From NCBI GenBank assembly GCA_037140955.1, contig JBAXDL010000004.1, positions 15,268-79,267 of the forward strand: a stretch of 64,000 nucleotides of DNA, in the 5' to 3' direction. A program made the translations under genes and the position numbers. A model generated the notes under the pieces. That model was not told the origin of the DNA. It was given only the letters and a program-made list of their open reading frames with translations, and did not search any database. The DNA is from a bacterium. Its GTDB lineage: Bacteria; Patescibacteriota; Minisyncoccia; Moranbacterales; GWC2-37-73. Below, in pieces: positions 1 through 64,000 of this stretch (the first letter of the stretch is position 1; each line of letters starts with the position of its first letter).

Positions 1-77
1 TTTAAAATCAGGAATGTAGATATGTCCTTGTGTATTCATAAAAATAGTTCTAACGTCCTTTACTACCCCGTGCAGAC

Positions 78-107
78 AAGAAAAAGAGGCTTTAGTTAGC
101 CTCTTTT
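78..107 (+). terminator. Rho-independent terminator-like hairpin (agaggct-ttagtt-agcctct, then T-run)
   Basis: 7-bp perfect stem followed by tttttt, upstream of the first gene. Confidence 0.45.
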
Positions 108-135
108 TTGGTAGGGCAGTGCGAAGCTTGAACTG

Positions 136-144
136 TGCTATAAT
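136..144 (+). promoter_or_regulatory. Extended -10 promoter element tgcTATAAT
   Basis: TGnTATAAT match about 30 nt upstream of the ATG at 173. Confidence 0.35.
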
Positions 145-172
145 GTTGATATAAATTTATAAGATAAAAAAT

Positions 173-583
173 ATGAACATTGTTGCTTTTTTAAAATTAT
201 ATTTTGTTGCTGTGCCAATCTTTTTCATTATAGACATGATTTGGTTGGTTGTTATTGCTAAGGGTGTTTATCAAAAATATATGGGTCATTTGATGCGTCC
301 AATGCCAAATTGGCCAGTGGCAATACTATTTTATTTTCTATTTGTAGTTGGTTTGATAATATTTGCTGTTTATCCAGCAGTTAGAGATAACTCTTGGGCA
401 TATGCATTACTATATGGAGCTATGTTTGGATTTTTTACATATATTACATTTGATTTGACCAGTCTTGCTGTGCTGAAAAATTTTCCCTGGGAGATTGTCA
501 TTATTGATATTATATGGGGTACTGTTCTATCTTCGATTGTTTCTGTTGCTGCCTTTTTCATTGGTAGAAATTTTTTGAATTAA
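173..583 (+). CDS. Small polytopic membrane protein (DUF2177-like)
   Basis: 136 aa, four hydrophobic segments, no catalytic motif recognised. Confidence 0.35.
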
Positions 584-590
584 TATAATT

Positions 591-1355
591 ATGACCATTA
601 TTTTCACACAAATAATATCACTTTTAATCTTTATGAATCTTTGGTTTGTTTATGCTGCTGTGAAAAAAAGAAACGATGTGGCTGATGTGGCTTGGGGTCT
701 TGGCTTTGTTCTTGTTGCCTCAATTGGAGCACTAATGAATCCTAATTCTAAAAACATTAGCATCCTTTTTCTTGTTGCTATTTGGGGATTTCGCTTGGCG
801 TATCATATTGCTAATAGGTTTTTCGGCAGCGCCATAGAAGACAAGCGCTATCAGAAAATGCGAGAGTCTTGGAGCGGTTCTATGGCTTTTAATTCTTGGT
901 ATCGTATTTTTATGGTTCAAGTCGGATTACTACTGCTTGTTGGTGCTAGTATACTTGCAGTTAATAATTCTGAAAGTAATAGCTTTAATTTGATTAATAT
1001 AATCGGAATAGTTGTTTGGATTTTTGGTATAAGTTTTGAAGCAATTGGAGATAGGCAGTTAAAGGTATTCTTGAGTAAGGATGAAAACAAGGGACGGATT
1101 ATGACAGCGGGTCTCTGGAAATTTACTCGTCATCCAAATTATTTTGGTGAGGCTACATTGTGGTGGGGTATATGGCTCGTTACTTTTGGCTCGCAATATT
1201 TTTGGCTTGGATTGATTGGTCCAATTACCATTACCATCCTCTTGCGATTTGTCTCTGGTGTTCCTTTGGCTGAAAAGGGATATGCTGACAATGATGAATT
1301 TATTGAGTATGCCAAAACAACTCCAGCTATGGTGCCTAATTTTTTTATTAAATAA
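591..1355 (+). CDS. Membrane protein of the ICMT/PEMT/DUF1295 (steroid 5-alpha-reductase-like) superfamily
   Basis: Multi-TM protein with the RHPNYFGE motif typical of this superfamily. Confidence 0.5.
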
Positions 1356-1357
1356 TA

Positions 1358-1720
1358 ATGAATAAATTAACATCTGAAGAAAAAAGAATCATCATTGACA
1401 AGGGCACAGAAGCTCCTTTTTCTGGGGAATATGTCAACAATCAAGAAACTGGTATTTATGTCTGCAAACAATGTGGAGCACCACTATATAATTCAAAAGA
1501 TAAGTTTGAATCTTCTTGTGGTTGGCCAAGCTTTGATGATGAAATTGAGGGTGCAGTAAAAAGAAGTTTGGATGCTGATGGTAATCGGACAGAAATTACC
1601 TGTGCTAAATGTGGGGCGCATCTCGGACATGTTTTTGAAGGTGAGCATTTAACCGAAAAGAATATTCGTCATTGTGTGAATTCAATTTCAATGAAGTTTA
1701 TTCCAGGGGAAAGTTTATGA
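1358..1720 (+). CDS. msrB: Peptide-methionine (R)-S-oxide reductase MsrB
   Basis: CxxC...CxxC zinc site, CGWPSF and HLGHVF motifs; stop overlaps the msrA start (ATGA). Confidence 0.85.
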
Positions 1721-2202
1721 ATAAAAAAATAGTATTAGCTGGTGGATGCTTTTGGGGATTGCAAGACCTTATTCGAAAACAAGATGGTGTGATTGCAACA
1801 AAGGTTGGATATGCTGGAGGAATGGTTGATAGTCCAACTTATGAAAATCATGAAGGTCATGCAGAAGCGGTGGAGATTGAATATGATGACGAGAAAACAT
1901 CTTTCGAGAAGATGTTGGATTTCTTTTTTCAAATTCATGATCCCACCACATTGAATCAACAAGGAAATGACAGGGGATTATCATATCGCAGTGCTATTTT
2001 TTATGCTAATAATGAGGAAAAAAAAGAAGCTGAAAAAATGATTGATATTGTGAATGAGTCTGGGCGTTGGAAAAAATCAGTAGTAACGGCGCTAGAGCCA
2101 ATGGAAAAATTTTATCTTGCTGAAAAATATCACCAGGATTATTTACAAAAAAATCCTGAAGGTTACACTTGTCATTTCATTAGGTTTGGGAGTTATTTAT
2201 AG
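1717..2202 (+). CDS. msrA: Peptide-methionine (S)-S-oxide reductase MsrA
   Basis: N-terminal GCFWG catalytic motif and YHQDYL; translationally coupled to msrB. Confidence 0.85.
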
Positions 2203-2305
2203 ATTTAATTGAATCAAGTTTAGCGCTGTAAAAGACAGTATAAATCTGTATTGGCTAATTAATAACTAGCTTCATCTTTGTTTAAGGAGCGTGCAATCGG
2301 CAGTA

Positions 2306-2314
2306 TGCTATAAT
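2306..2314 (+). promoter_or_regulatory. Extended -10 promoter tgcTATAAT for the ABC transporter operon
   Basis: TGnTATAAT ending 8 nt before the ATG at 2323; possibly a leaderless or very short-leader mRNA. Confidence 0.35.
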
Positions 2315-2322
2315 AGAAAGAT

Positions 2323-3567
2323 ATGAATATTACAGAATTAAAAGTTGGTTTTTTCTTGGCATATCGCCAGATCAAGAGGTCTAACTTCTGGATTACTTCT
2401 TTGATTGTTTTGGTTATGATGGTTACGTTTCTTAATCTTGTTGTTATCAGTGGGATATTGATTGGATTGATTGCTGGTTCAAGTAATGATTTTCGCAGTC
2501 ATTATTCTGGTGATGTTTTTATTAAACCAAAAACTGAATATAAAGTTATTAGAGATGCTGACAAAATTGTCGGCATTGCCAAGGGTTTGCCTGAGGTTGT
2601 TGATATTAGTACTCGCTATCTTTTACCTGTATCATTGGAAAATGATTACAAAAAAGAACTTTCTGAAAATAAGTCAAAAAACATTTCATCAACTATTCTG
2701 GCTGGAATTACTCCTGCAGATGAGGATAAGGTTACAGGTTTGAGCTCTTTTTTGGTTGAGGGTGATTTTTTGTCAGAAGATGATACTGACAAAATTTTGG
2801 TTGGCAGTAGTCTTTTGAGTCAATATTCTGATGCATTAAGTCAAAATACGATTAAAAATGTGAAAATTGGCAGCAAGCTCAGAATGACTATTGGTGACAA
2901 TTTTCATGATGTTATTGTTAAAGGTATAATCAAAATAAAAGTAGGTGATGTGAGTCAGCGCATATTTATGAACAAAAAACATATGCTAAATCTGATACAA
3001 TTAAACAAGAATGATGCAAGTGAAATCGCTATTACAATTGATCCAAAAACTGAATCTGCATACATAAAAGAGAGTTTGCAAAATAGCAATATAGATAAAA
3101 GTGCCTTGGTGCAAACATGGGAAGAGGCTCAGGGAAAATTTTTCAAGGATCTTTCTTCTACGTTTACTATCTTGGGAAATGTTATAGGCACTATTGGGCT
3201 AGTTGTCGCGTCAATTACGATTTTTATTGTTATCTTTATCAATGCAATAAGTCGTAAAAAGTTCATAGGTATACTGAAGGGCATTGGTGTTAGCGGATCA
3301 ACAATACGTTATTCATACCTTTTTCAATCTATTTTTTATGCTACTATTGGTTCGCTACTTGGTCTTATGTTACTTTATGGAATACTTGTTCCATATTTTG
3401 ATAAAAATCCAATTGACTTTCCGTTTAGTGATGGTATTTTGGCTGTTACTGCTGCTGGTACCACTTGGAGATTGGGATTGCTTTTTCTGGCTACGCTTAT
3501 TGCGGGATTTTTACCAGCACAAATTGTTATAAGGAGGAATACTTTAGATTCTATTTTAGGAAGATAA
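2323..3567 (+). CDS. ABC transporter permease, FtsX/MacB-like
   Basis: N-terminal TM helix, large extracytoplasmic domain, C-terminal FtsX-type 3-TM bundle; followed by an ATPase gene. Confidence 0.7.
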   Translation: MNITELKVGFFLAYRQIKRSNFWITSLIVLVMMVTFLNLVVISGILIGLIAGSSNDFRSHYSGDVFIKPKTEYKVIRDADKIVGIAKGLPEVVDISTRYLLPVSLENDYKKELSENKSKNISSTILAGITPADEDKVTGLSSFLVEGDFLSEDDTDKILVGSSLLSQYSDALSQNTIKNVKIGSKLRMTIGDNFHDVIVKGIIKIKVGDVSQRIFMNKKHMLNLIQLNKNDASEIAITIDPKTESAYIKESLQNSNIDKSALVQTWEEAQGKFFKDLSSTFTILGNVIGTIGLVVASITIFIVIFINAISRKKFIGILKGIGVSGSTIRYSYLFQSIFYATIGSLLGLMLLYGILVPYFDKNPIDFPFSDGILAVTAAGTTWRLGLLFLATLIAGFLPAQIVIRRNTLDSILGR

Positions 3568-3570
3568 ATT

Positions 3571-4275
3571 ATGTTAAATGCAAAAAATATAACCAAAACT
3601 TTCATCACCGGTGAAGTTGAACAAAAAGTTCTAAAGGGGATTGATTTTTCTGTTGAAGGCGGGGAGTTTGTTTCAATTATGGGAAGATCTGGAGCTGGCA
3701 AGAGCACGCTCTTGTATATCTTGAGCTTATTAGATGAGACTCCTTCCGGACAGGTTTTTATTAAAAATGAAGAAATAACCTTATTGTCTGGAGACGAGGC
3801 GGTTAGTTATCGTCTTAATAATTTCGGTTTTGTTTTTCAGGAATATGCCCTATTGCCAGAATTAAACGCTCTGGAAAATGTTGCATTGCCACTATTAATG
3901 CGCGGTCAAAAAAGAAAGAGTGCTTATGAAATCGCCAAAAAAGCTCTCGAGCAAGTCGGTTTGGAAAATAAATTGGAAAATTTTTCCAGCCAGCTTTCTG
4001 GTGGTGAACAGCAACGCGTTAGTATTGCCAGGGCCGTTGCTCATAATCCAAAAATAATATTTGCTGATGAGCCAACAGCTAATTTAGATACCCAACGTGC
4101 ATGTGAAATTATGAATATTTTTATTGATTTGAATAAAAAAGGTCAAACAATTGTAATGGTGACCCATGAATTGGAATATGCCAAGGCAACACATCGTATA
4201 ATAGAATTGCGTGATGGATTGACTGTGAACGATCGCCGAATACTTGATCCAAAAATGCTTCTCTGTAAATTATAA
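3571..4275 (+). CDS. ABC transporter ATP-binding protein (MacB/LolD-type)
   Basis: Walker A GRSGAGKST, signature LSGGEQQR, Walker B IIFADEPT. Confidence 0.85.
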   Translation: MLNAKNITKTFITGEVEQKVLKGIDFSVEGGEFVSIMGRSGAGKSTLLYILSLLDETPSGQVFIKNEEITLLSGDEAVSYRLNNFGFVFQEYALLPELNALENVALPLLMRGQKRKSAYEIAKKALEQVGLENKLENFSSQLSGGEQQRVSIARAVAHNPKIIFADEPTANLDTQRACEIMNIFIDLNKKGQTIVMVTHELEYAKATHRIIELRDGLTVNDRRILDPKMLLCKL

Positions 4276-4310
4276 TAAAGAGAAGGTTTTTTGTACCATT
4301 TGCTTTAATT

Positions 4311-5174
4311 ATGAAAAAAAATAAAAGACTTAAAATTGGCTTGGTCTTGGGTGGCGGTGGTCCCAGGGGATTGGCTCATATTGGTGTTATTAAAGTTTTA
4401 AAGGAGAATAATATTCCCATTGATTTTATTGCTGGAACAAGTATTGGGGCAATGATTGGTGGATTTTATGCTCACACCATGGATATTAAAAAAGTTGAAG
4501 AAATAGCACTTGGTATGGATCATAGATTGATGTTTTCACTGTTAGACCCATCTTTGGGTGGTGGTCTTTTTGGTGGAAACAAAGTAGAAAGTTTCATCGA
4601 AAAAAATTTGGAAAACATTAATTTTGAAAGCTTAAAGATTCCACTGTCGGTGGTTGCGACTAATTTTAAAAATGGAGATGCTGTGATTATTAATAATGGA
4701 AACCTTTCAACTGCCATAATAGCAAGTATTTCTTTGCCATTAGTCTTTAAGCCAGTGAAAAGAGGGAATAAGCTCTTGGTTGATGGTGGATTGTCATTGC
4801 CTGTCCCTGTTGATGTTGTCAAGGAAATGGGGGCTGATTTTGTCATTGCTGTCAATTTGAATGCTGATTTTTTTTCTGACAACAACAAGCTAGCTGATAA
4901 AATAGGTCTTTATAAAATCGCTGAAAGTTCAATAAATCTTTTGCAACACAATCTTTCTTATCAGAATGTCAGAAATGCCGATATTGTTATTAATCCTCGA
5001 GTTGGAAAAACAAGCTGGAAAAAGTTTCTTGATGGTAAAGATGTTATTTTGGAAGGTGAAAAAGCAACTAGGAAAATAATTTTGCAATTAAAGGAACTAA
5101 TGAATGAGCGAAATGATGCAAATTCAAAATTGCACATTGATGTGCTTGCTAAAATAAAAGAATTATTTAAATAA
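4311..5174 (+). CDS. Patatin-like phospholipase
   Basis: GGGxRG oxyanion motif, GTSIG (GxSxG) nucleophile, DGG catalytic Asp motif. Confidence 0.8.
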   Translation: MKKNKRLKIGLVLGGGGPRGLAHIGVIKVLKENNIPIDFIAGTSIGAMIGGFYAHTMDIKKVEEIALGMDHRLMFSLLDPSLGGGLFGGNKVESFIEKNLENINFESLKIPLSVVATNFKNGDAVIINNGNLSTAIIASISLPLVFKPVKRGNKLLVDGGLSLPVPVDVVKEMGADFVIAVNLNADFFSDNNKLADKIGLYKIAESSINLLQHNLSYQNVRNADIVINPRVGKTSWKKFLDGKDVILEGEKATRKIILQLKELMNERNDANSKLHIDVLAKIKELFK

Positions 5175-5210
5175 TTCTTTTATGATTTTTAGTTTTTTTC
5201 TTTATAATTA

Positions 5211-5450
5211 TTAACGAAGTGCTCTTACGATCGCAATCAAAACAGCTGCTCCAAGAATAGCGACAAGAAAACTATAAATATTGAAGCCAGAAACACCGCT
5301 TTCTCCAGCCAAACTCATTATCTATCCACCCAGCACTGACCCAACAATACCAAAGATTATATCCATGAGTAATCCCTCACTGGTTCCCATGATTGCTGAG
5401 GCAACCCATCCAACAATGGCTCCAAAGATGATCCAAATTAAGATACTCAT
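5211..5450 (-). pseudogene. GlsB/YeaQ/YmgE-family small membrane protein gene interrupted by an in-frame TAG
   Basis: The minus-strand translation aligns along its full length with the YeaQ family. Codon 43 (5322..5324) is TAG exactly where the family has the conserved Trp of the GGW motif. The downstream frame continues unbroken to a TAA. Confidence 0.6.
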
Positions 5451-5585
5451 ATTTTTTTGTTATTTGTCGTTAGTAATACAGTTCATATGTTTTTATATTT
5501 CATATGGCCTTTTTTATTTTCATAAAACTAGTTAATTTTCTTTATTTTGCTATAATACTAATTACGCTATATTTTCAATATTTAC

Positions 5586-7415
5586 ATGAAAAATTCAGAC
5601 AAGGAAGTTGTCATAAATAAAACCAAAAAACACATAAAAGATGTTGTTTTTGAATTGGAAAAAGTAGCAATTGAGAATCAAAAAGCGCTCAAAAAAAGCA
5701 AAAAAATATACAAAACACTTTCATGGGGAGACAAAATTGTTGAAGATGGACTCATTAAATACGGCAAAAAGAGGGTTGGCGAGCTTCAGTACTTGAAAGG
5801 TTCGCCATATTTTGTGCGTTGCGATGTTATTTGGGAAAATGAAAAAGAGATTAAAAGTATTTTCTTTGGAAAATTTGGTTTTGGTGAGAAAGAAATTTAC
5901 TCTTGGATTACTCCTGCTTCAACAATACGATATGAAAATCCTGGACAAGTTAGATACATCAGGCCCGATGGCAATTTGCAAAAAGCAAGTTTGGTGCGTA
6001 AGGATCAGTATATGATTGTTGGTGGTGAGATTAAATTTCTTGCAACTGAGGATATTGATAATCCAAGAGAATTGGTATATCAAGAATATTTTTCAAGTAG
6101 AAAAACCGGTTTTGTTTTGCCTGAAATTGTTGCTCAAATGGAGAAAGCGCAAGATCAAGTTATTCGTGCACATCACATTGGTCCGTTTTTGATTTCTGGC
6201 CCAGCAGGAAGCGGAAAGACGACACTTGCTTTGCATCGCACGGCATATCTTGTGCAAGCTCCTGATTTGTCTAGCCCATATACAAATGATTCAATTGTTG
6301 TGTTTGTGCAGGACAATGGAACAAAGGAATATTTTTCACATCTTCTTCCAGAACTTGGCATTGAAGACGTTTTGATCACAACTTTTTCCGATTGGGCTTT
6401 TTCGATCTTGGATATTGATAGTACTTACGTTTTTAGGTTTGGTCAAAACGAAAGTGAAAAGGATTTATATGAATTTGTAAAATTAAAAGCACTGAATGGT
6501 GCAAAAATAAGTGGATATAGAAAGAATAATATTTATAATATCCTGGAAAATTATTATGGTAAATATTTTTCTCAAAGCCAAAAGGAATTGTTTCAAGAAC
6601 AAAAGAAATTGAGATTATTAGATAGAATTGATCTTTCCTTGTTGCTTGATGCGTATGCTAATGCAAATGGTGGAATTGGAACGATTAAGGATTACTGGAT
6701 TGAACTCAAGAATGGCTCAATGCGCAAGAAAAGAGGGTTTGTGCCATTTGAATATTCCTTGGCTGTCGTGGATGAATTTCAAAATTATCTTCCATTGCAA
6801 TTGTCACTGATAAAATCATGTATTAGCAAAAAAAGTCAATCAATATTGTATATTGGGGATATGGCGCAGCAAGTTCAGCTTGGAACTATAAGTGATTGGG
6901 GTGCTATTGGTGAGAAAATAGAAGATCAACGAGAAGTTATTTTGCATAAGGTTTATCGAAATACTGAGAATATCTTACGATATATTGAAAGTTTGGGATA
7001 TAAAATTGAAATTCCAGAGGGCATCAAGAAGGGCTGCGATGTTGTGGAATGTATTTTTCATAGCATTAATGATGAAATATTACACATTGGAAGTTATATT
7101 TCCAGTAATGATTTTGCAAGTATTGGTATTTTGGCAAAAAATGAACAATATTTGCATGATTTTAAAAAGGCTTTTGATGGCAATAAAAGTGTTCATGTGA
7201 TGACAATGTATGAATCTCAGGGTGTGGAATTTGACATTGTTTTTATTGTTGGCATATCTGCTGACACGTTTTCCTTGTCAGTTGAAATTCCTGTTGAACT
7301 TGTGATTCAAAAGGCCAAGATCAATAGTGATCTTTTATATGTGGCACTTACGCGCGCAATTTCGCAACTTCAAGTTCTTGGCAAGGTGAAGCTTGTTGAT
7401 ATTATGCAAAATTAG
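5586..7415 (+). CDS. SF1 UvrD/Rep-family DNA helicase (HelD-like)
   Basis: Walker A GPAGSGKTT, UvrD-like N- and C-terminal helicase motifs (ALTRA near the C-terminus). Confidence 0.6.
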   Translation: MKNSDKEVVINKTKKHIKDVVFELEKVAIENQKALKKSKKIYKTLSWGDKIVEDGLIKYGKKRVGELQYLKGSPYFVRCDVIWENEKEIKSIFFGKFGFGEKEIYSWITPASTIRYENPGQVRYIRPDGNLQKASLVRKDQYMIVGGEIKFLATEDIDNPRELVYQEYFSSRKTGFVLPEIVAQMEKAQDQVIRAHHIGPFLISGPAGSGKTTLALHRTAYLVQAPDLSSPYTNDSIVVFVQDNGTKEYFSHLLPELGIEDVLITTFSDWAFSILDIDSTYVFRFGQNESEKDLYEFVKLKALNGAKISGYRKNNIYNILENYYGKYFSQSQKELFQEQKKLRLLDRIDLSLLLDAYANANGGIGTIKDYWIELKNGSMRKKRGFVPFEYSLAVVDEFQNYLPLQLSLIKSCISKKSQSILYIGDMAQQVQLGTISDWGAIGEKIEDQREVILHKVYRNTENILRYIESLGYKIEIPEGIKKGCDVVECIFHSINDEILHIGSYISSNDFASIGILAKNEQYLHDFKKAFDGNKSVHVMTMYESQGVEFDIVFIVGISADTFSLSVEIPVELVIQKAKINSDLLYVALTRAISQLQVLGKVKLVDIMQN

Positions 7416-7488
7416 CTATATCAAGAAATGATCTTTCGTGATATACTTGTCACATAGAGTAATAAAAAAAGTCTAAATTTTTTGACAT

Positions 7489-7851
7489 ATGAACAAGCGA
7501 ATATTGATTTTAGAGGATGAAAAGCCGATGTTGAAAGCGCTTACAATTAAACTTGAAAGTGAAAGTCTTGATGTTGTTGGTGTTTCTGATGCCAGTGATT
7601 TTTTTCAGAAAATAGAAGAAGAAAAATTTGATTTGATTTTGCTTGATTTGATGCTTCCTGGAATGTCTGGTTTTGATGTTTTGGAAAAATTAAAAGAAGG
7701 AGACATTAAAACCCCTGTAATTATAGCTTCAAATTTGGGCCAGAAAGATGACAAGAAAAGAGCATTGGATTTGGGCGCTGTGGAATATCTGGTTAAGTCA
7801 GAAACATCTCTTACCGATATTGTAAAAATAGTGAAAAATTTTTTGAAATAA
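7489..7851 (+). CDS. Single-domain response regulator receiver (CheY-like)
   Basis: DD...D(52)...T...K receiver signature (LILLDLMLPGMSG); no output domain. Confidence 0.8.
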   Translation: MNKRILILEDEKPMLKALTIKLESESLDVVGVSDASDFFQKIEEEKFDLILLDLMLPGMSGFDVLEKLKEGDIKTPVIIASNLGQKDDKKRALDLGAVEYLVKSETSLTDIVKIVKNFLK

Positions 7852-7875
7852 AACATCAATAATAAAAACAAAAAA

Positions 7876-9519
7876 ATGCAAATAGAAGAAAAAGCATTGC
7901 TGGAGATAATCACCAGAGAGAAATATCTCTCAGTTGATGATTTGAATGAAGCAATTGAAAAATCAAAAAAAACTCGTTCCTCGGTTTTGTCATATCTTCT
8001 GCAGAATAATTATCTTAGCAAGGACCTTATTGGTCAGGCTATTGCGGAATATTTTTCTGTTCCGTATGCTGATTTGAATTCTAGTCAGCCAGCTGTTGAG
8101 GATATTATGCGAATTCCTGAATCAACTGCCAGGAAGATGAATGTGGTATTATTTTCCGAAAAAGAAAAAGAAGTTATTTTGGCCACCGATGATCCTGCTA
8201 ATAAATTGATTGTGAATAAATTAGCATTGATTTTTCCTGGAAAAAAAATAACATTGGCCTATGGTTTGTCAGAGGACATTGCTAAATGCTTTAATGCTTA
8301 TAGGCAGGATATCACACTTCGATTTGCAGCTATTATAAACAATAAGCAAAAAATTGCTCCAGAGATAGTCTTGGAGATTTTGCGCTATGCAATTGATTTT
8401 TCAGCTTCTGATATTCATTTTGAACCAAAGGAAGATGAGGCAATTATTAGATTTAGAATTGATGGTGTTTTGCAGGAAATAGGGAGAATATCAATTCAAT
8501 ATTATGACAATATTATAAATTATTTGAAAGTGCGTGCTGTTTTGCGCATTGATGAACATCGCAGTGCTCAAGATGGTGCTATTCGTTTTTCTGATGATTT
8601 TGGTGAAATAGATGTTAGAATTTCTATTGTGCCAGTTGTTGATGGTGAAAAAATAGTGCTAAGATTGTTGTCTAGAAATATTAGCATGCTCGGAATTGAT
8701 AATCTTGGTCTTTCAGCTGCTAATCATGCTGTGCTTGAAAATTCTATCAACAAACCATTTGGCATGATTGTTGTTAGTGGTCCAACTGGATCTGGAAAAA
8801 CAACAACATTGTACGCATTGTTGCGCGACATAAATAATTCAGAAATAAACATCACTTCAATTGAGGATCCTGTTGAGTATATAATCTCTGGAGCCAATCA
8901 GATTCAAGTTAACCTGGAAACAGAATTGACTTTTGCCAAGGGTCTTCGCTCTATTGTTCGTCAAGATCCTGATGTTATTTTGGTTGGTGAAATTAGAGAC
9001 AAGGAAACTGCTGAAATATCAGTTAATGCTGCACTGACTGGTCATCTTTTGTTCTCCACTTTTCATGCTAATAATGCGGCATCAACCATTCCTAGGCTTG
9101 TTGATATGGGCATAGAACGCTCATTGTTAGCTTCAACACTTGAATTGATTGTCTCACAAAGATTGTTGCGCAAAATATGTGAAAAGTGTCGCTATAGCGA
9201 ATCAATTTCTGCTGAATATCTCAAGAAATTTCCAGCAAAATTTGCGGGTTTTTTGCATGGCATTTCTGATGTTTATAAAGGAAAGGGTTGTAGTGCTTGT
9301 AATAATACTGGCTATCGTGGAAGAATTGCAGTTTTTGAGGTGATCAAGATGACCATTGAAATGCAAGAATTGATAATAAAAAATTCAACATCCCGTGAAA
9401 TTTGGGAATTAGCCTCATCACAAGGATCAATCTCTATGTTTGATGATGCAAAAAAAAAAGCAGAAGTTGGAATCACAACTTTTGAAGAGGTTTTTCGTGT
9501 GGCACCTCCTCAAGAATAA
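7876..9519 (+). CDS. pilB: Type IV pilus assembly ATPase PilB/GspE
   Basis: GSPII_E N-terminal domain, Walker A SGPTGSGKTTT, Asp box, tetracysteine CxxC...CxxC. Confidence 0.85.
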   Translation: MQIEEKALLEIITREKYLSVDDLNEAIEKSKKTRSSVLSYLLQNNYLSKDLIGQAIAEYFSVPYADLNSSQPAVEDIMRIPESTARKMNVVLFSEKEKEVILATDDPANKLIVNKLALIFPGKKITLAYGLSEDIAKCFNAYRQDITLRFAAIINNKQKIAPEIVLEILRYAIDFSASDIHFEPKEDEAIIRFRIDGVLQEIGRISIQYYDNIINYLKVRAVLRIDEHRSAQDGAIRFSDDFGEIDVRISIVPVVDGEKIVLRLLSRNISMLGIDNLGLSAANHAVLENSINKPFGMIVVSGPTGSGKTTTLYALLRDINNSEINITSIEDPVEYIISGANQIQVNLETELTFAKGLRSIVRQDPDVILVGEIRDKETAEISVNAALTGHLLFSTFHANNAASTIPRLVDMGIERSLLASTLELIVSQRLLRKICEKCRYSESISAEYLKKFPAKFAGFLHGISDVYKGKGCSACNNTGYRGRIAVFEVIKMTIEMQELIIKNSTSREIWELASSQGSISMFDDAKKKAEVGITTFEEVFRVAPPQE

Positions 9520-9551
9520 TTGTTTGCCTAAGATTTATTGAAAAATAAAAA

Positions 9552-10649
9552 ATGAAAAACAAAAATAATGAAATTTCAAATTGGGTTGCTCCTTTTTTGT
9601 ATTTTGGTTTAAAAAATCAGGCTTTTAATTTTGTTGAAAATATTTCATATTTCTTGTCTGCTGGAATGTCATTGGCCATGGCTCTTTCGTCGATGGAGGC
9701 TGAAATGTCTGGCTTTAGGATGAAAAGACTTTGCAAGCGCATGCAAGGTGACATTCAGGATGGATTTTCTCTTTCTCAGTCATTTGAAAGGCAAAAATTT
9801 TTTAGTGCAAATGTCATTGCTCTGGTTCGTGCTGGTGAAATAACTGGAAAACTGGCAGAAAACATGCGCTTGGTCGCACTACTCAATGATGAGGATCAAA
9901 AATTAAAATCAAAGCTGAATTCATCTCTCTTGTATGGAACAATAATCTTGGTTTTGACTGTTGTTGTTGGGGTTGGAACAGCTTGGTTTGTTTTGCCAGT
10001 AATTTCCGATGTGTATTCTAAAATAGGTGAGGATTTGCCGCTGATAACTCGTGTTTTAATTTCTGGAGGAACTTTTTTGGTCAACTACGGTGCAATTTTT
10101 CTGCCAATTGCTTTTGCTTTTTTGGTGGCATTTTTGTATTTTATTTTTAGTTTTCCGAAGACAAAGTTTATTGGTCATTTGTTGCTTTTTCATGTTCCAT
10201 TGGTCAAAAAATTAATAAAAGAAAGTGAAATTACGCGTTTTGGTTATATTCTTGGTAACATGTTAAATTCTGGCTTACCGATAAATGAAGCTTTGGCAAC
10301 AATGCCAAACACGACGACATTTAAAAATTATCAAAAACTTTATTTGCACTTGGAATCTAAAATTTTGGAAGGATTTTCTTTTTATGATAGTTTGAAGTCC
10401 TATGGAAAAATAAACAGCCTTTTTCCTGGTAATGTTTTGCAGATGATTTCATCGGCAGAAAGATCTGGAAAATTGTCAGAAACCTTGCTGAGAATAAGTG
10501 GTCTATATGCAACAAAGGTTGAAAACACTTCTCGCAATTTGCCAATAATTTTGGAGCCAATAATTTTGATTTTTGTTGGTCTTGGCGTGGCTTTGTTTGT
10601 GCTTGCAACTATTATGCCTATTTATAATTTGTCCAATATTATAAAATGA
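9552..10649 (+). CDS. pilC: Type IV pilus platform protein PilC/GspF
   Basis: Two T2SS-F repeats, three TM segments; placed directly after pilB. Confidence 0.8.
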   Translation: MKNKNNEISNWVAPFLYFGLKNQAFNFVENISYFLSAGMSLAMALSSMEAEMSGFRMKRLCKRMQGDIQDGFSLSQSFERQKFFSANVIALVRAGEITGKLAENMRLVALLNDEDQKLKSKLNSSLLYGTIILVLTVVVGVGTAWFVLPVISDVYSKIGEDLPLITRVLISGGTFLVNYGAIFLPIAFAFLVAFLYFIFSFPKTKFIGHLLLFHVPLVKKLIKESEITRFGYILGNMLNSGLPINEALATMPNTTTFKNYQKLYLHLESKILEGFSFYDSLKSYGKINSLFPGNVLQMISSAERSGKLSETLLRISGLYATKVENTSRNLPIILEPIILIFVGLGVALFVLATIMPIYNLSNIIK

Positions 10650-11098
10650 AGCAAGACAAAAGAAATATGCAAGGTTTTTCACTTGTTGAATTGTTAGTTG
10701 TTATTGCTATTGTTTTCGTAATAGCAGCAACAGGAACGAGTGGCTTTTTTTATTTCAAAAAAAATGTGGAAATTGATGTTGATGTTCAAAAAATTGCCAA
10801 TTTGATCAGGAAGGCACAGTTAAAATCAAAAGCAATGACAAATGATAGTCCTTGGGGAATTGAAATTACAAGTAGTGGTGTGACAATATTCAAAGGAACT
10901 GTCTTTGCTGTCAGGCAGCAATCTTTTGATGAAAGTGTTGCAATTAAAGGTCTTGTTGGTGTTTCAGGAAAAACTGAAATAGTGTTTTCAAAGCTCACTG
11001 GTCTTCCTACTGCTAATTCAATTGGCGTGCTATCACTTTATAATGGAATAAATACTAAAAATATTCAAATAAATGAAGAGGGGGTTATCAATTATTAA
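10646..11098 (+). CDS. Type IV pilin (prepilin, class III signal)
   Basis: N-terminal QG|FSLVELLVVIAIV with Glu+5; about 150 aa. Confidence 0.75.
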   Translation: MKQDKRNMQGFSLVELLVVIAIVFVIAATGTSGFFYFKKNVEIDVDVQKIANLIRKAQLKSKAMTNDSPWGIEITSSGVTIFKGTVFAVRQQSFDESVAIKGLVGVSGKTEIVFSKLTGLPTANSIGVLSLYNGINTKNIQINEEGVINY

Positions 11099-12191
11099 TT
11101 TTAAAAATGGTTTTTCATTAGCAGAAGCAATTATTGCTTCTGGCATTTTAATGATAGTTGTTGCTAGTGTTGCAGCTAGCTACTTTTCTGTTAGCAGATA
11201 TGTGCTTGCTGCTGGAGCTGAAGCTCAGGCAACTTTTTTTGCTCAAGAGGGATTGGAGGCTGCACGCAATATTCGTGACAAAGATTTTGCCTTGCTTGTA
11301 GCTGGCACAGTCAATGGTCTTTCTAATGCGGGAAATGTTTGGAATTTTTCAGGCACTCAAGATGTTAAAGGAATTTATACTAGAAAGATTTCAATTGCAG
11401 CTATTGATGCAAACACAAAGGAAGTTTCTGTTCAAATTGATTGGCTCTATAAGGGAGTTGCAAAAACATTAACACTCAAGAGGGAATTTACAAATTGGAG
11501 AAAAACAAAAACTGTTGCAAATAATCCAGTCTCTCGCTGGCCCTTTGATGAAGACACTGGCTGCTCTGCTATGGATTCTTTTGGTTCAAATCATGGAACA
11601 TTAAAACCTGCAACTTGTCCAATTGGTTCTCCAGCTTGGATCAATGGTACAAGTCAAAAAGTTGGGATTTCGGCATTGAACTTTAATAGTGCTGCGACAT
11701 TTAATTATGTGGAAGTTCCAGATGCTAATTCTTTGGATTTATCAACAGCAGGAACAATAATGGCTTGGATTTATCCAACATCGAGCGGTACAACCATGGG
11801 AATCGTGCATAAAGGGGCTGCAACAAACCGTAGCGATGAAGCATATTATCTCAGGATGGAGGATAATAGGAAAATACTTGCTGGTGGAAGGACTGCTATT
11901 AGTGATTTGCTTGAAATCGAAAGTAATTCATTGATTACTTTAAATGCTTGGTCACTTGTTGCTTTTACTTGGGACTCAACTGGCATGAAAATTTATATTA
12001 ATGGTGCGCTTAGTAGCCAGGCAAATAATACTGTTTTTAGCGCTAAAAATTCAGCTGGATCATTGCAGATGGGTGCTCTTTATTCTGGTGCAAGCTCCAA
12101 TAGATTCAGAGGCAGAATTGATGAGGTTTCGATTTATAATACAGCGCTTAGCTTGAGCGAAATTTCAACTATTTATAATGCTCAAAAATAA
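11073..12191 (+). CDS. Pilin-like protein with C-terminal LamG/concanavalin-like lectin domain
   Basis: Prepilin-like N-terminus NG|FSLAEAI; C-terminal region resembles LamG (…RGRIDEVSIYN…). Confidence 0.6.
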   Translation: MKRGLSIINFKNGFSLAEAIIASGILMIVVASVAASYFSVSRYVLAAGAEAQATFFAQEGLEAARNIRDKDFALLVAGTVNGLSNAGNVWNFSGTQDVKGIYTRKISIAAIDANTKEVSVQIDWLYKGVAKTLTLKREFTNWRKTKTVANNPVSRWPFDEDTGCSAMDSFGSNHGTLKPATCPIGSPAWINGTSQKVGISALNFNSAATFNYVEVPDANSLDLSTAGTIMAWIYPTSSGTTMGIVHKGAATNRSDEAYYLRMEDNRKILAGGRTAISDLLEIESNSLITLNAWSLVAFTWDSTGMKIYINGALSSQANNTVFSAKNSAGSLQMGALYSGASSNRFRGRIDEVSIYNTALSLSEISTIYNAQK

Positions 12192-12193
12192 AA

Positions 12194-12700
12194 ATGAAAT
12201 TAGAAAATAAAAAAGGAATAAGCTTGATTGAAACTTTGTTATATGTTGCCATTATGGGAATTTTTGTTGCCGCTATGGTTTCTTTTGTTATGACAAATAA
12301 AAAAGTTAGCAAGCGCAACGAGGTCGTCAGTGAAGTTGAATTTAACGCTCAGTCTATTGTAGAAATTATTTCTCAAGCAACAAGAAATGCTAAATCTATA
12401 AACACGCCAACACTTCAAAGCAGCGCGCAGCAACTTTCTTTGGTAACAGATGTTGCAAGTGAAAATCCAACAATAATTAGCCTATCTGCCGGAAAAATTA
12501 CAATAAAAAGAGGAAATGGAGTTGCTGTTGCTCTTAATACTGACAAGATAGTTATTTCTAATTTAATTTTTAATAATTTTGGCAATGTTGGAACATTGGG
12601 AAGCATTAATTTTCAATTTGATGCAAAATATTTAAATCCTTCAAATGCTCAAGAATTGAATTTTTCTAAAACTTTTTTTGGAACCGCTAGTATAAGATGA
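12194..12700 (+). CDS. Pseudopilin / minor pilin
   Basis: KG|ISLIETL prepilin motif with Glu+5. Confidence 0.6.
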   Translation: MKLENKKGISLIETLLYVAIMGIFVAAMVSFVMTNKKVSKRNEVVSEVEFNAQSIVEIISQATRNAKSINTPTLQSSAQQLSLVTDVASENPTIISLSAGKITIKRGNGVAVALNTDKIVISNLIFNNFGNVGTLGSINFQFDAKYLNPSNAQELNFSKTFFGTASIR

Positions 12701-12704
12701 AATT

Positions 12705-13109
12705 ATGAAAAATAAAAGAAACAAAAATGGATATGTTATGATGTATAGTGTTATTATTTTAGGTAGCATGATTTCAGCAATGGCAATATATATTACTTGG
12801 GTTGGAGTTTTTTCTTTGCAGAACACTGTTTTGCAGAAAAATTCGAAAATAGCTCAAGATCTGGCTGACACCTGCGCTGAAAGTGCATTGATGGTAATTT
12901 GGAACAATATGAATGCATCAGGAACAACAACAAGAAGTAATCTTTTTGGTGGAAGTTGCTTCTATCAAATAAACGTTTTGACCGGAGAGAATCGTGAAAT
13001 TTTTGCTACTGGCGTTGTTGGTGGTGTGACCAGGAAAACCAAAGTTTTGATTGATCAGGTTAATTTGAAGGTTAATGTTTTCTCTTGGCGCGAGGTAGCT
13101 GATTTTTAA
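12705..13109 (+). CDS. Minor pilin-like protein
   Basis: NG|YVMMYSVII hydrophobic N-terminus without Glu+5; position in the pilin cluster. Confidence 0.45.
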   Translation: MKNKRNKNGYVMMYSVIILGSMISAMAIYITWVGVFSLQNTVLQKNSKIAQDLADTCAESALMVIWNNMNASGTTTRSNLFGGSCFYQINVLTGENREIFATGVVGGVTRKTKVLIDQVNLKVNVFSWREVADF

Positions 13110-13125
13110 TAAAATAAAAATTTTT

Positions 13126-15219
13126 ATGAAAATAAAATATGTTAAGGTGAGTTTTTTTTCGATTTTATTGCTTTTATTCTTACTTTTGCTAGTTGGTATC
13201 CTTGGTCGCTATGCCTGGAGGGACATTCAAAATCAAAACACTATAAACCTTGAAGACAGATCAAAGGCGATTGCTAAGATTATCGAAATTCGTCTAAGTC
13301 GCGATAGTTATTTGTTGTATAGTTTGCGTGGATTATATGCTGCCAATGAAAATGTTAGCAGTGAGCAGTTTAGCTCATTTGGTGATGGCGCTCAATTGAC
13401 TGAAAAATTTCCAGGCATTTATGGCATAGAATTCATAGAAAGAGCATCGGTAGAAAACAGTAATTCTTTTTTTGTTAAATATTTTTATCCAAATAATAGT
13501 GAGCGATATGTTCCGGATGTAAATTATTTAAATGATCCAAAAATAAAAGAGGCACTTAGTGAGTCACTTAATAATAATAAGTTGACCATGGCAAATGGTG
13601 TGAGGGTTGCTGGTAGTGATGATTTGAATGACAACTCCATCATTTATTTGCCGATATATAAGAATGGTTTTCCTGTTTCAACAGTAAATGAAAGAAATGA
13701 AACATTGAGTGGTTTTGTTGGCGTTGTTATTGAGAGTAAGGTTTTCTTTGACAGTATAGTGCATTCAGAAGAAATAGATTGGAATAATTTAGATCTATAT
13801 ATTTATAGTGATAAGGCAAGCTTAAGTGCTGACTATGGTAATGATAATTTTTTGTATGATGTTGATAATGAGAACTTTGATAAAAATAAGGCCGAAGTTG
13901 TTTCTTCTTTTGATTTGCCACTGAATATTGCTAACAAGCAATGGTTACTGCATTTTGTTACTGAATTTTCAACAAAGCCTAATAGCCCGGAAAATATTGT
14001 GATGATTGGCTTGATTTTGTTTGGGGTATTTTTTAGTTTTGCTGTCTCAATATCTTTTTATATTTTGGGCACATCAAGAGGTAGGGCTGTTGATCTTGCA
14101 AGGGATATGACGAGCAATTTAAGAAAACAAAAAATTAAATCAGATGAGCTTGCTCGTGATTTGGAAAAATTTCAATTGGCAGTTTCTGAGGCCTTTGATC
14201 ATATTATTATTACCGATGCAGATGGAATTATTTTATATATGAACAAGGCTGCGGAAAAGATAACAGGTTTTTCTTCTAAAGAGGTTCTTGGCAAAAAGGC
14301 GGGATCAAAGGAATTATGGGGAGGAAGAATGGATAGTATTTTTTATCAAAATATGTGGAAAACAATTAAACAGGATAAAAAAGTTTTTGCCGGTGAAATT
14401 ACTAACGTAAGAAAAGATGGACAGGAATATCAAGCCATGGGAAGTATTTCTCCAATAATGGGTGATAATGGTGCGGTAAAGTTTTTTGTCGGCATAGAAA
14501 GGGACACTACAAAGGAAAAAGAAATTGATCGCATGAAATCAGAGTTTGTTTCTGTTGCATCTCATCAATTGCGCACTCCTCTTACTGGAATAAAATGGTT
14601 TACTGAGCTTCTTCTGGAAAACAAAAAAGAAAAGCTTTCCAAAGAGCAACAAGATTATGTTGAAGAAATATATGAAAGTAATAATAGATTAATAGCCTTG
14701 GTTAATGATCTATTAAATGTTTCACGCATTGATAGTGGCAAAAACTTTGAAGTTGAGAAGAAAAATATCGACGTTGTTGGTGTTGTAAATGAGGTTGTGA
14801 ATGAACAGATTGGTTTGGCAAAAGAAAAGGGAATAAGGGTTGTTATGGATGGTGATATTTCAAAAGAAATGCAATTAAATATTGATAGTGTGAAAATCAA
14901 ACAAGTTTTTCAGAATTTAATTAGTAATGCTGTAAAATATTCAAAAGAAAATAGTGAAGTTGTTTTTGGTCGCAAAGATGGAATTGATGATGTTACTTTT
15001 TTTGTAAAAGACTCTGGTTTGGGGATACCACCTGAACAGCAGGATAGGATTTTTGAAAAATTTTTCAGAGCAAGTAATGTTTTGATGACTGGGGCAGAGG
15101 GAACTGGGCTTGGGTTATATATTGCAAAATCAATAGTTGAATCGCATGGTGGAAAGATTTGGTTTGAATCTTCCGAAGGCAATGGTACAACTTTTTTTGT
15201 TAAAATTCCAAAAAAATAA
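13126..15219 (+). CDS. Sensor histidine kinase with periplasmic sensing domain and PAS domain
   Basis: Two TM segments flank a roughly 270-aa extracytoplasmic domain; PAS; H-box SHQLRTPL; HATPase_c N/G1/G2 boxes. Confidence 0.8.
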   Translation: MKIKYVKVSFFSILLLLFLLLLVGILGRYAWRDIQNQNTINLEDRSKAIAKIIEIRLSRDSYLLYSLRGLYAANENVSSEQFSSFGDGAQLTEKFPGIYGIEFIERASVENSNSFFVKYFYPNNSERYVPDVNYLNDPKIKEALSESLNNNKLTMANGVRVAGSDDLNDNSIIYLPIYKNGFPVSTVNERNETLSGFVGVVIESKVFFDSIVHSEEIDWNNLDLYIYSDKASLSADYGNDNFLYDVDNENFDKNKAEVVSSFDLPLNIANKQWLLHFVTEFSTKPNSPENIVMIGLILFGVFFSFAVSISFYILGTSRGRAVDLARDMTSNLRKQKIKSDELARDLEKFQLAVSEAFDHIIITDADGIILYMNKAAEKITGFSSKEVLGKKAGSKELWGGRMDSIFYQNMWKTIKQDKKVFAGEITNVRKDGQEYQAMGSISPIMGDNGAVKFFVGIERDTTKEKEIDRMKSEFVSVASHQLRTPLTGIKWFTELLLENKKEKLSKEQQDYVEEIYESNNRLIALVNDLLNVSRIDSGKNFEVEKKNIDVVGVVNEVVNEQIGLAKEKGIRVVMDGDISKEMQLNIDSVKIKQVFQNLISNAVKYSKENSEVVFGRKDGIDDVTFFVKDSGLGIPPEQQDRIFEKFFRASNVLMTGAEGTGLGLYIAKSIVESHGGKIWFESSEGNGTTFFVKIPKK

Positions 15220-15325
15220 AAATTTGTGTTATTATATAAAATGTAATAAATAAAAATAAAAAAACATGTTGAAAAAAATAGTTAATAGCCTTAGGGGTAA
15301 TAAAAAAATAGTTATTCCAACCCAC

Positions 15326-16342
15326 ATGAAAGCTGCGGTGGTTGAAAAATTTGGAAAGCCACTTGTAATAAAAAATATTCCAGTTCCGAAAATACAACCA
15401 GGTCAAATTTTGGTGAAGGTTGCGGCTTGCGGAGTTTGTCACACTGATTTGCATGCAGCTTCTGGTGATTGGCCAGTAAAGCCAGCTTTGCCATTTGTTC
15501 CTGGTCATGAAGGTGTTGGAACTGTTGTTGAGTTGGGTGAAGGAGTAAAGAACATTAAGGTTGGAGATAGGGTTGGTATTCCATGGTTGCACACATCTTG
15601 TGGTTCTTGCGAGCATTGCATTACAGGCTGGGAAACGCTGTGTGCAAAACAACAAATGACCGGGTATACTGTTAATGGAAGTTTTGCTGAATATGTTTTG
15701 GCTGATCCGAATTATGTTGGTCGCATTCCTGAAAATTTGTCTTTTGTGAATGTTGCTCCAATATTGTGTGCCGGTGTTACGGTTTATAAGGGATTGAAAG
15801 AAACACAGGCAAAACCGGGTGAGTGGGTTGTTGTTTCTGGTGTTGGTGGTCTGGGTCATCTTGCTGTGCAATATGCCAAAGCAATGGGCTTGCGTGTGAT
15901 TGCTGTTGATATCTCTGATAGTAAATTGAAATTAGCCAAAAAAGTTGGTGCAGAATTGGTTTTCAATGCTGACAAGGTTGATGCTGCTGCAGCAATAAAC
16001 AAGGCTATTGGAGGAGCACATGGGGTGCTGGTAACAGCTGTTTCCACAAAAGCCTTTGAGCAAGCAGTGAGCATGCTGCGCAGTCATGGAACAATGTCTT
16101 TGGTCGGATTGCCACCTGGAAAATTTCCAGTTTCAATTTTTGATTTGGTTTTGGGTGCCAAAACTATTCGTGGATCAATCGTTGGGACTCGCAAAGATTT
16201 GGAAGAATGTTTGGAAATAGCAAGTAGAGGATTAGCCAAGGCCACAATCAAAGTTGAAGATCTTTCAAACATCAATTCAATTTTTGAAAGAATGAAAAAA
16301 GGCACTATTGATGGGAGAATTGTTTTGAAAATAGGTAGCTAA
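15326..16342 (+). CDS. adhP: Zinc-dependent alcohol dehydrogenase (AdhP-like)
   Basis: MKAAVV start, GVCHTDLH zinc-binding motif, GHEGVG, GxGxxG Rossmann motif; an upstream in-frame start at 15266 is also possible. Confidence 0.85.
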   Translation: MKAAVVEKFGKPLVIKNIPVPKIQPGQILVKVAACGVCHTDLHAASGDWPVKPALPFVPGHEGVGTVVELGEGVKNIKVGDRVGIPWLHTSCGSCEHCITGWETLCAKQQMTGYTVNGSFAEYVLADPNYVGRIPENLSFVNVAPILCAGVTVYKGLKETQAKPGEWVVVSGVGGLGHLAVQYAKAMGLRVIAVDISDSKLKLAKKVGAELVFNADKVDAAAAINKAIGGAHGVLVTAVSTKAFEQAVSMLRSHGTMSLVGLPPGKFPVSIFDLVLGAKTIRGSIVGTRKDLEECLEIASRGLAKATIKVEDLSNINSIFERMKKGTIDGRIVLKIGS

Positions 16343-16365
16343 TGTTTTTTAAAAAATATTGCAAA

Positions 16366-16398
16366 AAAAGAAGTATCTTTATGGTTACTTCTTTTTTA
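16366..16398 (+). terminator. Intrinsic terminator after adhP
   Basis: gaagta-(10 nt)-tacttc hairpin followed by tttttt. Confidence 0.45.
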
Positions 16399-16489
16399 AT
16401 TATAACTCAAGATATTGACATAATATTTATTTTGGGGCAGAATTAATTGTTCTGCTTTTGGCTGAACTACAAAAAATTGGAGGTTACAA

Positions 16490-16915
16490 ATGGAATATCT
16501 TCTTTTGTTTGTTGGAATCGTTTTCGTTTCTATCGTTGGTGCTTTTTTACAAACGCGTATTAATTCTTGGTGGCTTGTTAGAAAGAGGCAAAATGCTTTA
16601 GCCATGCTTGAGCATTATCAGCTCTTGCTTGTTCAAGCAAGGGATTTGCTTGAACAGGTTCAAAAACTCAATGAGGAAAAAAGATTAAACAAGCCAATTT
16701 GGAGAGAGAAATATGAGTCAATGAACTATATTCATTTGCTCAAAAGATCAATTTGTGGCTGTGAAGAGGCAGCTCAGATGATAGGATTGTTCTTAAAAAA
16801 AGATGACAACGAAAGCGTGGCAATGGCCAGAAGGCACCTTGGCAAATTCACGGTCCATCTTGTCATTCAAATGTTTCGCATGAGGGCATCAATTGATGAT
16901 GCTAAAAAAGATTAG
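16490..16915 (+). CDS. Hypothetical protein with N-terminal TM helix
   Basis: 141 aa; one TM then a charged helical region; no recognised domain. Confidence 0.35.
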   Translation: MEYLLLFVGIVFVSIVGAFLQTRINSWWLVRKRQNALAMLEHYQLLLVQARDLLEQVQKLNEEKRLNKPIWREKYESMNYIHLLKRSICGCEEAAQMIGLFLKKDDNESVAMARRHLGKFTVHLVIQMFRMRASIDDAKKD

Positions 16916-16934
16916 TAAAAAATTACTAAAAACA

Positions 16935-16972
16935 CCTAGTCATTGAATAATGGCTAGGTGTTTTAAATTTAT
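16935..16972 (+). terminator. Intrinsic terminator
   Basis: acacctag-(14 nt)-ctaggtgt 8-bp stem followed by tttt. Confidence 0.5.
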
Positions 16973-17010
16973 TGATAATAAAGCTTTTTTTTGCTAAGAT
17001 ATTCTTATAT

Positions 17011-18126
17011 ATGAATGATGATATTATTAAAATTATTAAAATATTTTTCATTTGGCTGGCGATATTGTTGTCGGTTGGTTTTTTTAGTACCCATTTATCA
17101 ATATACAAGGAGGGAACATGTAACATTAAAAATCAATTGCCATACTACAAATGGGATTCTTTTTGGTACACCTCTATCTCTCGTCATGGGTATACATTTT
17201 CTGAGCAGAAAAATTCAAGTATTGCATTTTTCCCACTCTATCCAATGGTCATAAGGGCAGTGCGCACCATCACTCGTTTACCTCAGGATTATATAAGTTT
17301 TGGTTTGAATATCATTTTCTCCTTTTTATCATCGCTTTATTTGTATCGCCTTGCCAGGTTTGATTATAATGAAAAAAAGAGTCTGGCAATTCTGGTTGTT
17401 TTCTTGTTTTTTCCGCCAGCCTATTTTTTTGTTTCAGGTTATCCGGAAGCTCTCTTTGTGTTGCTGGGAATTGCTAGTTTGTATTTTGCAAGAAAAGGGC
17501 ATTGGGCAAAGGCTGGAATCGCATCAGGATTGCTGGCAATAACAAAGCCCTATGGAATTTTCATGTTTCCAGTTTTAATGTTGGAGTATTTGTGGAGCAG
17601 TGGTTGGGATTTGAAAGTTTTTTACAAAAAAATCAACTGGACACCACTTTTGTTGCCACTTTTTTCTTTTGCTGGCTTTGTGCTTTTTAATTATTTGAAA
17701 TTTGGAGATCCGATCGCATTTTTGAAAACACAAAAAACATGGGGCAGATCACTTGATAATCCAATGGTTGCATTGATCAAGGAATTTGATCATTATATTT
17801 TTGGTGGACACATTCTTTCTGGCAGTAATTTCCCATATGTCGTTTATTTGCTGAGTTTTGTTTTTTCAATTTTTGCTTTGTTTGTTTGCTGGAAAAGAGT
17901 AAGAAAAACATATTTGGTTTTTTCTGGCTTGCTTTTGCTTTCGGCTTTGCTAACTGGCACACTCACAAGTTGGGGTCGCTATATGCTTTTGGCTTTTCCG
18001 ATATTGTTTGGTCCTGCAATTTATTTTTCTCAGAAAAAATGGGTATTTTATTTGTATTTTTTTGTTTCTGCTAGTGTGATGATTTTTTGTGCAAGCTATT
18101 TTGTCAGATGTTTTCCTTTTGAATAA
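17011..18126 (+). CDS. Polytopic membrane protein, GT-C-like (mannosyltransferase-like) glycosyltransferase candidate
   Basis: About 10 predicted TM segments with a conserved-looking periplasmic loop; the ORF could begin at TTG 16972. Confidence 0.4.
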   Translation: MNDDIIKIIKIFFIWLAILLSVGFFSTHLSIYKEGTCNIKNQLPYYKWDSFWYTSISRHGYTFSEQKNSSIAFFPLYPMVIRAVRTITRLPQDYISFGLNIIFSFLSSLYLYRLARFDYNEKKSLAILVVFLFFPPAYFFVSGYPEALFVLLGIASLYFARKGHWAKAGIASGLLAITKPYGIFMFPVLMLEYLWSSGWDLKVFYKKINWTPLLLPLFSFAGFVLFNYLKFGDPIAFLKTQKTWGRSLDNPMVALIKEFDHYIFGGHILSGSNFPYVVYLLSFVFSIFALFVCWKRVRKTYLVFSGLLLLSALLTGTLTSWGRYMLLAFPILFGPAIYFSQKKWVFYLYFFVSASVMIFCASYFVRCFPFE

Positions 18127-18132
18127 AACAAA

Positions 18133-18164
18133 AAAAAGAAGCTCGCTTGAGCTTCTTTTTTTTG
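18133..18164. terminator. Bidirectional intrinsic terminator between convergent genes
   Basis: gaagctcg-ctt-gagcttc hairpin flanked by an A-run and a T-run. Confidence 0.6.
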
Positions 18165-18178
18165 TGATGCAGTTTGTC

Positions 18179-18493
18179 TTACTTTGTTGTCTTTGTTTGC
18201 GTTGTGGTTGTGCTTGTTGTTGTTTTTGTTGGCTCTGGAGCTGGAGTTGCGGTTGTTGCATCAGTTGTTGGTGCAGCTGGGGTAGCATTTTGCTCAACCG
18301 CTGCTGATTGCTTCTTGTCCTTTTTCTTTTTTGAAGAATCGTCCGTCTGCGTACTTTTTGTTGCCCTTCCTGCTCCTAATTTCATTTTTTCATATCTAGT
18401 TCCTGCATAAAACATAACAAGTGCCAGAATTACTATGGCAACTATTGCAATGATTTTTTTGTCATATCCCATGACCTTTCCTTCTAAGTTCAT
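18179..18493 (-). CDS. Membrane-anchored protein with Thr/Ala/Pro/Lys-rich low-complexity tail
   Basis: N-terminal TM (IIAIVAIVILALVMFYAG) then a KKKKDKK and TTTSTTTTQTKTTK tail; the start may be 18472. Confidence 0.45.
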   Translation of the reverse strand: MNLEGKVMGYDKKIIAIVAIVILALVMFYAGTRYEKMKLGAGRATKSTQTDDSSKKKKDKKQSAAVEQNATPAAPTTDATTATPAPEPTKTTTSTTTTQTKTTK

Positions 18494-18579
18494 ATTTTTT
18501 GTTTATTATTTAATTACTAAAGCAGCTTAGCATGTTATTCTGGTTTTCTCAAGTTTTTGTAGGTTTTTCTGATAAACAA

Positions 18580-18610
18580 AAAACAAGACTGCAAGAGTCT
18601 TGTTTTTTTG
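18580..18610. terminator. Bidirectional intrinsic terminator downstream of the DEAD-box helicase gene
   Basis: caagact-gcaag-agtcttg hairpin flanked by A- and T-runs. Confidence 0.55.
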
Positions 18611-18623
18611 CATTGTAAGTTTT

Positions 18624-19844
18624 TTAGACAAAGGTAAGTGCTGTTCCTGTTTTTCCAGCTCGTCCTGTTCGTCCGATGCGGTGGACATAGTCGTCATAGG
18701 TTGCGGGCACATCAAAGTTGATCACGTGGGAAACATTTGGAATGTCCAATCCTCGAGCGGCCACGTCAGTTGCTACCAAAATTTCAACATAATTTTCTTT
18801 GAACAATTTCAAAGCCTTCTGTCTTTTGGCATGAGATTTGTCTCCGTGAATTGACTGAGCCTTGAAACCATTTTTCCCTAGGATGATTGAAAGTTTTTCT
18901 GCACCATGCTTTGTTCTTGAAAAAATCAAAACTTTTGAGAAATTTGCTTTGCGCAAAAGTTCTTGCAAAACTTCAATTTTGTCTTCACCTGGTTTCACTC
19001 TCACCACATCTTGATCAATGTTTGAAGATGTTTCGCGAGTTTTGATTGAGATCTTTATTGGATCATTCAAAAATTCTTGAATCAATTTTTCAATTTCAGG
19101 TGCAAGTGTTGCAGAGAAAAACAAAGTTTGTCTCTTTGGTGCAACAAGTGAAAGAAGATATCTGACATCAGGCATGAATCCCATGTCCAACATGCGATCA
19201 GCTTCATCAAGCACCACGTTTGCAAAACTGTTTAGGTGCAAGTTTTTGCGTTGAATTAAGTCCTTAAGGCGTCCTGGTGTTCCAATCACAACATTGTAGC
19301 GTGAGCGAAGACATTCGATTTGTGTGCGAATGTTTGCGCCACCAACAACAACCACACTTCCAATGCGAAGACCAGCAGCAAAAGCTCTGAATTCTTCTTG
19401 AATTTGAATAGCAAGTTCTCGTGTTGGCACAACCACAAGCAATTTCTCGCTTGGATTTTTGATGATTTTATCAAGCATTGGAATCAAGAATGCTCCTGTT
19501 TTCCCGGTTCCTGTGTTTGCCAAACCAATCAAATCTTTTCCTGCCAAAATGTGAGGAATAGTTTTGTCTTGAATTGGAGTTGGGTGTTCAAATTTTCGAA
19601 GAGCAATATTGTTTTTGATTGATTGCTCAACTTTGAAATCTGCAAAGATTGTGTCAGGAACATATTTTTCCTCAGCAACTTGCGGAACTGCTTTGTTGAT
19701 AAAGCGACTAATATCAATATAGTTTCCGGTAAAACGTTTTTTGCGTCCACCACCATTATTGAATGAATTTTTTTGTCCACCTTGAAATGGCGCTCTTGAG
19801 CGCGTCGGACGTGAACTGCCCGCTTTGAAGTTTCTGCTATGCAT
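18624..19844 (-). CDS. DEAD-box ATP-dependent RNA helicase
   Basis: Q-motif, Walker A ANTGTGKT, DEAD box VLDEADRMLDMGF, SAT, HRIGRTGR; Arg/Gly-rich N-terminus; the ORF extends to a TTG at 19859. Confidence 0.9.
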   Translation of the reverse strand: MHSRNFKAGSSRPTRSRAPFQGGQKNSFNNGGGRKKRFTGNYIDISRFINKAVPQVAEEKYVPDTIFADFKVEQSIKNNIALRKFEHPTPIQDKTIPHILAGKDLIGLANTGTGKTGAFLIPMLDKIIKNPSEKLLVVVPTRELAIQIQEEFRAFAAGLRIGSVVVVGGANIRTQIECLRSRYNVVIGTPGRLKDLIQRKNLHLNSFANVVLDEADRMLDMGFMPDVRYLLSLVAPKRQTLFFSATLAPEIEKLIQEFLNDPIKISIKTRETSSNIDQDVVRVKPGEDKIEVLQELLRKANFSKVLIFSRTKHGAEKLSIILGKNGFKAQSIHGDKSHAKRQKALKLFKENYVEILVATDVAARGLDIPNVSHVINFDVPATYDDYVHRIGRTGRAGKTGTALTFV

Positions 19845-20044
19845 GTATATTTTTAACAAAACAAACTAGGAAAGAAGTTTCCAAGCAAGCATCGTATACA
19901 TAAAAAATTAAATTTTCATTCTCAAATCACTAGCAGGTGAAATGAAAACTAGTTTTATGTATAGATACGCTTGATGAGCTAACAACTGAAGGTATTAACA
20001 TAAAAAGCAATTGTAATACGTTTGGGTTGTCTTGTCAAGGAAAG

Positions 20045-20073
20045 TTGACAAAAGCCTTGCAGTGAAATACAAT
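20045..20073 (+). promoter_or_regulatory. Consensus sigma70-type promoter TTGACA-17-TACAAT, overlapped by a 7-bp inverted repeat
   Basis: TTGACA at 20045..20050, TACAAT at 20068..20073; TTGTCAA-ggaaag-TTGACAA palindrome at 20032..20051. Confidence 0.55.
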
Positions 20074-20289
20074 GTGAGCATGTGAGATTGAGAAAGGGTT
20101 GGCACCTTTTCCCTTGTATAAGGCAAGAATCAGTCTGCAGAAAAAGAGTAGTCTGCCAAATTGGCAGAAATTCGGGTGGAACCGCGCGTCTCAAGACTCG
20201 TCCCGTGCATATCAAACATTTGTTTGACTTGTGCAGGATGGGTCTTTTTTTTTGGGCTCTACGAATTACAAATTAATACAAATATACAA

Positions 20290-20685
20290 ATGTACGAAAA
20301 TGCGAGTGGTAATAAAATTGTGCATAAAGAACTTAGCTATGCCATTATAGGCGCTATTTTTGAAGTTTATAATGAGCTTGGCTATGGCTTCAAAGAGCGC
20401 TATTATGAGGATGCAATTGCAAAAGAATTTGAAAGAAAAAGTATAAAATATAAAAGACAGATGGCATTTGATTTGAAATATAAGGGTGATGCAATAGGAA
20501 AATATAGATTTGATTTTTTGGTTGAAGATATTATTATAGTAGAATTAAAAACTGGAAATTTTTATTCAAAACAAAACATAACACAGGCTGTGCAATATTT
20601 AAAAGCTGCAAATCTTGAACTTGCATTGCTTGTAAATATGACACAGCATGGAGTTAAGTATAGAAGAATATTGAATATTAGATAG
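20290..20685 (+). CDS. GxxExxY family protein (PD-(D/E)XK nuclease superfamily)
   Basis: GFKERYY (GxxExxY) motif, D...ELK (D-ExK) motif, about 130 aa. Confidence 0.7.
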   Translation: MYENASGNKIVHKELSYAIIGAIFEVYNELGYGFKERYYEDAIAKEFERKSIKYKRQMAFDLKYKGDAIGKYRFDFLVEDIIIVELKTGNFYSKQNITQAVQYLKAANLELALLVNMTQHGVKYRRILNIR

Positions 20686-20737
20686 TTTTGTTGTTGTATT
20701 TGTAAATTTGTAATTAATTTGTAATTAGTAGAATCAT

Positions 20738-22108
20738 ATGCAAGAAAAAAAGGTAATAAAGATGGAGGACATTGTTTCGTTTTGCAAAAGAAGGGGATTT
20801 GTTTTTCCGACATCTGAAATTTATGGAGGATTGGCAAATTCATATAGCTATGGTCCATATGGCGCAGAGCTCAAAAGCAATATCAAAAAAATGTGGTGGA
20901 AGAAGTTTGTGCAAAAGCGCGATGATGTTGTTGGCATGGATGGTCCAATTCTGCTGAACACAAAACTTTGGGAAGCGTCCGGTCATGTTGGTGGATTCAA
21001 TGATGCTTCGGTTGATTGCAAAAAATGCAAGAAAAGATTTCGGGCTGATCATGTGGTCAAGGAATTGACTGGGCAAGACATGGAAGGTGAGCTGGAAAAA
21101 ATGACACAAACTTTGCAAGCTGGACTCAAATGTCCTGAGTGTGGAGCTTGTGATTGGACAGAAGTTCGCAATATGAGTCAGATGTTTCAAACTGAAATGA
21201 ATGCAGTTGACGGTCCAATATATTTGCGACCAGAAACTGCTGGGGCAATTTTCTCTGACTACAAAAATGTTATCGATTCAATGCGCGTGAAAATTCCTTT
21301 TGGAATTGCGCAAATTGGAAAGGCTTTCCGCAATGAAATTGTGGCAAGAAATTTTATTTTTCGAATTCGCGAATTTGAACAGATGGAAATTGAATATTTC
21401 ATTGCACCTGATGCTGCTTGGGAACCTATGTTTGAAAAATGGTTGGACGAACAAGAGGAATTTGCAATTTCTCTTGGTGCAAAAAAAGAAGACCTGCGAC
21501 GCTATGAGCATCCAAAGGCAAAACTTTCTCATTATTCAAGAAAAACAGTGGACACTGAATATAATTTTCCATTTGGTTTCGGCGAACTTTTTGGCTTGGC
21601 GCATCGTGGAGATTTTGATTTAACACAGCATTCAAATGCTTCAGGACAAAAGTTGGACTATTTCGATCCAGCCACCAACACTAGGTATACTCCACATGTG
21701 CTTGAACCAACTGTTGGCTTGGACCGTTTGATTTTGACTGCAATTTGCGCTGGCTATACTGAGGAAAAACTTGATGATGGAGAGCGCATTGTGATGAAAT
21801 TTCCAACTACTGTTGCTCCAATCAAAGTTGCGGTTTTCCCGCTCATGAAAAACAAGCCAGAGTTGGTGGCCAAAGCCAAGGAGATTTTTGAAAATTTGAG
21901 CGAGGATTTTATGTGCGAATTTGATGACAATGGAAATGTTGGAAAAAGATATCGCAGGCAAGATGAAATTGGAACGCCATTTTGCGTTACTGTGGACTTT
22001 GATTCACTTGAAGATGGAAAAGTGACAGTGCGCGATCGCGACACCATGAAACAAGAGCGAGTTGCAATTGATGGGCTTGAAAAATATTTTGCAGAAAAAT
22101 TGAAATAG
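20738..22108 (+). CDS. glyQS: Glycine--tRNA ligase (dimeric class II GlyQS type)
   Basis: N-terminal FPTSEIYGGLANSYSYGPYG, class II motifs, C-terminal anticodon-binding domain. Confidence 0.9.
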   Translation: MQEKKVIKMEDIVSFCKRRGFVFPTSEIYGGLANSYSYGPYGAELKSNIKKMWWKKFVQKRDDVVGMDGPILLNTKLWEASGHVGGFNDASVDCKKCKKRFRADHVVKELTGQDMEGELEKMTQTLQAGLKCPECGACDWTEVRNMSQMFQTEMNAVDGPIYLRPETAGAIFSDYKNVIDSMRVKIPFGIAQIGKAFRNEIVARNFIFRIREFEQMEIEYFIAPDAAWEPMFEKWLDEQEEFAISLGAKKEDLRRYEHPKAKLSHYSRKTVDTEYNFPFGFGELFGLAHRGDFDLTQHSNASGQKLDYFDPATNTRYTPHVLEPTVGLDRLILTAICAGYTEEKLDDGERIVMKFPTTVAPIKVAVFPLMKNKPELVAKAKEIFENLSEDFMCEFDDNGNVGKRYRRQDEIGTPFCVTVDFDSLEDGKVTVRDRDTMKQERVAIDGLEKYFAEKLK

Positions 22109-22137
22109 GAGTAGTAAAAGTCGAAACTTGAAAAACA

Positions 22138-22170
22138 AAAACCCCAAAAACAGGGGTTTTTGTTTTTTTG
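22138..22170 (+). terminator. Intrinsic terminator after glyQS
   Basis: cccc-aaaaaca-gggg hairpin followed by tttttgttttttt. Confidence 0.6.
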
Positions 22171-22197
22171 TTATATTTTCGAAAAATGGCTTTTGTG

Positions 22198-22226
22198 TTG
22201 ACAAGGGGCATGTTTGGATGCATAAT
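22198..22226 (+). promoter_or_regulatory. Sigma70-type promoter TTGACA-17-CATAAT
   Basis: Spacing exactly 17; followed by AGGAGG RBS and the ATG at 22292. Confidence 0.5.
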
Positions 22227-22291
22227 CACATATTGTCATTTTGATGGCAAATTAAGTTGTTGCTTTAATAAAAAAATACAGGAGGTGCGAA

Positions 22292-23317
22292 ATGAAGGGA
22301 TTTTATCTTGAAGTGGTGTGGAGTCATTCGTTGCGGTTATTGTTTGTTTTTGTATTGTTTTTGAATTATTTTTGCTTTGCAAGGGAAAGTTGTGGTGCAT
22401 CATTTGATGAATCATTGACCGCTGTTTCTTCTGGTTTGCCAATGGGCGCTGATGTTGCTGCCATGGGTGGCATCTGCACCTTGGAGGATTTTTCCTCTGC
22501 AAATCCAGCAGTCACAAGCATTTCAAGTGGAGCAACAAGGAGTGGAACAATTAATTATGGAAATTTTCAGTTCAAAAAGAACATGCTGGAAGTTGTTTCT
22601 GGTTCGGTTGCCTCAAGTGTTGGCGATGTTGTTTTGCAGTTGAGTTTTGCTCATGGCGAAACACCGCTTCGATTTCTCTCCAGTGAAGAACTTTTTAGAA
22701 TAAAAAGAAGTGACACACTTGATTTTCAGTTTGGTGGGAATGTTTTTCATGGCCTTTTGCTTGATGGCGATGAGGTGTATCTTGGCATGGGTTATTCTTT
22801 CAACAAAAGCGTGCAAGATGGAATCACTTTTGCAGCAACATCAAGGAATGAATTTGTGGTTGATTCATCTTCGCATGGTGTGACAATTGGTTTTGCATAT
22901 AAGCCAATCAAGCAGGTCACGATTGGAGGTTTTGGTTCAAGGATTTGGACAAATTCAACAAGCATTGATGATGGATGGCAGAATTCTGAAATAAGTTCAT
23001 TTCACAGTATTGGACATCTTGGAATTTCTGCAAAAATCATAGAGGGCACAACTTTGGCTTTTGATTATCAAAGTTTGAGCTTCTCCGACTCTGACACTAA
23101 GTTTGATCAATACTTTTTGGGAATTGAGCAATATCTCATCAGGGATCACGTTGCTGTCTACGGGGGACTTGCTAACGGAGGTCTCACAACTGGTATTGGC
23201 TTGTATTTCAAAAATGGTGGTTTGAATTTGTCATATGGCAATAATATTGCAAAAGAAACGAAAGAATTTTTTGGATCTTGTGATGCATATATGGCTTCTG
23301 TTTATTTGAATTTTTGA
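22292..23317 (+). CDS. Secreted beta-rich protein of unknown function ending in a C-terminal aromatic residue
   Basis: Signal-peptide-like N-terminus, alternating hydrophobic beta-strand pattern, terminal ...YLNF; a monocistronic unit between a strong promoter and a strong terminator. Confidence 0.4.
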   Translation: MKGFYLEVVWSHSLRLLFVFVLFLNYFCFARESCGASFDESLTAVSSGLPMGADVAAMGGICTLEDFSSANPAVTSISSGATRSGTINYGNFQFKKNMLEVVSGSVASSVGDVVLQLSFAHGETPLRFLSSEELFRIKRSDTLDFQFGGNVFHGLLLDGDEVYLGMGYSFNKSVQDGITFAATSRNEFVVDSSSHGVTIGFAYKPIKQVTIGGFGSRIWTNSTSIDDGWQNSEISSFHSIGHLGISAKIIEGTTLAFDYQSLSFSDSDTKFDQYFLGIEQYLIRDHVAVYGGLANGGLTTGIGLYFKNGGLNLSYGNNIAKETKEFFGSCDAYMASVYLNF

Positions 23318-23334
23318 ACTGACTGAAATGTCAA

Positions 23335-23373
23335 TGAACCCTTGCAGAAACATTTGCAAGGGTTCATTTTTTT
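23335..23373 (+). terminator. Strong intrinsic terminator
   Basis: 12-bp perfect stem tgaacccttgca / tgcaagggttca, 8-nt loop, then T7. Confidence 0.7.
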
Positions 23374-23414
23374 GCATAAAATGCTTAATTTTAGCCAAAA
23401 ATGGTCAGTTATGT

Positions 23415-23443
23415 TTGACAAAATGCAATTTTAGGAGTATAAT
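23415..23443 (+). promoter_or_regulatory. Consensus promoter TTGACA-17-TATAAT
   Basis: Exact consensus hexamers at 17-bp spacing, followed by a GAGGGGG RBS. Confidence 0.55.
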
Positions 23444-23476
23444 TTAAAGTCAGTTGATTTTACAAAAAAAGAGGGG

Positions 23477-24013
23477 GTGTCTGCCATGATGAAAAGGTTG
23501 GTAAAGATTTTCTTCGGGGTGGACAGCTTTGAAGAAATGAAAAAAAGAGGACTCTCGATGATGCTCATTGTCCCAGCTATTCGTTGGGGTGAATGGATGC
23601 TTTTGGGAGCAACTGGAGCAGCTGTCGTTGCTCTCAAGGCTTGGGGAGTTGGAGATGTTTCAATCTTCTTTCTTCTCTGGGCTGGAAATCTTCTCATTGA
23701 ATGGTGCTTGATTGCCTTCAATGATTCCACTGATGTTGATGTCACTCTGATGGAGGGACTGAGACGACTGGTGGACAAGGCGTTTGAGCAATCTCTGATC
23801 TTGGGAATTGTGATTGAAATCTTGGTTGTCGTTCGCCTCATTATTTGGGACGGCGCAGCATATTTCATTATTTTTTTCCAAAAAAGACTCGTTCGGAAGT
23901 CTTTGAAGATCAGCCTGTTTGTTTTTTCATGCGGGCTGCAGATGGCAGTTTGGACAGTTTTGTATATCTATGGATATGAAAGCTTTTCAGATTTGTTTGC
24001 GAAACTGTTTTGA
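23477..24013 (+). CDS. Hypothetical integral membrane protein
   Basis: 178 aa, four or five TM segments, no recognised motif. Confidence 0.4.
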   Translation: MSAMMKRLVKIFFGVDSFEEMKKRGLSMMLIVPAIRWGEWMLLGATGAAVVALKAWGVGDVSIFFLLWAGNLLIEWCLIAFNDSTDVDVTLMEGLRRLVDKAFEQSLILGIVIEILVVVRLIIWDGAAYFIIFFQKRLVRKSLKISLFVFSCGLQMAVWTVLYIYGYESFSDLFAKLF

Positions 24014-24072
24014 TTTAAAGCTTGCCAACCATTGTGTTTGCAAGCTTCTTTTTTTGCAGCTACAATAAAGAC

Positions 24073-24657
24073 ATGGAACAGATGCAATCACAACCAAACA
24101 TTGAAAAAAAGGAGGATGCTATGCATTCACTAGAAGTTATTACAAGCGCGAGCGATGATTTTTTGAAATCTTTGCTTGAAATGCAGGACAAGGCCTATCC
24201 AGCTGGCTGGGAATATGAGGACGCCGAGGAATATTATCGCAAGATGATCGAGAGTTCCGAGAATATCAACATCATTCTCAAGGAGAAGGAAAAGATTATT
24301 GGCTATGTTTTGCTTGTCCCGCACAACAAAGTTCGAGAAGAATTGTTGGCAGATGATCCAAGGATGGAGGAAGACTCAAATCGTTTTTATATTGAAACGA
24401 TGGAGATTGATCCTGAGATTGGAAAAACTCTCGCTGGTGGAAAATTGTTTTTTAAGATGCTAGGGAAAGTGTTTGAAGAAGCTGAGAAAAAAGGAATCAA
24501 CAAATTTTCTATGCATGCTCGAGTTTCCACCGGGCTCAGCAAGGCTGTGCAGCGATATTTTGGCACAATGATGACTGAAGTTCGCAGAATTGAAAACTGG
24601 CCATATTACAATGGTCAGGAGCCAACTGATTATATGCTTGGCACATATGAGAAATAA
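24073..24657 (+). CDS. Putative GNAT-fold acetyltransferase
   Basis: Weak GNAT-like motif A region (IGKTLAGGKLF); the ORF extends upstream to 24022. Confidence 0.3.
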   Translation: MEQMQSQPNIEKKEDAMHSLEVITSASDDFLKSLLEMQDKAYPAGWEYEDAEEYYRKMIESSENINIILKEKEKIIGYVLLVPHNKVREELLADDPRMEEDSNRFYIETMEIDPEIGKTLAGGKLFFKMLGKVFEEAEKKGINKFSMHARVSTGLSKAVQRYFGTMMTEVRRIENWPYYNGQEPTDYMLGTYEK

Positions 24658-24663
24658 ACAAAA

Positions 24664-24692
24664 CCGGTTTAGCAAATGCTAAGCCGGTTTTT
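24664..24692 (+). terminator. Intrinsic terminator
   Basis: ccggtttagc-aaat-gctaagccgg hairpin followed by ttttt. Confidence 0.55.
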
Positions 24693-24749
24693 CTTTGCTT
24701 AAATGTTGTTTTGGGGTATATTTTATATATAAAGTTTTTAATTAAGGAT

Positions 24750-25088
24750 ATGAAATTGAAACAGGACAAATATCGCAAGGCAAGAGGTGGTCACTCACGA
24801 CTGCTCGAGGTGGCTTGTTTAAAATGCTCAGAGCATCTTTTTTATTATCAAAAAGATGGGCCAGGAATTATGAAGAGAACTTATTTGGACAGAATTACGA
24901 ATTCGGAGAAATTTGAAAATTTTCAACATCTTTCTCTTGATAAAATTCCTCAATTAATCTGTCCAAAATGTGGTGAACATATTGGAACGCCAATTGTTTA
25001 TAAAAAAGAAAATCGGCTAGCCTTTAGACTGTTTGAGGGCGCAGTGAGTAAGAAAATAGTTAATTTGGATAGTCAAAAAAAATTATGA
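24750..25088 (+). CDS. Zinc-ribbon-like small protein (CxxC...CxxC)
   Basis: CLKC...CPKC cysteine pairs; AAGGAT RBS before the ATG at 24750. Confidence 0.3.
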   Translation: MKLKQDKYRKARGGHSRLLEVACLKCSEHLFYYQKDGPGIMKRTYLDRITNSEKFENFQHLSLDKIPQLICPKCGEHIGTPIVYKKENRLAFRLFEGAVSKKIVNLDSQKKL

Positions 25089-25675
25089 AATTACTGTTAA
25101 CATCAACGGGGTTGAGCAATGAAAATGTTAGAAAATTTTTTATTTCTCAATTTGACAAGTTGGACAATAAAACTGCCTGTATTGTGACATCAGGACAAAA
25201 CGAAGAAGAACAGTTTTATATAGACGGCTCAATTAGAGAGTTGAAATCTTTGGATGTAGAAGTTGTTGAATTTAATATTGCCAAAGGAGATAAATTTGCT
25301 GATTTTCCATTTTTTGATATTTATTATATCTGTGGTGGAAATACTTTTTATATTTTGGATAGAATGCGAAAGACAGGAGTGGACAAGATCTTGATTGATG
25401 CTGTTAAAAATGGAAAATTCTATCTCGGCGTTAGTGCTGGAAGTATTATTGCTGGCCCTGACATTGAAGTTGCAGGATTGGGCGACCCAAATGATGTAAA
25501 CATTGAAGACCTAATGGGATTAAAACTTGTTCAATATATTGTTACCCCGCATTACAATCAAAAAGAAAAAAGCATGGTTGAGAAATTCAAGGAAAAACGA
25601 AAAAGCGAGCAGGTGATTGCATTAAATGATGATCAGGCCATTTTTGTTGAAGATGGTAAAATGATTTTAATATAA
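25085..25675 (+). CDS. Peptidase S51 (dipeptidase E-like) / class I glutamine amidotransferase-like
   Basis: LLLTSTG start, ICGGNTFYIL, GVSAGSII nucleophile region. Confidence 0.7.
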   Translation: MKLLLTSTGLSNENVRKFFISQFDKLDNKTACIVTSGQNEEEQFYIDGSIRELKSLDVEVVEFNIAKGDKFADFPFFDIYYICGGNTFYILDRMRKTGVDKILIDAVKNGKFYLGVSAGSIIAGPDIEVAGLGDPNDVNIEDLMGLKLVQYIVTPHYNQKEKSMVEKFKEKRKSEQVIALNDDQAIFVEDGKMILI

Positions 25676-25676
25676 A

Positions 25677-26207
25677 ATGAAAATTCAAGGTCAACAAATT
25701 TGTTTGAAAAAAAACTTGTCAGATGAAAATTACCCTTTGCTTTTGGGATGGTTTGTTGATTTGGAAGTTATTGGATATTTATATTCAGCTAAAAGAATAT
25801 CCAAATTTAAAACCATTAAAGAGATTAAGGATTTTCTGGCTGAAGAAAAAGATGAAATATTTTGGGAAATATATGCAAGTGATGACAAATTTATCGGTTA
25901 TGCTTCTTTGTGTGATTTCAAAGAAAAAGAACAATGCGAATTTAGTATTTTCATTTTGGATAAAAATTACTGGGGCAAAGGCTTGGGATTGGAGACAATA
26001 AGAATATTATTGGAGCATGCTTTTAATGATTTAAAAATGAAAGCAGTTGTTTTAGAGACCAGTGAGTTTCATCAAGGTGCAATTAAATTATACGAAAAAG
26101 CTGGATTCAAAAAGATAAAAGCTGTACCTAATGACAGAACAGTTTTCCATAAGGGAGAATGGGTATTGAGTGGAAGTGTTTTAATGGAAATTAAATCTAC
26201 AATATAA
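25677..26207 (+). CDS. GNAT family N-acetyltransferase (RimJ/RimL-like)
   Basis: GNAT motif A WGKGLGLE, motif B LYEKAGF. Confidence 0.75.
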   Translation: MKIQGQQICLKKNLSDENYPLLLGWFVDLEVIGYLYSAKRISKFKTIKEIKDFLAEEKDEIFWEIYASDDKFIGYASLCDFKEKEQCEFSIFILDKNYWGKGLGLETIRILLEHAFNDLKMKAVVLETSEFHQGAIKLYEKAGFKKIKAVPNDRTVFHKGEWVLSGSVLMEIKSTI

Positions 26208-26219
26208 TTTAAAAAATAT

Positions 26220-26555
26220 ATGCAAAAATCACTAGGACAGTTACAAGAAGCACAGAAAAAGTTATTGGAAGGTATCGAACATCCACGTCTTGGAAATATC
26301 GTTGGACTTTTCGAGGAAGTTGGTGAGCTTTCAAAAGAAATCATGGAGATTGAGTTTTACGATGCCTCAAAAAAGAAGGAACTGGAAGATGAATGCGCGG
26401 ATGTTTTCTCCAGCTTGCTTTCAGTATGTGATTCATATGACATTGATCTTGAATCTGCATATGAACGAAAAATAAATAAGATAGAGGGCAAGATTCCTGA
26501 ATGGAGAGAAAAATACGGAGAAAATCTTAAAAAACTCAGAAACAAATTAGATTAA
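26220..26555 (+). CDS. MazG-like nucleotide pyrophosphohydrolase (small all-alpha)
   Basis: EExGELxxE...ExxDxxxxL pattern (EEVGELSKE, ELEDECADV). Confidence 0.65.
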   Translation: MQKSLGQLQEAQKKLLEGIEHPRLGNIVGLFEEVGELSKEIMEIEFYDASKKKELEDECADVFSSLLSVCDSYDIDLESAYERKINKIEGKIPEWREKYGENLKKLRNKLD

Positions 26556-26648
26556 GAATTCAAAAACTCATGAAATCACAAATTATAATCCATATAGTTT
26601 CTATTTTTAGGCGCAACATGTATTATATCAGTAAGTAAAAACAGCTTG

Positions 26649-26686
26649 TTGACTTACTATATACAATCATATATAATTGTATATAG
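26649..26686 (+). promoter_or_regulatory. Promoter TTGACT-17-TATAAT with an overlapping 11-bp perfect inverted repeat (putative operator)
   Basis: ctatatacaat-catatata-attgtatatag spans the spacer and the -10 immediately upstream of the Fic gene. Confidence 0.5.
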
Positions 26687-26706
26687 TTAATATATAAGAT
26701 AACTTT

Positions 26707-27768
26707 ATGGAGAAAAATAGCCAATTTAAGGCAAGATTTCTTAATGTTTCGTCTGAAATACTGATCAAATTAACAAAAATAGAAGAAATGAAGGGAAGGT
26801 GGGTTGGTGGAATAAATATAAGCCCGCAGATTTTGGGTCGCCTTAAGAAGTCAGTCTTAGTGACTTCTGCGGGTGCTTCAACTCGTATTGAGGGATCTAT
26901 GATGTCAGATGTAGAGGTAGAAGAGTTTATACAAGGACTGAAAGTTGGAAAGTGGAAAAGCAGAGATGAGCAGGAAGTGAAGGGTTATTATGAACTGCTT
27001 AGTAATGTTTTTGATTCATGGCGAGCCCTGTCTTTCAATGAAAGCGCCATCAAACATTTCCACATGGAGATGCTAAGATATGTGCCAAAAGACGAAAGGC
27101 ACCGAGGGGATTACAAGAAAGGTGAAAACACTGTGAACATGCTCGATGCCAAAGGAAATAAAATTGGTGTGGTTTTTGAAACTGTACCGGCATATCTGAC
27201 GCCAAAAAAAATGCAGGAACTTATGGAATGGACACTAAAAGCCTTTGAAGAAAAAAAGATTCACCCGCTTTTTATTATTGGAAACTTTGTGGTTGAATTT
27301 TTGAATATTCATCCATTTCAAGATGGAAACGGAAGGCTATCGAGAATTTTGACTAATCTACTTTTGCTCAAGAATGGATATTTGTATATGCCTTATGTTT
27401 CACATGAGAAATTTATTGAAGACAATAAAAATGAATATTATATGTCTCTACGCAGAAGTCAGAAAACTTTTGGTTCTGAAAACGAGAATATTTCAGCTTG
27501 GATTGATTTTTTCTTGAATATTATTCTCAAGCAGTCAGAAATGGCCATGGAGCTGATGGAAAGTGAACATATTGAAAAACTGTTGTCTCAAAAACAACTT
27601 GTTGTATGGGAATATATGCAAACAGTAATTGAAACTGCCACAGGAGAAATTGTTGAAAAAACTGGTATTGTCAGACCAACTGTGAATCAAGCACTTGAAA
27701 GACTACTGAAATTAAAGAAGATTGAAAAAATAGGATTGGGCAGAGGAACAAGATATAGGAAATTATAG
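26707..27768 (+). CDS. Fic family protein
   Basis: Canonical Fic motif HPFQDGNGRLSR; C-terminal winged-helix-like region. Confidence 0.85.
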   Translation: MEKNSQFKARFLNVSSEILIKLTKIEEMKGRWVGGINISPQILGRLKKSVLVTSAGASTRIEGSMMSDVEVEEFIQGLKVGKWKSRDEQEVKGYYELLSNVFDSWRALSFNESAIKHFHMEMLRYVPKDERHRGDYKKGENTVNMLDAKGNKIGVVFETVPAYLTPKKMQELMEWTLKAFEEKKIHPLFIIGNFVVEFLNIHPFQDGNGRLSRILTNLLLLKNGYLYMPYVSHEKFIEDNKNEYYMSLRRSQKTFGSENENISAWIDFFLNIILKQSEMAMELMESEHIEKLLSQKQLVVWEYMQTVIETATGEIVEKTGIVRPTVNQALERLLKLKKIEKIGLGRGTRYRKL

Positions 27769-27807
27769 TTTATGTAAAATTTTTTAGTGAGTTATTGAAA
27801 TAATCAT

Positions 27808-28329
27808 ATGGAAATAATTAAAACAAAAAGATTTATTTTGAGAAAAATGAATCTGGGAGATGCAAGGGATCTTGCAAGAAACATGAACAATTGGAATGTG
27901 GTTAAAAATCTTTCTCAATTGCCATTTCCATATGAATTGAAGCATGCCAAACAATTTTCTGGAAAGATGGAAAAAGAAATGAAAAAGGAGAAGCCTGGAG
28001 ACTATGTGATGGTGATTGAAATTGATGGGGAAGTTGTTGGTGCAGTTGGCGCTCATCATGTTGAGCTTGGCCACAAAGCCGAGTTGGGTTATTGGTTGGC
28101 GGAGAAGCACTGGGGAAAAGGAATCATGCCTGAAGCTGCAAAGAAATTTTTGACACATATTTTTTCAAAATTCAAACTTCACAGAGTGTGTGCATATGCT
28201 TATGTGCAGAATAAGAACTCAATGAAAGTTTTGGAAAAAATTGGCATGCAATTCGAGGGAATTTGTCGAAAATATGCCATCAAGGATGGAAAATTTATTG
28301 ATGTGCATCTTTATGCGAAGGTTGCCTGA
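27808..28329 (+). CDS. GNAT family N-acetyltransferase (RimJ/RimL-like)
   Basis: WGKGIMPEAA motif A; about 170 aa. Confidence 0.75.
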   Translation: MEIIKTKRFILRKMNLGDARDLARNMNNWNVVKNLSQLPFPYELKHAKQFSGKMEKEMKKEKPGDYVMVIEIDGEVVGAVGAHHVELGHKAELGYWLAEKHWGKGIMPEAAKKFLTHIFSKFKLHRVCAYAYVQNKNSMKVLEKIGMQFEGICRKYAIKDGKFIDVHLYAKVA

Positions 28330-28411
28330 GGACTGTCTTTGCAAAAAATCTTATATTAAGTCACAATATAATTATTACAGATTGTATTTAAATAAATTTA
28401 AGTAATTTCCT

Positions 28412-29029
28412 ATGAATAATAATTCTATAAAACCTTCACCACTAGTTCAAAATTTTTCAAATAATACTCCTACGGGCAAGGCACTTGAAATAGGCTTTGG
28501 TTATGGTGATAATGCTATATTTTTGGCTCAACAAGGTTTTTCTGTTGTTGCTGTTGATATAAATAAAGAAATGGTTGAAAATCTTAAAGAGCGATCAATG
28601 CAATATGCAGTTGATTTAGAAATTATAAAAAATGATATTAGAAATTTTTTAATTAAGGATAATGAATATACTTTTATTTCTGCCTTAAATTGTTTAAACT
28701 TTCTATCAAAAGAAGAATTTTTTAATATAATGGAGAAGATAAAAAATGGATTAAAAAATGATGGTGTTTGTGTGATTGCATTGTTTACGGTTGATGATGA
28801 AATGTGTGAAGAAGTAAGCAGAAAAACAAATGGAAAATTTGATGATGATAATGGGAAGAAATGGTTTTTTCTTAAATCTGGGGAATTGAAAGAACTTTTT
28901 GAAAATGATTTTTTAATACTTTTCTATAAGGAAGTTATTATTGATGATAATGGTCATGTCGGTAAGGAGCTTCCACATAGACATGCTGTTGCACGAATCG
29001 TTGCAAAAAAAAGAAGCGCTATTGTTTAA
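28412..29029 (+). CDS. Class I SAM-dependent methyltransferase (TehB-like)
   Basis: Motif I LEIGFGYGDN, motif II VVAVDIN. Confidence 0.65.
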   Translation: MNNNSIKPSPLVQNFSNNTPTGKALEIGFGYGDNAIFLAQQGFSVVAVDINKEMVENLKERSMQYAVDLEIIKNDIRNFLIKDNEYTFISALNCLNFLSKEEFFNIMEKIKNGLKNDGVCVIALFTVDDEMCEEVSRKTNGKFDDDNGKKWFFLKSGELKELFENDFLILFYKEVIIDDNGHVGKELPHRHAVARIVAKKRSAIV

Positions 29030-29043
29030 GCGCCTCTCTATTG

Positions 29044-30138
29044 TTAAAAGTGATCAATTGTTTTTTCTTTAATATGTTCAAATAATTCCTTTTTCATGAA
29101 GCAGTCAGGATCAATACTATCAAATGAACCATTTATAATGAGTCGTTCATATGCACATCCGTTTCCACATGTATTGAGCCATTCGCATGTCGTACATTTT
29201 TTGTTTACACTGCATAAATTTTTATACATATCCTTGGCGTTGTTGTAAATTTCCAACAATGACATTTCAAGGATATTCCCTATGCAATAATCTTTGCGTT
29301 CAACATATCTATGACAAGGATATACGTCGCCATTTGAGGTGATAGACATAAATCCATAGCATCCATTTATGTTGGATGTGCAATCCATGGGTCTACCGCC
29401 AGAAAGTACCCTTAAGACGTTTCTGAAATTTCTGATTGGAAATCCTGGTTCATCATCTGCCATCCAAAGATCGAAAACTTTTTTAAGGAAATCAGTAGTT
29501 TCTTTTTCGGTTGGAATAGTATCAATGGATGAATTTTCATCTTGACCACAAAAATGAAAGTTGCAACTCGTAATTCCACAAGCTTTTAACTCCGCATAAA
29601 CCTGTTCTGCTTTGTGGACGTTGCTTTTTGTGATTAAGGAAACCGCTCCAATTGGCTCTCCTTTGTTGCGCCACATCGAAATTGATTTTAGTACGTTTTT
29701 ATGCGTGCCAGAACCATCACTGAAAATTCGATTAGCATCATGCGAATCTTTATCACCATCAATACTTGTACTAATGATAAATTTATTTTTCATTAGAAAA
29801 TCGCATGTTTTTTTGTTGAATAGCGTCATATTAGATTGAATGACATTCCTAACTTTTCCAGAAAAAATTGATCCATTTAAAAATGCTTTACTCTGAAACT
29901 TGATTGCTTTTTTGAAATGATCAATCCCTGCCAGTAGTGGCTCTCCTCCATGCCAAAGGAAATCTATATCACACGTTTCAAATTCCCTCGCATTAAACAT
30001 GATTTTCTCAAGAATTTCATCAGACATCCTCTCATATTTTTTGATGTTTTTTGATACACATCCATGATAGCAATATTTGCAAGCAATATTGCAACTTAGT
30101 CCAACGGGAAGAATTAAGAAAGTCATCTTTTCTCTCAT
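29044..30138 (-). CDS. Radical SAM/SPASM-domain peptide maturase (anSME/SCIFF-maturase-like)
   Basis: CNIACKYC (CxxxCxxC) radical SAM cluster motif near the N-terminus; C-terminal Cys-rich SPASM-like region (CTSNINGC...CH, CTTCEWLNTCGNGC). Confidence 0.85.
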   Translation of the reverse strand: MREKMTFLILPVGLSCNIACKYCYHGCVSKNIKKYERMSDEILEKIMFNAREFETCDIDFLWHGGEPLLAGIDHFKKAIKFQSKAFLNGSIFSGKVRNVIQSNMTLFNKKTCDFLMKNKFIISTSIDGDKDSHDANRIFSDGSGTHKNVLKSISMWRNKGEPIGAVSLITKSNVHKAEQVYAELKACGITSCNFHFCGQDENSSIDTIPTEKETTDFLKKVFDLWMADDEPGFPIRNFRNVLRVLSGGRPMDCTSNINGCYGFMSITSNGDVYPCHRYVERKDYCIGNILEMSLLEIYNNAKDMYKNLCSVNKKCTTCEWLNTCGNGCAYERLIINGSFDSIDPDCFMKKELFEHIKEKTIDHF

Positions 30139-30150
30139 TTGCTTACCTCC

Positions 30151-30182
30151 TTTTTTAAAAAAAGGTCATCCGATGGATGACC
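30151..30182 (-). terminator. Intrinsic-terminator-like hairpin between the precursor-peptide gene and the radical SAM gene (putative attenuator)
   Basis: On the minus strand: ggtcatcc-atc-ggatgacc 8-bp stem followed by UUUUUUU, then an AGGAGG RBS and the radical SAM ATG. Confidence 0.55.
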
Positions 30183-30212
30183 TTTGTGGTGATTGACGAC
30201 TGGAATTGTTGA

Positions 30213-30371
30213 CTATGATTCTGAGCAGTACGTGCTACATCCACTTGAGTCGCTACAACCAAGATCGCCACAGATTGCTACATTTTTATCATTAGGCTGT
30301 TTTTTATTGTTACTAAGGGCAACTTCCTTCTTGATACTCTTGATGATTTTAGAATCTTGATGATTGGACAT
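30213..30371 (-). CDS. 52-aa Cys-rich RiPP-type precursor peptide candidate (ranthipeptide/SCIFF-like)
   Basis: ORF is below the six-frame track cutoff. Translation is MSNHQDSKIIKSIKKEVALSNNKKQPNDKNVAICGDLGCSDSSGCSTYCSES. GGAGGTG RBS 6 nt upstream. Lys-rich leader, Cys/Asp/Ser-rich core. Lies immediately 5' and co-directional to the radical SAM/SPASM gene. Confidence 0.6.
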   Translation of the reverse strand: MSNHQDSKIIKSIKKEVALSNNKKQPNDKNVAICGDLGCSDSSGCSTYCSES

Positions 30372-30431
30372 GTTTTTCACCTCCTTTCTATTGTGAAATA
30401 ACTACTTGAAATATTTTTTATATTTCCTTTA

Positions 30432-30460
30432 ATAATAGTATGGATATGTATTTTTGTCAA
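30432..30460 (-). promoter_or_regulatory. Consensus promoter TTGACA-17-TATTAT driving the precursor peptide gene
   Basis: Minus strand: -35 at 30460..30455, -10 at 30437..30432, exact 17-bp spacing. Confidence 0.5.
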
Positions 30461-30561
30461 ATATGTCATTATTTGAGTTAATACATTTTTAGTGATTCTT
30501 CCAAAAAAAATTGTTTTTAATGTATAATTCAATTATAATATATATAGATAGATGTAGAGCA

Positions 30562-30590
30562 TTGACTTTTTTGCCAAACAGTGCTATTAT
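30562..30590 (+). promoter_or_regulatory. Divergent promoter TTGACT-17-(TGc)TATTAT for the 30628 gene
   Basis: Hexamers at 17-bp spacing with extended -10 TG. Confidence 0.45.
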
Positions 30591-30627
30591 TGGCTGTTTC
30601 GAGTATAATGAATATCTTTGATAAAAT

Positions 30628-31422
30628 ATGAATTCAGAAATTGAAAAGAAAGAAGTTATTGAGGGTGATTTTGACGTGGAAAGCATGTATACCACACTTT
30701 CTGAGGCAAAAGCTGAGGTTTGGAGAAGGTGGAATGACAAGGAGCTTCGAAAAAAGGTTGAAGAATATTTGGGTGAGATTCCTGATGTTTTTAAGGCTGA
30801 GCCGAGGGCTGTTCTTGCAAGACATGTAACAACTCCAAATTTAGAATTGGGATTATTTCTTGAGATGTCTAAAATGGCAGAATTAAAGCCTGTTAATCTT
30901 GAATACATTAAGGATAAATTTAGAATTAGTAATTTTGATAAGAGATATATCGCAAAAATGCCATTTGTTAAACGAAACGAATATGGTGGTGAGAAAGACG
31001 TGCGTTTTATGGATAGTATCTCCTTTGATGAGTTTGAAGGAGTATGTTTTGATAAAATTAGTACAATATGGGGGGAAAAATTTGTTTGTTTTCATCATAG
31101 ATTGCTCAACTGTGACGAGAAAGATATTGATATTTGTGATATTTCCGATTGGTATGAGTTAAAAGGTGGTTTTGCGCATAGTTATATGAAATATTTTATG
31201 AGCTTGTTTTTATGCAACGGAATTCTTTTTGAAAATTATTTAATAGGGACAACTGATGAAGAAAAATATTTTACGCAAAATGTGGTTTATAAGAATTTTA
31301 AAAAAATAGAAAATAAATTTGGAATTAAGCCTTTAATAGTACGTTTAATACCATCAAATGAAGAGCTAGATTTATATTGGTGGAGTTATTCTAATGACTT
31401 AGAAAAAAATATTTATGTGTAA
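30628..31422 (+). CDS. Hypothetical cytoplasmic protein
   Basis: 264 aa, no recognised motif; its stop overlaps the start of the downstream kinase gene. Confidence 0.4.
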   Translation: MNSEIEKKEVIEGDFDVESMYTTLSEAKAEVWRRWNDKELRKKVEEYLGEIPDVFKAEPRAVLARHVTTPNLELGLFLEMSKMAELKPVNLEYIKDKFRISNFDKRYIAKMPFVKRNEYGGEKDVRFMDSISFDEFEGVCFDKISTIWGEKFVCFHHRLLNCDEKDIDICDISDWYELKGGFAHSYMKYFMSLFLCNGILFENYLIGTTDEEKYFTQNVVYKNFKKIENKFGIKPLIVRLIPSNEELDLYWWSYSNDLEKNIYV

Positions 31423-33112
31423 TTTTGAAATACCGTCCACATTGTTTTATTTTTATATTCCAGTTTTGATTGGTGCTTTTTTGCTTGCTTTTCTAATTTT
31501 TTTTTCAAATAAAAAATCACAATCAAATAGGGATTTATTTGTCTTTATTCTAACTCTCTGTTTTTGGATTTTTATAAGTTTATTTGAATATTTTCCTTTT
31601 GATAGTAGTGTTAATTTATTTGTTGCTAGATTATTAGTGTTAACATCGTTGGAATTATTGTTTTTCTTATTCTTTTCTTATTCTTTTGTTGGCAAACCAC
31701 TTGATATTAAAAAGAGAATTTTATTTTTTTTGCCATTTATTCCAATAATTTTTTTGCTGCCTACTGATCTAAATATAAAGATGGTTGATTATGCAAGTTG
31801 CCAAAATGAAAATGGATATCTTTATTGGTATGTTTATTTTATACTATTTATTTATCTTGGAATGGCTCTTAAGAATTTTTTTAAAAGTTATAATGCAGAA
31901 AAAAGCGATAGTATTCTAAAGAAACAAATACGAATAGTGTCATATTCTATTGGTTTTTTGGTTACATGGTTTGTAGTTCTTGTTGAGCTTGTTGATTATT
32001 ATTCTAGAGTTGGAAATTTTGTCTTGAGTAATGATGTTATACCTATGTTTATACCAGTTGGTATACTTATTTTCATTGGGTTTCTTTTTTATGCAATTAC
32101 AAAGTATCAGTTTCTTGAAATTAAAATGATTGCTGCTCAGATTTTAACCTATGCTGTTTGGATACTTATTGGTTCTCAGTACTTCTTTGCTGATTCGGTT
32201 TCTCAATATTTACTTATTGCATTGACATTGTTGCTTTCAATCATCTTTGGAATTTTCTTGATAAAATCGGTGAAGAATGAAATAGACAGAAAGGAAGAGT
32301 TGCAGATCATGGCGGATCGTTTGGCATCGGCCAATGATCAATTGCGCAAATTGGACAATGCCAAAACAGAGTTTATTTCCATTGCTTCTCATCAATTGCG
32401 CACACCGATCACTGCAATCAAGGGTTTTGCTTCTCTTTTGCTGGAAGGGTCATATGGTGAGATCAGTGAGAGTGTGCATGGGGCTTTGGACAAGATTTAT
32501 CTTTCATCGGAACGTTTGGTGAATTTGATTGAGGATTTGTTGAATGTCTCTCGCATTGAATCTGGTCGCATGGCTTTTGTTTTTGAAAAAGCTTCTGTGA
32601 CAAAATTGTTGCAAGAGTTGTATGACAATTTCATTTTGATTGCCAAAACAAAGAAGTTTTATTTGGATTTGAAAATGCCGGAGCAGCCTTTGCCTGAGAT
32701 TGTGATGGATTATTCCAAGATTCGCGAGTTGGTTTCGAATTTCATTGATAATGCGCTGAAATATACTGAAAAAGGTGGGGTGACAATTCGAGCTGAAATC
32801 AAAGATGAAGGTGTTGTGATTGATGAAAATGGCTTTGTGGTTGAAGGTCAAAAATCAGAGTTTGGCAAAATGATTCGCATCACTGTTTCTGACACTGGAA
32901 TTGGAATTCCACGCGAAGAAATTCCATATCTTTTCAAAAAGTTTTCACGTGGCAAAGACGTTTCACGCCTCCACGTTGGTGGCACAGGTCTTGGGCTCTA
33001 TGTGGGCAAGGCTATTGCCGAAAACCATCATGGCCAAGTTTGGATTGAATCTGAAGGTGCCGGCAAGGGTTCCAAATTCATCATTGAGGTGCCGATTGAG
33101 AGGGTTGGGTAG
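31415..33112 (+). CDS. Sensor histidine kinase with polytopic (about 7-8 TM) N-terminal sensor
   Basis: H-box SHQLRTPITAIKGF, HATPase_c G1/G2 boxes (DTGIGIP, GGTGLGL); no adjacent response regulator. Confidence 0.8.
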   Translation: MCNFEIPSTLFYFYIPVLIGAFLLAFLIFFSNKKSQSNRDLFVFILTLCFWIFISLFEYFPFDSSVNLFVARLLVLTSLELLFFLFFSYSFVGKPLDIKKRILFFLPFIPIIFLLPTDLNIKMVDYASCQNENGYLYWYVYFILFIYLGMALKNFFKSYNAEKSDSILKKQIRIVSYSIGFLVTWFVVLVELVDYYSRVGNFVLSNDVIPMFIPVGILIFIGFLFYAITKYQFLEIKMIAAQILTYAVWILIGSQYFFADSVSQYLLIALTLLLSIIFGIFLIKSVKNEIDRKEELQIMADRLASANDQLRKLDNAKTEFISIASHQLRTPITAIKGFASLLLEGSYGEISESVHGALDKIYLSSERLVNLIEDLLNVSRIESGRMAFVFEKASVTKLLQELYDNFILIAKTKKFYLDLKMPEQPLPEIVMDYSKIRELVSNFIDNALKYTEKGGVTIRAEIKDEGVVIDENGFVVEGQKSEFGKMIRITVSDTGIGIPREEIPYLFKKFSRGKDVSRLHVGGTGLGLYVGKAIAENHHGQVWIESEGAGKGSKFIIEVPIERVG

Positions 33113-33119
33113 GGATGTT
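32936..33119 (+). repeat. Direct repeat copy 1 (184 bp): the 3' end of the histidine kinase gene plus 7 nt
   Basis: 182 of 184 nt identical to 35926..36109. Confidence 0.85.
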
Positions 33120-33209
33120 TTATGTTGACATAGTATAATTTTTTATGTTATATATTATTAAGGGTATTGAAGTAATTGTTCCTTAAATTAAGCAAAAAAG
33201 GAGTGTGCC

Positions 33210-34000
33210 ATGACTGACCTATCTTTGTATTTATTTGCACAGAAAGAAAGAATAAAAACATTATATGCATATAGAAATAGGAGTTGGAGAAAGCTTCCTA
33301 TACTGGAAAATGGTGAAAAGCTTGTAATTATTCCATTTGAAATGTGTCATCCTTTTTATTATTTGGATATGAAAATTTCAAATAGTAAAGATATTTTTAT
33401 AAGAGAGGATGTTTTTTCTCGATTTCTTGTTGCAAAAAAGATCGCGTCATCCTATGGTTTTGATTTAATTGTATTTGATGGTTGGAGATCCATTGAATTG
33501 CAGGAGAGTTTATTTTGGTATTATCTTAAAAAGTTTATAGTAGAAAAATTTAACATGAAAGATGTTTTTTCATGCGCAGATGATGTTTCTGATATAAAAA
33601 GAATATTTCTTTCTTTGCCAGAAAATAATCAAGTTTTAATGATGGAGGCAAATCGTTCTTATGTTAGTTGGCCATCAAGTGATCCATTTTGTCCAAGTCC
33701 TCATGCGACAGGTGGCTCTATTGATGTTTGGCTTTATCGCGATAATGTCCCAGTTAATCTTGGTGTTCCATTTATTGGATGGAAAAAGATGCTGGAGCAT
33801 TTTATCATCTAAAGATAAAAAGGGAGCCATTTCTTGTAAATGATAAGAATATTTCAAGAAATAGAAATATTCTTATTTATTCAATTGTAAAAGCTGGATT
33901 TTCATGCTATGGTCCGGAGTTATGGCATTTTAATTTTGGTAATCAGATGGACACGCTTGTTAGTGGTAAAATCGCTAGATACTCATATATTGAACCTTGA
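33210..34000 (+). pseudogene. VanX/DdpX-like D-Ala-D-Ala dipeptidase (peptidase M15D) with a -1 frameshift in an A5 run
   Basis: DGWRS and SPHATGGSIDV (SxHxxGxAxD) zinc-site motifs in frame 1. The C-terminal ...ELWHF motif is in another frame (33779..34000). A single extra A in the aaaaa run at 33783..33787 would restore one ORF. Confidence 0.6.
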
Positions 34001-34063
34001 TATAACATTAGGGCCTGTAGTAAATGCAGGCTCTATTTATTTAATATATTAATTTATGAAAAA

Positions 34064-35134
34064 ATGAAAAAAACAACAGTTGTAATTTTTTTTGGTGGAA
34101 AGTCTACAGAACACGAGGTTTCTATTCGAAGTGCTAGAATGGTTTTTAACTCTCTTGATAGGAAAAAATATGATATATTAGCTGTAGCAATAAACAAGAA
34201 AGGTATTTTTTTGTCTCCAGGACAGTCAATTGATGTTATAAAGAATGATGTTTGGCCACTTGATAAAAATATCGAAAAAGTATCAATATCTCAAAGTGAG
34301 GCATGCATTGTTTTCGAAGATAGAAAAATATTTTTTGATGTTGCCTTTCCTGTTATGCATGGCCCATTTGGTGAGGATGGAACAATGCAGGGACTACTCA
34401 AGTTAACAGCGGTTCCTTTTGTTGGTCCTGGTGTGCTTGGGTCTGCCATTGGGATGGATAAAGATGTTTCAAAGCGTCTTTTGCGTGATGCTGGAATCCC
34501 AATTGGATTATTCTTATCATTTAATAAATGTGAAATTAATTCAATATCATTTGATCTTTGTAAAAAGAAACTTGGACTCCCTTTATTTATAAAGCCAGCA
34601 AATCTTGGATCATCAGTCGGAGTTTTTAAGGTTCATAATAATGTTGAATTTGATATAGCTATAAAGAAGGCTTTCTTGTTTGATTCTAAAATACTTATAG
34701 AGCAGTATATAAAAGGAAGAGAGATTGAATGTGCCGTTATTGGTAATGAAGAATTGCAAGTATCTATTCCTGGAGAAATAGTGCCAACGCATGAGTTTTA
34801 CTCTTATGATGCGAAATATGTTGATGAGAATGGTGCAATTTTAAATATTCCAGCAAATATTCCAGCTTCAGTTGTTAGGAAGATTCAAATTATATCAGAA
34901 AAAACATATAAGGTTCTTTGTTGCGATGGAATGGCTAGGGTTGATTTTTTTCTCACATCGAAAAATGAATTATATGTTAATGAAATAAATACTATTCCAG
35001 GATTTACTTCTGTTAGCATGTTTCCTAAATTGTGGGAGGCTAGTGGTATTTCAAATCAAAAATTAGTAGATATTTTAGTGCAACTTGCTATGGATAGATT
35101 TAAAAATGAAAATAAATTAAAACTAACAATGTGA
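34064..35134 (+). CDS. ddl: D-alanine--D-alanine ligase
   Basis: N-terminal VIFFGGKSTEHEVS, ATP-grasp motifs, C-terminal EINTIPGFT. Confidence 0.9.
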   Translation: MKKTTVVIFFGGKSTEHEVSIRSARMVFNSLDRKKYDILAVAINKKGIFLSPGQSIDVIKNDVWPLDKNIEKVSISQSEACIVFEDRKIFFDVAFPVMHGPFGEDGTMQGLLKLTAVPFVGPGVLGSAIGMDKDVSKRLLRDAGIPIGLFLSFNKCEINSISFDLCKKKLGLPLFIKPANLGSSVGVFKVHNNVEFDIAIKKAFLFDSKILIEQYIKGREIECAVIGNEELQVSIPGEIVPTHEFYSYDAKYVDENGAILNIPANIPASVVRKIQIISEKTYKVLCCDGMARVDFFLTSKNELYVNEINTIPGFTSVSMFPKLWEASGISNQKLVDILVQLAMDRFKNENKLKLTM

Positions 35135-35140
35135 TTTTTT

Positions 35141-35920
35141 ATGGAAAATTTTTTTAAAAACATGGCATATGTTGATAGTCATGGAGAATCTGTTGATTTT
35201 GAGAAAAAAAGATTTAAATTTTGGCTAGAAAATGTTCCAAAGAAAATAAGAAGAATGGAGTATGAATTATCAGTTCTTTATAGGAGATTACTTAATGCTA
35301 ATTTGTATAAATTTGATAATAAAGAGAAGCACGGTAGATTCTTAGTATTGCCAGCTTTTAATGAGGAGGCCGAAAAATTAATGTGGGATCAGTTTGTTGG
35401 GAGTTTTTTACGGGGAAAAGATCGTATTATTGCATTTGATTCTATTGCGAATAAAGTAAGAGAAAATATTTCCGTGATAATGTCAGAAGCTGACATGTCC
35501 ATTGTTGATGAAAAAATAAAAATAATTGCAATTGGTGGATCCTCTTTTTATGGTCCGCGTAAGTTAGGTGAGAGGTTATCAGATATTGATATTCATATAT
35601 TACTAGATGATGATACTGATTTTTCTAATTTTGAAATTTTCCCTAAAACTAAAGAATCAGAAATTATAAATCCATATCATATAATTGGCACTGGAAAAAC
35701 AGATCAATCTCGTGGAAAAAATAGGCAAATTCACTGGTTGTTATATCCACATTTTCCAGTTTTAAATAAAATGAATAGTGATGAATTGAGCAGTGTTATT
35801 GCTGATCTTTCAAATAGTACAATAAAGAGAGAAGGTGAAATTATTAATACAATAGATAAGATGAGGAAGAGACTAGATGAATTAAGGCTTTTAGATATAA
35901 GAGAGAATCATTCATATTGA
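35141..35920 (+). CDS. Hypothetical protein with minimal nucleotidyltransferase motif
   Basis: GGSSFYG...DIDIHIL (GS-x-n-DxD) Pol-beta-type NTase signature. Confidence 0.4.
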   Translation: MENFFKNMAYVDSHGESVDFEKKRFKFWLENVPKKIRRMEYELSVLYRRLLNANLYKFDNKEKHGRFLVLPAFNEEAEKLMWDQFVGSFLRGKDRIIAFDSIANKVRENISVIMSEADMSIVDEKIKIIAIGGSSFYGPRKLGERLSDIDIHILLDDDTDFSNFEIFPKTKESEIINPYHIIGTGKTDQSRGKNRQIHWLLYPHFPVLNKMNSDELSSVIADLSNSTIKREGEIINTIDKMRKRLDELRLLDIRENHSY

Positions 35921-35925
35921 TAATT

Positions 35926-36109
35926 AAAAAGTTTTCACGCGGCAAAGACGTCTCACGCCTCCACGTTGGTGGCACAGGTCTTGGGCTCTATGTGGGCAAG
36001 GCTATTGCCGAAAACCATCATGGCCAAGTTTGGATTGAATCTGAAGGTGCCGGCAAGGGTTCCAAATTCATCATTGAGGTGCCGATTGAGAGGGTTGGGT
36101 AGGGATGTT
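35926..36109 (+). repeat. Direct repeat copy 2 (184 bp): orphan duplicate of the histidine kinase 3' end
   Basis: Encodes ...KKFSRGKDVSRLHVGGTGLGLYVGKAIAENHHGQVWIESEGAGKGSKFIIEVPIERVG*, identical to the kinase C-terminus; 2 mismatches in 184 nt. Confidence 0.85.
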
Positions 36110-36206
36110 GACAAAAACATCCTACAATGGTATTTTCTTCTCACATAGCTCTTTAACAAAAAGGGCCAAATATTGAATGATACTAACTTTTAAAGGGGGT
36201 AATATT

Positions 36207-36482
36207 ATGTTTGGATTTAAAAAGTCAAAAACCTATTGTTTTCATATTTCAAATTTCGATGAGATTTATGAAAATGATATAGAATTTTCTCAAAAAATTG
36301 ATGATAGTGGTTTGCCTTTGAATGCTTTTCCTGCACATCTTAATACAGAAAAAGGAGTATTTTGTGTTTGCATTTATTACAAAAAAGATCCATTGCTTGA
36401 AAATCCTGATTTTTCAGTTGAAAAAATGACAAAAATTTTGCAAGAATTGGGTTGCAATGTAACGTCAGTAGATGAAGAATAA
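36207..36482 (+). CDS. Small protein, tandem paralog A
   Basis: MFGFKKSKTYCFHISNFDEI...; GGGGG RBS 7 nt upstream; about 55% identical to paralog B, with a near-identical 95-bp 5' region. Confidence 0.45.
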   Translation: MFGFKKSKTYCFHISNFDEIYENDIEFSQKIDDSGLPLNAFPAHLNTEKGVFCVCIYYKKDPLLENPDFSVEKMTKILQELGCNVTSVDEE

Positions 36483-36532
36483 TCTAAAAACAAGGGAATT
36501 GAATGATACTAACTTTTAAAGGGGGTAATATT

Positions 36533-36808
36533 ATGTTTGGATTCAAAAAGTCAAAAACCTACTGTTTTCATATTTCAAATTTCGATGAGATTGAAAAAAA
36601 TGATATTGAAATTTATGAAAAGCTGGAACATGGTGCTTTGGAGCATTATTGTTTTACTGCAAAATTGGATTCTTCAAAAAAAGTTTTTTGTGTCTATGTG
36701 AATTATGAAAAAGATTTATTTTTGGAAAATCCAAATTTTTCACTTGAAAAAATGACAAATTTCATTAAAAGTACGGGGCTTATCATTCTTTCAGTAGACG
36801 AAGAATAA
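36533..36808 (+). CDS. Small protein, tandem paralog B
   Basis: Same N-terminus and C-terminal ...SVDEE as paralog A, with a divergent middle. Confidence 0.45.
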   Translation: MFGFKKSKTYCFHISNFDEIEKNDIEIYEKLEHGALEHYCFTAKLDSSKKVFCVYVNYEKDLFLENPNFSLEKMTNFIKSTGLIILSVDEE

Positions 36809-36835
36809 TCTCAAAACAAAAAAAGGAGGTGTAAG

Positions 36836-37774
36836 ATGGAAAACGTTATCGGCAGAAGGGATTTTTTGAAATTTGGAACAGCGATGGCAGCAGGACTTTC
36901 AATGGGAATGATTCCAGCGGGTTGCGCTGAAAATGCAAGATCAGATGATGCGGAAAGTTTTTCTCCAATCAAATATTCTTTCTTGATTGATGAAAACAAT
37001 TTTTCAAAAATAAATTCAGAAACTCAAATTGTTGAAAGCCTCACGCCTATCGCTGCTTATGGTTTAGATATAAAAGAACTCCATAGGCCAATAATGTTTG
37101 ATTCGTCTCTTATTGAAAAAGCCTCACAAGAAAAAGAGGCTTTGCTGTGCACTGACTCAGAAAAAACACTCGCATCAATTGTTCCTGTGGATTCGACTTT
37201 GTCTTTGGCTTTGGGTGTACAGGCAAATGGATTTTCCGAAATGATTGATGTGGCTGCTGATTCAATTTCTTCCATCTTGCAATATGGAAAACTTGATCTT
37301 GGTATGGATTTTTTTCATCAAGATTTGTTTTTGGGAAAAGCACTTGCTAAGCAGGGATTCAATACATTGGAAAAAGTTGAATATCATACAGATCTTTTTG
37401 GTTGGTTTTTTCAGGTTAGAGGTCCAGATTTTGATCCACTTGGATCCTGTGATCGCAGAAAGATTTCACATGTGCATCTTGAAATTGGTAAGAAGGATTA
37501 CAGGGGAAAGGTTAATAAAATAGCCAATTTTCATCTCGGAGCATATAAGGATGGAAAAAAGCGTTGTTTTGTGCTTTGGAATAATATTAGGCCACATAAC
37601 ATTTGCTGGAAATCATGCAATGCAAACAAAAAAACACTAACTGAGATGATGAAGTGGGTTATTATTTCAGTTGCTGCTGCACTTGGTATCTATCTCTCTG
37701 CTTTTATTATTGCAGCAATAGCAGAAGCTTTGGGTGTTGCATTGATTCCTGTTTTGGCTGCTTTGGCAATTTGA
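36836..37774 (+). CDS. Tat-signal secreted protein with C-terminal hydrophobic anchor
   Basis: Twin-arginine motif RRDFLKFG followed by AGC; C-terminal 45-aa hydrophobic stretch; Cys-rich region before the anchor. Confidence 0.5.
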   Translation: MENVIGRRDFLKFGTAMAAGLSMGMIPAGCAENARSDDAESFSPIKYSFLIDENNFSKINSETQIVESLTPIAAYGLDIKELHRPIMFDSSLIEKASQEKEALLCTDSEKTLASIVPVDSTLSLALGVQANGFSEMIDVAADSISSILQYGKLDLGMDFFHQDLFLGKALAKQGFNTLEKVEYHTDLFGWFFQVRGPDFDPLGSCDRRKISHVHLEIGKKDYRGKVNKIANFHLGAYKDGKKRCFVLWNNIRPHNICWKSCNANKKTLTEMMKWVIISVAAALGIYLSAFIIAAIAEALGVALIPVLAALAI

Positions 37775-37794
37775 AAAACCTTTTAACCTAATAA

Positions 37795-37832
37795 ACCGAT
37801 CTTGATAAATAATCAAGGTCGGTTTTTTCTTT
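37795..37832 (+). terminator. Intrinsic terminator
   Basis: ccgatcttga-taaataa-tcaaggtcgg hairpin (one G-U pair) followed by ttttttc. Confidence 0.5.
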
Positions 37833-37919
37833 TTAATATTTTTTTATTTGATTCTGTTTAGCAGTAATTGATTGTTTAAAATGCTTGCCTTTATATGCAT
37901 TTTATGTTAAAAATAAAGC

Positions 37920-38312
37920 ATGGATAATGATATTTTGGAGAAAATCAAGAATGTTTTTGAAAGAAGACAAGAAATAAAATTGGCTTATTTTTTTGGTTCT
38001 CAGGTGACTGGAAATGCTGGCCCTCTTAGTGACTTTGATTTTGCTTTTTATGTTGATGGGGTGGATAAAAAAGAGGCATTTGAAATCAAACTTTTTTTGG
38101 CTAACGAGATAGGAAAAATTCTCAAAACTGACAAGATTGATGTTGTTTGTTTGAATTCAGTTGATAACTTGGAATTAAAGTATGCCATCATTAGAGATGG
38201 GAAACTCTTGGTTGAGCAACAACCATACAAGTTGATTGTTGAGCCCAGGATCTTGAATGAATATTTCGATTTTCATAGCATGCTTGAGAGATATAATTTG
38301 ACTAACGGTTGA
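37920..38312 (+). CDS. mntA: MntA-type nucleotidyltransferase antitoxin
   Basis: GSxxxG-x-n-DFDFAF minimal NTase motif; forms a pair with the downstream HEPN gene. Confidence 0.75.
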   Translation: MDNDILEKIKNVFERRQEIKLAYFFGSQVTGNAGPLSDFDFAFYVDGVDKKEAFEIKLFLANEIGKILKTDKIDVVCLNSVDNLELKYAIIRDGKLLVEQQPYKLIVEPRILNEYFDFHSMLERYNLTNG

Positions 38313-38316
38313 ACAT

Positions 38317-38730
38317 ATGACAAATATTACAATAATAGAGAATAAAATTAGTTCCATTGAAAAGTATCTCAAAATTCTTGGTGGATATAAAAAATATTCT
38401 AAAAAAGAAATAGAGGAAAGTATTGATTTGAAGGGTGCTGTTGAGAGATATTTGTATTTGGTTATTCAATCAACGATTGAACTTTCTGAATCAGTGATTG
38501 CTTTTAATGGTTTTCGTAAGCCATCAACAATGTCTGAATCTTTTTATATCTTGCAGGAAAATAATATTATTTCCAATGAACTTTGTGAAAAAATGGTGCG
38601 CATGACGGGCTTTCGCAATATTGTGTCGCATGATTATGAAAAACTGGACTATGAAATTGTCTATGATGTTTTGCAAAGCAGATTGGTTGATATAGAAGAA
38701 TTTGTTAAGATTGTTTTTGTGGGTAAATAG
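38317..38730 (+). CDS. hepT: HepT-type HEPN (DUF86) toxin
   Basis: R-x4-HDY HEPN motif (FRNIVSHDY); about 137 aa; 4 nt after mntA. Confidence 0.75.
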   Translation: MTNITIIENKISSIEKYLKILGGYKKYSKKEIEESIDLKGAVERYLYLVIQSTIELSESVIAFNGFRKPSTMSESFYILQENNIISNELCEKMVRMTGFRNIVSHDYEKLDYEIVYDVLQSRLVDIEEFVKIVFVGK

Positions 38731-38775
38731 TTTTTCGAAAGACTTTTGTGATAATTAGCAAATAGTATTAAAAAT

Positions 38776-39984
38776 ATGAAAACAAGGGAACAATTGGTGG
38801 ATGAGATTATCAACAGGGGTGTGATTGTGGAATTTTTGCCAGAAAAAGAAAAGTTCAGACAGCGTTTGCTCAGTAATGATCCAATGAAAATATATATCGG
38901 AGCTGATCCAACTTCAACCTCACTTCATTTGAGTCATGCAAAGAACTATATGTTGCTTGAAGACATTCGCAAGCTTGGTCATGAGGTGTATGTTTTGTTT
39001 GGCAGCTTCACTGCACAAATTGGCGACCCGACTGACAAGTCAGTTGCCAGAAAGCAGTTGACTCAAACTGATGTGATGGAAAATGTGCAAGGATGGGTGC
39101 AGCAAATCAAACCATTGATGGATTTTGATGCCAAAGAAAACCCGCCAAAAATTGTGTACAATCATGAATGGCTTTCAAAAATGACCATGGAAGATGTGGT
39201 CAATTTGGCTTCCAATTTCACTGTGCAACAAATGTTGGAGCGGGACATGTTTGAAAAGCGTATGCAAGAAGAAAAACCAATTTATTTGCATGAATTTTTG
39301 TATCCTCTGATGCAAGGCTATGACAGTGTTGCCTTGAATGTGGAGGCTGAGCTTTGCGGAACTGACCAGATTTTCAATGCCTTGGTTGGCAGGACATTGC
39401 AAGGCAGACTCAACAATGTTGAAAAATTTGTGGTCGCGGTCAACTTGATGGAAAATCCAAACACAGGAGAATTGATGTCAAAAAGTCGTGGAACTGGAAT
39501 ATTTTTGAATTTTAGTGCTCAGGATATGTTTGGTGCAATCATGTCTCAACCTGATGAGATGATAAAGATTTTCTTGGTCAACAACACGAGAATATCCTTG
39601 GATGAAATTGATGAAATTTTGAAAAATGAAAACCCAAGAGATGCAAAAATCAAAACAGCTGTTGAAATTGTGAGCATTTTTCATGGAAAAGAAAAGGCCA
39701 ATGAGGCCAAGGAATATTTCATCAAAACCATTTCCAACAAGGAAATTCCTGATCAAGTTGAAGAATTTGAAGTTTCCGAAAAAGAAATCAAGCTCTTGGA
39801 GCTGTTGGTTGGATCAAAAAATGCTACCAGCATGAGCGATGCTCGTCGCAAGGTTGAGCAGGGAGGTGTGAGTGTTGATGGCGAGAAAATATCCGAAGTT
39901 GCCATGATTGTTGATCAATCTTTCGATGGCAAAGTTTTTAAGATTGGAAAGCTTGGATTTGTTAGGGTGAAATTTGCAAAATAA
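38776..39984 (+). CDS. tyrS: Tyrosine--tRNA ligase
   Basis: HIGH-like SLHLSH, KMSKS (LMSKSRG), C-terminal S4-like domain. Confidence 0.9.
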   Translation: MKTREQLVDEIINRGVIVEFLPEKEKFRQRLLSNDPMKIYIGADPTSTSLHLSHAKNYMLLEDIRKLGHEVYVLFGSFTAQIGDPTDKSVARKQLTQTDVMENVQGWVQQIKPLMDFDAKENPPKIVYNHEWLSKMTMEDVVNLASNFTVQQMLERDMFEKRMQEEKPIYLHEFLYPLMQGYDSVALNVEAELCGTDQIFNALVGRTLQGRLNNVEKFVVAVNLMENPNTGELMSKSRGTGIFLNFSAQDMFGAIMSQPDEMIKIFLVNNTRISLDEIDEILKNENPRDAKIKTAVEIVSIFHGKEKANEAKEYFIKTISNKEIPDQVEEFEVSEKEIKLLELLVGSKNATSMSDARRKVEQGGVSVDGEKISEVAMIVDQSFDGKVFKIGKLGFVRVKFAK

Positions 39985-40011
39985 TTTTTTGAGTGTGTGA
40001 AACTTTTTTAA

Positions 40012-40506
40012 ATGAGTCTAGGACTGCATTTGACAATACATTTTCTGTTTGCTCTTTTGGCTGGATTTGTTGTTTGGAAAAAATGGCGCCAACCGCTTGT
40101 TGCTTTTTCGGCTGCAATTGCTGGTGGATTTTTGATTGACCTGGATCATTTTTTTGATTATGTCGTGGCCTTTGCCTTTGATTTCAACTTGGAATATTTT
40201 TCCAATGGATATTATAATTTGCGAAATGGCAAAATTTTTTATCTTCTGCATGGTTGGGAATATGTGGCAATTTTTGTCATAATTGGTTTTTTGATCAAAA
40301 AGAGCATGCGCTGGAAATCTTTTTTCTTGGCACTGGCTTTGGGGATGTTTTTTCACTTGAGTGTGGATGTTTTGATCAATGAGGGGATGCGCAAAGAGGG
40401 ATATTTTCTCACTTATCGGGCTTATAACAAGTTTAATATTGAAAAAATAGTGAGCGAGAGTGGCTATCAAAAATATTTGTTCAAAAAGCAGGAGTTGGGT
40501 TTTTGA
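40012..40506 (+). CDS. Membrane protein, DUF457/YdjM-like metal-dependent hydrolase candidate
   Basis: Four or five TM segments with His/Asp residues (DLDHFFD, HLSVD); the antisense ORF 40018..40575 is judged spurious. Confidence 0.4.
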   Translation: MSLGLHLTIHFLFALLAGFVVWKKWRQPLVAFSAAIAGGFLIDLDHFFDYVVAFAFDFNLEYFSNGYYNLRNGKIFYLLHGWEYVAIFVIIGFLIKKSMRWKSFFLALALGMFFHLSVDVLINEGMRKEGYFLTYRAYNKFNIEKIVSESGYQKYLFKKQELGF

Positions 40507-40613
40507 GCAAATTTTCAAAACAGTCAACAAAAAAGGCTGTTTTTTGTTTGCAAAAAGGCAAAAATTTGCTATCATGGTCTTACTGGGCTTATAAAATTTA
40601 GTAACTATTACCT

Positions 40614-41855
40614 ATGAAACAATCACAACTTTTCACCAGAACAAAGAAAGAAGCACCATCAGATGAGGTTGCCAAAAATGCTCAACTTTTGATCAGGGCT
40701 GGCTTTATTCACAAGGAAATGGCTGGAGTATATGCATATATGCCACTTGGTTTGCGCGTGCTGGAAAACATCAAAAAAATTGTCAGAGAGGAAATGAATA
40801 CTGTTGGTGGTCAGGAGCTTATGATGACAACTTTGCAGCCAAAGGAGATCTGGGAGAAAACTGATCGTTGGGATGATGCCAAGGTGGACAATTGGTTCAA
40901 AACAAAATTGGCAAACGGCACGGAGCTTGGAGTTGGTCTTACGCATGAGGAACCAATTGTTGATGCTGTTGGAAATTATCTTAGCTCATACAAGGACATG
41001 CCTTTTGCGGTGTATCAAATTCAAAACAAATTTAGAAATGAAAAAAGAGCCAAAAGTGGGCTGTTGCGTGGTCGTGAATTTGTCATGAAAGACATGTACA
41101 CCTTTTCTCGCGATCAAGAGCAGCACAAGGCTGAATATGAAAAAATTGTAGCTGCATATTTTAGAGTGTATGAAAGACTTGGTTTGGGAGAGGTAACATT
41201 TCGCACCTATGCTGATGGTGGAATTTTCACTCCTCAGTTTAGTGATGAATTTCAAACTTTGACTGAGGTTGGCGAAGACACGATTTATGTTGACGAGAAA
41301 AAGAAAATTGCCATCAATGAAGAGATTTTCAATGATGAAAATCTTGCCAAGCTTGGATTGAAAAAAGAAGAATTGGTGCAGAAAAAAGGTGTTGAAGTTG
41401 GAAACACTTTTCATTTGGAATCAAAATATACTGATGCTTTGGACTTGTATTACAACGACGAAAAAGGTGAAAAACAATCAATCATCATGGGATGCTATGG
41501 TATTGGGGTTAGTCGCTTGATAGGCGTGATTGCTGAACTTTTTGCTGATGACAAAGGTTTGATCTGGCCAGAAAACATTGCGCCATTTTCCGCGCATCTT
41601 TTGAATCTTGGTCAGGACCAGGAGGCTGAAAAAATTTATACTGAGCTTTGTGCAAATGGAATTGAAGTTTTGTTTGATGATAGGGATTCGCAAGCTGGAG
41701 AAAAGTTTGCCGACTCTGACTTGATTGGAATTCCAACTCGTGTGGTGGTGAGCAAGAAATCTTTGGCAGCTGGCGGGATTGAAGTGAAAAAGAGAAATGA
41801 AAGTGAAAGCAAAATAATGACTGTCAACGAATTGTTGCAAATCTTGAAAAAATAA
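40614..41855 (+). CDS. proS: Proline--tRNA ligase (short form lacking the INS editing domain)
   Basis: N-terminus aligns to bacterial ProS (…LIRAGFIHK…GVYAYMPLG…); class II motifs; 413 aa. Confidence 0.85.
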   Translation: MKQSQLFTRTKKEAPSDEVAKNAQLLIRAGFIHKEMAGVYAYMPLGLRVLENIKKIVREEMNTVGGQELMMTTLQPKEIWEKTDRWDDAKVDNWFKTKLANGTELGVGLTHEEPIVDAVGNYLSSYKDMPFAVYQIQNKFRNEKRAKSGLLRGREFVMKDMYTFSRDQEQHKAEYEKIVAAYFRVYERLGLGEVTFRTYADGGIFTPQFSDEFQTLTEVGEDTIYVDEKKKIAINEEIFNDENLAKLGLKKEELVQKKGVEVGNTFHLESKYTDALDLYYNDEKGEKQSIIMGCYGIGVSRLIGVIAELFADDKGLIWPENIAPFSAHLLNLGQDQEAEKIYTELCANGIEVLFDDRDSQAGEKFADSDLIGIPTRVVVSKKSLAAGGIEVKKRNESESKIMTVNELLQILKK

Positions 41856-42008
41856 ATTATAAGCTTTCGAGTTGTTCCTTGCTCGACTATTTTCACTTTT
41901 GGCACGCTTTTGGAAAAATGCTCAATATCTAAAAGCTCAAGAGTTGCTTTCGCCGACTGTTAGTCAAAAGTAAAAATAGTCTCACGGTTAGTTTTGTTGG
42001 AAAATTTT

Positions 42009-42992
42009 ATGAAAAAGAAAATAATTGTTGAGGTGAAAAATTTGTGCAAGACATATGAATATGTCGAAAAAAAGCCAGGGATGAAATATTCTTTGAAGAA
42101 TCTTTTTGCGAGCGAAAAAAAACAAAAAGAGGCCGTGAAAAACATTAGTTTGAAAATTGAGGAGGGTGAGCTCATTGGTTTTCTTGGTCCAAATGGTGCA
42201 GGCAAAACAACAACATTGAAAATGCTTTCAGGAGTTCTTACTCCAACAAGTGGAACAGTGAAAGTTTTGGGATATGAGCCAATCAAAAGACAAAATGAAT
42301 ACAAGATGCAATTTGCTTTTGTTATGGGTCAAAAATCTCAGCTTTGGTGGGATTTGCCACCAATGGAAAGTTTCTTGCTCAACAAAAAAATATATGAAGT
42401 TAGCGATCAAGATTTCAAGAAAAACTTGGATGAGATGATTGAGGTTTTGGATGTTGGGGAAATTGTCAACAAACAAGTTCGCCAACTTTCCTTGGGTGAG
42501 CGCATGAAATGCGAGCTTATTGCTGCGCTTTTGCACAATCCAAAGGTTTTGTTTTTGGACGAACCAACCATTGGTTTGGACGTGGTGGCGCAGAAAAAAA
42601 TTCGTGATTTCATTAAGAAATATAATAAGGAAAGAAAAACGACGATCATTTTGACTTCGCATTACATGGAAGATATTTCGCAATTGTGTAAGCGCATTGT
42701 GATTATTGATCTTGGAAAAATTGTTTTTGATGGGCAACTTGAAGATTTGGTTTCAAAATATGCAACAAACAAAAAAGTTACCATCTTTTTTGATCAGAAA
42801 ATTACTCGTCAAGATGCTGAAAAGCTTGGCAAAATTTGCCAATTTGAGTCCAACAAAGTTTCTTTTGATGTTCCAAGGTTAAATGTGAAAGATGCAGTTG
42901 CTGAAATCCTTTCTTCTGATTTTTCAATTAGCGATATTGAGATTGATGAGGAGGATGTTGAAAGTATTATTCGTAATGTTTTTACGAAATAA
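42009..42992 (+). CDS. ABC transporter ATP-binding protein (ABC-2 type)
   Basis: Walker A GPNGAGKTTT, signature LSLGERMK, Walker B LFLDEPT. Confidence 0.85.
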   Translation: MKKKIIVEVKNLCKTYEYVEKKPGMKYSLKNLFASEKKQKEAVKNISLKIEEGELIGFLGPNGAGKTTTLKMLSGVLTPTSGTVKVLGYEPIKRQNEYKMQFAFVMGQKSQLWWDLPPMESFLLNKKIYEVSDQDFKKNLDEMIEVLDVGEIVNKQVRQLSLGERMKCELIAALLHNPKVLFLDEPTIGLDVVAQKKIRDFIKKYNKERKTTIILTSHYMEDISQLCKRIVIIDLGKIVFDGQLEDLVSKYATNKKVTIFFDQKITRQDAEKLGKICQFESNKVSFDVPRLNVKDAVAEILSSDFSISDIEIDEEDVESIIRNVFTK

Positions 42993-43004
42993 AAAAGCAA
43001 TAAT

Positions 43005-43796
43005 ATGAGTAAATATTTGGCTGTTGTTTCAAATAGTGTCAAAAAAAGTCTTGTTTATAGGGCTAACACCTTCATCATGGTTGTTTCAACCTTCTTTTCT
43101 TTTGTGGTTCTTTTTTATTTCTGGAGTTCGATCTATGGACAGGGAAACAAAATCGGCACATACACCTTGGCTGAAATTATTTCATATTATATTTTCCTGA
43201 CAATTTTTGAGTTGCTTGTGATGGGTGATGGCACAGCCTGGAGCATTGGCGATGAGATAAAGAGTGGTCAAATCACCAGCAGTATTTTGCGACCAATAAA
43301 ATATTTGGAATATAAGTTTTCGCAATCAATTGGCAGTTTGCTTTTTCGCTTGATGATTTTTTCTCTTCCAATTATTGGCGCTTTGTTATTGCTCAGGGAT
43401 TATTTGGTTGCGCCAGGCAGTTTGATGGTGTATGCCTTTTTTGCGCTCGGAGCAATCATGAGCTATGCGCTATATTTCTTGGTGTTTTATATTGTTGGTT
43501 TGATTTCTTTTTGGACCGGAGATTCATATGGATTTTTCTTTGCAGCCTTTGTGGTGATCAATTTCATGCAGGGTGGGTTGTTTCCATTGGATCTTTTGCC
43601 AAAATGGTTTTTGATGGTTGGGAATTTTTTGCCGTTTAAGTATCTGTTTTTTGTGCCGGTGGGCATTGTGACTGGACGATTGGTTTTTGATTATACCTTT
43701 GTTTTAATTCCGGTTTTATGGTGTGTGGCACTGTATTTTATTGCAAACTTGTTGTATAAAAAAGGTCTAAAGAAATATGAAGGATATGGTATATAA
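43005..43796 (+). CDS. ABC-2 family transporter permease
   Basis: Six TM segments; follows the ATPase gene. Confidence 0.6.
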   Translation: MSKYLAVVSNSVKKSLVYRANTFIMVVSTFFSFVVLFYFWSSIYGQGNKIGTYTLAEIISYYIFLTIFELLVMGDGTAWSIGDEIKSGQITSSILRPIKYLEYKFSQSIGSLLFRLMIFSLPIIGALLLLRDYLVAPGSLMVYAFFALGAIMSYALYFLVFYIVGLISFWTGDSYGFFFAAFVVINFMQGGLFPLDLLPKWFLMVGNFLPFKYLFFVPVGIVTGRLVFDYTFVLIPVLWCVALYFIANLLYKKGLKKYEGYGI

Positions 43797-44586
43797 ATTT
43801 AAAAAATATTTGGCAATTTTTTTGCAGTTGCAAAAAATAAACGTCATGCGAAGGACTGCATATCCCGTGGCTTTTTTGGTTGGCTTTGGAACTGTTTTTT
43901 TGACCATGTTTTTGAACATCTTATTTATTAAAGTGAACTTTAGTTATATCACTTCGGTGGCTGGCTGGAGTTTTTATCAAGTCTTGGCTGTGCTTGGGTC
44001 GTATATGATTGTAGAGGGTTTGATGTGGATATTTTTTAGTCAGCTCAATCCAATCAATAGGCATATTATTGAGGGGACGCTTGATGGAATTTTGCTTAAA
44101 CCCGTGGACAATCAATTTTTGGTTTCATTTTGGCGCGGTGACTATGAAGATTTTGCACGCATCATCACTGGCGGGGCGTTGTTGTTGACTGCAATGAAAA
44201 ACACAATTGGTTTTGATTTGCTGCATTTTTGTTTGTTTTTACTTCTTCTTTTCTTTGGAGTTTTGATTTTTTATAGCTTCAATTTGGCGATAAGGTCAAT
44301 AAGTTTTTGGATCACAGAGGGAAGCGGGTTGTGGATTTTTATGGAGCGAGTAGTGAACAGTTCACAGTTTCCTGTTGATATTTATTATAGTAAAATTGTG
44401 CGTGGAATTTTCACTTTTGTTGTTCCGTTGGCTTTCGTGGCGACTGTGCCTGCAAAAATTTTGACGAACATTGCCATTGATTGGAAATTTGCAGTGTTGT
44501 CATTTGCAATGACCTTGTTTTTCTTTTTTGGTTCGCGTTGGTTTTGGAAATTTTCTCTGGGACATTATTCCAGCGCTAGCAGCTAA
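43777..44586 (+). CDS. ABC-2 family transporter permease (second subunit)
   Basis: Six TM segments; overlaps the previous permease by 20 nt. Confidence 0.6.
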   Translation: MKDMVYKFKKYLAIFLQLQKINVMRRTAYPVAFLVGFGTVFLTMFLNILFIKVNFSYITSVAGWSFYQVLAVLGSYMIVEGLMWIFFSQLNPINRHIIEGTLDGILLKPVDNQFLVSFWRGDYEDFARIITGGALLLTAMKNTIGFDLLHFCLFLLLLFFGVLIFYSFNLAIRSISFWITEGSGLWIFMERVVNSSQFPVDIYYSKIVRGIFTFVVPLAFVATVPAKILTNIAIDWKFAVLSFAMTLFFFFGSRWFWKFSLGHYSSASS

Positions 44587-44677
44587 AAATTGATTGCATC
44601 TTCTTATTTTGCTAGCTATAATAAAACGACATCGTATTTTTTTGTATATTGGTAATTTATTTGTAATTTGTAGAATA

Positions 44678-45550
44678 ATGGAAATAACATTAAGTGTATA
44701 TGCCGGGTTTTGTGAAGGAGTGCAAAGAGCGTATGATATTGTTGAAAAAATAACAAAAGACCCAAAAATTAAAAGGCCTATTTTTGTGCTTGGTTCCTTG
44801 GTGCACAATGATGATGTGGTGGAAAAAATTGAAAAAATGGGAGTGAAAAAGGTGCATGTTGATGGTCCACTGAAAGATTTTTTTGAAAAAATCAAAGACG
44901 AGGTTGGCACATTGGTGATCACTGCACATGGAATTGGGCCTCAGATTTATGACTTGGCCAGGGAATATAAGATTGATTTGGTGGACACGACTTGTCCGCG
45001 AGTAATCAAGGTTCAAAGATTGGCCAAAGCTTTCTTCGACAGAGACACGCAAATTGTCATTATTGGTGAGAAAAATCACAAAGAAGTGAAAGGGATTTAT
45101 GAATGGGCCAACAAAAAGGCCATTTTTATTGAAACTGATGAGGATCTGTGTGGTTTTGATGTGGATGCTAGCAAGAAAATAGCTATTATTTCACAAACAA
45201 CACAGGATCAAGAATTTGTGGACAGAGCGGCAATGGAAATTTCCAAAAAATATCCCCATGCTGAAGTGATTGATTCGATTTGCCTTACTACTCATCATCG
45301 GCAAACTGAAATAAAGGAATTAGCCAGTAAAAATGAGGTCGTTGTGGTGATTGGAAGTCAAGAAAGTGCCAATTCTAAGCGTCTTTGGGAGATTGCGCAA
45401 AGAGCAAATCCTTTGTCATATTTTGTTCAGCGCGCTGATGAACTTGAAAAAAGTTGGTTTTTGGGTTGCAAAAAAGTTGCAGTAACAGCCGGAGCCTCGA
45501 CCTCATCCTGGATAATTGAGGAAGTTTTGAACAGCATCAAGAGTTTTTAG
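44678..45550 (+). CDS. ispH: 4-hydroxy-3-methylbut-2-enyl diphosphate reductase IspH (LytB)
   Basis: N-terminus AGFCEGVQRA, Cys-ligand regions TAHG...TTCP and SQTTQ. Confidence 0.8.
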   Translation: MEITLSVYAGFCEGVQRAYDIVEKITKDPKIKRPIFVLGSLVHNDDVVEKIEKMGVKKVHVDGPLKDFFEKIKDEVGTLVITAHGIGPQIYDLAREYKIDLVDTTCPRVIKVQRLAKAFFDRDTQIVIIGEKNHKEVKGIYEWANKKAIFIETDEDLCGFDVDASKKIAIISQTTQDQEFVDRAAMEISKKYPHAEVIDSICLTTHHRQTEIKELASKNEVVVVIGSQESANSKRLWEIAQRANPLSYFVQRADELEKSWFLGCKKVAVTAGASTSSWIIEEVLNSIKSF

Positions 45551-45662
45551 TATTTGGATTTTAAATTTGACACAAACTCGTCTTTTGGCACCCGAGTGTT
45601 GCTTTTTTGGCGCATATTAGCTATACTTTAGATATTAAAAATGTATTAAAAATACTACTTAT

Positions 45663-46466
45663 ATGGCAAAAATAATGCTCGTGGAGGATGATCCAATGAT
45701 TGCAGAAATATATCAAAAAAAGTTTGAATCAATTGGATTTGAGGTTGTTAATGCTGTGACCGGAAAAGAGGTTTTGAAATATGCTTTGGAGCAAAAGTTT
45801 GATTTGATCTTGTTGGACATGGTTTTGCCTGAAATGAGTGGCATTGATGTGCTCAAAGAACTGCGCAGCAATCCTGCCTATGACAGTGACATGAAAATTA
45901 TCGTTCTTAGTAATCTCAACAAAACTGAATATGAAAAAGAAGCAAAGATAAATGGCGCCAATGGTTTTATTGGAAAAACACAATACAATCCAAGCGAGCT
46001 TGCTGCAGAGATCCAGAGAACACTGAATGAATATGGTGAACAAAAGAAAAACAAAAATCGCTTAAATGGTGAAGTTGCACCAGCACCACTCTCAGGAGCA
46101 GGCAAGAGAATTCTTTTCATTGAGGATGAGGAAATTTTTCTGGAAATGTTTGGCAAAAAATTAGAAGCGGAAGGGTATGCAGTGGAATATGCCAAAAATG
46201 GTGTTTGGGGCAGCAAATTGGCCACTGAAAATGAATATGATTTGATCATTACTGACATGGTGATGCCGGCCATGGGAGGAGAAGAAATTATTAGGCGCTT
46301 GAAACTTGACGACAAAACAAAAAATATTCCAATCATTGTTCTTTCTGCATCACTGATTGAGGAGGATATTCAGCCGGTGCGAGAATTGGGAATCACTGAT
46401 TTTTATGAGAAAACACGTTTGGTTCCTAGCGATCTTGCCCGGCGAGTTACTGAATTGTTGAATTAA
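45663..46466 (+). CDS. Response regulator with two tandem receiver domains and no output domain
   Basis: Two REC signatures (LILLDMVLPEMSG and LIITDMVMPAMGG). Confidence 0.75.
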   Translation: MAKIMLVEDDPMIAEIYQKKFESIGFEVVNAVTGKEVLKYALEQKFDLILLDMVLPEMSGIDVLKELRSNPAYDSDMKIIVLSNLNKTEYEKEAKINGANGFIGKTQYNPSELAAEIQRTLNEYGEQKKNKNRLNGEVAPAPLSGAGKRILFIEDEEIFLEMFGKKLEAEGYAVEYAKNGVWGSKLATENEYDLIITDMVMPAMGGEEIIRRLKLDDKTKNIPIIVLSASLIEEDIQPVRELGITDFYEKTRLVPSDLARRVTELLN

Positions 46467-46483
46467 CTTTAATTTTAAAATAT

Positions 46484-47899
46484 ATGCAGCGAACAAATAT
46501 TATTGATACCCCGAAGTTTATTGGTCAGAGCGTGAAATTGTCAGGCTGGGTGCATATTCGTCGTGATCATGGAAAATTGATCTTTGTTGATTTGCGTGAC
46601 CGAAGTGGAATCATTCAAACTGTTATCATCCCTGATCATGTTGAAGCTCATGACAACGCCAAGCGATTGCGCAGTGAGTTTGTGATTGAAATGGAAGGGA
46701 TTGTGAAGGAGCGGCCAATGAGCGCGAAAAATGAAAAGTCACCAACTGGTGGTGTAGAATTGGAAGTGGCTTCAATAAAAATCATCAATGAGGCAAAAAC
46801 AACTCCTTTTGAATTGACCAAGTCAACAATAGATGTTGATGAGAAGTTGAGATTAAAATACAGATACTTAGACCTTCGCAGTGAACGCATGAAGGAAAAT
46901 ATTTTGACCAGATATCGCGTGATTAAATTTTTCAGAGATTTCCTTGATAAAAAGGGATTTATTGAAGTTGAAACACCAATACTTGGAAAAACAACAGCGG
47001 AAGGATCAAGAGATTATGTTGTTCCTTCAAGAATATACAAGGGAAAATTTTATGCCTTGCCACAATCTCCTCAACAATACAAGCAATTGTTGATGGTGGC
47101 TGGAATTGAAAAATATTTTCAAATTGCAAGATGTTTTCGCGATGAGGACACTCGTGGTGATAGGCAACCTGAATTCACTCAATTGGACATGGAGATGAGT
47201 TTTGTTGAACAAGAAGATGTGATGAATTTGGTTGAGGAAATGTTGATTGATCTTGTTCAAACTCAATTTCCAGAAAAGAAAATTCAAGCAATTCCATTTC
47301 CGAGACTTTCATATGCTGAATCGATGGAGAAATATGGAAATGACAAACCAGATATACGCGAAGACAAAAATGATCCAAATTTGTTGGCTTTCTGCTGGGT
47401 GGTTGATTTTCCATTTTTTGAGAAAGATGAGGAATCTTCAACTGGTTGGACATTCACACACAACCCATTTTCACGTCCAAAACCAGAATTCATGGATCAA
47501 TTGATGAACAAGGAAAATATTGGAGAAATTTTGACAACTCAATATGACATTGTTTTAAATGGTTTTGAAGCTGGCGGTGGAAGCATTAGGAATCATGAAC
47601 CAAAAGCTTTGCGAAAAGTTTTGGAAATCATGGGAATCAATGAGGAAAAAGTTCAAAGAGACTATGGTCATATGCTAGAAGCATTTAAATATGGTGCTCC
47701 ACCACACGGTGGGATTGCTCCTGGTGTTGATCGTTTGGTGATGATTCTTCAAAACGAACCAAACATTAGGGAAGTTATTGCTTTTGCAAAAACAGGAGAG
47801 GCTGAAGATCCAATGATGGAAGCCCCAAGCGTGCTTGATGAAAAGCAACTCAAAGAAGCTGGAATCAAAATTGTTGTAAAAAAGAAAAAAGTTTTATAG
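46484..47899 (+). CDS. aspS: Aspartate--tRNA ligase (compact form)
   Basis: OB-fold N-terminus, motif 2 FRDEDTRGDRQPEFTQLDME; 471 aa, lacks the GAD insertion. Confidence 0.9.
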   Translation: MQRTNIIDTPKFIGQSVKLSGWVHIRRDHGKLIFVDLRDRSGIIQTVIIPDHVEAHDNAKRLRSEFVIEMEGIVKERPMSAKNEKSPTGGVELEVASIKIINEAKTTPFELTKSTIDVDEKLRLKYRYLDLRSERMKENILTRYRVIKFFRDFLDKKGFIEVETPILGKTTAEGSRDYVVPSRIYKGKFYALPQSPQQYKQLLMVAGIEKYFQIARCFRDEDTRGDRQPEFTQLDMEMSFVEQEDVMNLVEEMLIDLVQTQFPEKKIQAIPFPRLSYAESMEKYGNDKPDIREDKNDPNLLAFCWVVDFPFFEKDEESSTGWTFTHNPFSRPKPEFMDQLMNKENIGEILTTQYDIVLNGFEAGGGSIRNHEPKALRKVLEIMGINEEKVQRDYGHMLEAFKYGAPPHGGIAPGVDRLVMILQNEPNIREVIAFAKTGEAEDPMMEAPSVLDEKQLKEAGIKIVVKKKKVL

Positions 47900-47992
47900 T
47901 TAGTTTTTGTTTCTTGTATAAAAGTGGCCAAGCCTTATCTTGTGGACTTGGCCTCTGAAAAATAAACACTTTCATTAGTCAAAAATAAAAAA

Positions 47993-49213
47993 ATGGCAAA
48001 CAAAAAACACAAAGATAATCTTAATGAGGGAAAGTTGAGATTGATAACTTTCATTTCTTTCTTGCTTGGATTTTCACAGTCCTTGCTGGTTTATATTGAA
48101 TCATCTTATTTCAAGCTTTCACTTGGCAGTGAGAATGTTAGTATTTTTTATTTCTTGGCCTATGTTGTTGCACTGATTGGTCTCTTGAACATGCACAAGA
48201 TCATTAGAAGATTAGGAAAATCAACTTCTTTTTTCTTGTTTTTCTTCTTGCAAATCTGTGCCATGGCTGTTTTGACAGTTGTTGTTCCTTCTATTTTGGG
48301 AATAATTCTGCTGATGATTAATATCATAACGGCATATTTGATGTATGTTATTTTAGACATCATCATGGAATCATATTCGGAAGACAAAAAATCTGGCAGA
48401 ATACGTGGTATGCATCTAATGATTATAAGTGCTGGCTTTATGCTTGGTCCAATTCTTTCAACTAGGATTTTGGAGCGGTATAGTTATCATGGTCTTTTTC
48501 TGTTATCAATGGCTATTAGTATGATTATTTTTGTTATTGGACTGATTGGTCTTCGTGGTGGAAACAGTAGGTTTAATGGTAATATTACCACAAGAGATTT
48601 GGTAAAAAAGATTTTTGTGAACAAGAATTTGATGAGGATTTATTGGATTTCTTTTGTGTTGGAATTTTTTTATGCGCTCATGACTGTATATACGCCGTTA
48701 TATTTGTTGGATCTGGGAATGAGCTGGACGCAAATTGGAATTGTGTTCACTATCATGCTTGTTCCATTTGTGGTGGTGGATTATCCAGTTGGTTTGATTG
48801 CTGACAAGAAATTAGGAGAAAAAGAGATGCTTATCTTTGCTTTATTTATGATGGCATTTTCAACTTTTAGCATCTTTTTTATTAAGGTTCCATCTGTTTT
48901 TATTTGGAGTTTTGTGCTTTTGCTAACCAGGGTTGGAGCAGCTATGGCTGAAACATTGCGTGATTCATATTTTTACAAGAGAATTGATGGGGAGGACATG
49001 GATTTGATAAGCTTTTTTAGAACATCTAAGAGTGTGGGTTATATAGCAGCCACGGCTATTTCAGCCATGATTTTGGTGGTATTTTCAATTAAATTTCTGT
49101 TTGTGTTTTTGGCAGTGATAATTTTGTTAGCCTTGTATCCTGCTTTTAATCTGGTTGATAATAAATGCGAGGCAGAGATTGAAGGAGAAAAAAGATGCAA
49201 AAGAAAAGCCTAA
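47993..49213 (+). CDS. MFS transporter
   Basis: 12 predicted TM segments in 6+6 arrangement. Confidence 0.7.
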   Translation: MANKKHKDNLNEGKLRLITFISFLLGFSQSLLVYIESSYFKLSLGSENVSIFYFLAYVVALIGLLNMHKIIRRLGKSTSFFLFFFLQICAMAVLTVVVPSILGIILLMINIITAYLMYVILDIIMESYSEDKKSGRIRGMHLMIISAGFMLGPILSTRILERYSYHGLFLLSMAISMIIFVIGLIGLRGGNSRFNGNITTRDLVKKIFVNKNLMRIYWISFVLEFFYALMTVYTPLYLLDLGMSWTQIGIVFTIMLVPFVVVDYPVGLIADKKLGEKEMLIFALFMMAFSTFSIFFIKVPSVFIWSFVLLLTRVGAAMAETLRDSYFYKRIDGEDMDLISFFRTSKSVGYIAATAISAMILVVFSIKFLFVFLAVIILLALYPAFNLVDNKCEAEIEGEKRCKRKA

Positions 49214-49228
49214 AAAGAAAATATTTTT

Positions 49229-49945
49229 ATGGATTATAACATTAAATTGGAACAATTTGAAGGTCCATTGGACCTGCTTTTGCAGCTTACTCAGCAGGAA
49301 AAGCTTGATATTACTAGAGTGAGTTTGGCAAAAATAACAGATCAATATTTGGAATACATTGCTCAAGCTAAAAATATCACCCTGGCACATTTGGCTGATT
49401 TTCTGACAGTTGCTTCGAGACTTATTTTGATAAAATCAAAAGCTCTTTTGCCGATGCTGGAATTCACCGAGGAGGAAGAGGAGGAAATAAAGGATTTGGA
49501 GTATCAATTGGCTGAATACAAAAAATTTAAAGATGTGGCAGTGAAAATGGCGGAACTTTTTGATTCGTTGGATCATTCTTTTTCGCGCGATGGTTTTGTT
49601 GGCTTGCCAAATCTTTTTTATCCTCCAAAAAATATTACCAGTGAAGATTTGTTGAAATCTTTTTCAAAAATGCTTGGTGAAATTCCAGTGCAAGAAAAAT
49701 TAGAACAAGAAATGATTGAAAACGTTTTGACACTGGAAGACAAGATTTTGCATCTGCAGAAAACTTTGCGACGCAAAGTCGAAACATCTTTTTCAGAGTT
49801 GGTTTCTAATGCAAAGGACAAGGTTGAGATCGTGGTTTCATTTTTGGCAATGCTAGAATTGGTCAAGCAGAGAATTATTCATGTTGAACAAGGAGAACTG
49901 TTTTCAGAAATAAATTTAAAACATATAAGTGATAAAAAAGTATAA
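49229..49945 (+). CDS. scpA: Segregation and condensation protein A
   Basis: N-terminal LEQFEGPLDLLLQL kleisin motif. Confidence 0.8.
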   Translation: MDYNIKLEQFEGPLDLLLQLTQQEKLDITRVSLAKITDQYLEYIAQAKNITLAHLADFLTVASRLILIKSKALLPMLEFTEEEEEEIKDLEYQLAEYKKFKDVAVKMAELFDSLDHSFSRDGFVGLPNLFYPPKNITSEDLLKSFSKMLGEIPVQEKLEQEMIENVLTLEDKILHLQKTLRRKVETSFSELVSNAKDKVEIVVSFLAMLELVKQRIIHVEQGELFSEINLKHISDKKV

Positions 49946-49963
49946 AATTTGTAAAATAAATTT

Positions 49964-50512
49964 ATGGAAAAGGATAATTTAATTTCAGTTTTGGAAAGTT
50001 TGTTGTTTGTTACTGGAGAGCCAATCAAGAAGGCTAAGTTGCTTGGCATCTTGGGAATAGAGATGGAGCAATTGGATGAGGCTTTGCAAGCTTTGATGGA
50101 AAAATATAAAAATGCACAAAGTGGCATTACGCTTTTTTCAAAAGGTGAGGAAATTCAGCTTGTTTCAAGCCCTGAAAATGGTGAGTTTGTTGAGATTTTG
50201 CTGAAAAATGAAATGCAAGATGCGCTTTCTCCGGCTGCTATGGAAGTTGCTTCAATCATTGCATATCGTGGTCCAATCTCAAAAACTGAAATAGAAGCAA
50301 TACGCGGTGTTAATTGTGCATACACTTTGCGTAGCTTACTTTTGCGAGGATTGATTGAGAGAAATGACAATCCAGGTGACTCAAGAGGATATGTGTATGC
50401 CATTTCGTTTGATTTTTTGAAAAAACTTGGAGTTGAAAATGTGAATAATTTGCCAGAATATGATATACTTTCAAAAGATGAAAGGATTAATTCTATAATT
50501 TCAAAAGAATAA
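49964..50512 (+). CDS. scpB: Segregation and condensation protein B
   Basis: LESLLFVTGEPI winged-helix ScpB signature; follows scpA. Confidence 0.8.
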   Translation: MEKDNLISVLESLLFVTGEPIKKAKLLGILGIEMEQLDEALQALMEKYKNAQSGITLFSKGEEIQLVSSPENGEFVEILLKNEMQDALSPAAMEVASIIAYRGPISKTEIEAIRGVNCAYTLRSLLLRGLIERNDNPGDSRGYVYAISFDFLKKLGVENVNNLPEYDILSKDERINSIISKE

Positions 50513-51546
50513 TGGGAATAGTTGCAACAATTTTTATGATCGTTGTTTTTCCTTTTAATTCGCTTTTGGTTTTTCAACAAGGAATTAAAAATGAAACTCA
50601 AGTTAAGGCTGATTTTTCAGTGAAAGAAGAAAGCATCCAAGCGATTGCAATGAAGACCGAGGTTAAGAAGCCAATTGAAGCGCCAAAGCCAAAGGCGCAA
50701 GCTGTTGATTCTCCTCAATATCAGCCTGTTCGCAAAGATGGGGTAAAGGATTTGGTAATTCCAAATGCGCATGCTTCCGTGATTATTGATGCTGACACTG
50801 GAACAATTTTGCACTACAACAATGGGCGCACTCAACGTCAGATCGCATCGCTGACAAAATTGATGACTGCGATTTTGGTGATGGAAAATATTAAAAACTT
50901 GGATGAAGAAGTTACTATCGATGAAGAGCCGGTGTATGCAGATGGAACAAAGATTGGTTGTCCGAGAAGTGGATATTGCATTAGTCAGCGCCTTAAGATT
51001 GGTGAGAAAATCACCGTGCGCAGCTTGCTGCAGGCCATGCTGATGAATAGTGCCAATGATGCAGCTATTGCGCTTGGAAAGCATATGGCAAAAACTCAGG
51101 ACGGCTTTGCTGACGTTATGAACAAAAAAGCCACGGATCTTGGCTTGGTGGATACTCATTTTTGCACGCCGTCTGGACTCGAGCCTGATGGTCGAGAGTC
51201 AGAATGTTTTTCTTCAGCATATGACATTGCAAGAATTGGCGCATACTCATTGCGTTATGATACAATATGGAAAATAGCGCGTCAGCCGAATAATACTATT
51301 ATTAGCTCTGCAGACGGAAAAATTCAACACACTATTTTGAACACTGATCAGCTTCTCGATCAAATGCCAAACATGATTGGTTCTAAGACTGGATTCACTC
51401 CTTTGGCTGGATATTCTCTGCTTTTGGTTGCCGCTGACCCAACAACCAAGCATCGAGCAGTAGCAGTTTTGCTGGATGATTCAACTCGCTGGACTGACAT
51501 TAGAACTGCCATCGATTGGACATTCAAATCACATATTTGGAATTAA
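50512..51546 (+). CDS. Serine-type D-Ala-D-Ala carboxypeptidase (peptidase S11, DacA-like)
   Basis: SxxK (ASLTK), SxN (NSAND), KTG (KTGFT) motifs; N-terminal signal/TM. Confidence 0.8.
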   Translation: MGIVATIFMIVVFPFNSLLVFQQGIKNETQVKADFSVKEESIQAIAMKTEVKKPIEAPKPKAQAVDSPQYQPVRKDGVKDLVIPNAHASVIIDADTGTILHYNNGRTQRQIASLTKLMTAILVMENIKNLDEEVTIDEEPVYADGTKIGCPRSGYCISQRLKIGEKITVRSLLQAMLMNSANDAAIALGKHMAKTQDGFADVMNKKATDLGLVDTHFCTPSGLEPDGRESECFSSAYDIARIGAYSLRYDTIWKIARQPNNTIISSADGKIQHTILNTDQLLDQMPNMIGSKTGFTPLAGYSLLLVAADPTTKHRAVAVLLDDSTRWTDIRTAIDWTFKSHIWN

Positions 51547-51565
51547 TAGTTAAGTATTATTTTTT

Positions 51566-52672
51566 ATGCAATTTGCTCAAATTCAAACCATTCCAGAAAT
51601 AGCAAATGTCTTGAAGGTTCTTATTACTGGAATTTTGGCTTTTGTGCTTGCTTTTGCAATCACTCCTCTGTGGACTCATTTGTTGTATAAATATAAATTT
51701 GGAATCAAAATAAAGAAAAATGATGTCAATGGTGAGAAACTGACGTTTGTTAGTCAATTGCATGCGCACAAATCAGGAACTCCGACCATGGGTGGTGTGA
51801 TTATGTGGGTCAGTATTTTAATTTTAGTTTTTTCTTCTCATTTTATTTTTCCATTTTTGGCGCAATACTTTGGTGTAAATTTTATTGCAAGATTGGATTT
51901 TTTGAGTCGTAAGCAAGTTTGGCTTCCTCTTTTTGCACTTGCTTCGGCTGGAGTTTTGGGGCTTTTTGATGATGTGATGAGTGTGCGTGGTTGGGGAAGC
52001 AATAAAGGAGGTGGAATGCGCTTTGCGATGCGCTTCGGCTGGCTTTTTGCGATTGCTGGTTTTGGCAGTTGGTGGTTTTTTAGTAAGCTTGGTTGGGATG
52101 TTTTGCATGTGCCAGCAGTGGGTGATATTACTATTGGTTTTTGGTATATTCCGCTTTTTATTTTCGTGATTCTGTTTTCAGCAATTTCATCTAATGAGAC
52201 AGATGGATTAGATGGGCTCAATGGAGGTGTTTTGCTTTTGGCATTTTTTTCTTTTGCTATCATTGCATTTTTTCAAAACAAAATTGATTTAAGTGCTTTT
52301 TGCAGTGCTATGGCTGGTGTTGTTACTGCTTTTTTGTGGTTCAATATTCCACCGGCGCGCTTTATGATGGGTGACACTGGAGCAATTTCACTTGGAACAA
52401 CTCTTGGTGTTGTGGCTATGCTTACAAATTCAGCCTTGGTTTTGTTTTTGATTGTTTTTGTTTATGTTTTGGAGTCAGGCAGTGTTGTTGTTCAGCTTAA
52501 TAGTAAGAAATTTTTTCATCGCAAGGTTTTTTTGGCAGCTCCTTTGCATCATCATTTTGAAGCTAAGGGTTGGTCTGAATGCAAGATTGTTATGCGCGCT
52601 TGGATTTTCACGATGATGACAGCACTTATTGGTGTGATGATTGCTATTTTTGGAATGGGTAATCATTTTTAA
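51566..52672 (+). CDS. mraY: Phospho-N-acetylmuramoyl-pentapeptide transferase
   Basis: 10 TM segments; NETDGLDGL and DDV...G motifs. Confidence 0.9.
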   Translation: MQFAQIQTIPEIANVLKVLITGILAFVLAFAITPLWTHLLYKYKFGIKIKKNDVNGEKLTFVSQLHAHKSGTPTMGGVIMWVSILILVFSSHFIFPFLAQYFGVNFIARLDFLSRKQVWLPLFALASAGVLGLFDDVMSVRGWGSNKGGGMRFAMRFGWLFAIAGFGSWWFFSKLGWDVLHVPAVGDITIGFWYIPLFIFVILFSAISSNETDGLDGLNGGVLLLAFFSFAIIAFFQNKIDLSAFCSAMAGVVTAFLWFNIPPARFMMGDTGAISLGTTLGVVAMLTNSALVLFLIVFVYVLESGSVVVQLNSKKFFHRKVFLAAPLHHHFEAKGWSECKIVMRAWIFTMMTALIGVMIAIFGMGNHF

Positions 52673-52835
52673 TATTGTCACACAAGAAGTATCTTAAAAT
52701 TCTTGACCACCTTTCTTTTTGTTACACTTTTGAATAAGTACTCATCATTCAAAAGCTCAATAAGCCGCTGTCGCCGGCTATTTACCAAAAAGTAAAGTGG
52801 TCAAGAGTTTCCTAATTAAATTTAAATATAAAAAT

Positions 52836-53885
52836 ATGGAAATAAGAAAAATTCAAGAAGGTGTTTTTTTGAATAAGAAAGTTTTGGTTAGAGCTGATTT
52901 TAATGTGGCAATTGTTGATGGAAAAATAAAAGAAAGATTCAAGTTGGAAGCTTGCAAGAAAACTATTGAGCATTTGTCTCGTCAGGATGGTGCAAAAATT
53001 GCCCTGATTTCTCATCTTGGAAGACCGGAGGGTAAAGTTCTTGCTGAATTTTCATTGGAGCAAGTCAAGGGCGAACTCGAAAATATTTTGGGCAAAAAAA
53101 TAGTTTTTGTGAATGATTGTCTTGGCGCGGTTGTTGAAAAGGCATTGGCTGATTTGCAAGATGGTGAAATTATTTTATTGGAAAATGTTCGTTTTCATGA
53201 AGGTGATGAAAAAAATGATCCAGAGTTTGGAAAACAATTGGTTGAAAATTTTGATGTTTTTGTTAATGATGCTTTTAGTGTTTGTCATCGCAATCAAGCT
53301 TCTGTAACTGGCGTGGCTGCATATTTGCCTAGTTATGCTGGTGTTTGGCTGCAAGAAGAAATTAAAAATCTTAGTCGTGTTATGCATGAGCCTGAATATC
53401 CATCGACTGCTATTATTGGTGGGGCAAAGATAGAAACAAAATTGCCATTAATACAAAGTTTTGAAAAAGCATATACTCATATTCTTGTTGGAGGAAGAGT
53501 TGCAAATGAGGCAATTGATCAAAAAATAGAATTTTCACCAAAGGTTATTTTGCCAATTGATTTTGCCGAGGATCGCTTGGATATTGGTCCAAAAACAATT
53601 GAAAGATTTAAGGCTATTATTAATCAATCAAGAGTTATTGTTTGGAATGGGCCTATGGGTAAGTTTGAGCAGTCTCCTTATGACAAGGGAACAAGGGAAA
53701 TTTTGGATGTGGTGATTGATAGTGACGCCTTTACTTTGATTGGCGGTGGAGAATCCGTGCAGGTTCTGGAGGAGAATAATCTTATGGATAAGGTTTCATT
53801 TGTTTCAACTGGTGGAGGGGCGATGCTGGAATACTTGAGTGGCAATTTGATGCCAGGAATTGAAGCTCTTCGTGAAAAAAAATAG
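52836..53885 (+). CDS. pgk: Phosphoglycerate kinase
   Basis: KKVLVRADFNV and SHLGRPEGK motifs; GGGA hinge; the ORF extends upstream to a GTG at 52797. Confidence 0.85.
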   Translation: MEIRKIQEGVFLNKKVLVRADFNVAIVDGKIKERFKLEACKKTIEHLSRQDGAKIALISHLGRPEGKVLAEFSLEQVKGELENILGKKIVFVNDCLGAVVEKALADLQDGEIILLENVRFHEGDEKNDPEFGKQLVENFDVFVNDAFSVCHRNQASVTGVAAYLPSYAGVWLQEEIKNLSRVMHEPEYPSTAIIGGAKIETKLPLIQSFEKAYTHILVGGRVANEAIDQKIEFSPKVILPIDFAEDRLDIGPKTIERFKAIINQSRVIVWNGPMGKFEQSPYDKGTREILDVVIDSDAFTLIGGGESVQVLEENNLMDKVSFVSTGGGAMLEYLSGNLMPGIEALREKK

Positions 53886-53922
53886 TTTCTGAAAAATTGA
53901 TATTCGTGGTATACTAAATTAG

Positions 53923-54576
53923 TTGAAAGAATTTAAAATAAAAAATAAAATTTTAAAAGGTGATATGAATAGTCCGCAATTTAAGCTTGGAAATACAGCC
54001 ATCTTTAATCATAAAGTAACAATAGAAGAACTCACTACCATTAATCCTGTTTCCGTTGTTGGTTTATATACTTCTGAGGCATTGCTTTCTACTGGTGTGA
54101 TATTGATTTTGCTTAATAATTTCAATGTTATTTCGCCTGGAGATTATTTTGGGCAGGCTAATTGGGTTACGATGACAATTTTTACAATTGGTCTTTGTAT
54201 TAATTTTATTTCTATTCCATTTTTATATTTCTCAAGTTTTGCGAATTTTCGCAAAGAGTGTGACTTTTGGGACAAGGAAATTTTTTGGATTTTGCCTCTG
54301 TTTTTCTTTGGAACATATTTTTTGTATAATAGCTTTGTTCATTCTGCGCTATTGCTACTCTTTGTTTCTATTGTGTTTATTTCTTTGGTACACGTTTTTT
54401 CAATGCTAAAGGCGCAAAAAATAAGGAAAAAAGAATCGCAAGGTAGTCTCTCTAATAAGGCTAGCTACATGACCAGTCTTGGTTATCTTTCAATTTACTA
54501 CTTATTGTTTTTACTCCTAATGCTTGTTGTTGATCCGCTAAGAAAGATATATGAATTAATTAATCCAGCTTTATAA
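53923..54576 (+). CDS. Hypothetical integral membrane protein
   Basis: 217 aa, five or six TM segments. Confidence 0.35.
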   Translation: MKEFKIKNKILKGDMNSPQFKLGNTAIFNHKVTIEELTTINPVSVVGLYTSEALLSTGVILILLNNFNVISPGDYFGQANWVTMTIFTIGLCINFISIPFLYFSSFANFRKECDFWDKEIFWILPLFFFGTYFLYNSFVHSALLLLFVSIVFISLVHVFSMLKAQKIRKKESQGSLSNKASYMTSLGYLSIYYLLFLLLMLVVDPLRKIYELINPAL

Positions 54577-54598
54577 TAAAAGTGTTTAATAAAAAAAT

Positions 54599-55894
54599 AT
54601 GTTAAAAATTATAGATATTATTGGAAGAGAGATTTTGGATTCAAGAGGAAATCCTACAGTTGAAGTCGAAGTTTTTTTGAGTGGTGGGCAAAGTGCTGTT
54701 GCTGCGGTTCCGTCTGGTGCTTCAACTGGGAAATTTGAAGCACTTGAACTTAGAGATGGGGATGATGCTCGCTATGGTGGTTTGGGGGTACTCAATGCTG
54801 TCAAAAATGTTAATACCTTGATCAAAGAAGCTTTGCTTGGAAAAGATGCTTCGCAGCAGTTGGTTATCGATGAAATAATGCTCGAACTTGATGGAAGTGA
54901 GAACAAATCACATCTTGGAGCTAATGCAATTTTGGGTGTTTCATTGGCAGTGTGTCGCGCTACAGCTAAGGCAAAAAAAATCCCTTTGTATGAATACATT
55001 AATGAAATAGCTGGTTTGAAGGTTAAGCCAAAGCTTCCAGTGCCAATGTTTAATGTTTTAAATGGTGGAATGCATAGTGATAGCGGTCTTAGTATTCAAG
55101 AGTTTAAACTTATTCCAACTGGTATCAAGACATTTGCTGAGCAACTACGAGCCGGCAGTGAAGTTTTTCATAGGCTTAAGAAAATAATTGAAGCAAGTAA
55201 TCACAGTAGTGGCGTTGGCGACGAAGGTGGATTTTCTCCAAAATTAGAAAGCAATACAAAGGCATTGGAACTTATCAATCAGGCATGTGTGGAAAGTGGT
55301 TACAAGCTCGGAACACAACTAAATCTTGGAATTGATGCTGCTGCTAGTAATTTTTTTGACGAAGATGATGGCCATTATTTGGTTAAGCCAGAGGGGGTTT
55401 CTCTTGAACGAGAACGCTTGATTAGCATGTACAAGGAGTGGATTGATAGATATCACGTTGTTTCTATTGAGGATGGATTGGCTGAAGATGATTGGGTTGG
55501 ATGGGCCATTATGACTCAAAAAATTACTGAAAAAAAGATTCTTGGCGGTATTGATAAAAATATTTTAAGTGAGAATATTTTGGTTGGCGATGATTTGCTG
55601 GTTACCAATCCAAAGCGTGTTGAACGTGCAATCAAGGAGAGGGCTTGCAATGCAGTGCTTATTAAGGTTAATCAGATTGGAAGTCTTTCTGAGACATTAG
55701 AATGTATTCGTTTGGCTAAGCAAAACAAAATGAAGGTTATGATTTCTCATCGAAGCGGTGAGACAACTGATGATTTTATTGCTGATTTGGCAGTTGGAAC
55801 AGCTTCGGAGTTTATTAAGTCTGGATCGCTATCTCGCGGAGAAAGGCTTTGCAAATACAATCGTTTGATGAAAATTGAACAAGAGCTGAAATAG
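54599..55894 (+). CDS. eno: Enolase
   Basis: N-terminal REILDSRGNPTVEVEV, SHRSGETTD and other enolase signatures. Confidence 0.95.
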   Translation: MLKIIDIIGREILDSRGNPTVEVEVFLSGGQSAVAAVPSGASTGKFEALELRDGDDARYGGLGVLNAVKNVNTLIKEALLGKDASQQLVIDEIMLELDGSENKSHLGANAILGVSLAVCRATAKAKKIPLYEYINEIAGLKVKPKLPVPMFNVLNGGMHSDSGLSIQEFKLIPTGIKTFAEQLRAGSEVFHRLKKIIEASNHSSGVGDEGGFSPKLESNTKALELINQACVESGYKLGTQLNLGIDAAASNFFDEDDGHYLVKPEGVSLERERLISMYKEWIDRYHVVSIEDGLAEDDWVGWAIMTQKITEKKILGGIDKNILSENILVGDDLLVTNPKRVERAIKERACNAVLIKVNQIGSLSETLECIRLAKQNKMKVMISHRSGETTDDFIADLAVGTASEFIKSGSLSRGERLCKYNRLMKIEQELK

Positions 55895-55939
55895 TTTCGG
55901 AAAAAGCAAACAAAAATAAAAAATAAGGTTTAATTTAAA

Positions 55940-56962
55940 ATGGCAAAAATTCTTACAATCGGTTCTGTTTGCAAGGATATGTTTTTTCCAACAGGAGAAG
56001 GCATTATTGTTGAAACCCCTGATGATATCAATGCTCAAAGAAAAATATCTTTTGAGCTTGGGGCAAAATATCACATAGACGAGCGTCACGAAGCATTGGG
56101 TGGAATTTCAGCTAATGTTGCAGTTGGTCTTGTTAAGCTTGGTCACCACGTAACTATATATGCAAAAATAGGTGATGATGAGACTGGAAAATGGATCATC
56201 AAGCAGCTAAAGAGTATTGGGGTTTTGGTTGTTGCTGATTTTATTGAATCTGATTGTCAAAGCGACCTGTCTTCAATTTTGATTGACACAGTCACTGCCG
56301 ATCGCGTTATTTTTTCCAATCAAATTGCCAATCAAAAATTGATCATTGAAAAAGAAAAAATGGGTCATCCAGATTGGATTTTTATTGGTGACCTAAGCGG
56401 GGCTTGGCAAAAAAATATCGACACCATTGTTGATTTTGCGAAGAAGTATGACACACCAATAGTTTTTAATCCAAGGCAAAAAACAATTCATGACGATGTT
56501 GCAAAAATAATACAAACAATTTCTGTTTGTGAAATTTTGTCAGTCAATAAGGATGAAGCAATTGAGATAGTCCATGGATATAAAAAAGACGTTTTGCTCC
56601 AGCTGTTAAATGAGGAAGAATACTTGCTTGAGAGTTTACATGAAATTGGGGCAAAGATTGTTGTTTTGACTGATGGTGTGCGTGGTGCTTGGGGTTATGA
56701 TGGAATCACTATAAAACATGTTGCTGGTAAAAAACAACAGGCAGTTGACACAACTGGCGCAGGTGATGCTTTTACGAGTGGTTTTTTTGCTGCGCATTTG
56801 AATCATGAGAATATGGAAATAGCTCTTAAATGGGGCATTGAAAATAGCAGTAATTCTATCACTAAATATGGTGGTCAGGATGGTCTTTTGGATGAAAATC
56901 AGATGAAGTCTTTGATCAAAAAAAATGATTTAAAATTTGGATTTGATAATAAAATTTCATAA
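55940..56962 (+). CDS. PfkB-family carbohydrate kinase
   Basis: DTTGAGDAF ATP-site motif; ribokinase-like fold pattern. Confidence 0.75.
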   Translation: MAKILTIGSVCKDMFFPTGEGIIVETPDDINAQRKISFELGAKYHIDERHEALGGISANVAVGLVKLGHHVTIYAKIGDDETGKWIIKQLKSIGVLVVADFIESDCQSDLSSILIDTVTADRVIFSNQIANQKLIIEKEKMGHPDWIFIGDLSGAWQKNIDTIVDFAKKYDTPIVFNPRQKTIHDDVAKIIQTISVCEILSVNKDEAIEIVHGYKKDVLLQLLNEEEYLLESLHEIGAKIVVLTDGVRGAWGYDGITIKHVAGKKQQAVDTTGAGDAFTSGFFAAHLNHENMEIALKWGIENSSNSITKYGGQDGLLDENQMKSLIKKNDLKFGFDNKIS

Positions 56963-56964
56963 AA

Positions 56965-58224
56965 ATGTCTATTTTTTCTAAAATATTTTCAAGAAATAGC
57001 TCCGAATATTATTTGGCGCTTGATATTGGGACGGAAGTTGCCAAGGCACTTGTTTTTCAAATTGATGCCGAAACGAAAACTGGCCACATTGTTGGTGTTG
57101 GAAAAGAAAGGCAAAAAAGAGGGAACATGCAAAGTGGTGCAGTGTCTGATATTTCTGGTGTTATTGATACTTGCAAAATTTCAATTAGTAATGCACTGGA
57201 GGATGCTAAAATAAAAAAGGTAAAGAAAGCGATTGTTGGCATTGCTGGAGAACTCGTGAAGGGAACAACCACAACAGTTCATTATGAACGTGGAAATCCA
57301 GACGGTAGGATTGATTTTGCTGAACTTAAAAATATTATTGCAAAAGTTCAAACTAAGGCATATGAAAGAATTCAGGAGCAAATAGCCTGGGAAACAGGAC
57401 AAGATATTGAGGTGAAATTGATCAATGCTGCTATTGTTGACGTTAGAATCGATGGATATCAAGTAACAAATCCAGTTGGTTTTCAGGGGAGAGACGTTTC
57501 TGTTGGAATCTTTAATGCCTATGCTCCGATGATTCATCTTGGCGCGCTGCAGACTATTGCTGATGAATTAAATATTGACTTGCTGAGTATTGCGGCAGAG
57601 CCGTATGCAGTTGCCAGGAGTATTGACTATGATGATGCGATTGATTTTAGTGCTATTTTTATTGATATCGGTGGTGGTACAACTGACATTGCTGTTGTTA
57701 GAAATGGCGGTCTTGAAGGGACAAAGATGTTTGCTTTTGGTGGCAGGGCTTTCACAAAAAAATTAGCACAAGAGCTGCGCATCGAACTTGAAGAGGCTGA
57801 AGAACTGAAAATAGAATATGCTGAAGGGAAATTGGATGAAAATATCAGTATGAAAGTTGAACAGATTTTGCAAAATGATGTGGCAATTTGGCTTAGTGGT
57901 GTGGAGCTTTCACTAGCTGAATTTGCAGGAAGTGATGTTTTGCCTTCAAAAATTTTGCTTTGTGGTGGAGGTAGTGGTCTTCCTGGGATTAAGAAAATAT
58001 TACTTGATACTGAGTGGTCAGCTGGTTTGCCATTTTCAAAAAGGCCGAGTGTTAATTATTTGCAACCAAGGGATGTTGTTCGTATGGTTGATCAAACTGG
58101 GAAACTGAATAATCCACAAGATGTCACACCTATGGGATTGGCAAATTTGGTGCTTGATGTGACTGGCGAGGAGAAGGTTATGGCTGGGATCCTGAGAAGA
58201 GTTTTGCAGACAATGCAAGATTAA
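56965..58224 (+). CDS. Actin-like ATPase of the FtsA/PilM family (probable FtsA)
   Basis: LALDIGT phosphate-1 and IFIDIGGGTTDIAVV phosphate-2/adenosine motifs. Confidence 0.5.
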   Translation: MSIFSKIFSRNSSEYYLALDIGTEVAKALVFQIDAETKTGHIVGVGKERQKRGNMQSGAVSDISGVIDTCKISISNALEDAKIKKVKKAIVGIAGELVKGTTTTVHYERGNPDGRIDFAELKNIIAKVQTKAYERIQEQIAWETGQDIEVKLINAAIVDVRIDGYQVTNPVGFQGRDVSVGIFNAYAPMIHLGALQTIADELNIDLLSIAAEPYAVARSIDYDDAIDFSAIFIDIGGGTTDIAVVRNGGLEGTKMFAFGGRAFTKKLAQELRIELEEAEELKIEYAEGKLDENISMKVEQILQNDVAIWLSGVELSLAEFAGSDVLPSKILLCGGGSGLPGIKKILLDTEWSAGLPFSKRPSVNYLQPRDVVRMVDQTGKLNNPQDVTPMGLANLVLDVTGEEKVMAGILRRVLQTMQD

Positions 58225-58332
58225 TATAAAATAATTTTAAATTATAAATTTCAAATTAAATCCTGATTTTTAAATTAAATAATAATTAAGTGCAATTTTT
58301 AATTTTATTTGATATTTGGATTTTAAGCTAGT

Positions 58333-60180
58333 ATGTCACAAACATTTTACATTGATCTGGAGGAAGAAATATCATCAGTGGTGGATAGGCTTAATAAGTC
58401 TATTTCAACTGATAATTTCTTTGTTTTGCCAAAACGTGCAATTTTTCTTCAGAGTATTGTAAATTTGAAATTGCTTAAGCGTGAGGCTGAAAAAGTTGGA
58501 AAGAGGATTGTGATTGTTACTCAGGATGAAATTGGTGCTTCAATGGCAAAAAGATGTGAAATTGAGGTTCGCTCCGTCATGGAAGAGGCAGTTGCAATGC
58601 AAAATGTGGAGCAAGTGCAAGTATTTGAGGAGGAGCTGCCAGAGGTAGAATATCAACCACCTTTGCAGCAAAAAAAACAAACAAGATTGAGTGAAATTGG
58701 TTCAAATAATTTTTATGATGCAGGAATGCAAAATAAAAAGCAAGAAGTTGGTTTTGCGCCAGCACCTGTCCCACAGCAAAAAAGCATTAAAGCAAGCGGT
58801 GATTTTCTTGGTTTAAAAAGAGCTGATTCTTTGCAGAGAGAAAAATTGCCATCAAGGATTAATATCATGCAGCCAGTTGCCAAGCCGATGCTAGGTGGCT
58901 TGAAAAAATCAACAATGGCGTTATATGATAATAAATTGAACAATGAAAAAGAAAAGGCCTTAGAAAAACTCTATTCATCTCACGATAAGCCACAAAAAAA
59001 GACTGGCAGTGAAATTGTTCCCATGGATGGAAAGGTAAAAAGTATTTTTATTATCTTTACCGTACTCTGTTTTTTTGCTTTTGTAGGTGTTGGACTTTAT
59101 TTGTATTTGCCAACTGCAAAAATAAGTGTTGAGCCGAACATAATAAAGAGTAAAACTGATCTAAGTCTTACTGCAAACACTGAGATTGCAAAGGTTGAAG
59201 GATCCAAGCTTCCACTGAGGATTATAGATAAAGAAGAGACGCAAACTTTTCCCTATGAAACAAAGGGGGTTGGAACTACAAGTGGAAAAAAAGCCCATGG
59301 AAGCTTAGCAATTTTTAATGAATATGATTCATCTGCTCAAACTTTAGTTGCTAGTACAAGGTTTGAATCTTCAGATGGAAAAATTTTCCGTCTAAATAAA
59401 AATGTAATAGTTCCTGGTTCAACTACTGTGGATGGTCAAGTGAGAGCTGGGTCAGTTGTTGCAGAGGTTACAGCTGATCAGGCTGGATCTTCTTTTAATA
59501 TTGATGCTGCATCATTTTCTATTCCTGGTTTTAAGGACAGTCCTAAATTTGCAAAATTCTCAGCAAAATCAACGGAAAAAATGATTGGTGGTGGCGATGA
59601 TGGCGGTGCTGCTGCTGGAGTTGTGACTCAACAAGACTTGGATAGTGCAAAGCAAAAAGCACAAACGGCAATGAAAGAAAAAATATTAGAGAGCATAAAT
59701 GTTGACTTGAAAGACAAGGAGGTTTCCTTGTCTCAAGCCCAGCAGGTCATAATCTCAAAGACAACTACTACTGCTAGAATTGGGGACACGCTTGGAACTT
59801 TTAATTATGTTGTCACTGCCTCTGCACGCGCCTTGGTTTTTTCCGAGGGTGATGTGCGCAAGGCCGTTGACGGTTCAATTGCTCTTGATGCTCAAAATAA
59901 GGACAATAAGCGGGATATTTCAAAAATCGAATATGGCACGGCTGATGCTGATTTTGAAAAAAATACCTTAGATTTAAAAGTTCATGCTGAAATAACTGAC
60001 ACTCCAAACATTAAAACTGATGAAATAAAGGGTCAAATTCTTGGTAAAAATGACGAACAATTGGGTGTATTTTTGAAGAAATATTCAACGATTAAAAATG
60101 TTAATATTGAGTTTTGGCCAACATTTATTTCAAGGATTCCTCAATATGGTCAAAGAGTTACCGTTGAGATCAAAAAATAG
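58333..60180 (+). CDS. Hypothetical bitopic membrane protein (615 aa)
   Basis: About 230-aa cytoplasmic N-terminal region, single TM (IFIIFTVLCFFAFVGVGLYLYL), large extracytoplasmic C-terminal domain. Confidence 0.35.
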   Translation: MSQTFYIDLEEEISSVVDRLNKSISTDNFFVLPKRAIFLQSIVNLKLLKREAEKVGKRIVIVTQDEIGASMAKRCEIEVRSVMEEAVAMQNVEQVQVFEEELPEVEYQPPLQQKKQTRLSEIGSNNFYDAGMQNKKQEVGFAPAPVPQQKSIKASGDFLGLKRADSLQREKLPSRINIMQPVAKPMLGGLKKSTMALYDNKLNNEKEKALEKLYSSHDKPQKKTGSEIVPMDGKVKSIFIIFTVLCFFAFVGVGLYLYLPTAKISVEPNIIKSKTDLSLTANTEIAKVEGSKLPLRIIDKEETQTFPYETKGVGTTSGKKAHGSLAIFNEYDSSAQTLVASTRFESSDGKIFRLNKNVIVPGSTTVDGQVRAGSVVAEVTADQAGSSFNIDAASFSIPGFKDSPKFAKFSAKSTEKMIGGGDDGGAAAGVVTQQDLDSAKQKAQTAMKEKILESINVDLKDKEVSLSQAQQVIISKTTTTARIGDTLGTFNYVVTASARALVFSEGDVRKAVDGSIALDAQNKDNKRDISKIEYGTADADFEKNTLDLKVHAEITDTPNIKTDEIKGQILGKNDEQLGVFLKKYSTIKNVNIEFWPTFISRIPQYGQRVTVEIKK

Positions 60181-60273
60181 CTTGTAGTAAGCCATTTTTT
60201 GCTGAATTTGGTCATTTTTTGTCTATCGATTTAATTGTGGGCTATACTAATAGAAAGAGCTTATATGTCGGGG

Positions 60274-60302
60274 TTGACAAGAAAAGGATACTTTGTTAAG
60301 AT
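60274..60302 (+). promoter_or_regulatory. Promoter-like TTGACA-17-TAAGAT upstream of infA
   Basis: -35 consensus with a weaker -10; about 130-nt leader. Confidence 0.35.
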
Positions 60303-60434
60303 TTATATACGTTTTTGAAAAAACTTAATAGTTTGTCTGGAGTAGAGGAAATTACTATTCGAATTTAGTCAATGAAGATAGTTTTCTGCAAGTAACTGGC
60401 ACCTCTATTTTTATGTTGTAATATAATTTAAAAT

Positions 60435-60659
60435 ATGGCCCCAAAACAGGAAAAAGAGCTGATAAAGCTAGAAGGAACTATTATTGAAACACTTCCTAGT
60501 ACTACTTTTCGAGTGCGTTTGGACAATGGACATGAGGTGCTTGCTCATATTTCTGGTAGGATGAGGGTTAATTATATTAGACTGCTTCCGGGCGACAGAG
60601 TTCTCATGGAAATGAGCCCATATGACCTTACAAAAGGACGAGTAACACAAAGAATGTAA
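60435..60659 (+). CDS. infA: Translation initiation factor IF-1
   Basis: S1-like OB fold sequence ...[25 protein letters not shown]... Confidence 0.9.
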
Positions 60660-60750
60660 TAACTAATAACTAAAGACTCACAACTAATGACAGTTGCTCT
60701 CAGAGCTGCTGGAGAAAAAGTTATAAGTAGTTGGTGGTAGAAAAAAAATT

Positions 60751-60864
60751 ATGAAAGTACGAGCATCAGTTAAGAAAATGTGCGCAAAATGCAAGGTTGT
60801 TAGAAGAAGGGGTAAAGTTTACGTCATTTGCTCAACCCCTAAACATAAACAACGCCAAGGTTAA
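60751..60864 (+). CDS. rpmJ: 50S ribosomal protein L36
   Basis: 37-aa [37 protein letters not shown] with a Cys/His zinc ribbon; not in the ORF track (below 60 aa). Confidence 0.85.
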
Positions 60865-60937
60865 TAGTAATTTATTTAATTAAAGTTTTAAATTCTCCCA
60901 AAGTTTGGGGTAAAAAATTTAAAATTATTTTTGTATT

Positions 60938-61324
60938 ATGATACGTATCGCTGGAATAAATCTACCTGATGAAAAAAGAATTGATGTTGCTTTGACTTAT
61001 GTTTTCGGGATTGGTCCATCAACTAGTAAGAAACTTTTGAAGCTTCTTGAGATTGACATGAGCACTCGTACCAAGGATTTGTCTGCTCAAGATGCAAACA
61101 GACTTCGTGATGAAATTGAAAAGAAATATAAGGTTGAAGGTGAGTTGAAGCACGAAGTTAAGATGAACATCAAGCGATTGAAGGAAATTGGAAGTTATCG
61201 TGGAAGCAGACATCAAAAGGGCTTGCCAGTAAATGGTCAGCGCACAAAGACCAATAGTCGTACCGTTAGAGGAAATGTTAGAAGGACTATGGGCAGTGGA
61301 AGAAGAAGCGAATCAAAGACATAG
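60938..61324 (+). CDS. rpsM: 30S ribosomal protein S13
   Basis: MIRIAGINLP... canonical S13 N-terminus. Confidence 0.95.
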   Translation: MIRIAGINLPDEKRIDVALTYVFGIGPSTSKKLLKLLEIDMSTRTKDLSAQDANRLRDEIEKKYKVEGELKHEVKMNIKRLKEIGSYRGSRHQKGLPVNGQRTKTNSRTVRGNVRRTMGSGRRSESKT

Positions 61325-61442
61325 AGATAAAGTTTTAGATTGTTGCTACTTGGCTTATTTATCTAAAATATACACATAGAACTTATAAACATTTTATAAA
61401 AAGCTTGAGAGTTTAAAAACTAAGAAGCTAAAACCTGATAAT

Positions 61443-61904
61443 ATGGCAGATGAAATTAAAACAACTGAAGAAATAATGGCTGAATTGTCTCCTGCAGTTC
61501 CTGCTGTTGAGGCCACAGAAGCTGAGATAAAAAAGAAGAAAAAGAAACTTAAAAGACAGGTTACTAAGGGTCAAGCTCACATCAAATGCACATATAACAA
61601 CACTATGGTGATGATTTCTGATGCCAATGGTGGTTTGCTTGGATGGTCAAGTAGTGGTCTTTTGGGCTTTAAGGGGGCAAAAAAGGCAACTCCTTATGCT
61701 GCAACTCAGGTTGTGCATGATGTTAGTGAGAAAGTTAAAAAATATGGTGTGCATGAGTTGGATGTTTTTGTGAAAGGTGTTGGTTCTGGGAGAGAATCAT
61801 CAATTCGCTCATTGGCAAACAAGGGTTTTGAGCTTACTGCTATCAAAGATGTGACTCCAATTCCTCATAATGGATGCAGAGCAAAGAAACCAAGACGAGT
61901 GTAG
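61443..61904 (+). CDS. rpsK: 30S ribosomal protein S11
   Basis: Canonical S11 core (…NNTMVMISDANGGLLGWSSSG…). Confidence 0.95.
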   Translation: MADEIKTTEEIMAELSPAVPAVEATEAEIKKKKKKLKRQVTKGQAHIKCTYNNTMVMISDANGGLLGWSSSGLLGFKGAKKATPYAATQVVHDVSEKVKKYGVHELDVFVKGVGSGRESSIRSLANKGFELTAIKDVTPIPHNGCRAKKPRRV

Positions 61905-61945
61905 ACAATAATTTCAAATTTCAAATTTTTATAATATAAGAAGTT

Positions 61946-62581
61946 ATGGCAAGAGATTTATTAGGATCAAAATGTAAGAGATGTCGCAGAGCTCAAGAAA
62001 AACTTTTCTTGAAAGGTGACAGATGCAATAGCGCAAAGTGTGCTATTTCACGTCGTCCATATGCGCCAGGTGTGCATGGAAAGAATATTTCACGAGGACT
62101 TTCTGAGTTTGGAAAACAACTCGCAATGAAGCAAAGAATCAAACGCATGTATGGTGTTTTGGAAAGACAATTCCGCAAGCACTATGATGAAATCAGCAAC
62201 AAATCTGGTGTTACTGGTGACTTGTTGATGACTCGTCTTGAACTTCGTTTGGACAATGTTGTTCGAAAGATGGGACTAGCTTCTTCTCCTATTCAGGCAA
62301 GACAGTTGGTGACTCACGGAGCATTTTTGGTGAACGGAAAAAAACTTACTATTCCTTCTTGTTGGATTAAGGTTGGAGATGTTGTTTCTGTTAAGGAATC
62401 AAAGAAGGATAATGCATACTTCAAGAATCAGATTCAGACACTTGCAAATAAGAAAGATTTTCCTCGTTGGATTCAATTCAATCAATCAAAATTGGAAGGC
62501 ACAGTTATTGCATTGCCAACACGAGAGGATGTCGGAGTTCATGTTGATCCGCAAATGGTTGTTGAATCATATTCTCGTTAA
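61946..62581 (+). CDS. rpsD: 30S ribosomal protein S4
   Basis: N-terminal Cys-rich zinc-ribbon region and S4 RNA-binding domain. Confidence 0.95.
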   Translation: MARDLLGSKCKRCRRAQEKLFLKGDRCNSAKCAISRRPYAPGVHGKNISRGLSEFGKQLAMKQRIKRMYGVLERQFRKHYDEISNKSGVTGDLLMTRLELRLDNVVRKMGLASSPIQARQLVTHGAFLVNGKKLTIPSCWIKVGDVVSVKESKKDNAYFKNQIQTLANKKDFPRWIQFNQSKLEGTVIALPTREDVGVHVDPQMVVESYSR

Positions 62582-62705
62582 CAGAATTTTTTGTTCATAT
62601 TGTCAGGCTTTGCTTGGCAATAAAGGTTTGATATATTAACTTTTTTAACTCAAAAACGCTTTTCTTGTGGAGGTACTTCCATGATTTCTGCGTTAGAAAG
62701 AGGAT

Positions 62706-63674
62706 ATGCAGACAGTGTCACTTCCTCAAAAGCCAAAATACACCCCAATTGATGAGAAGAGTGGGAAATTCGAAATCATGGGATGTTATCCGGGTTATGG
62801 TATGACCCTTGGTAATGCGCTTAGGCGTGTTCTTTTAGCATCTCTAGAAGGTGCAGCAATTACCTCAGTAAAGATTAAAGGTGTTTCTCATGAATTCTCA
62901 ACTCTTGATGGAGTTATGGAAGATGCAGTGCAGATTATTTTGAATCTTAAAAAAATTCGTTTTAAGATGTACAGTGAGGAACCAGTTAAAGTTACTCTTA
63001 AATTCAAAGGTGAAGGAAAGGTAACTGCAAAAGAGATCAAATGTTCTTCTGATATTGAAGTTGTTAACACTGATCAGATCATTGCAACTGTAACTGACAA
63101 GAAAGTTGAATTTGAACTTGAACTTGAAGTTTCAAAAGGTCTTGGATATGTTCCAATTGATCAACAACTTAGACCTGAAAAAGAAATTGGTGTAATTGCT
63201 ATTGACGCCGTGTATACTCCAATTCGTCGTGTGAACTATGAAGTTGAGAACATGCGTGTTGGAAAGAGAACAGATTACAACAAAATCACACTTGAGGTTG
63301 TGACTGATGGAAGCATTACTCCGGAAGAAGCCTTCACTAAAGCTGTAACAATTTTGGTAGCACAATTTTCAGTTCTTGGTGGAATTGAAATAGTTGAAGA
63401 AACTTTAGCTGTGGAAACTAAAGAAGCTGAAATAGTTGAAGAAAAAGTGGTTGAGCAAGAAGCTGCTGACCCACTTAAGATTAAAGTTGTTGACCTTAAA
63501 AATCTTTCAACAAGAACCCTTAATGTGCTTGAAGCTAGCAAGATTGTTAAAATTAAGGATATTGTTAAACACAATGAAGAAGAGTTGCTTTCATTGGAAG
63601 GAATGGGAAGCAAAGGAATCAAGGAAATTAAAAAATCAATCGGAGAATTTGGTATTACACTTAAACAGGATTAG
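62706..63674 (+). CDS. rpoA: DNA-directed RNA polymerase subunit alpha
   Basis: N-terminal dimerisation domain (GYGMTLGNALRRVLL) and C-terminal domain; follows rpsD. Confidence 0.95.
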   Translation: MQTVSLPQKPKYTPIDEKSGKFEIMGCYPGYGMTLGNALRRVLLASLEGAAITSVKIKGVSHEFSTLDGVMEDAVQIILNLKKIRFKMYSEEPVKVTLKFKGEGKVTAKEIKCSSDIEVVNTDQIIATVTDKKVEFELELEVSKGLGYVPIDQQLRPEKEIGVIAIDAVYTPIRRVNYEVENMRVGKRTDYNKITLEVVTDGSITPEEAFTKAVTILVAQFSVLGGIEIVEETLAVETKEAEIVEEKVVEQEAADPLKIKVVDLKNLSTRTLNVLEASKIVKIKDIVKHNEEELLSLEGMGSKGIKEIKKSIGEFGITLKQD

Positions 63675-63682
63675 TAAAATAT

Positions 63683-64000
63683 ATGAATCATCTTGGAAGA
63701 ACTAGAAAATTTAGCAGAGTAAAGAAACAACGCGTGGCTCTTTTGAAGACATTGTTGGGTAGTTTTATCATGAAGGAAAAAATTACTACAACTGAAGCAA
63801 AAGCAAAAGAAATCAAGCCAATGGTTGATAAGATTATCACGAAGGTAAAAAAGATTTCTGCTGATGAAGCAAAGAAGGTTGCGATTTTGAGAGACCTTCG
63901 CAAAGGACTTCCTTTGGTTGCAGTGAAAAAGATTTCAGGTGAATTTTCTGTAAAATTTGCTCAGCGATCAAGTGGATATACTCGTATCATGAAAATCGCA
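63683..64000 (+). CDS. rplQ: 50S ribosomal protein L17 (3'-partial; runs off the window)
   Basis: MNHLGRTRKFSRVKKQRVALLKTL...; canonical position after rpoA. Confidence 0.85.
   Translation, partial: MNHLGRTRKFSRVKKQRVALLKTLLGSFIMKEKITTTEAKAKEIKPMVDKIITKVKKISADEAKKVAILRDLRKGLPLVAVKKISGEFSVKFAQRSSGYTRIMKIA

Follow-up and report, generated by a model that had tools for sequence, protein, structure and literature searches.

A candidate three-gene RiPP cassette with an RRE-less radical SAM/SPASM enzyme in Patescibacteria

Genes and features of the locus

Within the window, by which we mean the whole 64,000-nt stretch of DNA analysed here, a precursor peptide gene (52 aa; 30213..30371, minus strand) is followed on the same strand by the gene for a predicted radical SAM/SPASM peptide maturase (364 aa; 29044..30138), which in turn converges with a plus-strand gene for a TehB-like class I SAM-dependent methyltransferase (205 aa; 28412..29029). 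The peptide gene was recognised by direct reading of the ORF and a leave-one-out profile match; the maturase by Pfam matches, conserved cysteines, and predicted structure; and the methyltransferase by Pfam and NCBIfam matches and synteny. An earlier note on this DNA had described the 159-nt minus-strand ORF with its ribosome binding site, promoter, and downstream hairpin, as well as the 364-aa radical SAM enzyme, and all of these lie where it had placed them.

The peptide ORF opens with an ATG at 30371 and ends with a TAG at 30215..30213. This ATG is the likely start because an alternative GTG at 30380 falls within the ribosome binding site GGAGGTG (30378..30384, minus strand), which was read from the sequence and lies 6 nt before the ATG. 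Upstream is a promoter-like site, TTGACA-17-TATTAT (30432..30460, minus strand), which with 11 of 12 matches is the best in the region and may serve the peptide gene; such sites are not above chance in this AT-rich region (six observed vs. 8.8 ± 3.1 expected).

Between the peptide and enzyme genes lies a hairpin with a U7 run (30157..30185, minus strand), which begins 27 nt past the stop codon and consists of an 11-bp stem, a 3-nt loop, and seven T. Its folding energy of -15.4 kcal/mol (z = -4.98) was reached by none of 200 shuffled sequences, and a simple terminator scan overlooks the hairpin because an AAA/UUU extension of the stem consumes part of the U-run. Of 28 related loci, 27 have a stable hairpin at the corresponding place, without conservation of its sequence. 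An Rfam scan of the whole window gave no matches, and thus no riboswitch or known RNA at the hairpin, which we infer is probably a leaky terminator or an RNA-stabilising element that sets the peptide-to-enzyme ratio. A second hairpin (29010..29039), detected as a terminator-like site on either strand, separates the convergent enzyme and methyltransferase genes and, to judge from its sequence, is likely a bidirectional terminator.

The methyltransferase gene adjoins the enzyme gene in 17 other distinct loci, so that the minimal two-gene layout described earlier has to give way to one in which the methyltransferase is, on the evidence of synteny, a conserved and previously overlooked third cassette gene. 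In one related locus (L095), the precursor gene immediately precedes that of the methyltransferase on the same strand; in the window, the methyltransferase is not co-transcribed with the enzyme because the two genes are convergent. Close homologs of the methyltransferase are few, and several share contigs with enzyme homologs. Its predicted structure (pLDDT 92) is best matched in the PDB by TehB (TM 0.72-0.76), the curated TehB cut-offs are missed (62.2 vs. 303, 50.3 vs. 218, and 45 vs. 219.5), and a fold search returned TehB plus many generic class I enzymes. The likeness to TehB is therefore taken at the level of the fold only, and a class I fold says little about the substrate.

Among the other neighbours, a multi-pass membrane histidine kinase (31415..33112, plus strand; HisKA and HATPase_c) is a possible but unproven associate of the cassette. 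A full-length ortholog with 41% identity lies directly upstream of the precursor in one related locus (L111), and a partial ortholog is present in L095; no response regulator was seen with the kinase, and cell-wall genes (VanX-like, Ddl) come after it in the window. The divergent 264-aa protein, which has no Pfam or NCBIfam match and no homolog in 160 related loci, was dropped as a cassette member, as were the GNAT, Fic, and VanX-like neighbours, which are not conserved in related loci. As for a leader protease, the transglutaminase-like enzyme found with sister clades has no homolog in the window, whose only similarity to an exporter is a generic one to ABC ATPases, far away. The GC content of the cassette is without anomaly and thus gives no hint of recent transfer.

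The precursor peptide and its relatives

Judged by its conservation, the 52-aa ORF is a real gene. A search of the 1375 ORFs of the window with a profile of 20 peptides from elsewhere, the window peptide being left out, gives E = 4.7e-13 for this ORF and 0.23 for the runner-up. In ~23 other loci, a homologous enzyme gene is directly preceded by one for a homologous peptide, and protein-level conservation of the ORF extends over loci whose enzymes share just 37%-67% identity. The conservation in related genomes on which the earlier note had made its reading depend is thus found, and its description of the peptide gene as previously unannotated also stands, the ORF being absent from the called genes of the identical public contig. 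No identical protein occurs in a search of 5.8 billion proteins, and no NCBIfam (E <= 1) or Pfam model matched the peptide. Among 1.84 billion proteins searched, ~22 short representative clusters match the peptide family; the profile has no match beside distant radical SAM homologs (160 loci scanned), and it detects no further precursor copies in the 64-kb window.

The translation, which is the 52-aa product already given in the earlier note, consists of a Lys-rich leader followed by the core GDLG-CSD-SSG-CST-Y-CSE-S. Within the leader, K-I-I-K-S-I-K-K-E-V is an instance of a family-wide motif, (K/R)-I-(I/L)-x-x-I-(K/R)-x-E-V, that is common to the clades while their cores diverge. The four core cysteines reported earlier are present, and Cys is conserved in homologous loci, but this extends only to C39, C45, and C49; in the nearest relatives, position 34 is occupied by Ser or Ala. 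Y48-C49 are the most conserved core residues. With a conserved leader, a variable core, and a precursor-enzyme pairing kept across genomes, the locus has, as far as its sequence can tell, the general makeup of a RiPP cassette, and the earlier proposal of a precursor plus radical SAM/SPASM maturase in a Patescibacteria-type genome is borne out by the Pfam matches and by this conserved pairing.

The radical SAM/SPASM enzyme and known systems

By its profile matches, the enzyme is a member of the radical SAM/SPASM superfamily: it passes the Pfam thresholds for PF04055 (45.2; cut-off 29.5) and PF13186 (38.2; cut-off 21.5), its radical SAM motif C16-x3-C20-x2-C23 supplies the RS cluster ligands, and C16, C20, and C23 together with eight auxiliary-cluster cysteines are invariant or nearly so in 39 enzyme homologs. 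The eight align with those of anSME, and the Aux-I ligand C275 is followed directly by His276-Arg277. The enzyme has no N-terminal RRE domain, because its radical SAM motif already begins at residue 16; the predicted structure (pLDDT 93.6) is without an extra N-terminal domain, and alignments to RRE-containing models begin only at model positions ~80-98. In NCBIfam, the enzyme scores below every curated family cut-off, with DynA and anSME as nearly tied top matches and the PapB model as fourth-best, and its predicted structure matches anSME and ChlB, a cyclophane synthase, to much the same degree (TM ~0.86).

The sulfatase maturase anSMEcpe (PDB 4K36-4K39; TIGR03942) shares with the enzyme its size, architecture, absence of an RRE, and full SPASM domain, and it is both the best PDB sequence match (230 bits) and the best structural match (TM 0.85-0.87). 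However, the TIGR03942 cut-off is missed (218.6 vs. 349.45; sister-clade members score up to 323), and where anSMEcpe has Asp277-Phe278 after the Aux-I Cys, the window enzyme has His-Arg, a comparison that rests on the stretch covered by the HMMER alignment. We take Asp277 to be the catalytic base of anSME. The substrate differs as well, being a sulfatase for anSME and here a dedicated small peptide without the C/S-x-P/A-x-R motif. ChlB (PDB 9GM3, 9GMC), which was crystallised with the leader of its precursor, is structurally as close (TM 0.85-0.86), with a profile match of 126 bits.

The dynobactin maturase DynA (NF041298) and the darobactin maturase DarE are akin to anSME in sequence, and DynA is the top NCBIfam match, at 221.1 vs. 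a cut-off of 450. The two enzymes connect aromatic to aliphatic residues by C-C, C-O, or C-N bonds in short Trp-rich cores, whereas the cores here are rich in Cys, Ser, and Asp. DarE has been noted as more like anSME than any other known enzyme (PMC10288494). Triceptide synthases are likewise RRE-less SPASM enzymes and act on repeated three-residue motifs in which position 1 supplies the donor and hydrogen is abstracted at position 3 (PMC11499958). Sister clades of the window family are similar to these systems in having Tyr/Trp/His-x-Asp repeats, but in the window's own clade the donor position holds Cys instead of an aromatic residue; we found no description of Cys-donor triceptides in the literature searched, which does not prove their absence. 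All triceptide models score the enzyme below their cut-offs (GrrM/OscB 139.4 vs. 310, YhhB 113.8 vs. 445, XyeB 76.6 vs. 450, AmcB 119.4 vs. 425, FxsB 97.3 vs. 370).

With SCIFF, the locus has in common a Cys-rich precursor adjoining a radical SAM/SPASM enzyme, in that case a thioether synthase. CteB (PDB 5WGG), in which the Aux-I iron is open, has an N-terminal RRE and reaches a TM of only 0.75-0.78 to the window enzyme. The earlier assignment to SCIFF does not hold, although that to RiPP cassettes does: the enzyme scores 76.5 bits with the maturase model TIGR03974 (cut-off 425), and the peptide has no match to the six-Cys model TIGR03973. The likeness to PapB/freyrasin (ranthipeptide; NF047865) lies in a Cys donor upstream of an Asp/Glu acceptor in the core. 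PapB abstracts hydrogen next to the Asp/Glu carboxylate and links this position to the upstream Cys as a thioether; in vitro, its conversion of C-x1-D substrates is complete (PMC9413430, PMC12373016). The native PapB spacing is C-x3-D, as opposed to x1 in the window family; PapB has been described with an RRE-bound leader (PMC9413430); the NF047865 cut-off is missed (142.3 vs. 340); and a methyltransferase partner, present here, is not described for PapB in the literature searched. The substrate Cys has been reported bound to the auxiliary cluster of PapB (PMC12373016). In the window enzyme, Aux-I is apparently ligated by four Cys, as in anSME, so that such a thiolate-on-cluster mechanism would need ligand displacement.

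Core motifs and their covariation with the enzyme

Cores across the family are built from [Cys/Tyr/Trp/His]-x-[Asp/Glu] triplets. The pattern [C/Y/W/H/F]-x-[D/E], with a spacing of 1, was observed 114 times vs. 42.7 expected (2.7-fold over shuffles), and for Cys-x-[D/E] the ratio to shuffles is 3.1; no enrichment is seen at spacings 0 or 2-5, C-x3-D, the PapB spacing, standing at 0.65. The window core holds two acidic triplets, C39-S-D41 and C49-S-E51, and a middle one, C45-S-T47, whose third position in the family is Thr, Asn, or Val and not acidic; its sole aromatic residue lies in Y48-C49-S50. Sister clades with the same leader have four to five Tyr/Trp-x-Asp motifs and few or no Cys, and His-x-Asp also occurs.

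Directly after the Aux-I ligand C275, 15 Cys-type loci have His (13) or Asn (2), 11 aromatic-type loci have Gly, Ala, Val, or Ser, and anSME has Asp; the next residue, Arg277, does not vary within the clade and corresponds to Phe in anSME. This switch at position 276 tracks Cys-rich vs. aromatic cores, which suggests that Cys takes part in the chemistry. Because the signal comes from a few clades, shared ancestry confounds both this covariation and the motif enrichment.

Proposed pathway and alternatives

We propose that precursor, radical SAM/SPASM maturase, and methyltransferase form a three-gene RiPP cassette in which three-residue thioether rings from Cys to Asp/Glu are installed and the product is then methylated, a reading whose chances we judge to be evenly poised. 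The peptide would be transcribed from its own promoter, and the conserved hairpin would pass only part of the transcripts on into the enzyme gene. The enzyme, placed in an RRE-less lineage with anSME, DynA/DarE, and three-residue cyclophane (triceptide) synthases, would recognise the conserved leader motif, act on the triplets that begin at C39 and C49 and possibly on that at C45, and bond the acceptor carbon to the sulfur of the Cys that precedes it by two residues, yielding small thioether rings; in sister clades, Tyr, Trp, or His at the donor position would give cyclophanes instead. The TehB-like methyltransferase would methylate the peptide last, with sulfur or carboxylate as a guess at the target.

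The conservation of Y48 and C49, highest in the core, counts against thioether rings in that it is also in line with a Tyr-centred cyclophane, in which the Tyr48 ring would be joined to the Ser50 beta carbon in Y-C-S and the Cys would stay free and could, for example, bind metal, form disulfides, or be S-methylated by the TehB-like enzyme. Such a product would also be in keeping with the clear Tyr/Trp-x-Asp repeats of sister clades, with an enzyme fold as near to ChlB as to anSME, with the cyclophane-synthase models GrrM/OscB, YhhB, and AmcB among the top enzyme matches, and with the action of the methyltransferase's nearest structural relatives, TehB and Ecm18, on chalcogens or sulfur. We nevertheless consider it unlikely, since the third residue is Asp in every aromatic-type relative yet Ser in Y-C-S, the conserved acidic residues come two positions after Cys and not after Tyr, and the switch at position 276 points to involvement of Cys. 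Oxidation of the anSME type would turn at least one Cys (or Ser) in the C-S motifs into formylglycine, with reactive aldehydes as the outcome; anSME is indeed the closest solved structure (TM 0.86) and a tied best HMM match, all eight auxiliary-cluster Cys are kept, and the Cys-Ser dipeptide recurs three times in the core. This we find quite improbable, as the anSME cut-off is missed, His replaces the presumed catalytic base Asp277, the core is without the C/S-x-P/A-x-R motif, and the Tyr/Trp-x-Asp cores with few or no Cys in same-leader sister clades would be left unexplained.

Membership in the SCIFF/ranthipeptide group, with a CteB- or PapB-type maturase, could be argued from a Cys-rich core with Asp/Glu/Thr encoded 5' of a radical SAM/SPASM gene and from the fourth-best match to the PapB model, but it is very improbable in view of the scores below the TIGR03974 and PapB cut-offs, the lack of an RRE and of any curated precursor model match, the conservation of just three Cys, and the enrichment of C-x1-D/E and not C-x3-D spacing. 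Public records give the name "anaerobic sulfatase maturase" to some homologs, P0019 and P0067 among them, and yet the idea of a true sulfatase maturase with a chance ORF upstream is scarcely credible: a six-frame scan of the 64-kb window does not find the sulfatase signature PS00523, no sulfatase occurs among the flanking genes or among conserved neighbours in 34 loci, and the ORF is conserved as a protein beside enzymes as divergent as noted above, along with its leader motif and hairpin. The alternative that the earlier note had set against its own reading, a sulfatase maturase with its substrate nearby, is thus not what is found, the enzyme also falling below the TIGR03942 cut-off.

If the Cys-to-Asp/Glu thioether reading is extended to the sister clades, a broader model follows, which is possible but on balance doubtful. 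One anSME-derived RRE-less lineage with one leader motif would form rings onto Asp/Glu, thioethers where the donor is Cys and cyclophanes where it is Tyr, Trp, or His, with residue 276 (His/Asn vs. Gly/Ala/Val/Ser) largely deciding the donor; Cys-type products would be methylated by a dedicated TehB-like enzyme, and the resulting RiPP class would be largely confined to Patescibacteria.

Distribution and implications

Going by homology, the cassette appears to be found almost only in tiny-genome Patescibacteria and to belong to no described family, its chemistry being predicted. To our knowledge, Patescibacteria have minimal genomes and are usually reported with few or no biosynthetic clusters. 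A long-read study recovered zero biosynthetic clusters from its Patescibacteria MAGs (PMC11613949), and we found no papers on this family or on radical SAM RiPPs characterised from Patescibacteria, which is not proof that there are none. A conserved, dedicated peptide-modification cassette in such genomes points to a secreted or signalling peptide that may be important for a host-dependent lifestyle.

The family is intermediate between sulfatase maturases, cyclophane synthases, and thioether synthases, and it offers natural enzyme/substrate pairs that differ in the donor residue and one active-site position, so that the choice between C-S and C-C bonds becomes directly testable. If the broader model is true, ranthipeptide and triceptide chemistry would be linked in one enzyme clade with a ready-made specificity switch. 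Public pipelines miss the peptide gene and give some of the enzymes a sulfatase-maturase name, and the family is therefore invisible to standard mining.

A conserved three-gene cassette

The locus is a real, conserved and unannotated three-gene RiPP cassette, found mostly in Patescibacteria, whose enzyme family has not previously been described. On the minus strand, a series of features running from 30460 to 29010 comprises a promoter-like site (TTGACA-17-TATTAT, 30460..30432), a ribosome-binding site (GGAGGTG, 30384..30378), the 52-codon precursor ORF (30371..30213), a hairpin with an 11-bp stem and a run of seven T after it (30185..30157), a further GGAGGT site, the 364-codon gene of a radical SAM/SPASM enzyme (30138..29044), and a hairpin that this gene has in common with a convergent plus-strand gene (28412..29029). 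The promoter-like site matches at 11 of 12 positions, the best in the region; because the number of such sites in this AT-rich region is not above chance expectation, its assignment as promoter of the peptide gene is a plausible reading. The hairpin between the peptide and enzyme genes (−15.4 kcal/mol; z = −4.98 against shuffles) has a stable counterpart in 27 of 28 related loci, where its sequence is not conserved, and fits a leaky terminator that would leave peptide RNA in excess over enzyme RNA, a common arrangement in RiPP operons. Across the window (1..64000), nearly all ORFs of at least 150 aa lie on the plus strand and GC skew is positive; minus-strand units are very few, and one of them, the peptide and enzyme pair, has the sole negative-skew kilobase between positions 20 and 40 kb.

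The 52-codon ORF is a genuine gene, and its translation in the earlier note was exact. Among 160 related loci fetched for comparison, close ones carry a small same-strand ORF immediately upstream of the enzyme. The leaders of these ORFs have the motif (K/R)-I-(I/L)-x-x-I-(K/R)-x-E-V in common, and their C-terminal cores follow the pattern C-S-[D/E]-x-x-C-S-x-Y-C-S-[D/E/T]. A profile built without the window sequence recovered the window ORF among 1375 ORFs at E = 4.7e-13 (runner-up, 0.23), and matches to a profile of these peptides are confined to the neighborhood of close enzyme homologs, with none near distant ones. The family is rare: only ~22 short clusters turned up when 1.84 billion representative proteins were searched exhaustively. 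No family member carries a functional name, the window's own peptide was not found in a collection of 5.8 billion proteins, and the ORF is not among the genes called on the identical public contig. The four-Cys core described earlier stands for C39, C45 and C49, which are conserved together with Tyr48, but not for C34, which the nearest relatives replace by Ser or Ala (e.g., SGDLGCSDSSGCSTYCSES). In L001, a related locus on a MAG contig with coverage of 1.6, an apparent frameshift after ...LVCGH interrupts the precursor (1906..2128); it probably reflects faulty assembly, not a pseudogene.

The minimal two-gene layout first proposed overlooked the convergent gene, which encodes a TehB-like class I methyltransferase and adjoins the enzyme in 17 other distinct loci, nearly always convergently. 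Apart from L006, every locus with a Cys-type core has it wherever the contig extends far enough, and in locus L095 the precursor itself has moved directly upstream of the methyltransferase, on the same strand. Its few close homologs share contigs with homologs of the enzyme. The predicted structure (pLDDT 92) best matches TehB, and its functional matches include Ecm18, which methylates disulfide sulfur; this model comparison gives a weak hint that the target may be sulfur or a chalcogen. In locus L086 (2077..4945), a second cassette adjoins the anSME-like enzyme and methyltransferase pair and holds an RRE-type radical SAM protein (433 aa), a small ORF downstream of it ending GPCSGDDCNSDSGGCTHDASCGQDC, a 231-aa protein, and a second, near-identical TehB-like methyltransferase; thus, this methyltransferase may serve Cys/Asp-rich peptides from different maturases.

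Placement of the enzyme

Some 45 full-length homologs share 37-67% identity with the enzyme, most of them from MAGs assigned to Patescibacteria, Parcubacteria or Saccharibacteria. The enzyme carries a radical SAM motif (residues 16-23), a SPASM domain, and eight additional Cys that are invariant in 39 homologs and align with the auxiliary-cluster Cys of the anaerobic sulfatase-maturating enzyme (anSME) anSMEcpe; the N-terminal peptide-recognition domain (RRE) is absent. It does not reach the curated threshold of any NCBIfam model, including DynA (221 bits; cut-off 450), anSME (218.6; 349), PapB (142; 340), GrrM/OscB (139; 310) and the SCIFF maturase (76.5; 425). Its confidently predicted structure (pLDDT 93.6) fits anSMEcpe (TM 0.85-0.87) and ChlB, a triceptide synthase crystallized with the leader of its precursor (0.85-0.86), equally well, whereas the RRE-containing CteB fits less well (0.75-0.78). 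These comparisons place the enzyme in the RRE-less, anSME-like lineage from which DarE/DynA and the cyclophane synthases also arose, and outside all described families. The earlier note was right about a precursor and maturase locus but wrong to file it as SCIFF-like, given the SCIFF maturase score and the missing RRE. Sister-clade enzymes reach up to 323 bits on the anSME model, so misannotation is easy; some peptide-associated enzymes in public records (e.g., P0019 and P0067) are labeled "anaerobic sulfatase maturase".

Core patterns and likely chemistry

Precursors of enzymes at 33-36% identity share the leader style, with cores of Tyr-Gly/Ser-Asp repeats (e.g., YSDGYGDAGYGDYSDA); other related cores carry Trp-His-Asp or His-His-Asp triplets, and several Cys-type cores terminate in aromatic or His triplets (CSDHHDADH, CSDWHDA, PPHQD). 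In 40 precursors, [C/Y/W/H/F]-x-[D/E] is enriched 2.7-fold and Cys-x-[D/E] 3.1-fold over composition-matched shuffles, and none of the other donor-to-acid spacings between 0 and 5 shows enrichment. Immediately after the Aux-I ligand C275, 15 Cys-type loci have His (13) or Asn (2), the two with Asn combining Cys and aromatic residues in their cores, and 11 aromatic-type loci have Gly (7), Ala, Val or Ser; the residue after this one, Arg277, is invariant. Both patterns, although confounded by shared descent, would be expected if the enzyme attacks an Asp/Glu side chain and joins it to a donor two residues earlier in the peptide. Triceptide synthases follow this logic (PMC11499958) and so, with a Cys donor, does PapB, which requires the carboxylate (PMC12373016) and fully converts C-x1-D substrates in vitro (PMC9413430). 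In the window peptide, C39-S-D41 and C49-S-E51 are candidate rings; C45-S-T47 is a less certain one.

Thioether formation is the likeliest chemistry, which we put tentatively at a little under even odds. Conserved Tyr48 and the Tyr-rich cores of relatives would suit a Tyr-centered cyclophane instead, an outcome we consider unlikely. Formylglycine formation, the anSME reaction, would agree with the fold and appears quite improbable: the peptide core holds no C/S-x-P-x-R motif. A role as sulfatase maturase was rejected, there being no sulfatase signature in the window, no sulfatase neighbor, and His-Arg in place of the anSME pair Asp277-Phe278.

Neighboring genes

Aromatic-type clades hold a transglutaminase-like Cys protease, likely the leader peptidase, in place of the methyltransferase. 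In nine loci, from Tyr-x-Asp clades and the complete Parcubacteria genome L002, its gene follows that of the enzyme on the same strand (e.g., L009 3760..4278; L100 5070..5672; L002 5874..6392); the 64-kb window has no homolog. ABC exporter-type genes beside the cassette in four loci (L011 4650..6404; L085 1292..2230; L095 3..1132; L100 1..1428) may be optional export partners, and none adjoins the cassette in the window.

The divergent 264-aa protein is conserved at no related locus. The neighboring histidine kinase, a possible associate for which no response regulator was seen, has a full-length ortholog (41% identity) in L111, where it immediately precedes the precursor gene, and a partial ortholog in L095. 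In the window, the kinase and the two genes after it, for a weak VanX-like M15 dipeptidase and a D-Ala-D-Ala ligase (Ddl), span 31415..35134 and resemble a cell-wall or Van-like arrangement, which may be the kinase's true context. Upstream of the methyltransferase, at 23477..28329, lies a series of accessory-type genes for three GNAT acetyltransferases, a peptidase S51, MazG and a Fic protein; at other loci, none of them is conserved beside the cassette. Five loci (L007 1895..2857; L087 2557..3561; L097; L100; L109) encode, beyond the 3' end of the enzyme gene and on the other strand, a ~320-aa protein without a Pfam or NCBIfam match.

Follow-up and report, generated by a model that had tools for sequence, protein, structure and literature searches.

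Copies of a sensor-kinase 3' end bracket a cell-wall gene cassette in an uncultured Patescibacterium and may be the junctions of a non-autonomous insertion

The closest described counterpart of the locus reported here is the e14 element in the 3' end of the Escherichia coli icd gene, where a 163-bp pseudo-icd' duplicate is left (PMC6379469). As appears to be the case here, e14 and also phage 21 in icd bring a replacement 3' end and the target stays functional, and in e14 the displaced original end persists as an orphan duplicate on the element's distal side. Both cases are also alike in repeat length (184 nt here) and in the near-silent differences between the copies, but e14, which is prophage-like and 15 kb long, encodes an integrase and an excisionase, whereas here an insert of 2.8 kb carries three metabolic genes and no recombinase, and the target is a Patescibacterial histidine kinase. 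Tandem accretion of islands, as known from the ssrA islands of Dehalococcoides and the CIMEs of streptococcal ICEs, results from successive insertions at one gene end and gives blocks that are parted by direct repeats of the gene's 3' end, and some of these blocks have no recombinase and rely on one in trans. The repeats of the known cases are short cores of about 20–60 bp within genes for tRNA or tmRNA, and the integrase is encoded by at least one of the islands. One of the related loci described below (L010) resembles such an array, but no integrase was found here and the repeats are 54–184 nt of protein-coding sequence. Integron arrays have in common with our loci the small recombinase-less units of one to four genes stacked by a fixed site, the toxin–antitoxin pairs among these units and the recombination-site-like repeat after each of them. 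In contrast to integrons, our cassettes may contain several genes with their own spacing, and an integron was rejected as there is no IntI beside the array and the repeats are coding tails of the kinase gene and not imperfect-palindrome attC sites. In Campbell-type insertion–duplication one crossover in a shared segment likewise duplicates this segment to the left and right of the insert; non-replicating circles integrate in this way through homologous recombination in naturally transformable bacteria, mostly as a laboratory phenomenon, and we know of no report of a gene end that repeatedly serves as such a segment in nature. That an element-encoded recombinase is unnecessary is indicated by islands that lack one, among them the microcin H47 island (PMC3191183, PMC5426353). 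Finally, the vanHAX and vanC clusters also have a gene for a VanX-family dipeptidase adjoining a gene of the D-Ala-D-X ligase family downstream of a sensor kinase, but in our locus the ligase is predicted to be a canonical D-Ala-D-Ala ligase, the dipeptidase is inactivated, no response regulator is adjacent and VanH, VanT and VanY are absent.

The locus comes from an uncultured Patescibacterium and lies in a stretch of 64 kb (assembly GCA_037140955.1, contig JBAXDL010000004.1, positions 15,268–79,267), which was analysed as a whole and is called the window in the following; its features are listed in Table 1. The original prediction had described a near-perfect 184-bp direct repeat of the 3' end of a kinase gene with an orphan second copy right after the stop codon of the preceding gene. 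We could confirm the coordinates, the kinase content and the two mismatches (repeat positions 15 and 27), and the second copy (S2) indeed starts 5 nt past the TGA of the gene for a 259-aa protein. No other repeat of at least 150 nt is present within the window, and with 99% identity over 184 nt the pair is not a product of chance. The coding part of the first copy (S1, 32936–33112) has a GC content of 0.50 compared to 0.35 for the window. Over S2 an ORF (35917–36102) with the start codon TTG can be called mechanically.

Table 1: Features of the kinase locus (positions in the 64-kb window).
Feature	Position	Strand	Remarks
Sensor histidine kinase gene, intact	31415..33112	+	565 aa; Pfam HisKA and HATPase_c; multi-pass N-terminus
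Repeat copy S1	32936..33119	+	kinase codons 508–565, TAG stop and 7 nt; functional gene end
Left junction	33120..33130	+	7-nt indel (TTATGTT), then GACA, which are the 4 nt following S2
Putatively inserted cassette	33120..35925	+	2,806 nt; three same-strand genes
M15 (VanX/DdpX-like) dipeptidase pseudogene	33210..34000	+	200-aa and 73-aa ORFs
ddl, predicted DdlA-type D-alanine--D-alanine ligase, intact	34064..35134	+	356 aa
NTase-like protein	35141..35920	+	259 aa; motif GGSSFYGPRK..LSDIDI
Repeat copy S2	35926..36109	+	orphan kinase tail
Hairpin GTAGGGATGTT-GACAAA-AACATCCTAC	36099..36125	+	spans the stop codon of the orphan S2

As the data are metagenomic short reads, the repeat might have been an assembly artefact, either a collapsed repeat or a chimera of two strains, and the window differs from a second record of the locus (ENA ERZ27300110, 274.6-kb contig k141_714046) precisely within the repeats. 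This contig shows the same arrangement and only 2 nt differ over 21.7 kb, both inside the repeats, where each of them switches to the base of the other copy, which fits an exchange between the copies. All differences between S1 and S2, two in the window and four in the ENA record, are synonymous third positions, and due to the four copy-specific sites the longest common exact run in the ENA contig is 58 nt and thus shorter than k = 141, making the path through the repeats unambiguous. Furthermore, a single Logan unitig (SRR7053542), identical to window positions 33090–35982, covers both junctions and would be expected from repeats in tandem as well as from a circle of 2,990 bp. Matching proteins are recorded in NCBI, JGI, ENA and Logan, the gene order agrees in the first three of these sources, the NCBI accession numbers follow the gene order, and comparable structures are present in the unrelated assemblies of the loci L010 and L012. 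With the unambiguous path and the gene order from several sources, an artefact, which the original prediction had also named, is extremely improbable.

The three genes between the repeats have a GC3 of 0.20–0.22 compared to a window mean of 0.30 and make up a Patescibacterial cell-wall operon in which an M15 dipeptidase pseudogene is followed by the genes for a DdlA-type ligase and an NTase-like partner. As originally proposed, the dipeptidase gene is frameshifted, as an Asp codon at 33774 has lost 1 nt (GAT to AT), and the ENA and Logan contigs show the same frameshift. Its ORFs match Pfam PF01427 weakly, tblastn with the intact 263-aa homologue from locus L008 gave two matches in different frames (62% and 74% identity), and the repaired translation retains the motifs SPHATGGSID and ELWH. 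The proposed ligase gene is intact and its product matches Dala_Dala_lig_N and Dala_Dala_lig_C (2e-72 and 4e-30) as well as the D-Ala-D-Ala ligase model NF002528 of NCBIfam with 431 bits (cut-off 262). Its best PDB relative is DdlA (3i12, E 6e-102) and the omega loop reads EFYSYDAKY with Lys-Tyr kept, so that judged by its sequence the protein is a canonical D-Ala-D-Ala ligase of the DdlA type. A second ddl gene was sought in the window and not found. For the 259-aa protein, no match was obtained in Pfam, NCBIfam or PHROG. A pol-β-like NTase fold is marked by the motif G-[GS]-x9-13-D-x-[DE] on a β-sheet core together with a structural likeness to known NTases, and with an AF2 model of pLDDT 83 and ANT(4') as the top Foldseek matches (probability 0.97, E 9e-3) the originally proposed nucleotidyltransferase fold is weakly suggested. 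The family of this protein is rare, with 32 clusters among 1.84e9 representatives, and it adjoins ddl or sits two genes off in all Patescibacterial loci that were read.

Kinase, M15 dipeptidase and ligase genes adjacent on one strand recall a van-type module for kinase-regulated cell-wall remodelling or resistance with a VanS-like kinase, VanX and a ligase of altered specificity, and the trio of dipeptidase, ddl and NTase-like genes is intact in L008. This trio stands there without an adjoining kinase, and in our locus the response regulator, which was assigned through 77% identity to a Response_reg protein of L006, is encoded 12 kb downstream. The ligase is predicted to be of the DdlA type, with Lys-Tyr in its omega loop, and all Van models of NCBIfam stay far under their cut-offs; no ORF for VanH or VanT is present and the VanX-like gene is broken. 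Having no adjacent VanR–VanS pair either, the cassette was rejected as a van-type resistance cluster, and we regard the van-like module of the original prediction as very improbable.

The kinase gene, whose full-length orthologues in the syntenic loci L006, L010 and L012 show 46–70% identity, is the putative target gene of the insertion. The hairpin of Table 1 (dG −11.3 kcal/mol, z −3.2, 0 of 200 shuffles) is taken to be the native 3' structure of this gene and is intact only after S2, whereas the break point at the left junction is located in the hairpin loop and folding of the sequence there gave no hairpin. The window contains the 9-mer ATGTTGACA at 33122 and 36105 only, and the homology thus resumes over the GACA past the 7-nt indel; apart from this GACA, the sequences flanking the repeats show no homology above shuffled controls. 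A sigma-70-like promoter match (TTGACA-17-TATTTT, 36108–36136) overlaps the hairpin loop. A second tandem duplication (36172–36824) is found adjacent to the locus.

At the closest relative locus, L006 (identity to the window 92% for AspRS, 86% for ProRS and 82% for LytB), the site is empty, as the kinase gene is directly followed by HIT, TyrRS and ProRS. The cassette is also missing at the orthologous site in L007 and L012, and no empty site was found within the same species. Orphan tails of the kinase gene were examined in three lineages. L010 has four of them, one behind each gene block (53–95 nt aligned, 92–97% identical to the kinase tail of the same locus), in the order kinase, CYTH–NUDIX, tail, MNT–HEPN, tail, X–hydrolase–Mur ligase–Ddl, tail, MNT–HEPN, tail and HIT. 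Since the HIT protein of L010 is 68% identical to that of L006, the last tail and the abutting HIT gene represent the ancestral junction. The L010 cassettes K2 and K4 are paralogous, so that their common left boundary is not independent evidence. L012 has one decayed tail 5.1 kb downstream of the kinase gene with 79% identity in one segment, where the changes are almost all synonymous. At the ddl loci L008, L014, L016 and L020 no flanking tail repeats were found. All tails end at or just past the stop codon but vary in their left ends and in their length (about 54–184 nt), which fits elements that have to regenerate the gene end, and all of them start 0–14 nt past a stop codon without any gene fragments.

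Between orphan and resident tails 22 of the 25 distinct codon differences are synonymous and the remaining three are conservative. This bears on the recent duplication or deletion that the original prediction had listed as an alternative, in which slippage, template switching or a tandem duplication followed by deletion would have generated S2 in situ as a decaying relic without horizontal movement. The 7-nt stutter within the hairpin loop at the left junction, the neighbouring tandem duplication and the missing recombinase would agree with such an event. The synonymous bias, however, is unexpected for a neutral relic (P = 5e-7 under in-situ duplication and neutral decay), as is the L012 tail segment with its 21% of almost exclusively synonymous divergence, and thus simple decay in situ is disfavoured. 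A tandem copy would also need further exact deletions in order to give the present layout, and the site in L006 is empty. We therefore consider a duplication in situ improbable.

The explanation we prefer, giving it about an even chance, is that each of the 184-nt repeats marks one junction of a non-autonomous cassette that was inserted at the conserved 3' end of the sensor kinase gene via a tail copy that it carried. A circular cassette that already contained a kinase tail would have undergone a single crossover between this tail and that of the chromosome (Campbell topology), leaving the kinase gene intact and ending in S1, the cassette behind it, and S2 with the native hairpin beyond the cassette. 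The crossover may have been supplied in trans, either by homologous recombination of the host or by a recombinase encoded elsewhere. The insertion is supported by the duplication being real, by the empty site in the nearest relative, by tail-flanked blocks that recur at this gene in two further lineages, by the tail ends that are fixed at the stop codon but variable on the left, by the almost purely synonymous tail differences and by the hairpin that is broken at the left junction, and with the complete kinase ORF, the segment absent from L006 and the orphan tails in L010 (four) and L012 (one) the footprint of an insertion into a gene terminus, as originally proposed, is supported. It counts against the insertion that a recombinase gene is absent in or near any array and that such short and, in part of the L012 tail, diverged repeats are poor RecA substrates. 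Moreover, the synonymous bias would also result if ordinary homologous recombination had exchanged the resident kinase allele after a duplication in situ, and ddl could be native to the neighbourhood rather than incoming. With such repeats the cassette could be deleted or could excise as a circle of 2,990 bp, and the two copies could undergo gene conversion.

Concerning the machinery for such a movement, the cassette and about 60 ORFs of the window that were covered by a Pfam scan or a precomputed record yielded neither an integrase nor a transposase, and no recombinase was found among the cassette genes and their neighbours (Pfam, NCBIfam, PHROG) or in L001, L010 and L012 (precomputed Pfam). 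Six cassettes contained no integrase or integrase remnant, a conserved 264-aa upstream protein did not match recombinases, and the terminal inverted repeats of the cassette scored equal to shuffles. No cassette copy more than 72% identical was found elsewhere, IMG/VR contained nothing closer than 43% identity, no core or palindrome is conserved across the tails, and neither a circular form nor a polymorphic empty site was seen in the same population. The originally suggested mobility is therefore not supported as an autonomous one. A transposon or IS was rejected, as no transposase and no terminal inverted repeats were found and the duplications are long and variable, in contrast to a short target duplication of fixed length.

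An element or island that inserted site-specifically into the kinase 3' end by means of its own integrase and later lost it would be a cis-mobilisable remnant with the repeats as att sites. Its geometry would be like that of e14 in icd (PMC6379469) and of the tandem islands at ssrA (PMC3146451), one conserved gene being hit repeatedly in three lineages would be in accordance with it, and the synonymous-only divergence suits an element-borne tail that turned into the functional gene end. The duplicated target 3' end with its complete kinase ORF and the unoccupied site in L006 are found as in integrative elements, but no tyrosine or serine recombinase gene was found within the cassette beside an att site. 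The searches described above also gave no remnant of an integrase, the cassettes are small (0.8–5 kb), the tails have no common core and the matches in IMG/VR are distant, and we judge this origin to be unlikely.

Linear import with one illegitimate end would leave the ddl operon native. A fragment from a sibling strain, starting by chance inside its kinase gene, would have been joined illegitimately right after the resident ddl operon, with homologous recombination further to the right, and the incoming DNA would be S2 and the downstream genes for a 101-aa protein, a 312-aa protein and MNT–HepT. Such homology-facilitated illegitimate recombination is documented in competent bacteria (PMC3240628). 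Linear import would explain why the left ends vary and the right end is fixed, why the divergence is synonymous and why a recombinase is missing. The ddl gene is syntenic upstream of ProRS in L020 (one gene) and in L010 (five genes), in L014 and L015 it directly precedes a gene for a class II aaRS of unconfirmed specificity, and the identity of Ddl to that of L020 (62%) tracks the backbone (57–59%), so that ddl could be native and not incoming. In addition, the interval from the kinase to the TyrRS gene is a hotspot and includes a xenologous TyrRS (45% identity compared to 86–92% for its neighbours). However, linear import requires a native left junction, and the broken hairpin there shares 11 nt and the GACA with the S2 junction, so that an additional earlier event would be needed. 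The array of four tails in L010 demands repeated rare events, and tail starts directly behind stop codons are unexpected for random ends. We hold linear import to be rather unlikely.

A broader version of the cassette insertion that we prefer is speculative and probably goes too far, namely that Patescibacteria have a system of recombinase-less units which are each addressed by a copy of the kinase 3' end, with the 2,990-bp unit of the cassette and one tail as an active member. Moving as circles, such units would enter and leave the kinase end, accumulate in arrays like those of integrons and pass between strains, with toxin–antitoxin pairs and even a ddl operon among their cargo, and the catalyst might be RecA or an unrecognised recombinase acting in trans.

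In summary, the analysis removes a false lead, as the cassette is not of the van type, and points to a specific and checkable insertion hotspot at the highly conserved 3' end of one sensor kinase gene, in which blocks without a recombinase of their own are bracketed by functional-looking tail copies. Mobile DNA and gene flow are poorly charted in the Candidate Phyla Radiation. If the pattern holds over the hundreds of orthologous loci that are available, a small protein family without annotation but with tight linkage to ddl would come to notice, the orphan tails would be a marker for locating such cassettes, and the pattern would reveal a simple way in which reduced genomes trade small sets of genes, including those for the cell wall.

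The pair is the sole long repeat in the 64-kb window, and re-examination confirmed its coordinates, its content and the two mismatches originally predicted. Its first copy, S1, is the end of a sensor histidine kinase gene (the resident tail), and the second copy, S2, is an orphan tail that starts directly past the 259-aa protein gene, as had also been described, with a measured gap of 5 nt to the stop codon. Outside either repeat end no homology above shuffled controls was found. That an assembly artefact lies behind the repeats, an option left in the original prediction, is unlikely in view of copy-specific sites in an ENA assembly, a Logan unitig and gene records from several sources. The ENA record (ERZ27300110 k141_714046, 274.6 kb) shows 2 base differences to the window in 21.7 kb, at 33061 and 36009; both sites fall within the repeats, and each difference is the base of the other copy. 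As S1 and S2 differ there at four positions, the longest exact run common to both is 58 nt, shorter than the k (141) given by the contig name, and from the way such assemblers work the de Bruijn path through both copies should be unambiguous. The Logan unitig (2,893 nt, SRR7053542) equals window 33090-35982 exactly and extends on either side 30 nt beyond the outermost copy-specific base, as expected for k=31; it supports both junctions, and a 2,990-bp circle would fit it as well. The kinase, the ligase and the following proteins are on record in NCBI, JGI, ENA and Logan (contigs of 118, 285 and 275 kb), with NCBI accession numbers in the order of the genes. The exchange of variants between S1 and S2 in the two records agrees with gene conversion, and the switches at 33061 and 36009 may stem either from this or from consensus mixing during assembly.

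Features of the window and of compared loci from other genomes (L numbers)
Feature	Locus	Position	Remark
Radical-SAM(/SPASM) gene	window	28412-30138	
	L012	6993-8549	
	L010	3117-4169	
264-311-aa protein gene	window	30628-31422	
	L006	6115-6942	
	L012	8884-9819	
Histidine kinase gene	window	31415-33112	565 aa
S1, resident tail	window	32936-33119	kinase codons 508-565, TAG stop, 7 nt
Cassette	window	33120-35925	2,806 nt, three same-strand genes
M15 VanX/DdpX-like dipeptidase gene	window	33210-34000	split by 1-nt deletion in Asp codon at 33774
D-Ala-D-Ala ligase (Ddl)	window	34064-35134	NCBIfam NF002528 and DdlA structure match
259-aa protein (~250-aa ddl-linked family)	window	35141-35920	NTase-like motif
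Other ~250-aa family members	L008	10001-10795	
	L010	10001-10765	
	L014	6001-6747	
	L016	6001-6762	
S2, orphan tail	window	35926-36109	mismatches to S1 at repeat positions 15 and 27 only
Hairpin	window	36099-36125	
Sigma-70-like sequence	window	36108-36136	
Tandem 326-nt duplication	window	36172-36824	
MNT-HepT pair	window	37920-38730	
TyrRS gene	window	38776-39984	
Tail array	L010	8013-15092	kinase; CYTH-NUDIX, tail; MNT-HEPN, tail; X-hydrolase-Mur ligase-Ddl, tail; MNT-HEPN, tail; HIT
Decayed orphan tail	L012	16669-16968	with three insertions

For the kinase, 2,412 matches had an E value of 1e-30 or better, and the source names of its homologues point to Moranbacteria-like Patescibacteria. 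In the closest relative locus available, L006 (identity to the window 92% for AspRS, 86% for ProRS, 82% for LytB and 65% for the kinase), the gene order is GlyRS, three unnamed genes and kinase-HIT-TyrRS-ProRS-LytB-RR-AspRS. The whole cassette segment is absent there: L006 contains neither ddl nor an orphan tail, nor any gene found at window 36110-38730. The ddl trio is also absent in L007 and in L012, the kinase of which is 70% identical. The interval from the kinase to ProRS is thus a variable hotspot. TyrRS, located within it, is only 45% identical to its L006 counterpart compared to 82-92% for the neighbours ProRS, LytB and AspRS, suggesting a putative xenologous replacement. A kinase search of genome contigs returned only distant kinases (25-30% identity), and scanning IMG/VR with a kinase-tail alignment only unrelated ones (36-43%). 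A metagenome scan using a 26-mer from the repeat gave one contig, which belongs to a different species (81% nt identity) and ends just past the kinase, so that no alternative arrangement from the same species was obtained. Directly upstream of the kinase the window, L006 and L012 encode a conserved uncharacterised protein (264-311 aa). In the window its gene runs into the kinase start, and in L006 and L012 it ends 12-181 nt before the kinase. Neither PDB nor PHROG gave a match for this protein (Pfam was checked for the window protein only), and the 264-aa window protein was negative as a recombinase. A few kb upstream of the kinase, three lineages carry a radical-SAM(/SPASM) gene, which in the window and L012 adjoins a methyltransferase gene; the two may form a small peptide-modification locus.

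Orphan tails were also found in two other lineages. In L010, a 557-kb contig of the Parcubacteria group with a kinase 46% identical to that of the window, the last 17-35 codons of the locus' own kinase are found in four further copies (92-97% nt identity). All four tails are intergenic, each directly past a gene block, and share an ATT codon in place of the GTG of the kinase. As the L010 HIT protein is 68% identical to the one encoded directly after the kinase in L006, the last tail and HIT represent the ancestral junction, with about 7 kb stacked in between. The two MNT-HEPN cassettes of L010 are paralogous, with 81% nt identity. A module of the same kind, an MNT (Polbeta/NTP_transf_2) and HepT toxin-antitoxin pair, is present in the window, where no kinase tail adjoins it. 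L012 has a decayed orphan tail 5.1 kb downstream of its kinase (62 nt at 92% and 31 nt at 97% identity), which comes after amidohydrolase, methyltransferase, radical-SAM/SPASM and RNHCP genes and is interrupted by stops and three small insertions. In a manual alignment these insertions are hairpin-forming and about 30-36 nt long, two of the three ending in GGGGTAAATC. The right ends of all tails lie at the stop codon or a few bases past it, while the left ends vary and some tails have internal deletions. A ddl-bearing block is flanked by tails in both the window and L010, the two ligases being only 33% identical. No flanking repeats of this type were detected at other ddl loci (L008, L014, L016 and L020) and no further degenerate kinase tails in the window downstream of 36110. 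The idea that the KKFSRGKD codons form a fixed att core was rejected: the starts of the window tail and of L010 tails 2 and 4 are no more than 3 codons apart, but the latter two belong to paralogous cassettes and all other tails start elsewhere. A partial second kinase in L007 (residues 216-560) is not a tail copy but a diverged paralog with 45-47% identity.

The substitutions in the tails bear on their origin. Comparing orphan with resident tails (window/ENA, L010 and L012) gave 25 distinct codon differences, TAG to TAA counted, of which 22 are synonymous and the others conservative (V/I, R/K, A/S); if changes in these codons were random, only about 24% would be expected to be synonymous. If the orphan tail had arisen by in-situ duplication, with a constrained resident and a neutral orphan copy, three or fewer replacements would have P = 5e-7, making this source unlikely. 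The bias rather indicates that orphan and resident tails diverged each within a working gene and that, therefore, at least one of them came by recombination from another genome. The same bias would arise if ordinary homologous recombination had later replaced the resident kinase allele. Retro-copies of the kinase mRNA 3' end were ruled out by the bias.

As predicted, the 2.8-kb cassette carries a frameshifted VanX/DdpX-like gene together with a D-Ala-D-Ala ligase gene. The dipeptidase gene retains its catalytic motifs despite the split, and its intact 263-aa L008 homologue shows 62% and 74% identity in the two frames. A van-type module, of which this gene content had been reminiscent, is unlikely, as the ligase reaches 431 bits against NF002528 (cut-off 262) whereas all Van NCBIfam models stay far under their cut-offs, and as its omega loop (EFYSYDAKY) keeps the Lys-Tyr of dipeptide-forming ligases. 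Among solved structures, Salmonella DdlA (3i12, E 6e-102) is closest to the ligase, and no second ddl was found in the window. The 259-aa protein has no match in Pfam, NCBIfam or PHROG. Its family shows an invariant G-S...D-x-D motif, and the solved folds closest to its AF2 model (pLDDT 83) are ANT(4') nucleotidyltransferases, with a probability of 0.97 but weak E and TM values. With 32 clusters among 1.84 billion representatives, the family adjoins ddl in every locus read (the window, L008/L009, L010, L013-15 and L016-19) or, in L010, sits two genes off. The linked genes are located among aaRS genes in L013-15 (Yanofskybacteria) and between EF-G and EF-Tu in L016-19, and in two lineages the family gene overlaps the ddl start or stops 1 nt ahead of it. 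The family may be a Patescibacteria-specific Ddl partner. The closest copies elsewhere show at most 72% (Ddl) and 58% (259-aa protein) identity, and thus there is no sign of a recent spread of the cassette, whose genes have a GC3 of 0.20-0.22 (window mean 0.30, sd 0.06). No terminal inverted repeats were found at its ends, and no integrase, transposase or resolvase among ~60 window ORFs covered by a Pfam scan or a precomputed record, or among the L010 and L012 genes according to their precomputed Pfam calls. Of the original interpretation, the insertion footprint at a gene terminus holds, whereas the van-like character and, with no recombinase found, self-mobility are not supported.

Details of the junctions help to orient the event. 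The 9-mer ATGTTGACA occurs in the window only at 33122 and 36105, showing that homology resumes for four bases (GACA) past a 7-nt indel at the left junction. Across the stop codon of the orphan tail lies a hairpin, GTAGGGATGTT-GACAAA-AACATCCTAC (dG -11.3 kcal/mol, z -3.2, 0 of 200 shuffles equally stable), of which only the left arm is left at the S1 junction, where no hairpin forms. The native 3' structure of the kinase gene is thus located after S2 and the left end of the cassette in the hairpin loop, in agreement with S2 and the DNA beyond it as the original end of the gene. The repeat end and the hairpin loop also provide the -35 box of a TG-extended sigma-70-like match, TTGACA-17-TATTTT, and this TTGACA occurs before the cassette as well, at 33125-33130. 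Directly past the orphan tail, a tandem duplication (89% and 73% nt identity in two blocks) gives two paralogous 101-aa ORFs, for which no family match was found.

The locus topology is tail, cassette, tail, native flank, as would result from a circle that bears a copy of the target's 3' end and recombines with the target. We favour such a Campbell-type insertion of non-autonomous cassettes at the kinase 3' end, at roughly even confidence, because it accounts for the restored gene, for a right boundary fixed at the end of the gene, for the arrays and for the empty site in the relative. The catalyst would be host RecA, a candidate in line with the variable tail lengths and the absence of a common core, or a trans-acting site-specific enzyme, a candidate in line with repeated insertion at one gene and with the L012 tail being only 79% identical in part. 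A crossover at the post-stop palindrome was rejected, as it would make the duplicated coding tail needless. The main rival is a linear import with one illegitimate end, a process described in PMC3240628, by which S2 and the genes to its right would be incoming and the ddl operon native. It agrees with a Ddl divergence equal to that of the backbone and with ddl being located upstream of ProRS, by one gene in L020 and by five in L010, or directly before a class II aaRS gene (specificity unconfirmed) in L014, but extra events are needed for the broken left-junction hairpin and for the L010 four-tail array. Known analogues of the topology are e14 in icd, with a gene-end duplicate at its far side (163-bp pseudo-icd; PMC6379469), tandem islands at ssrA and cis-mobilisable elements. 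In contrast to all of these, the cassettes have no recombinase in cis, are small units and use a different target.

The kinase gene of the window is intact, and since its stop codon and its hairpin are separated by the cassette, read-through from the kinase into the cassette is possible. The 184-nt repeats would expose the ddl operon to deletion. Should no other ddl copy exist, such a deletion would be counter-selected, letting the repeats persist. The part worth following is that three lineages have tail-flanked blocks at this one kinase gene.
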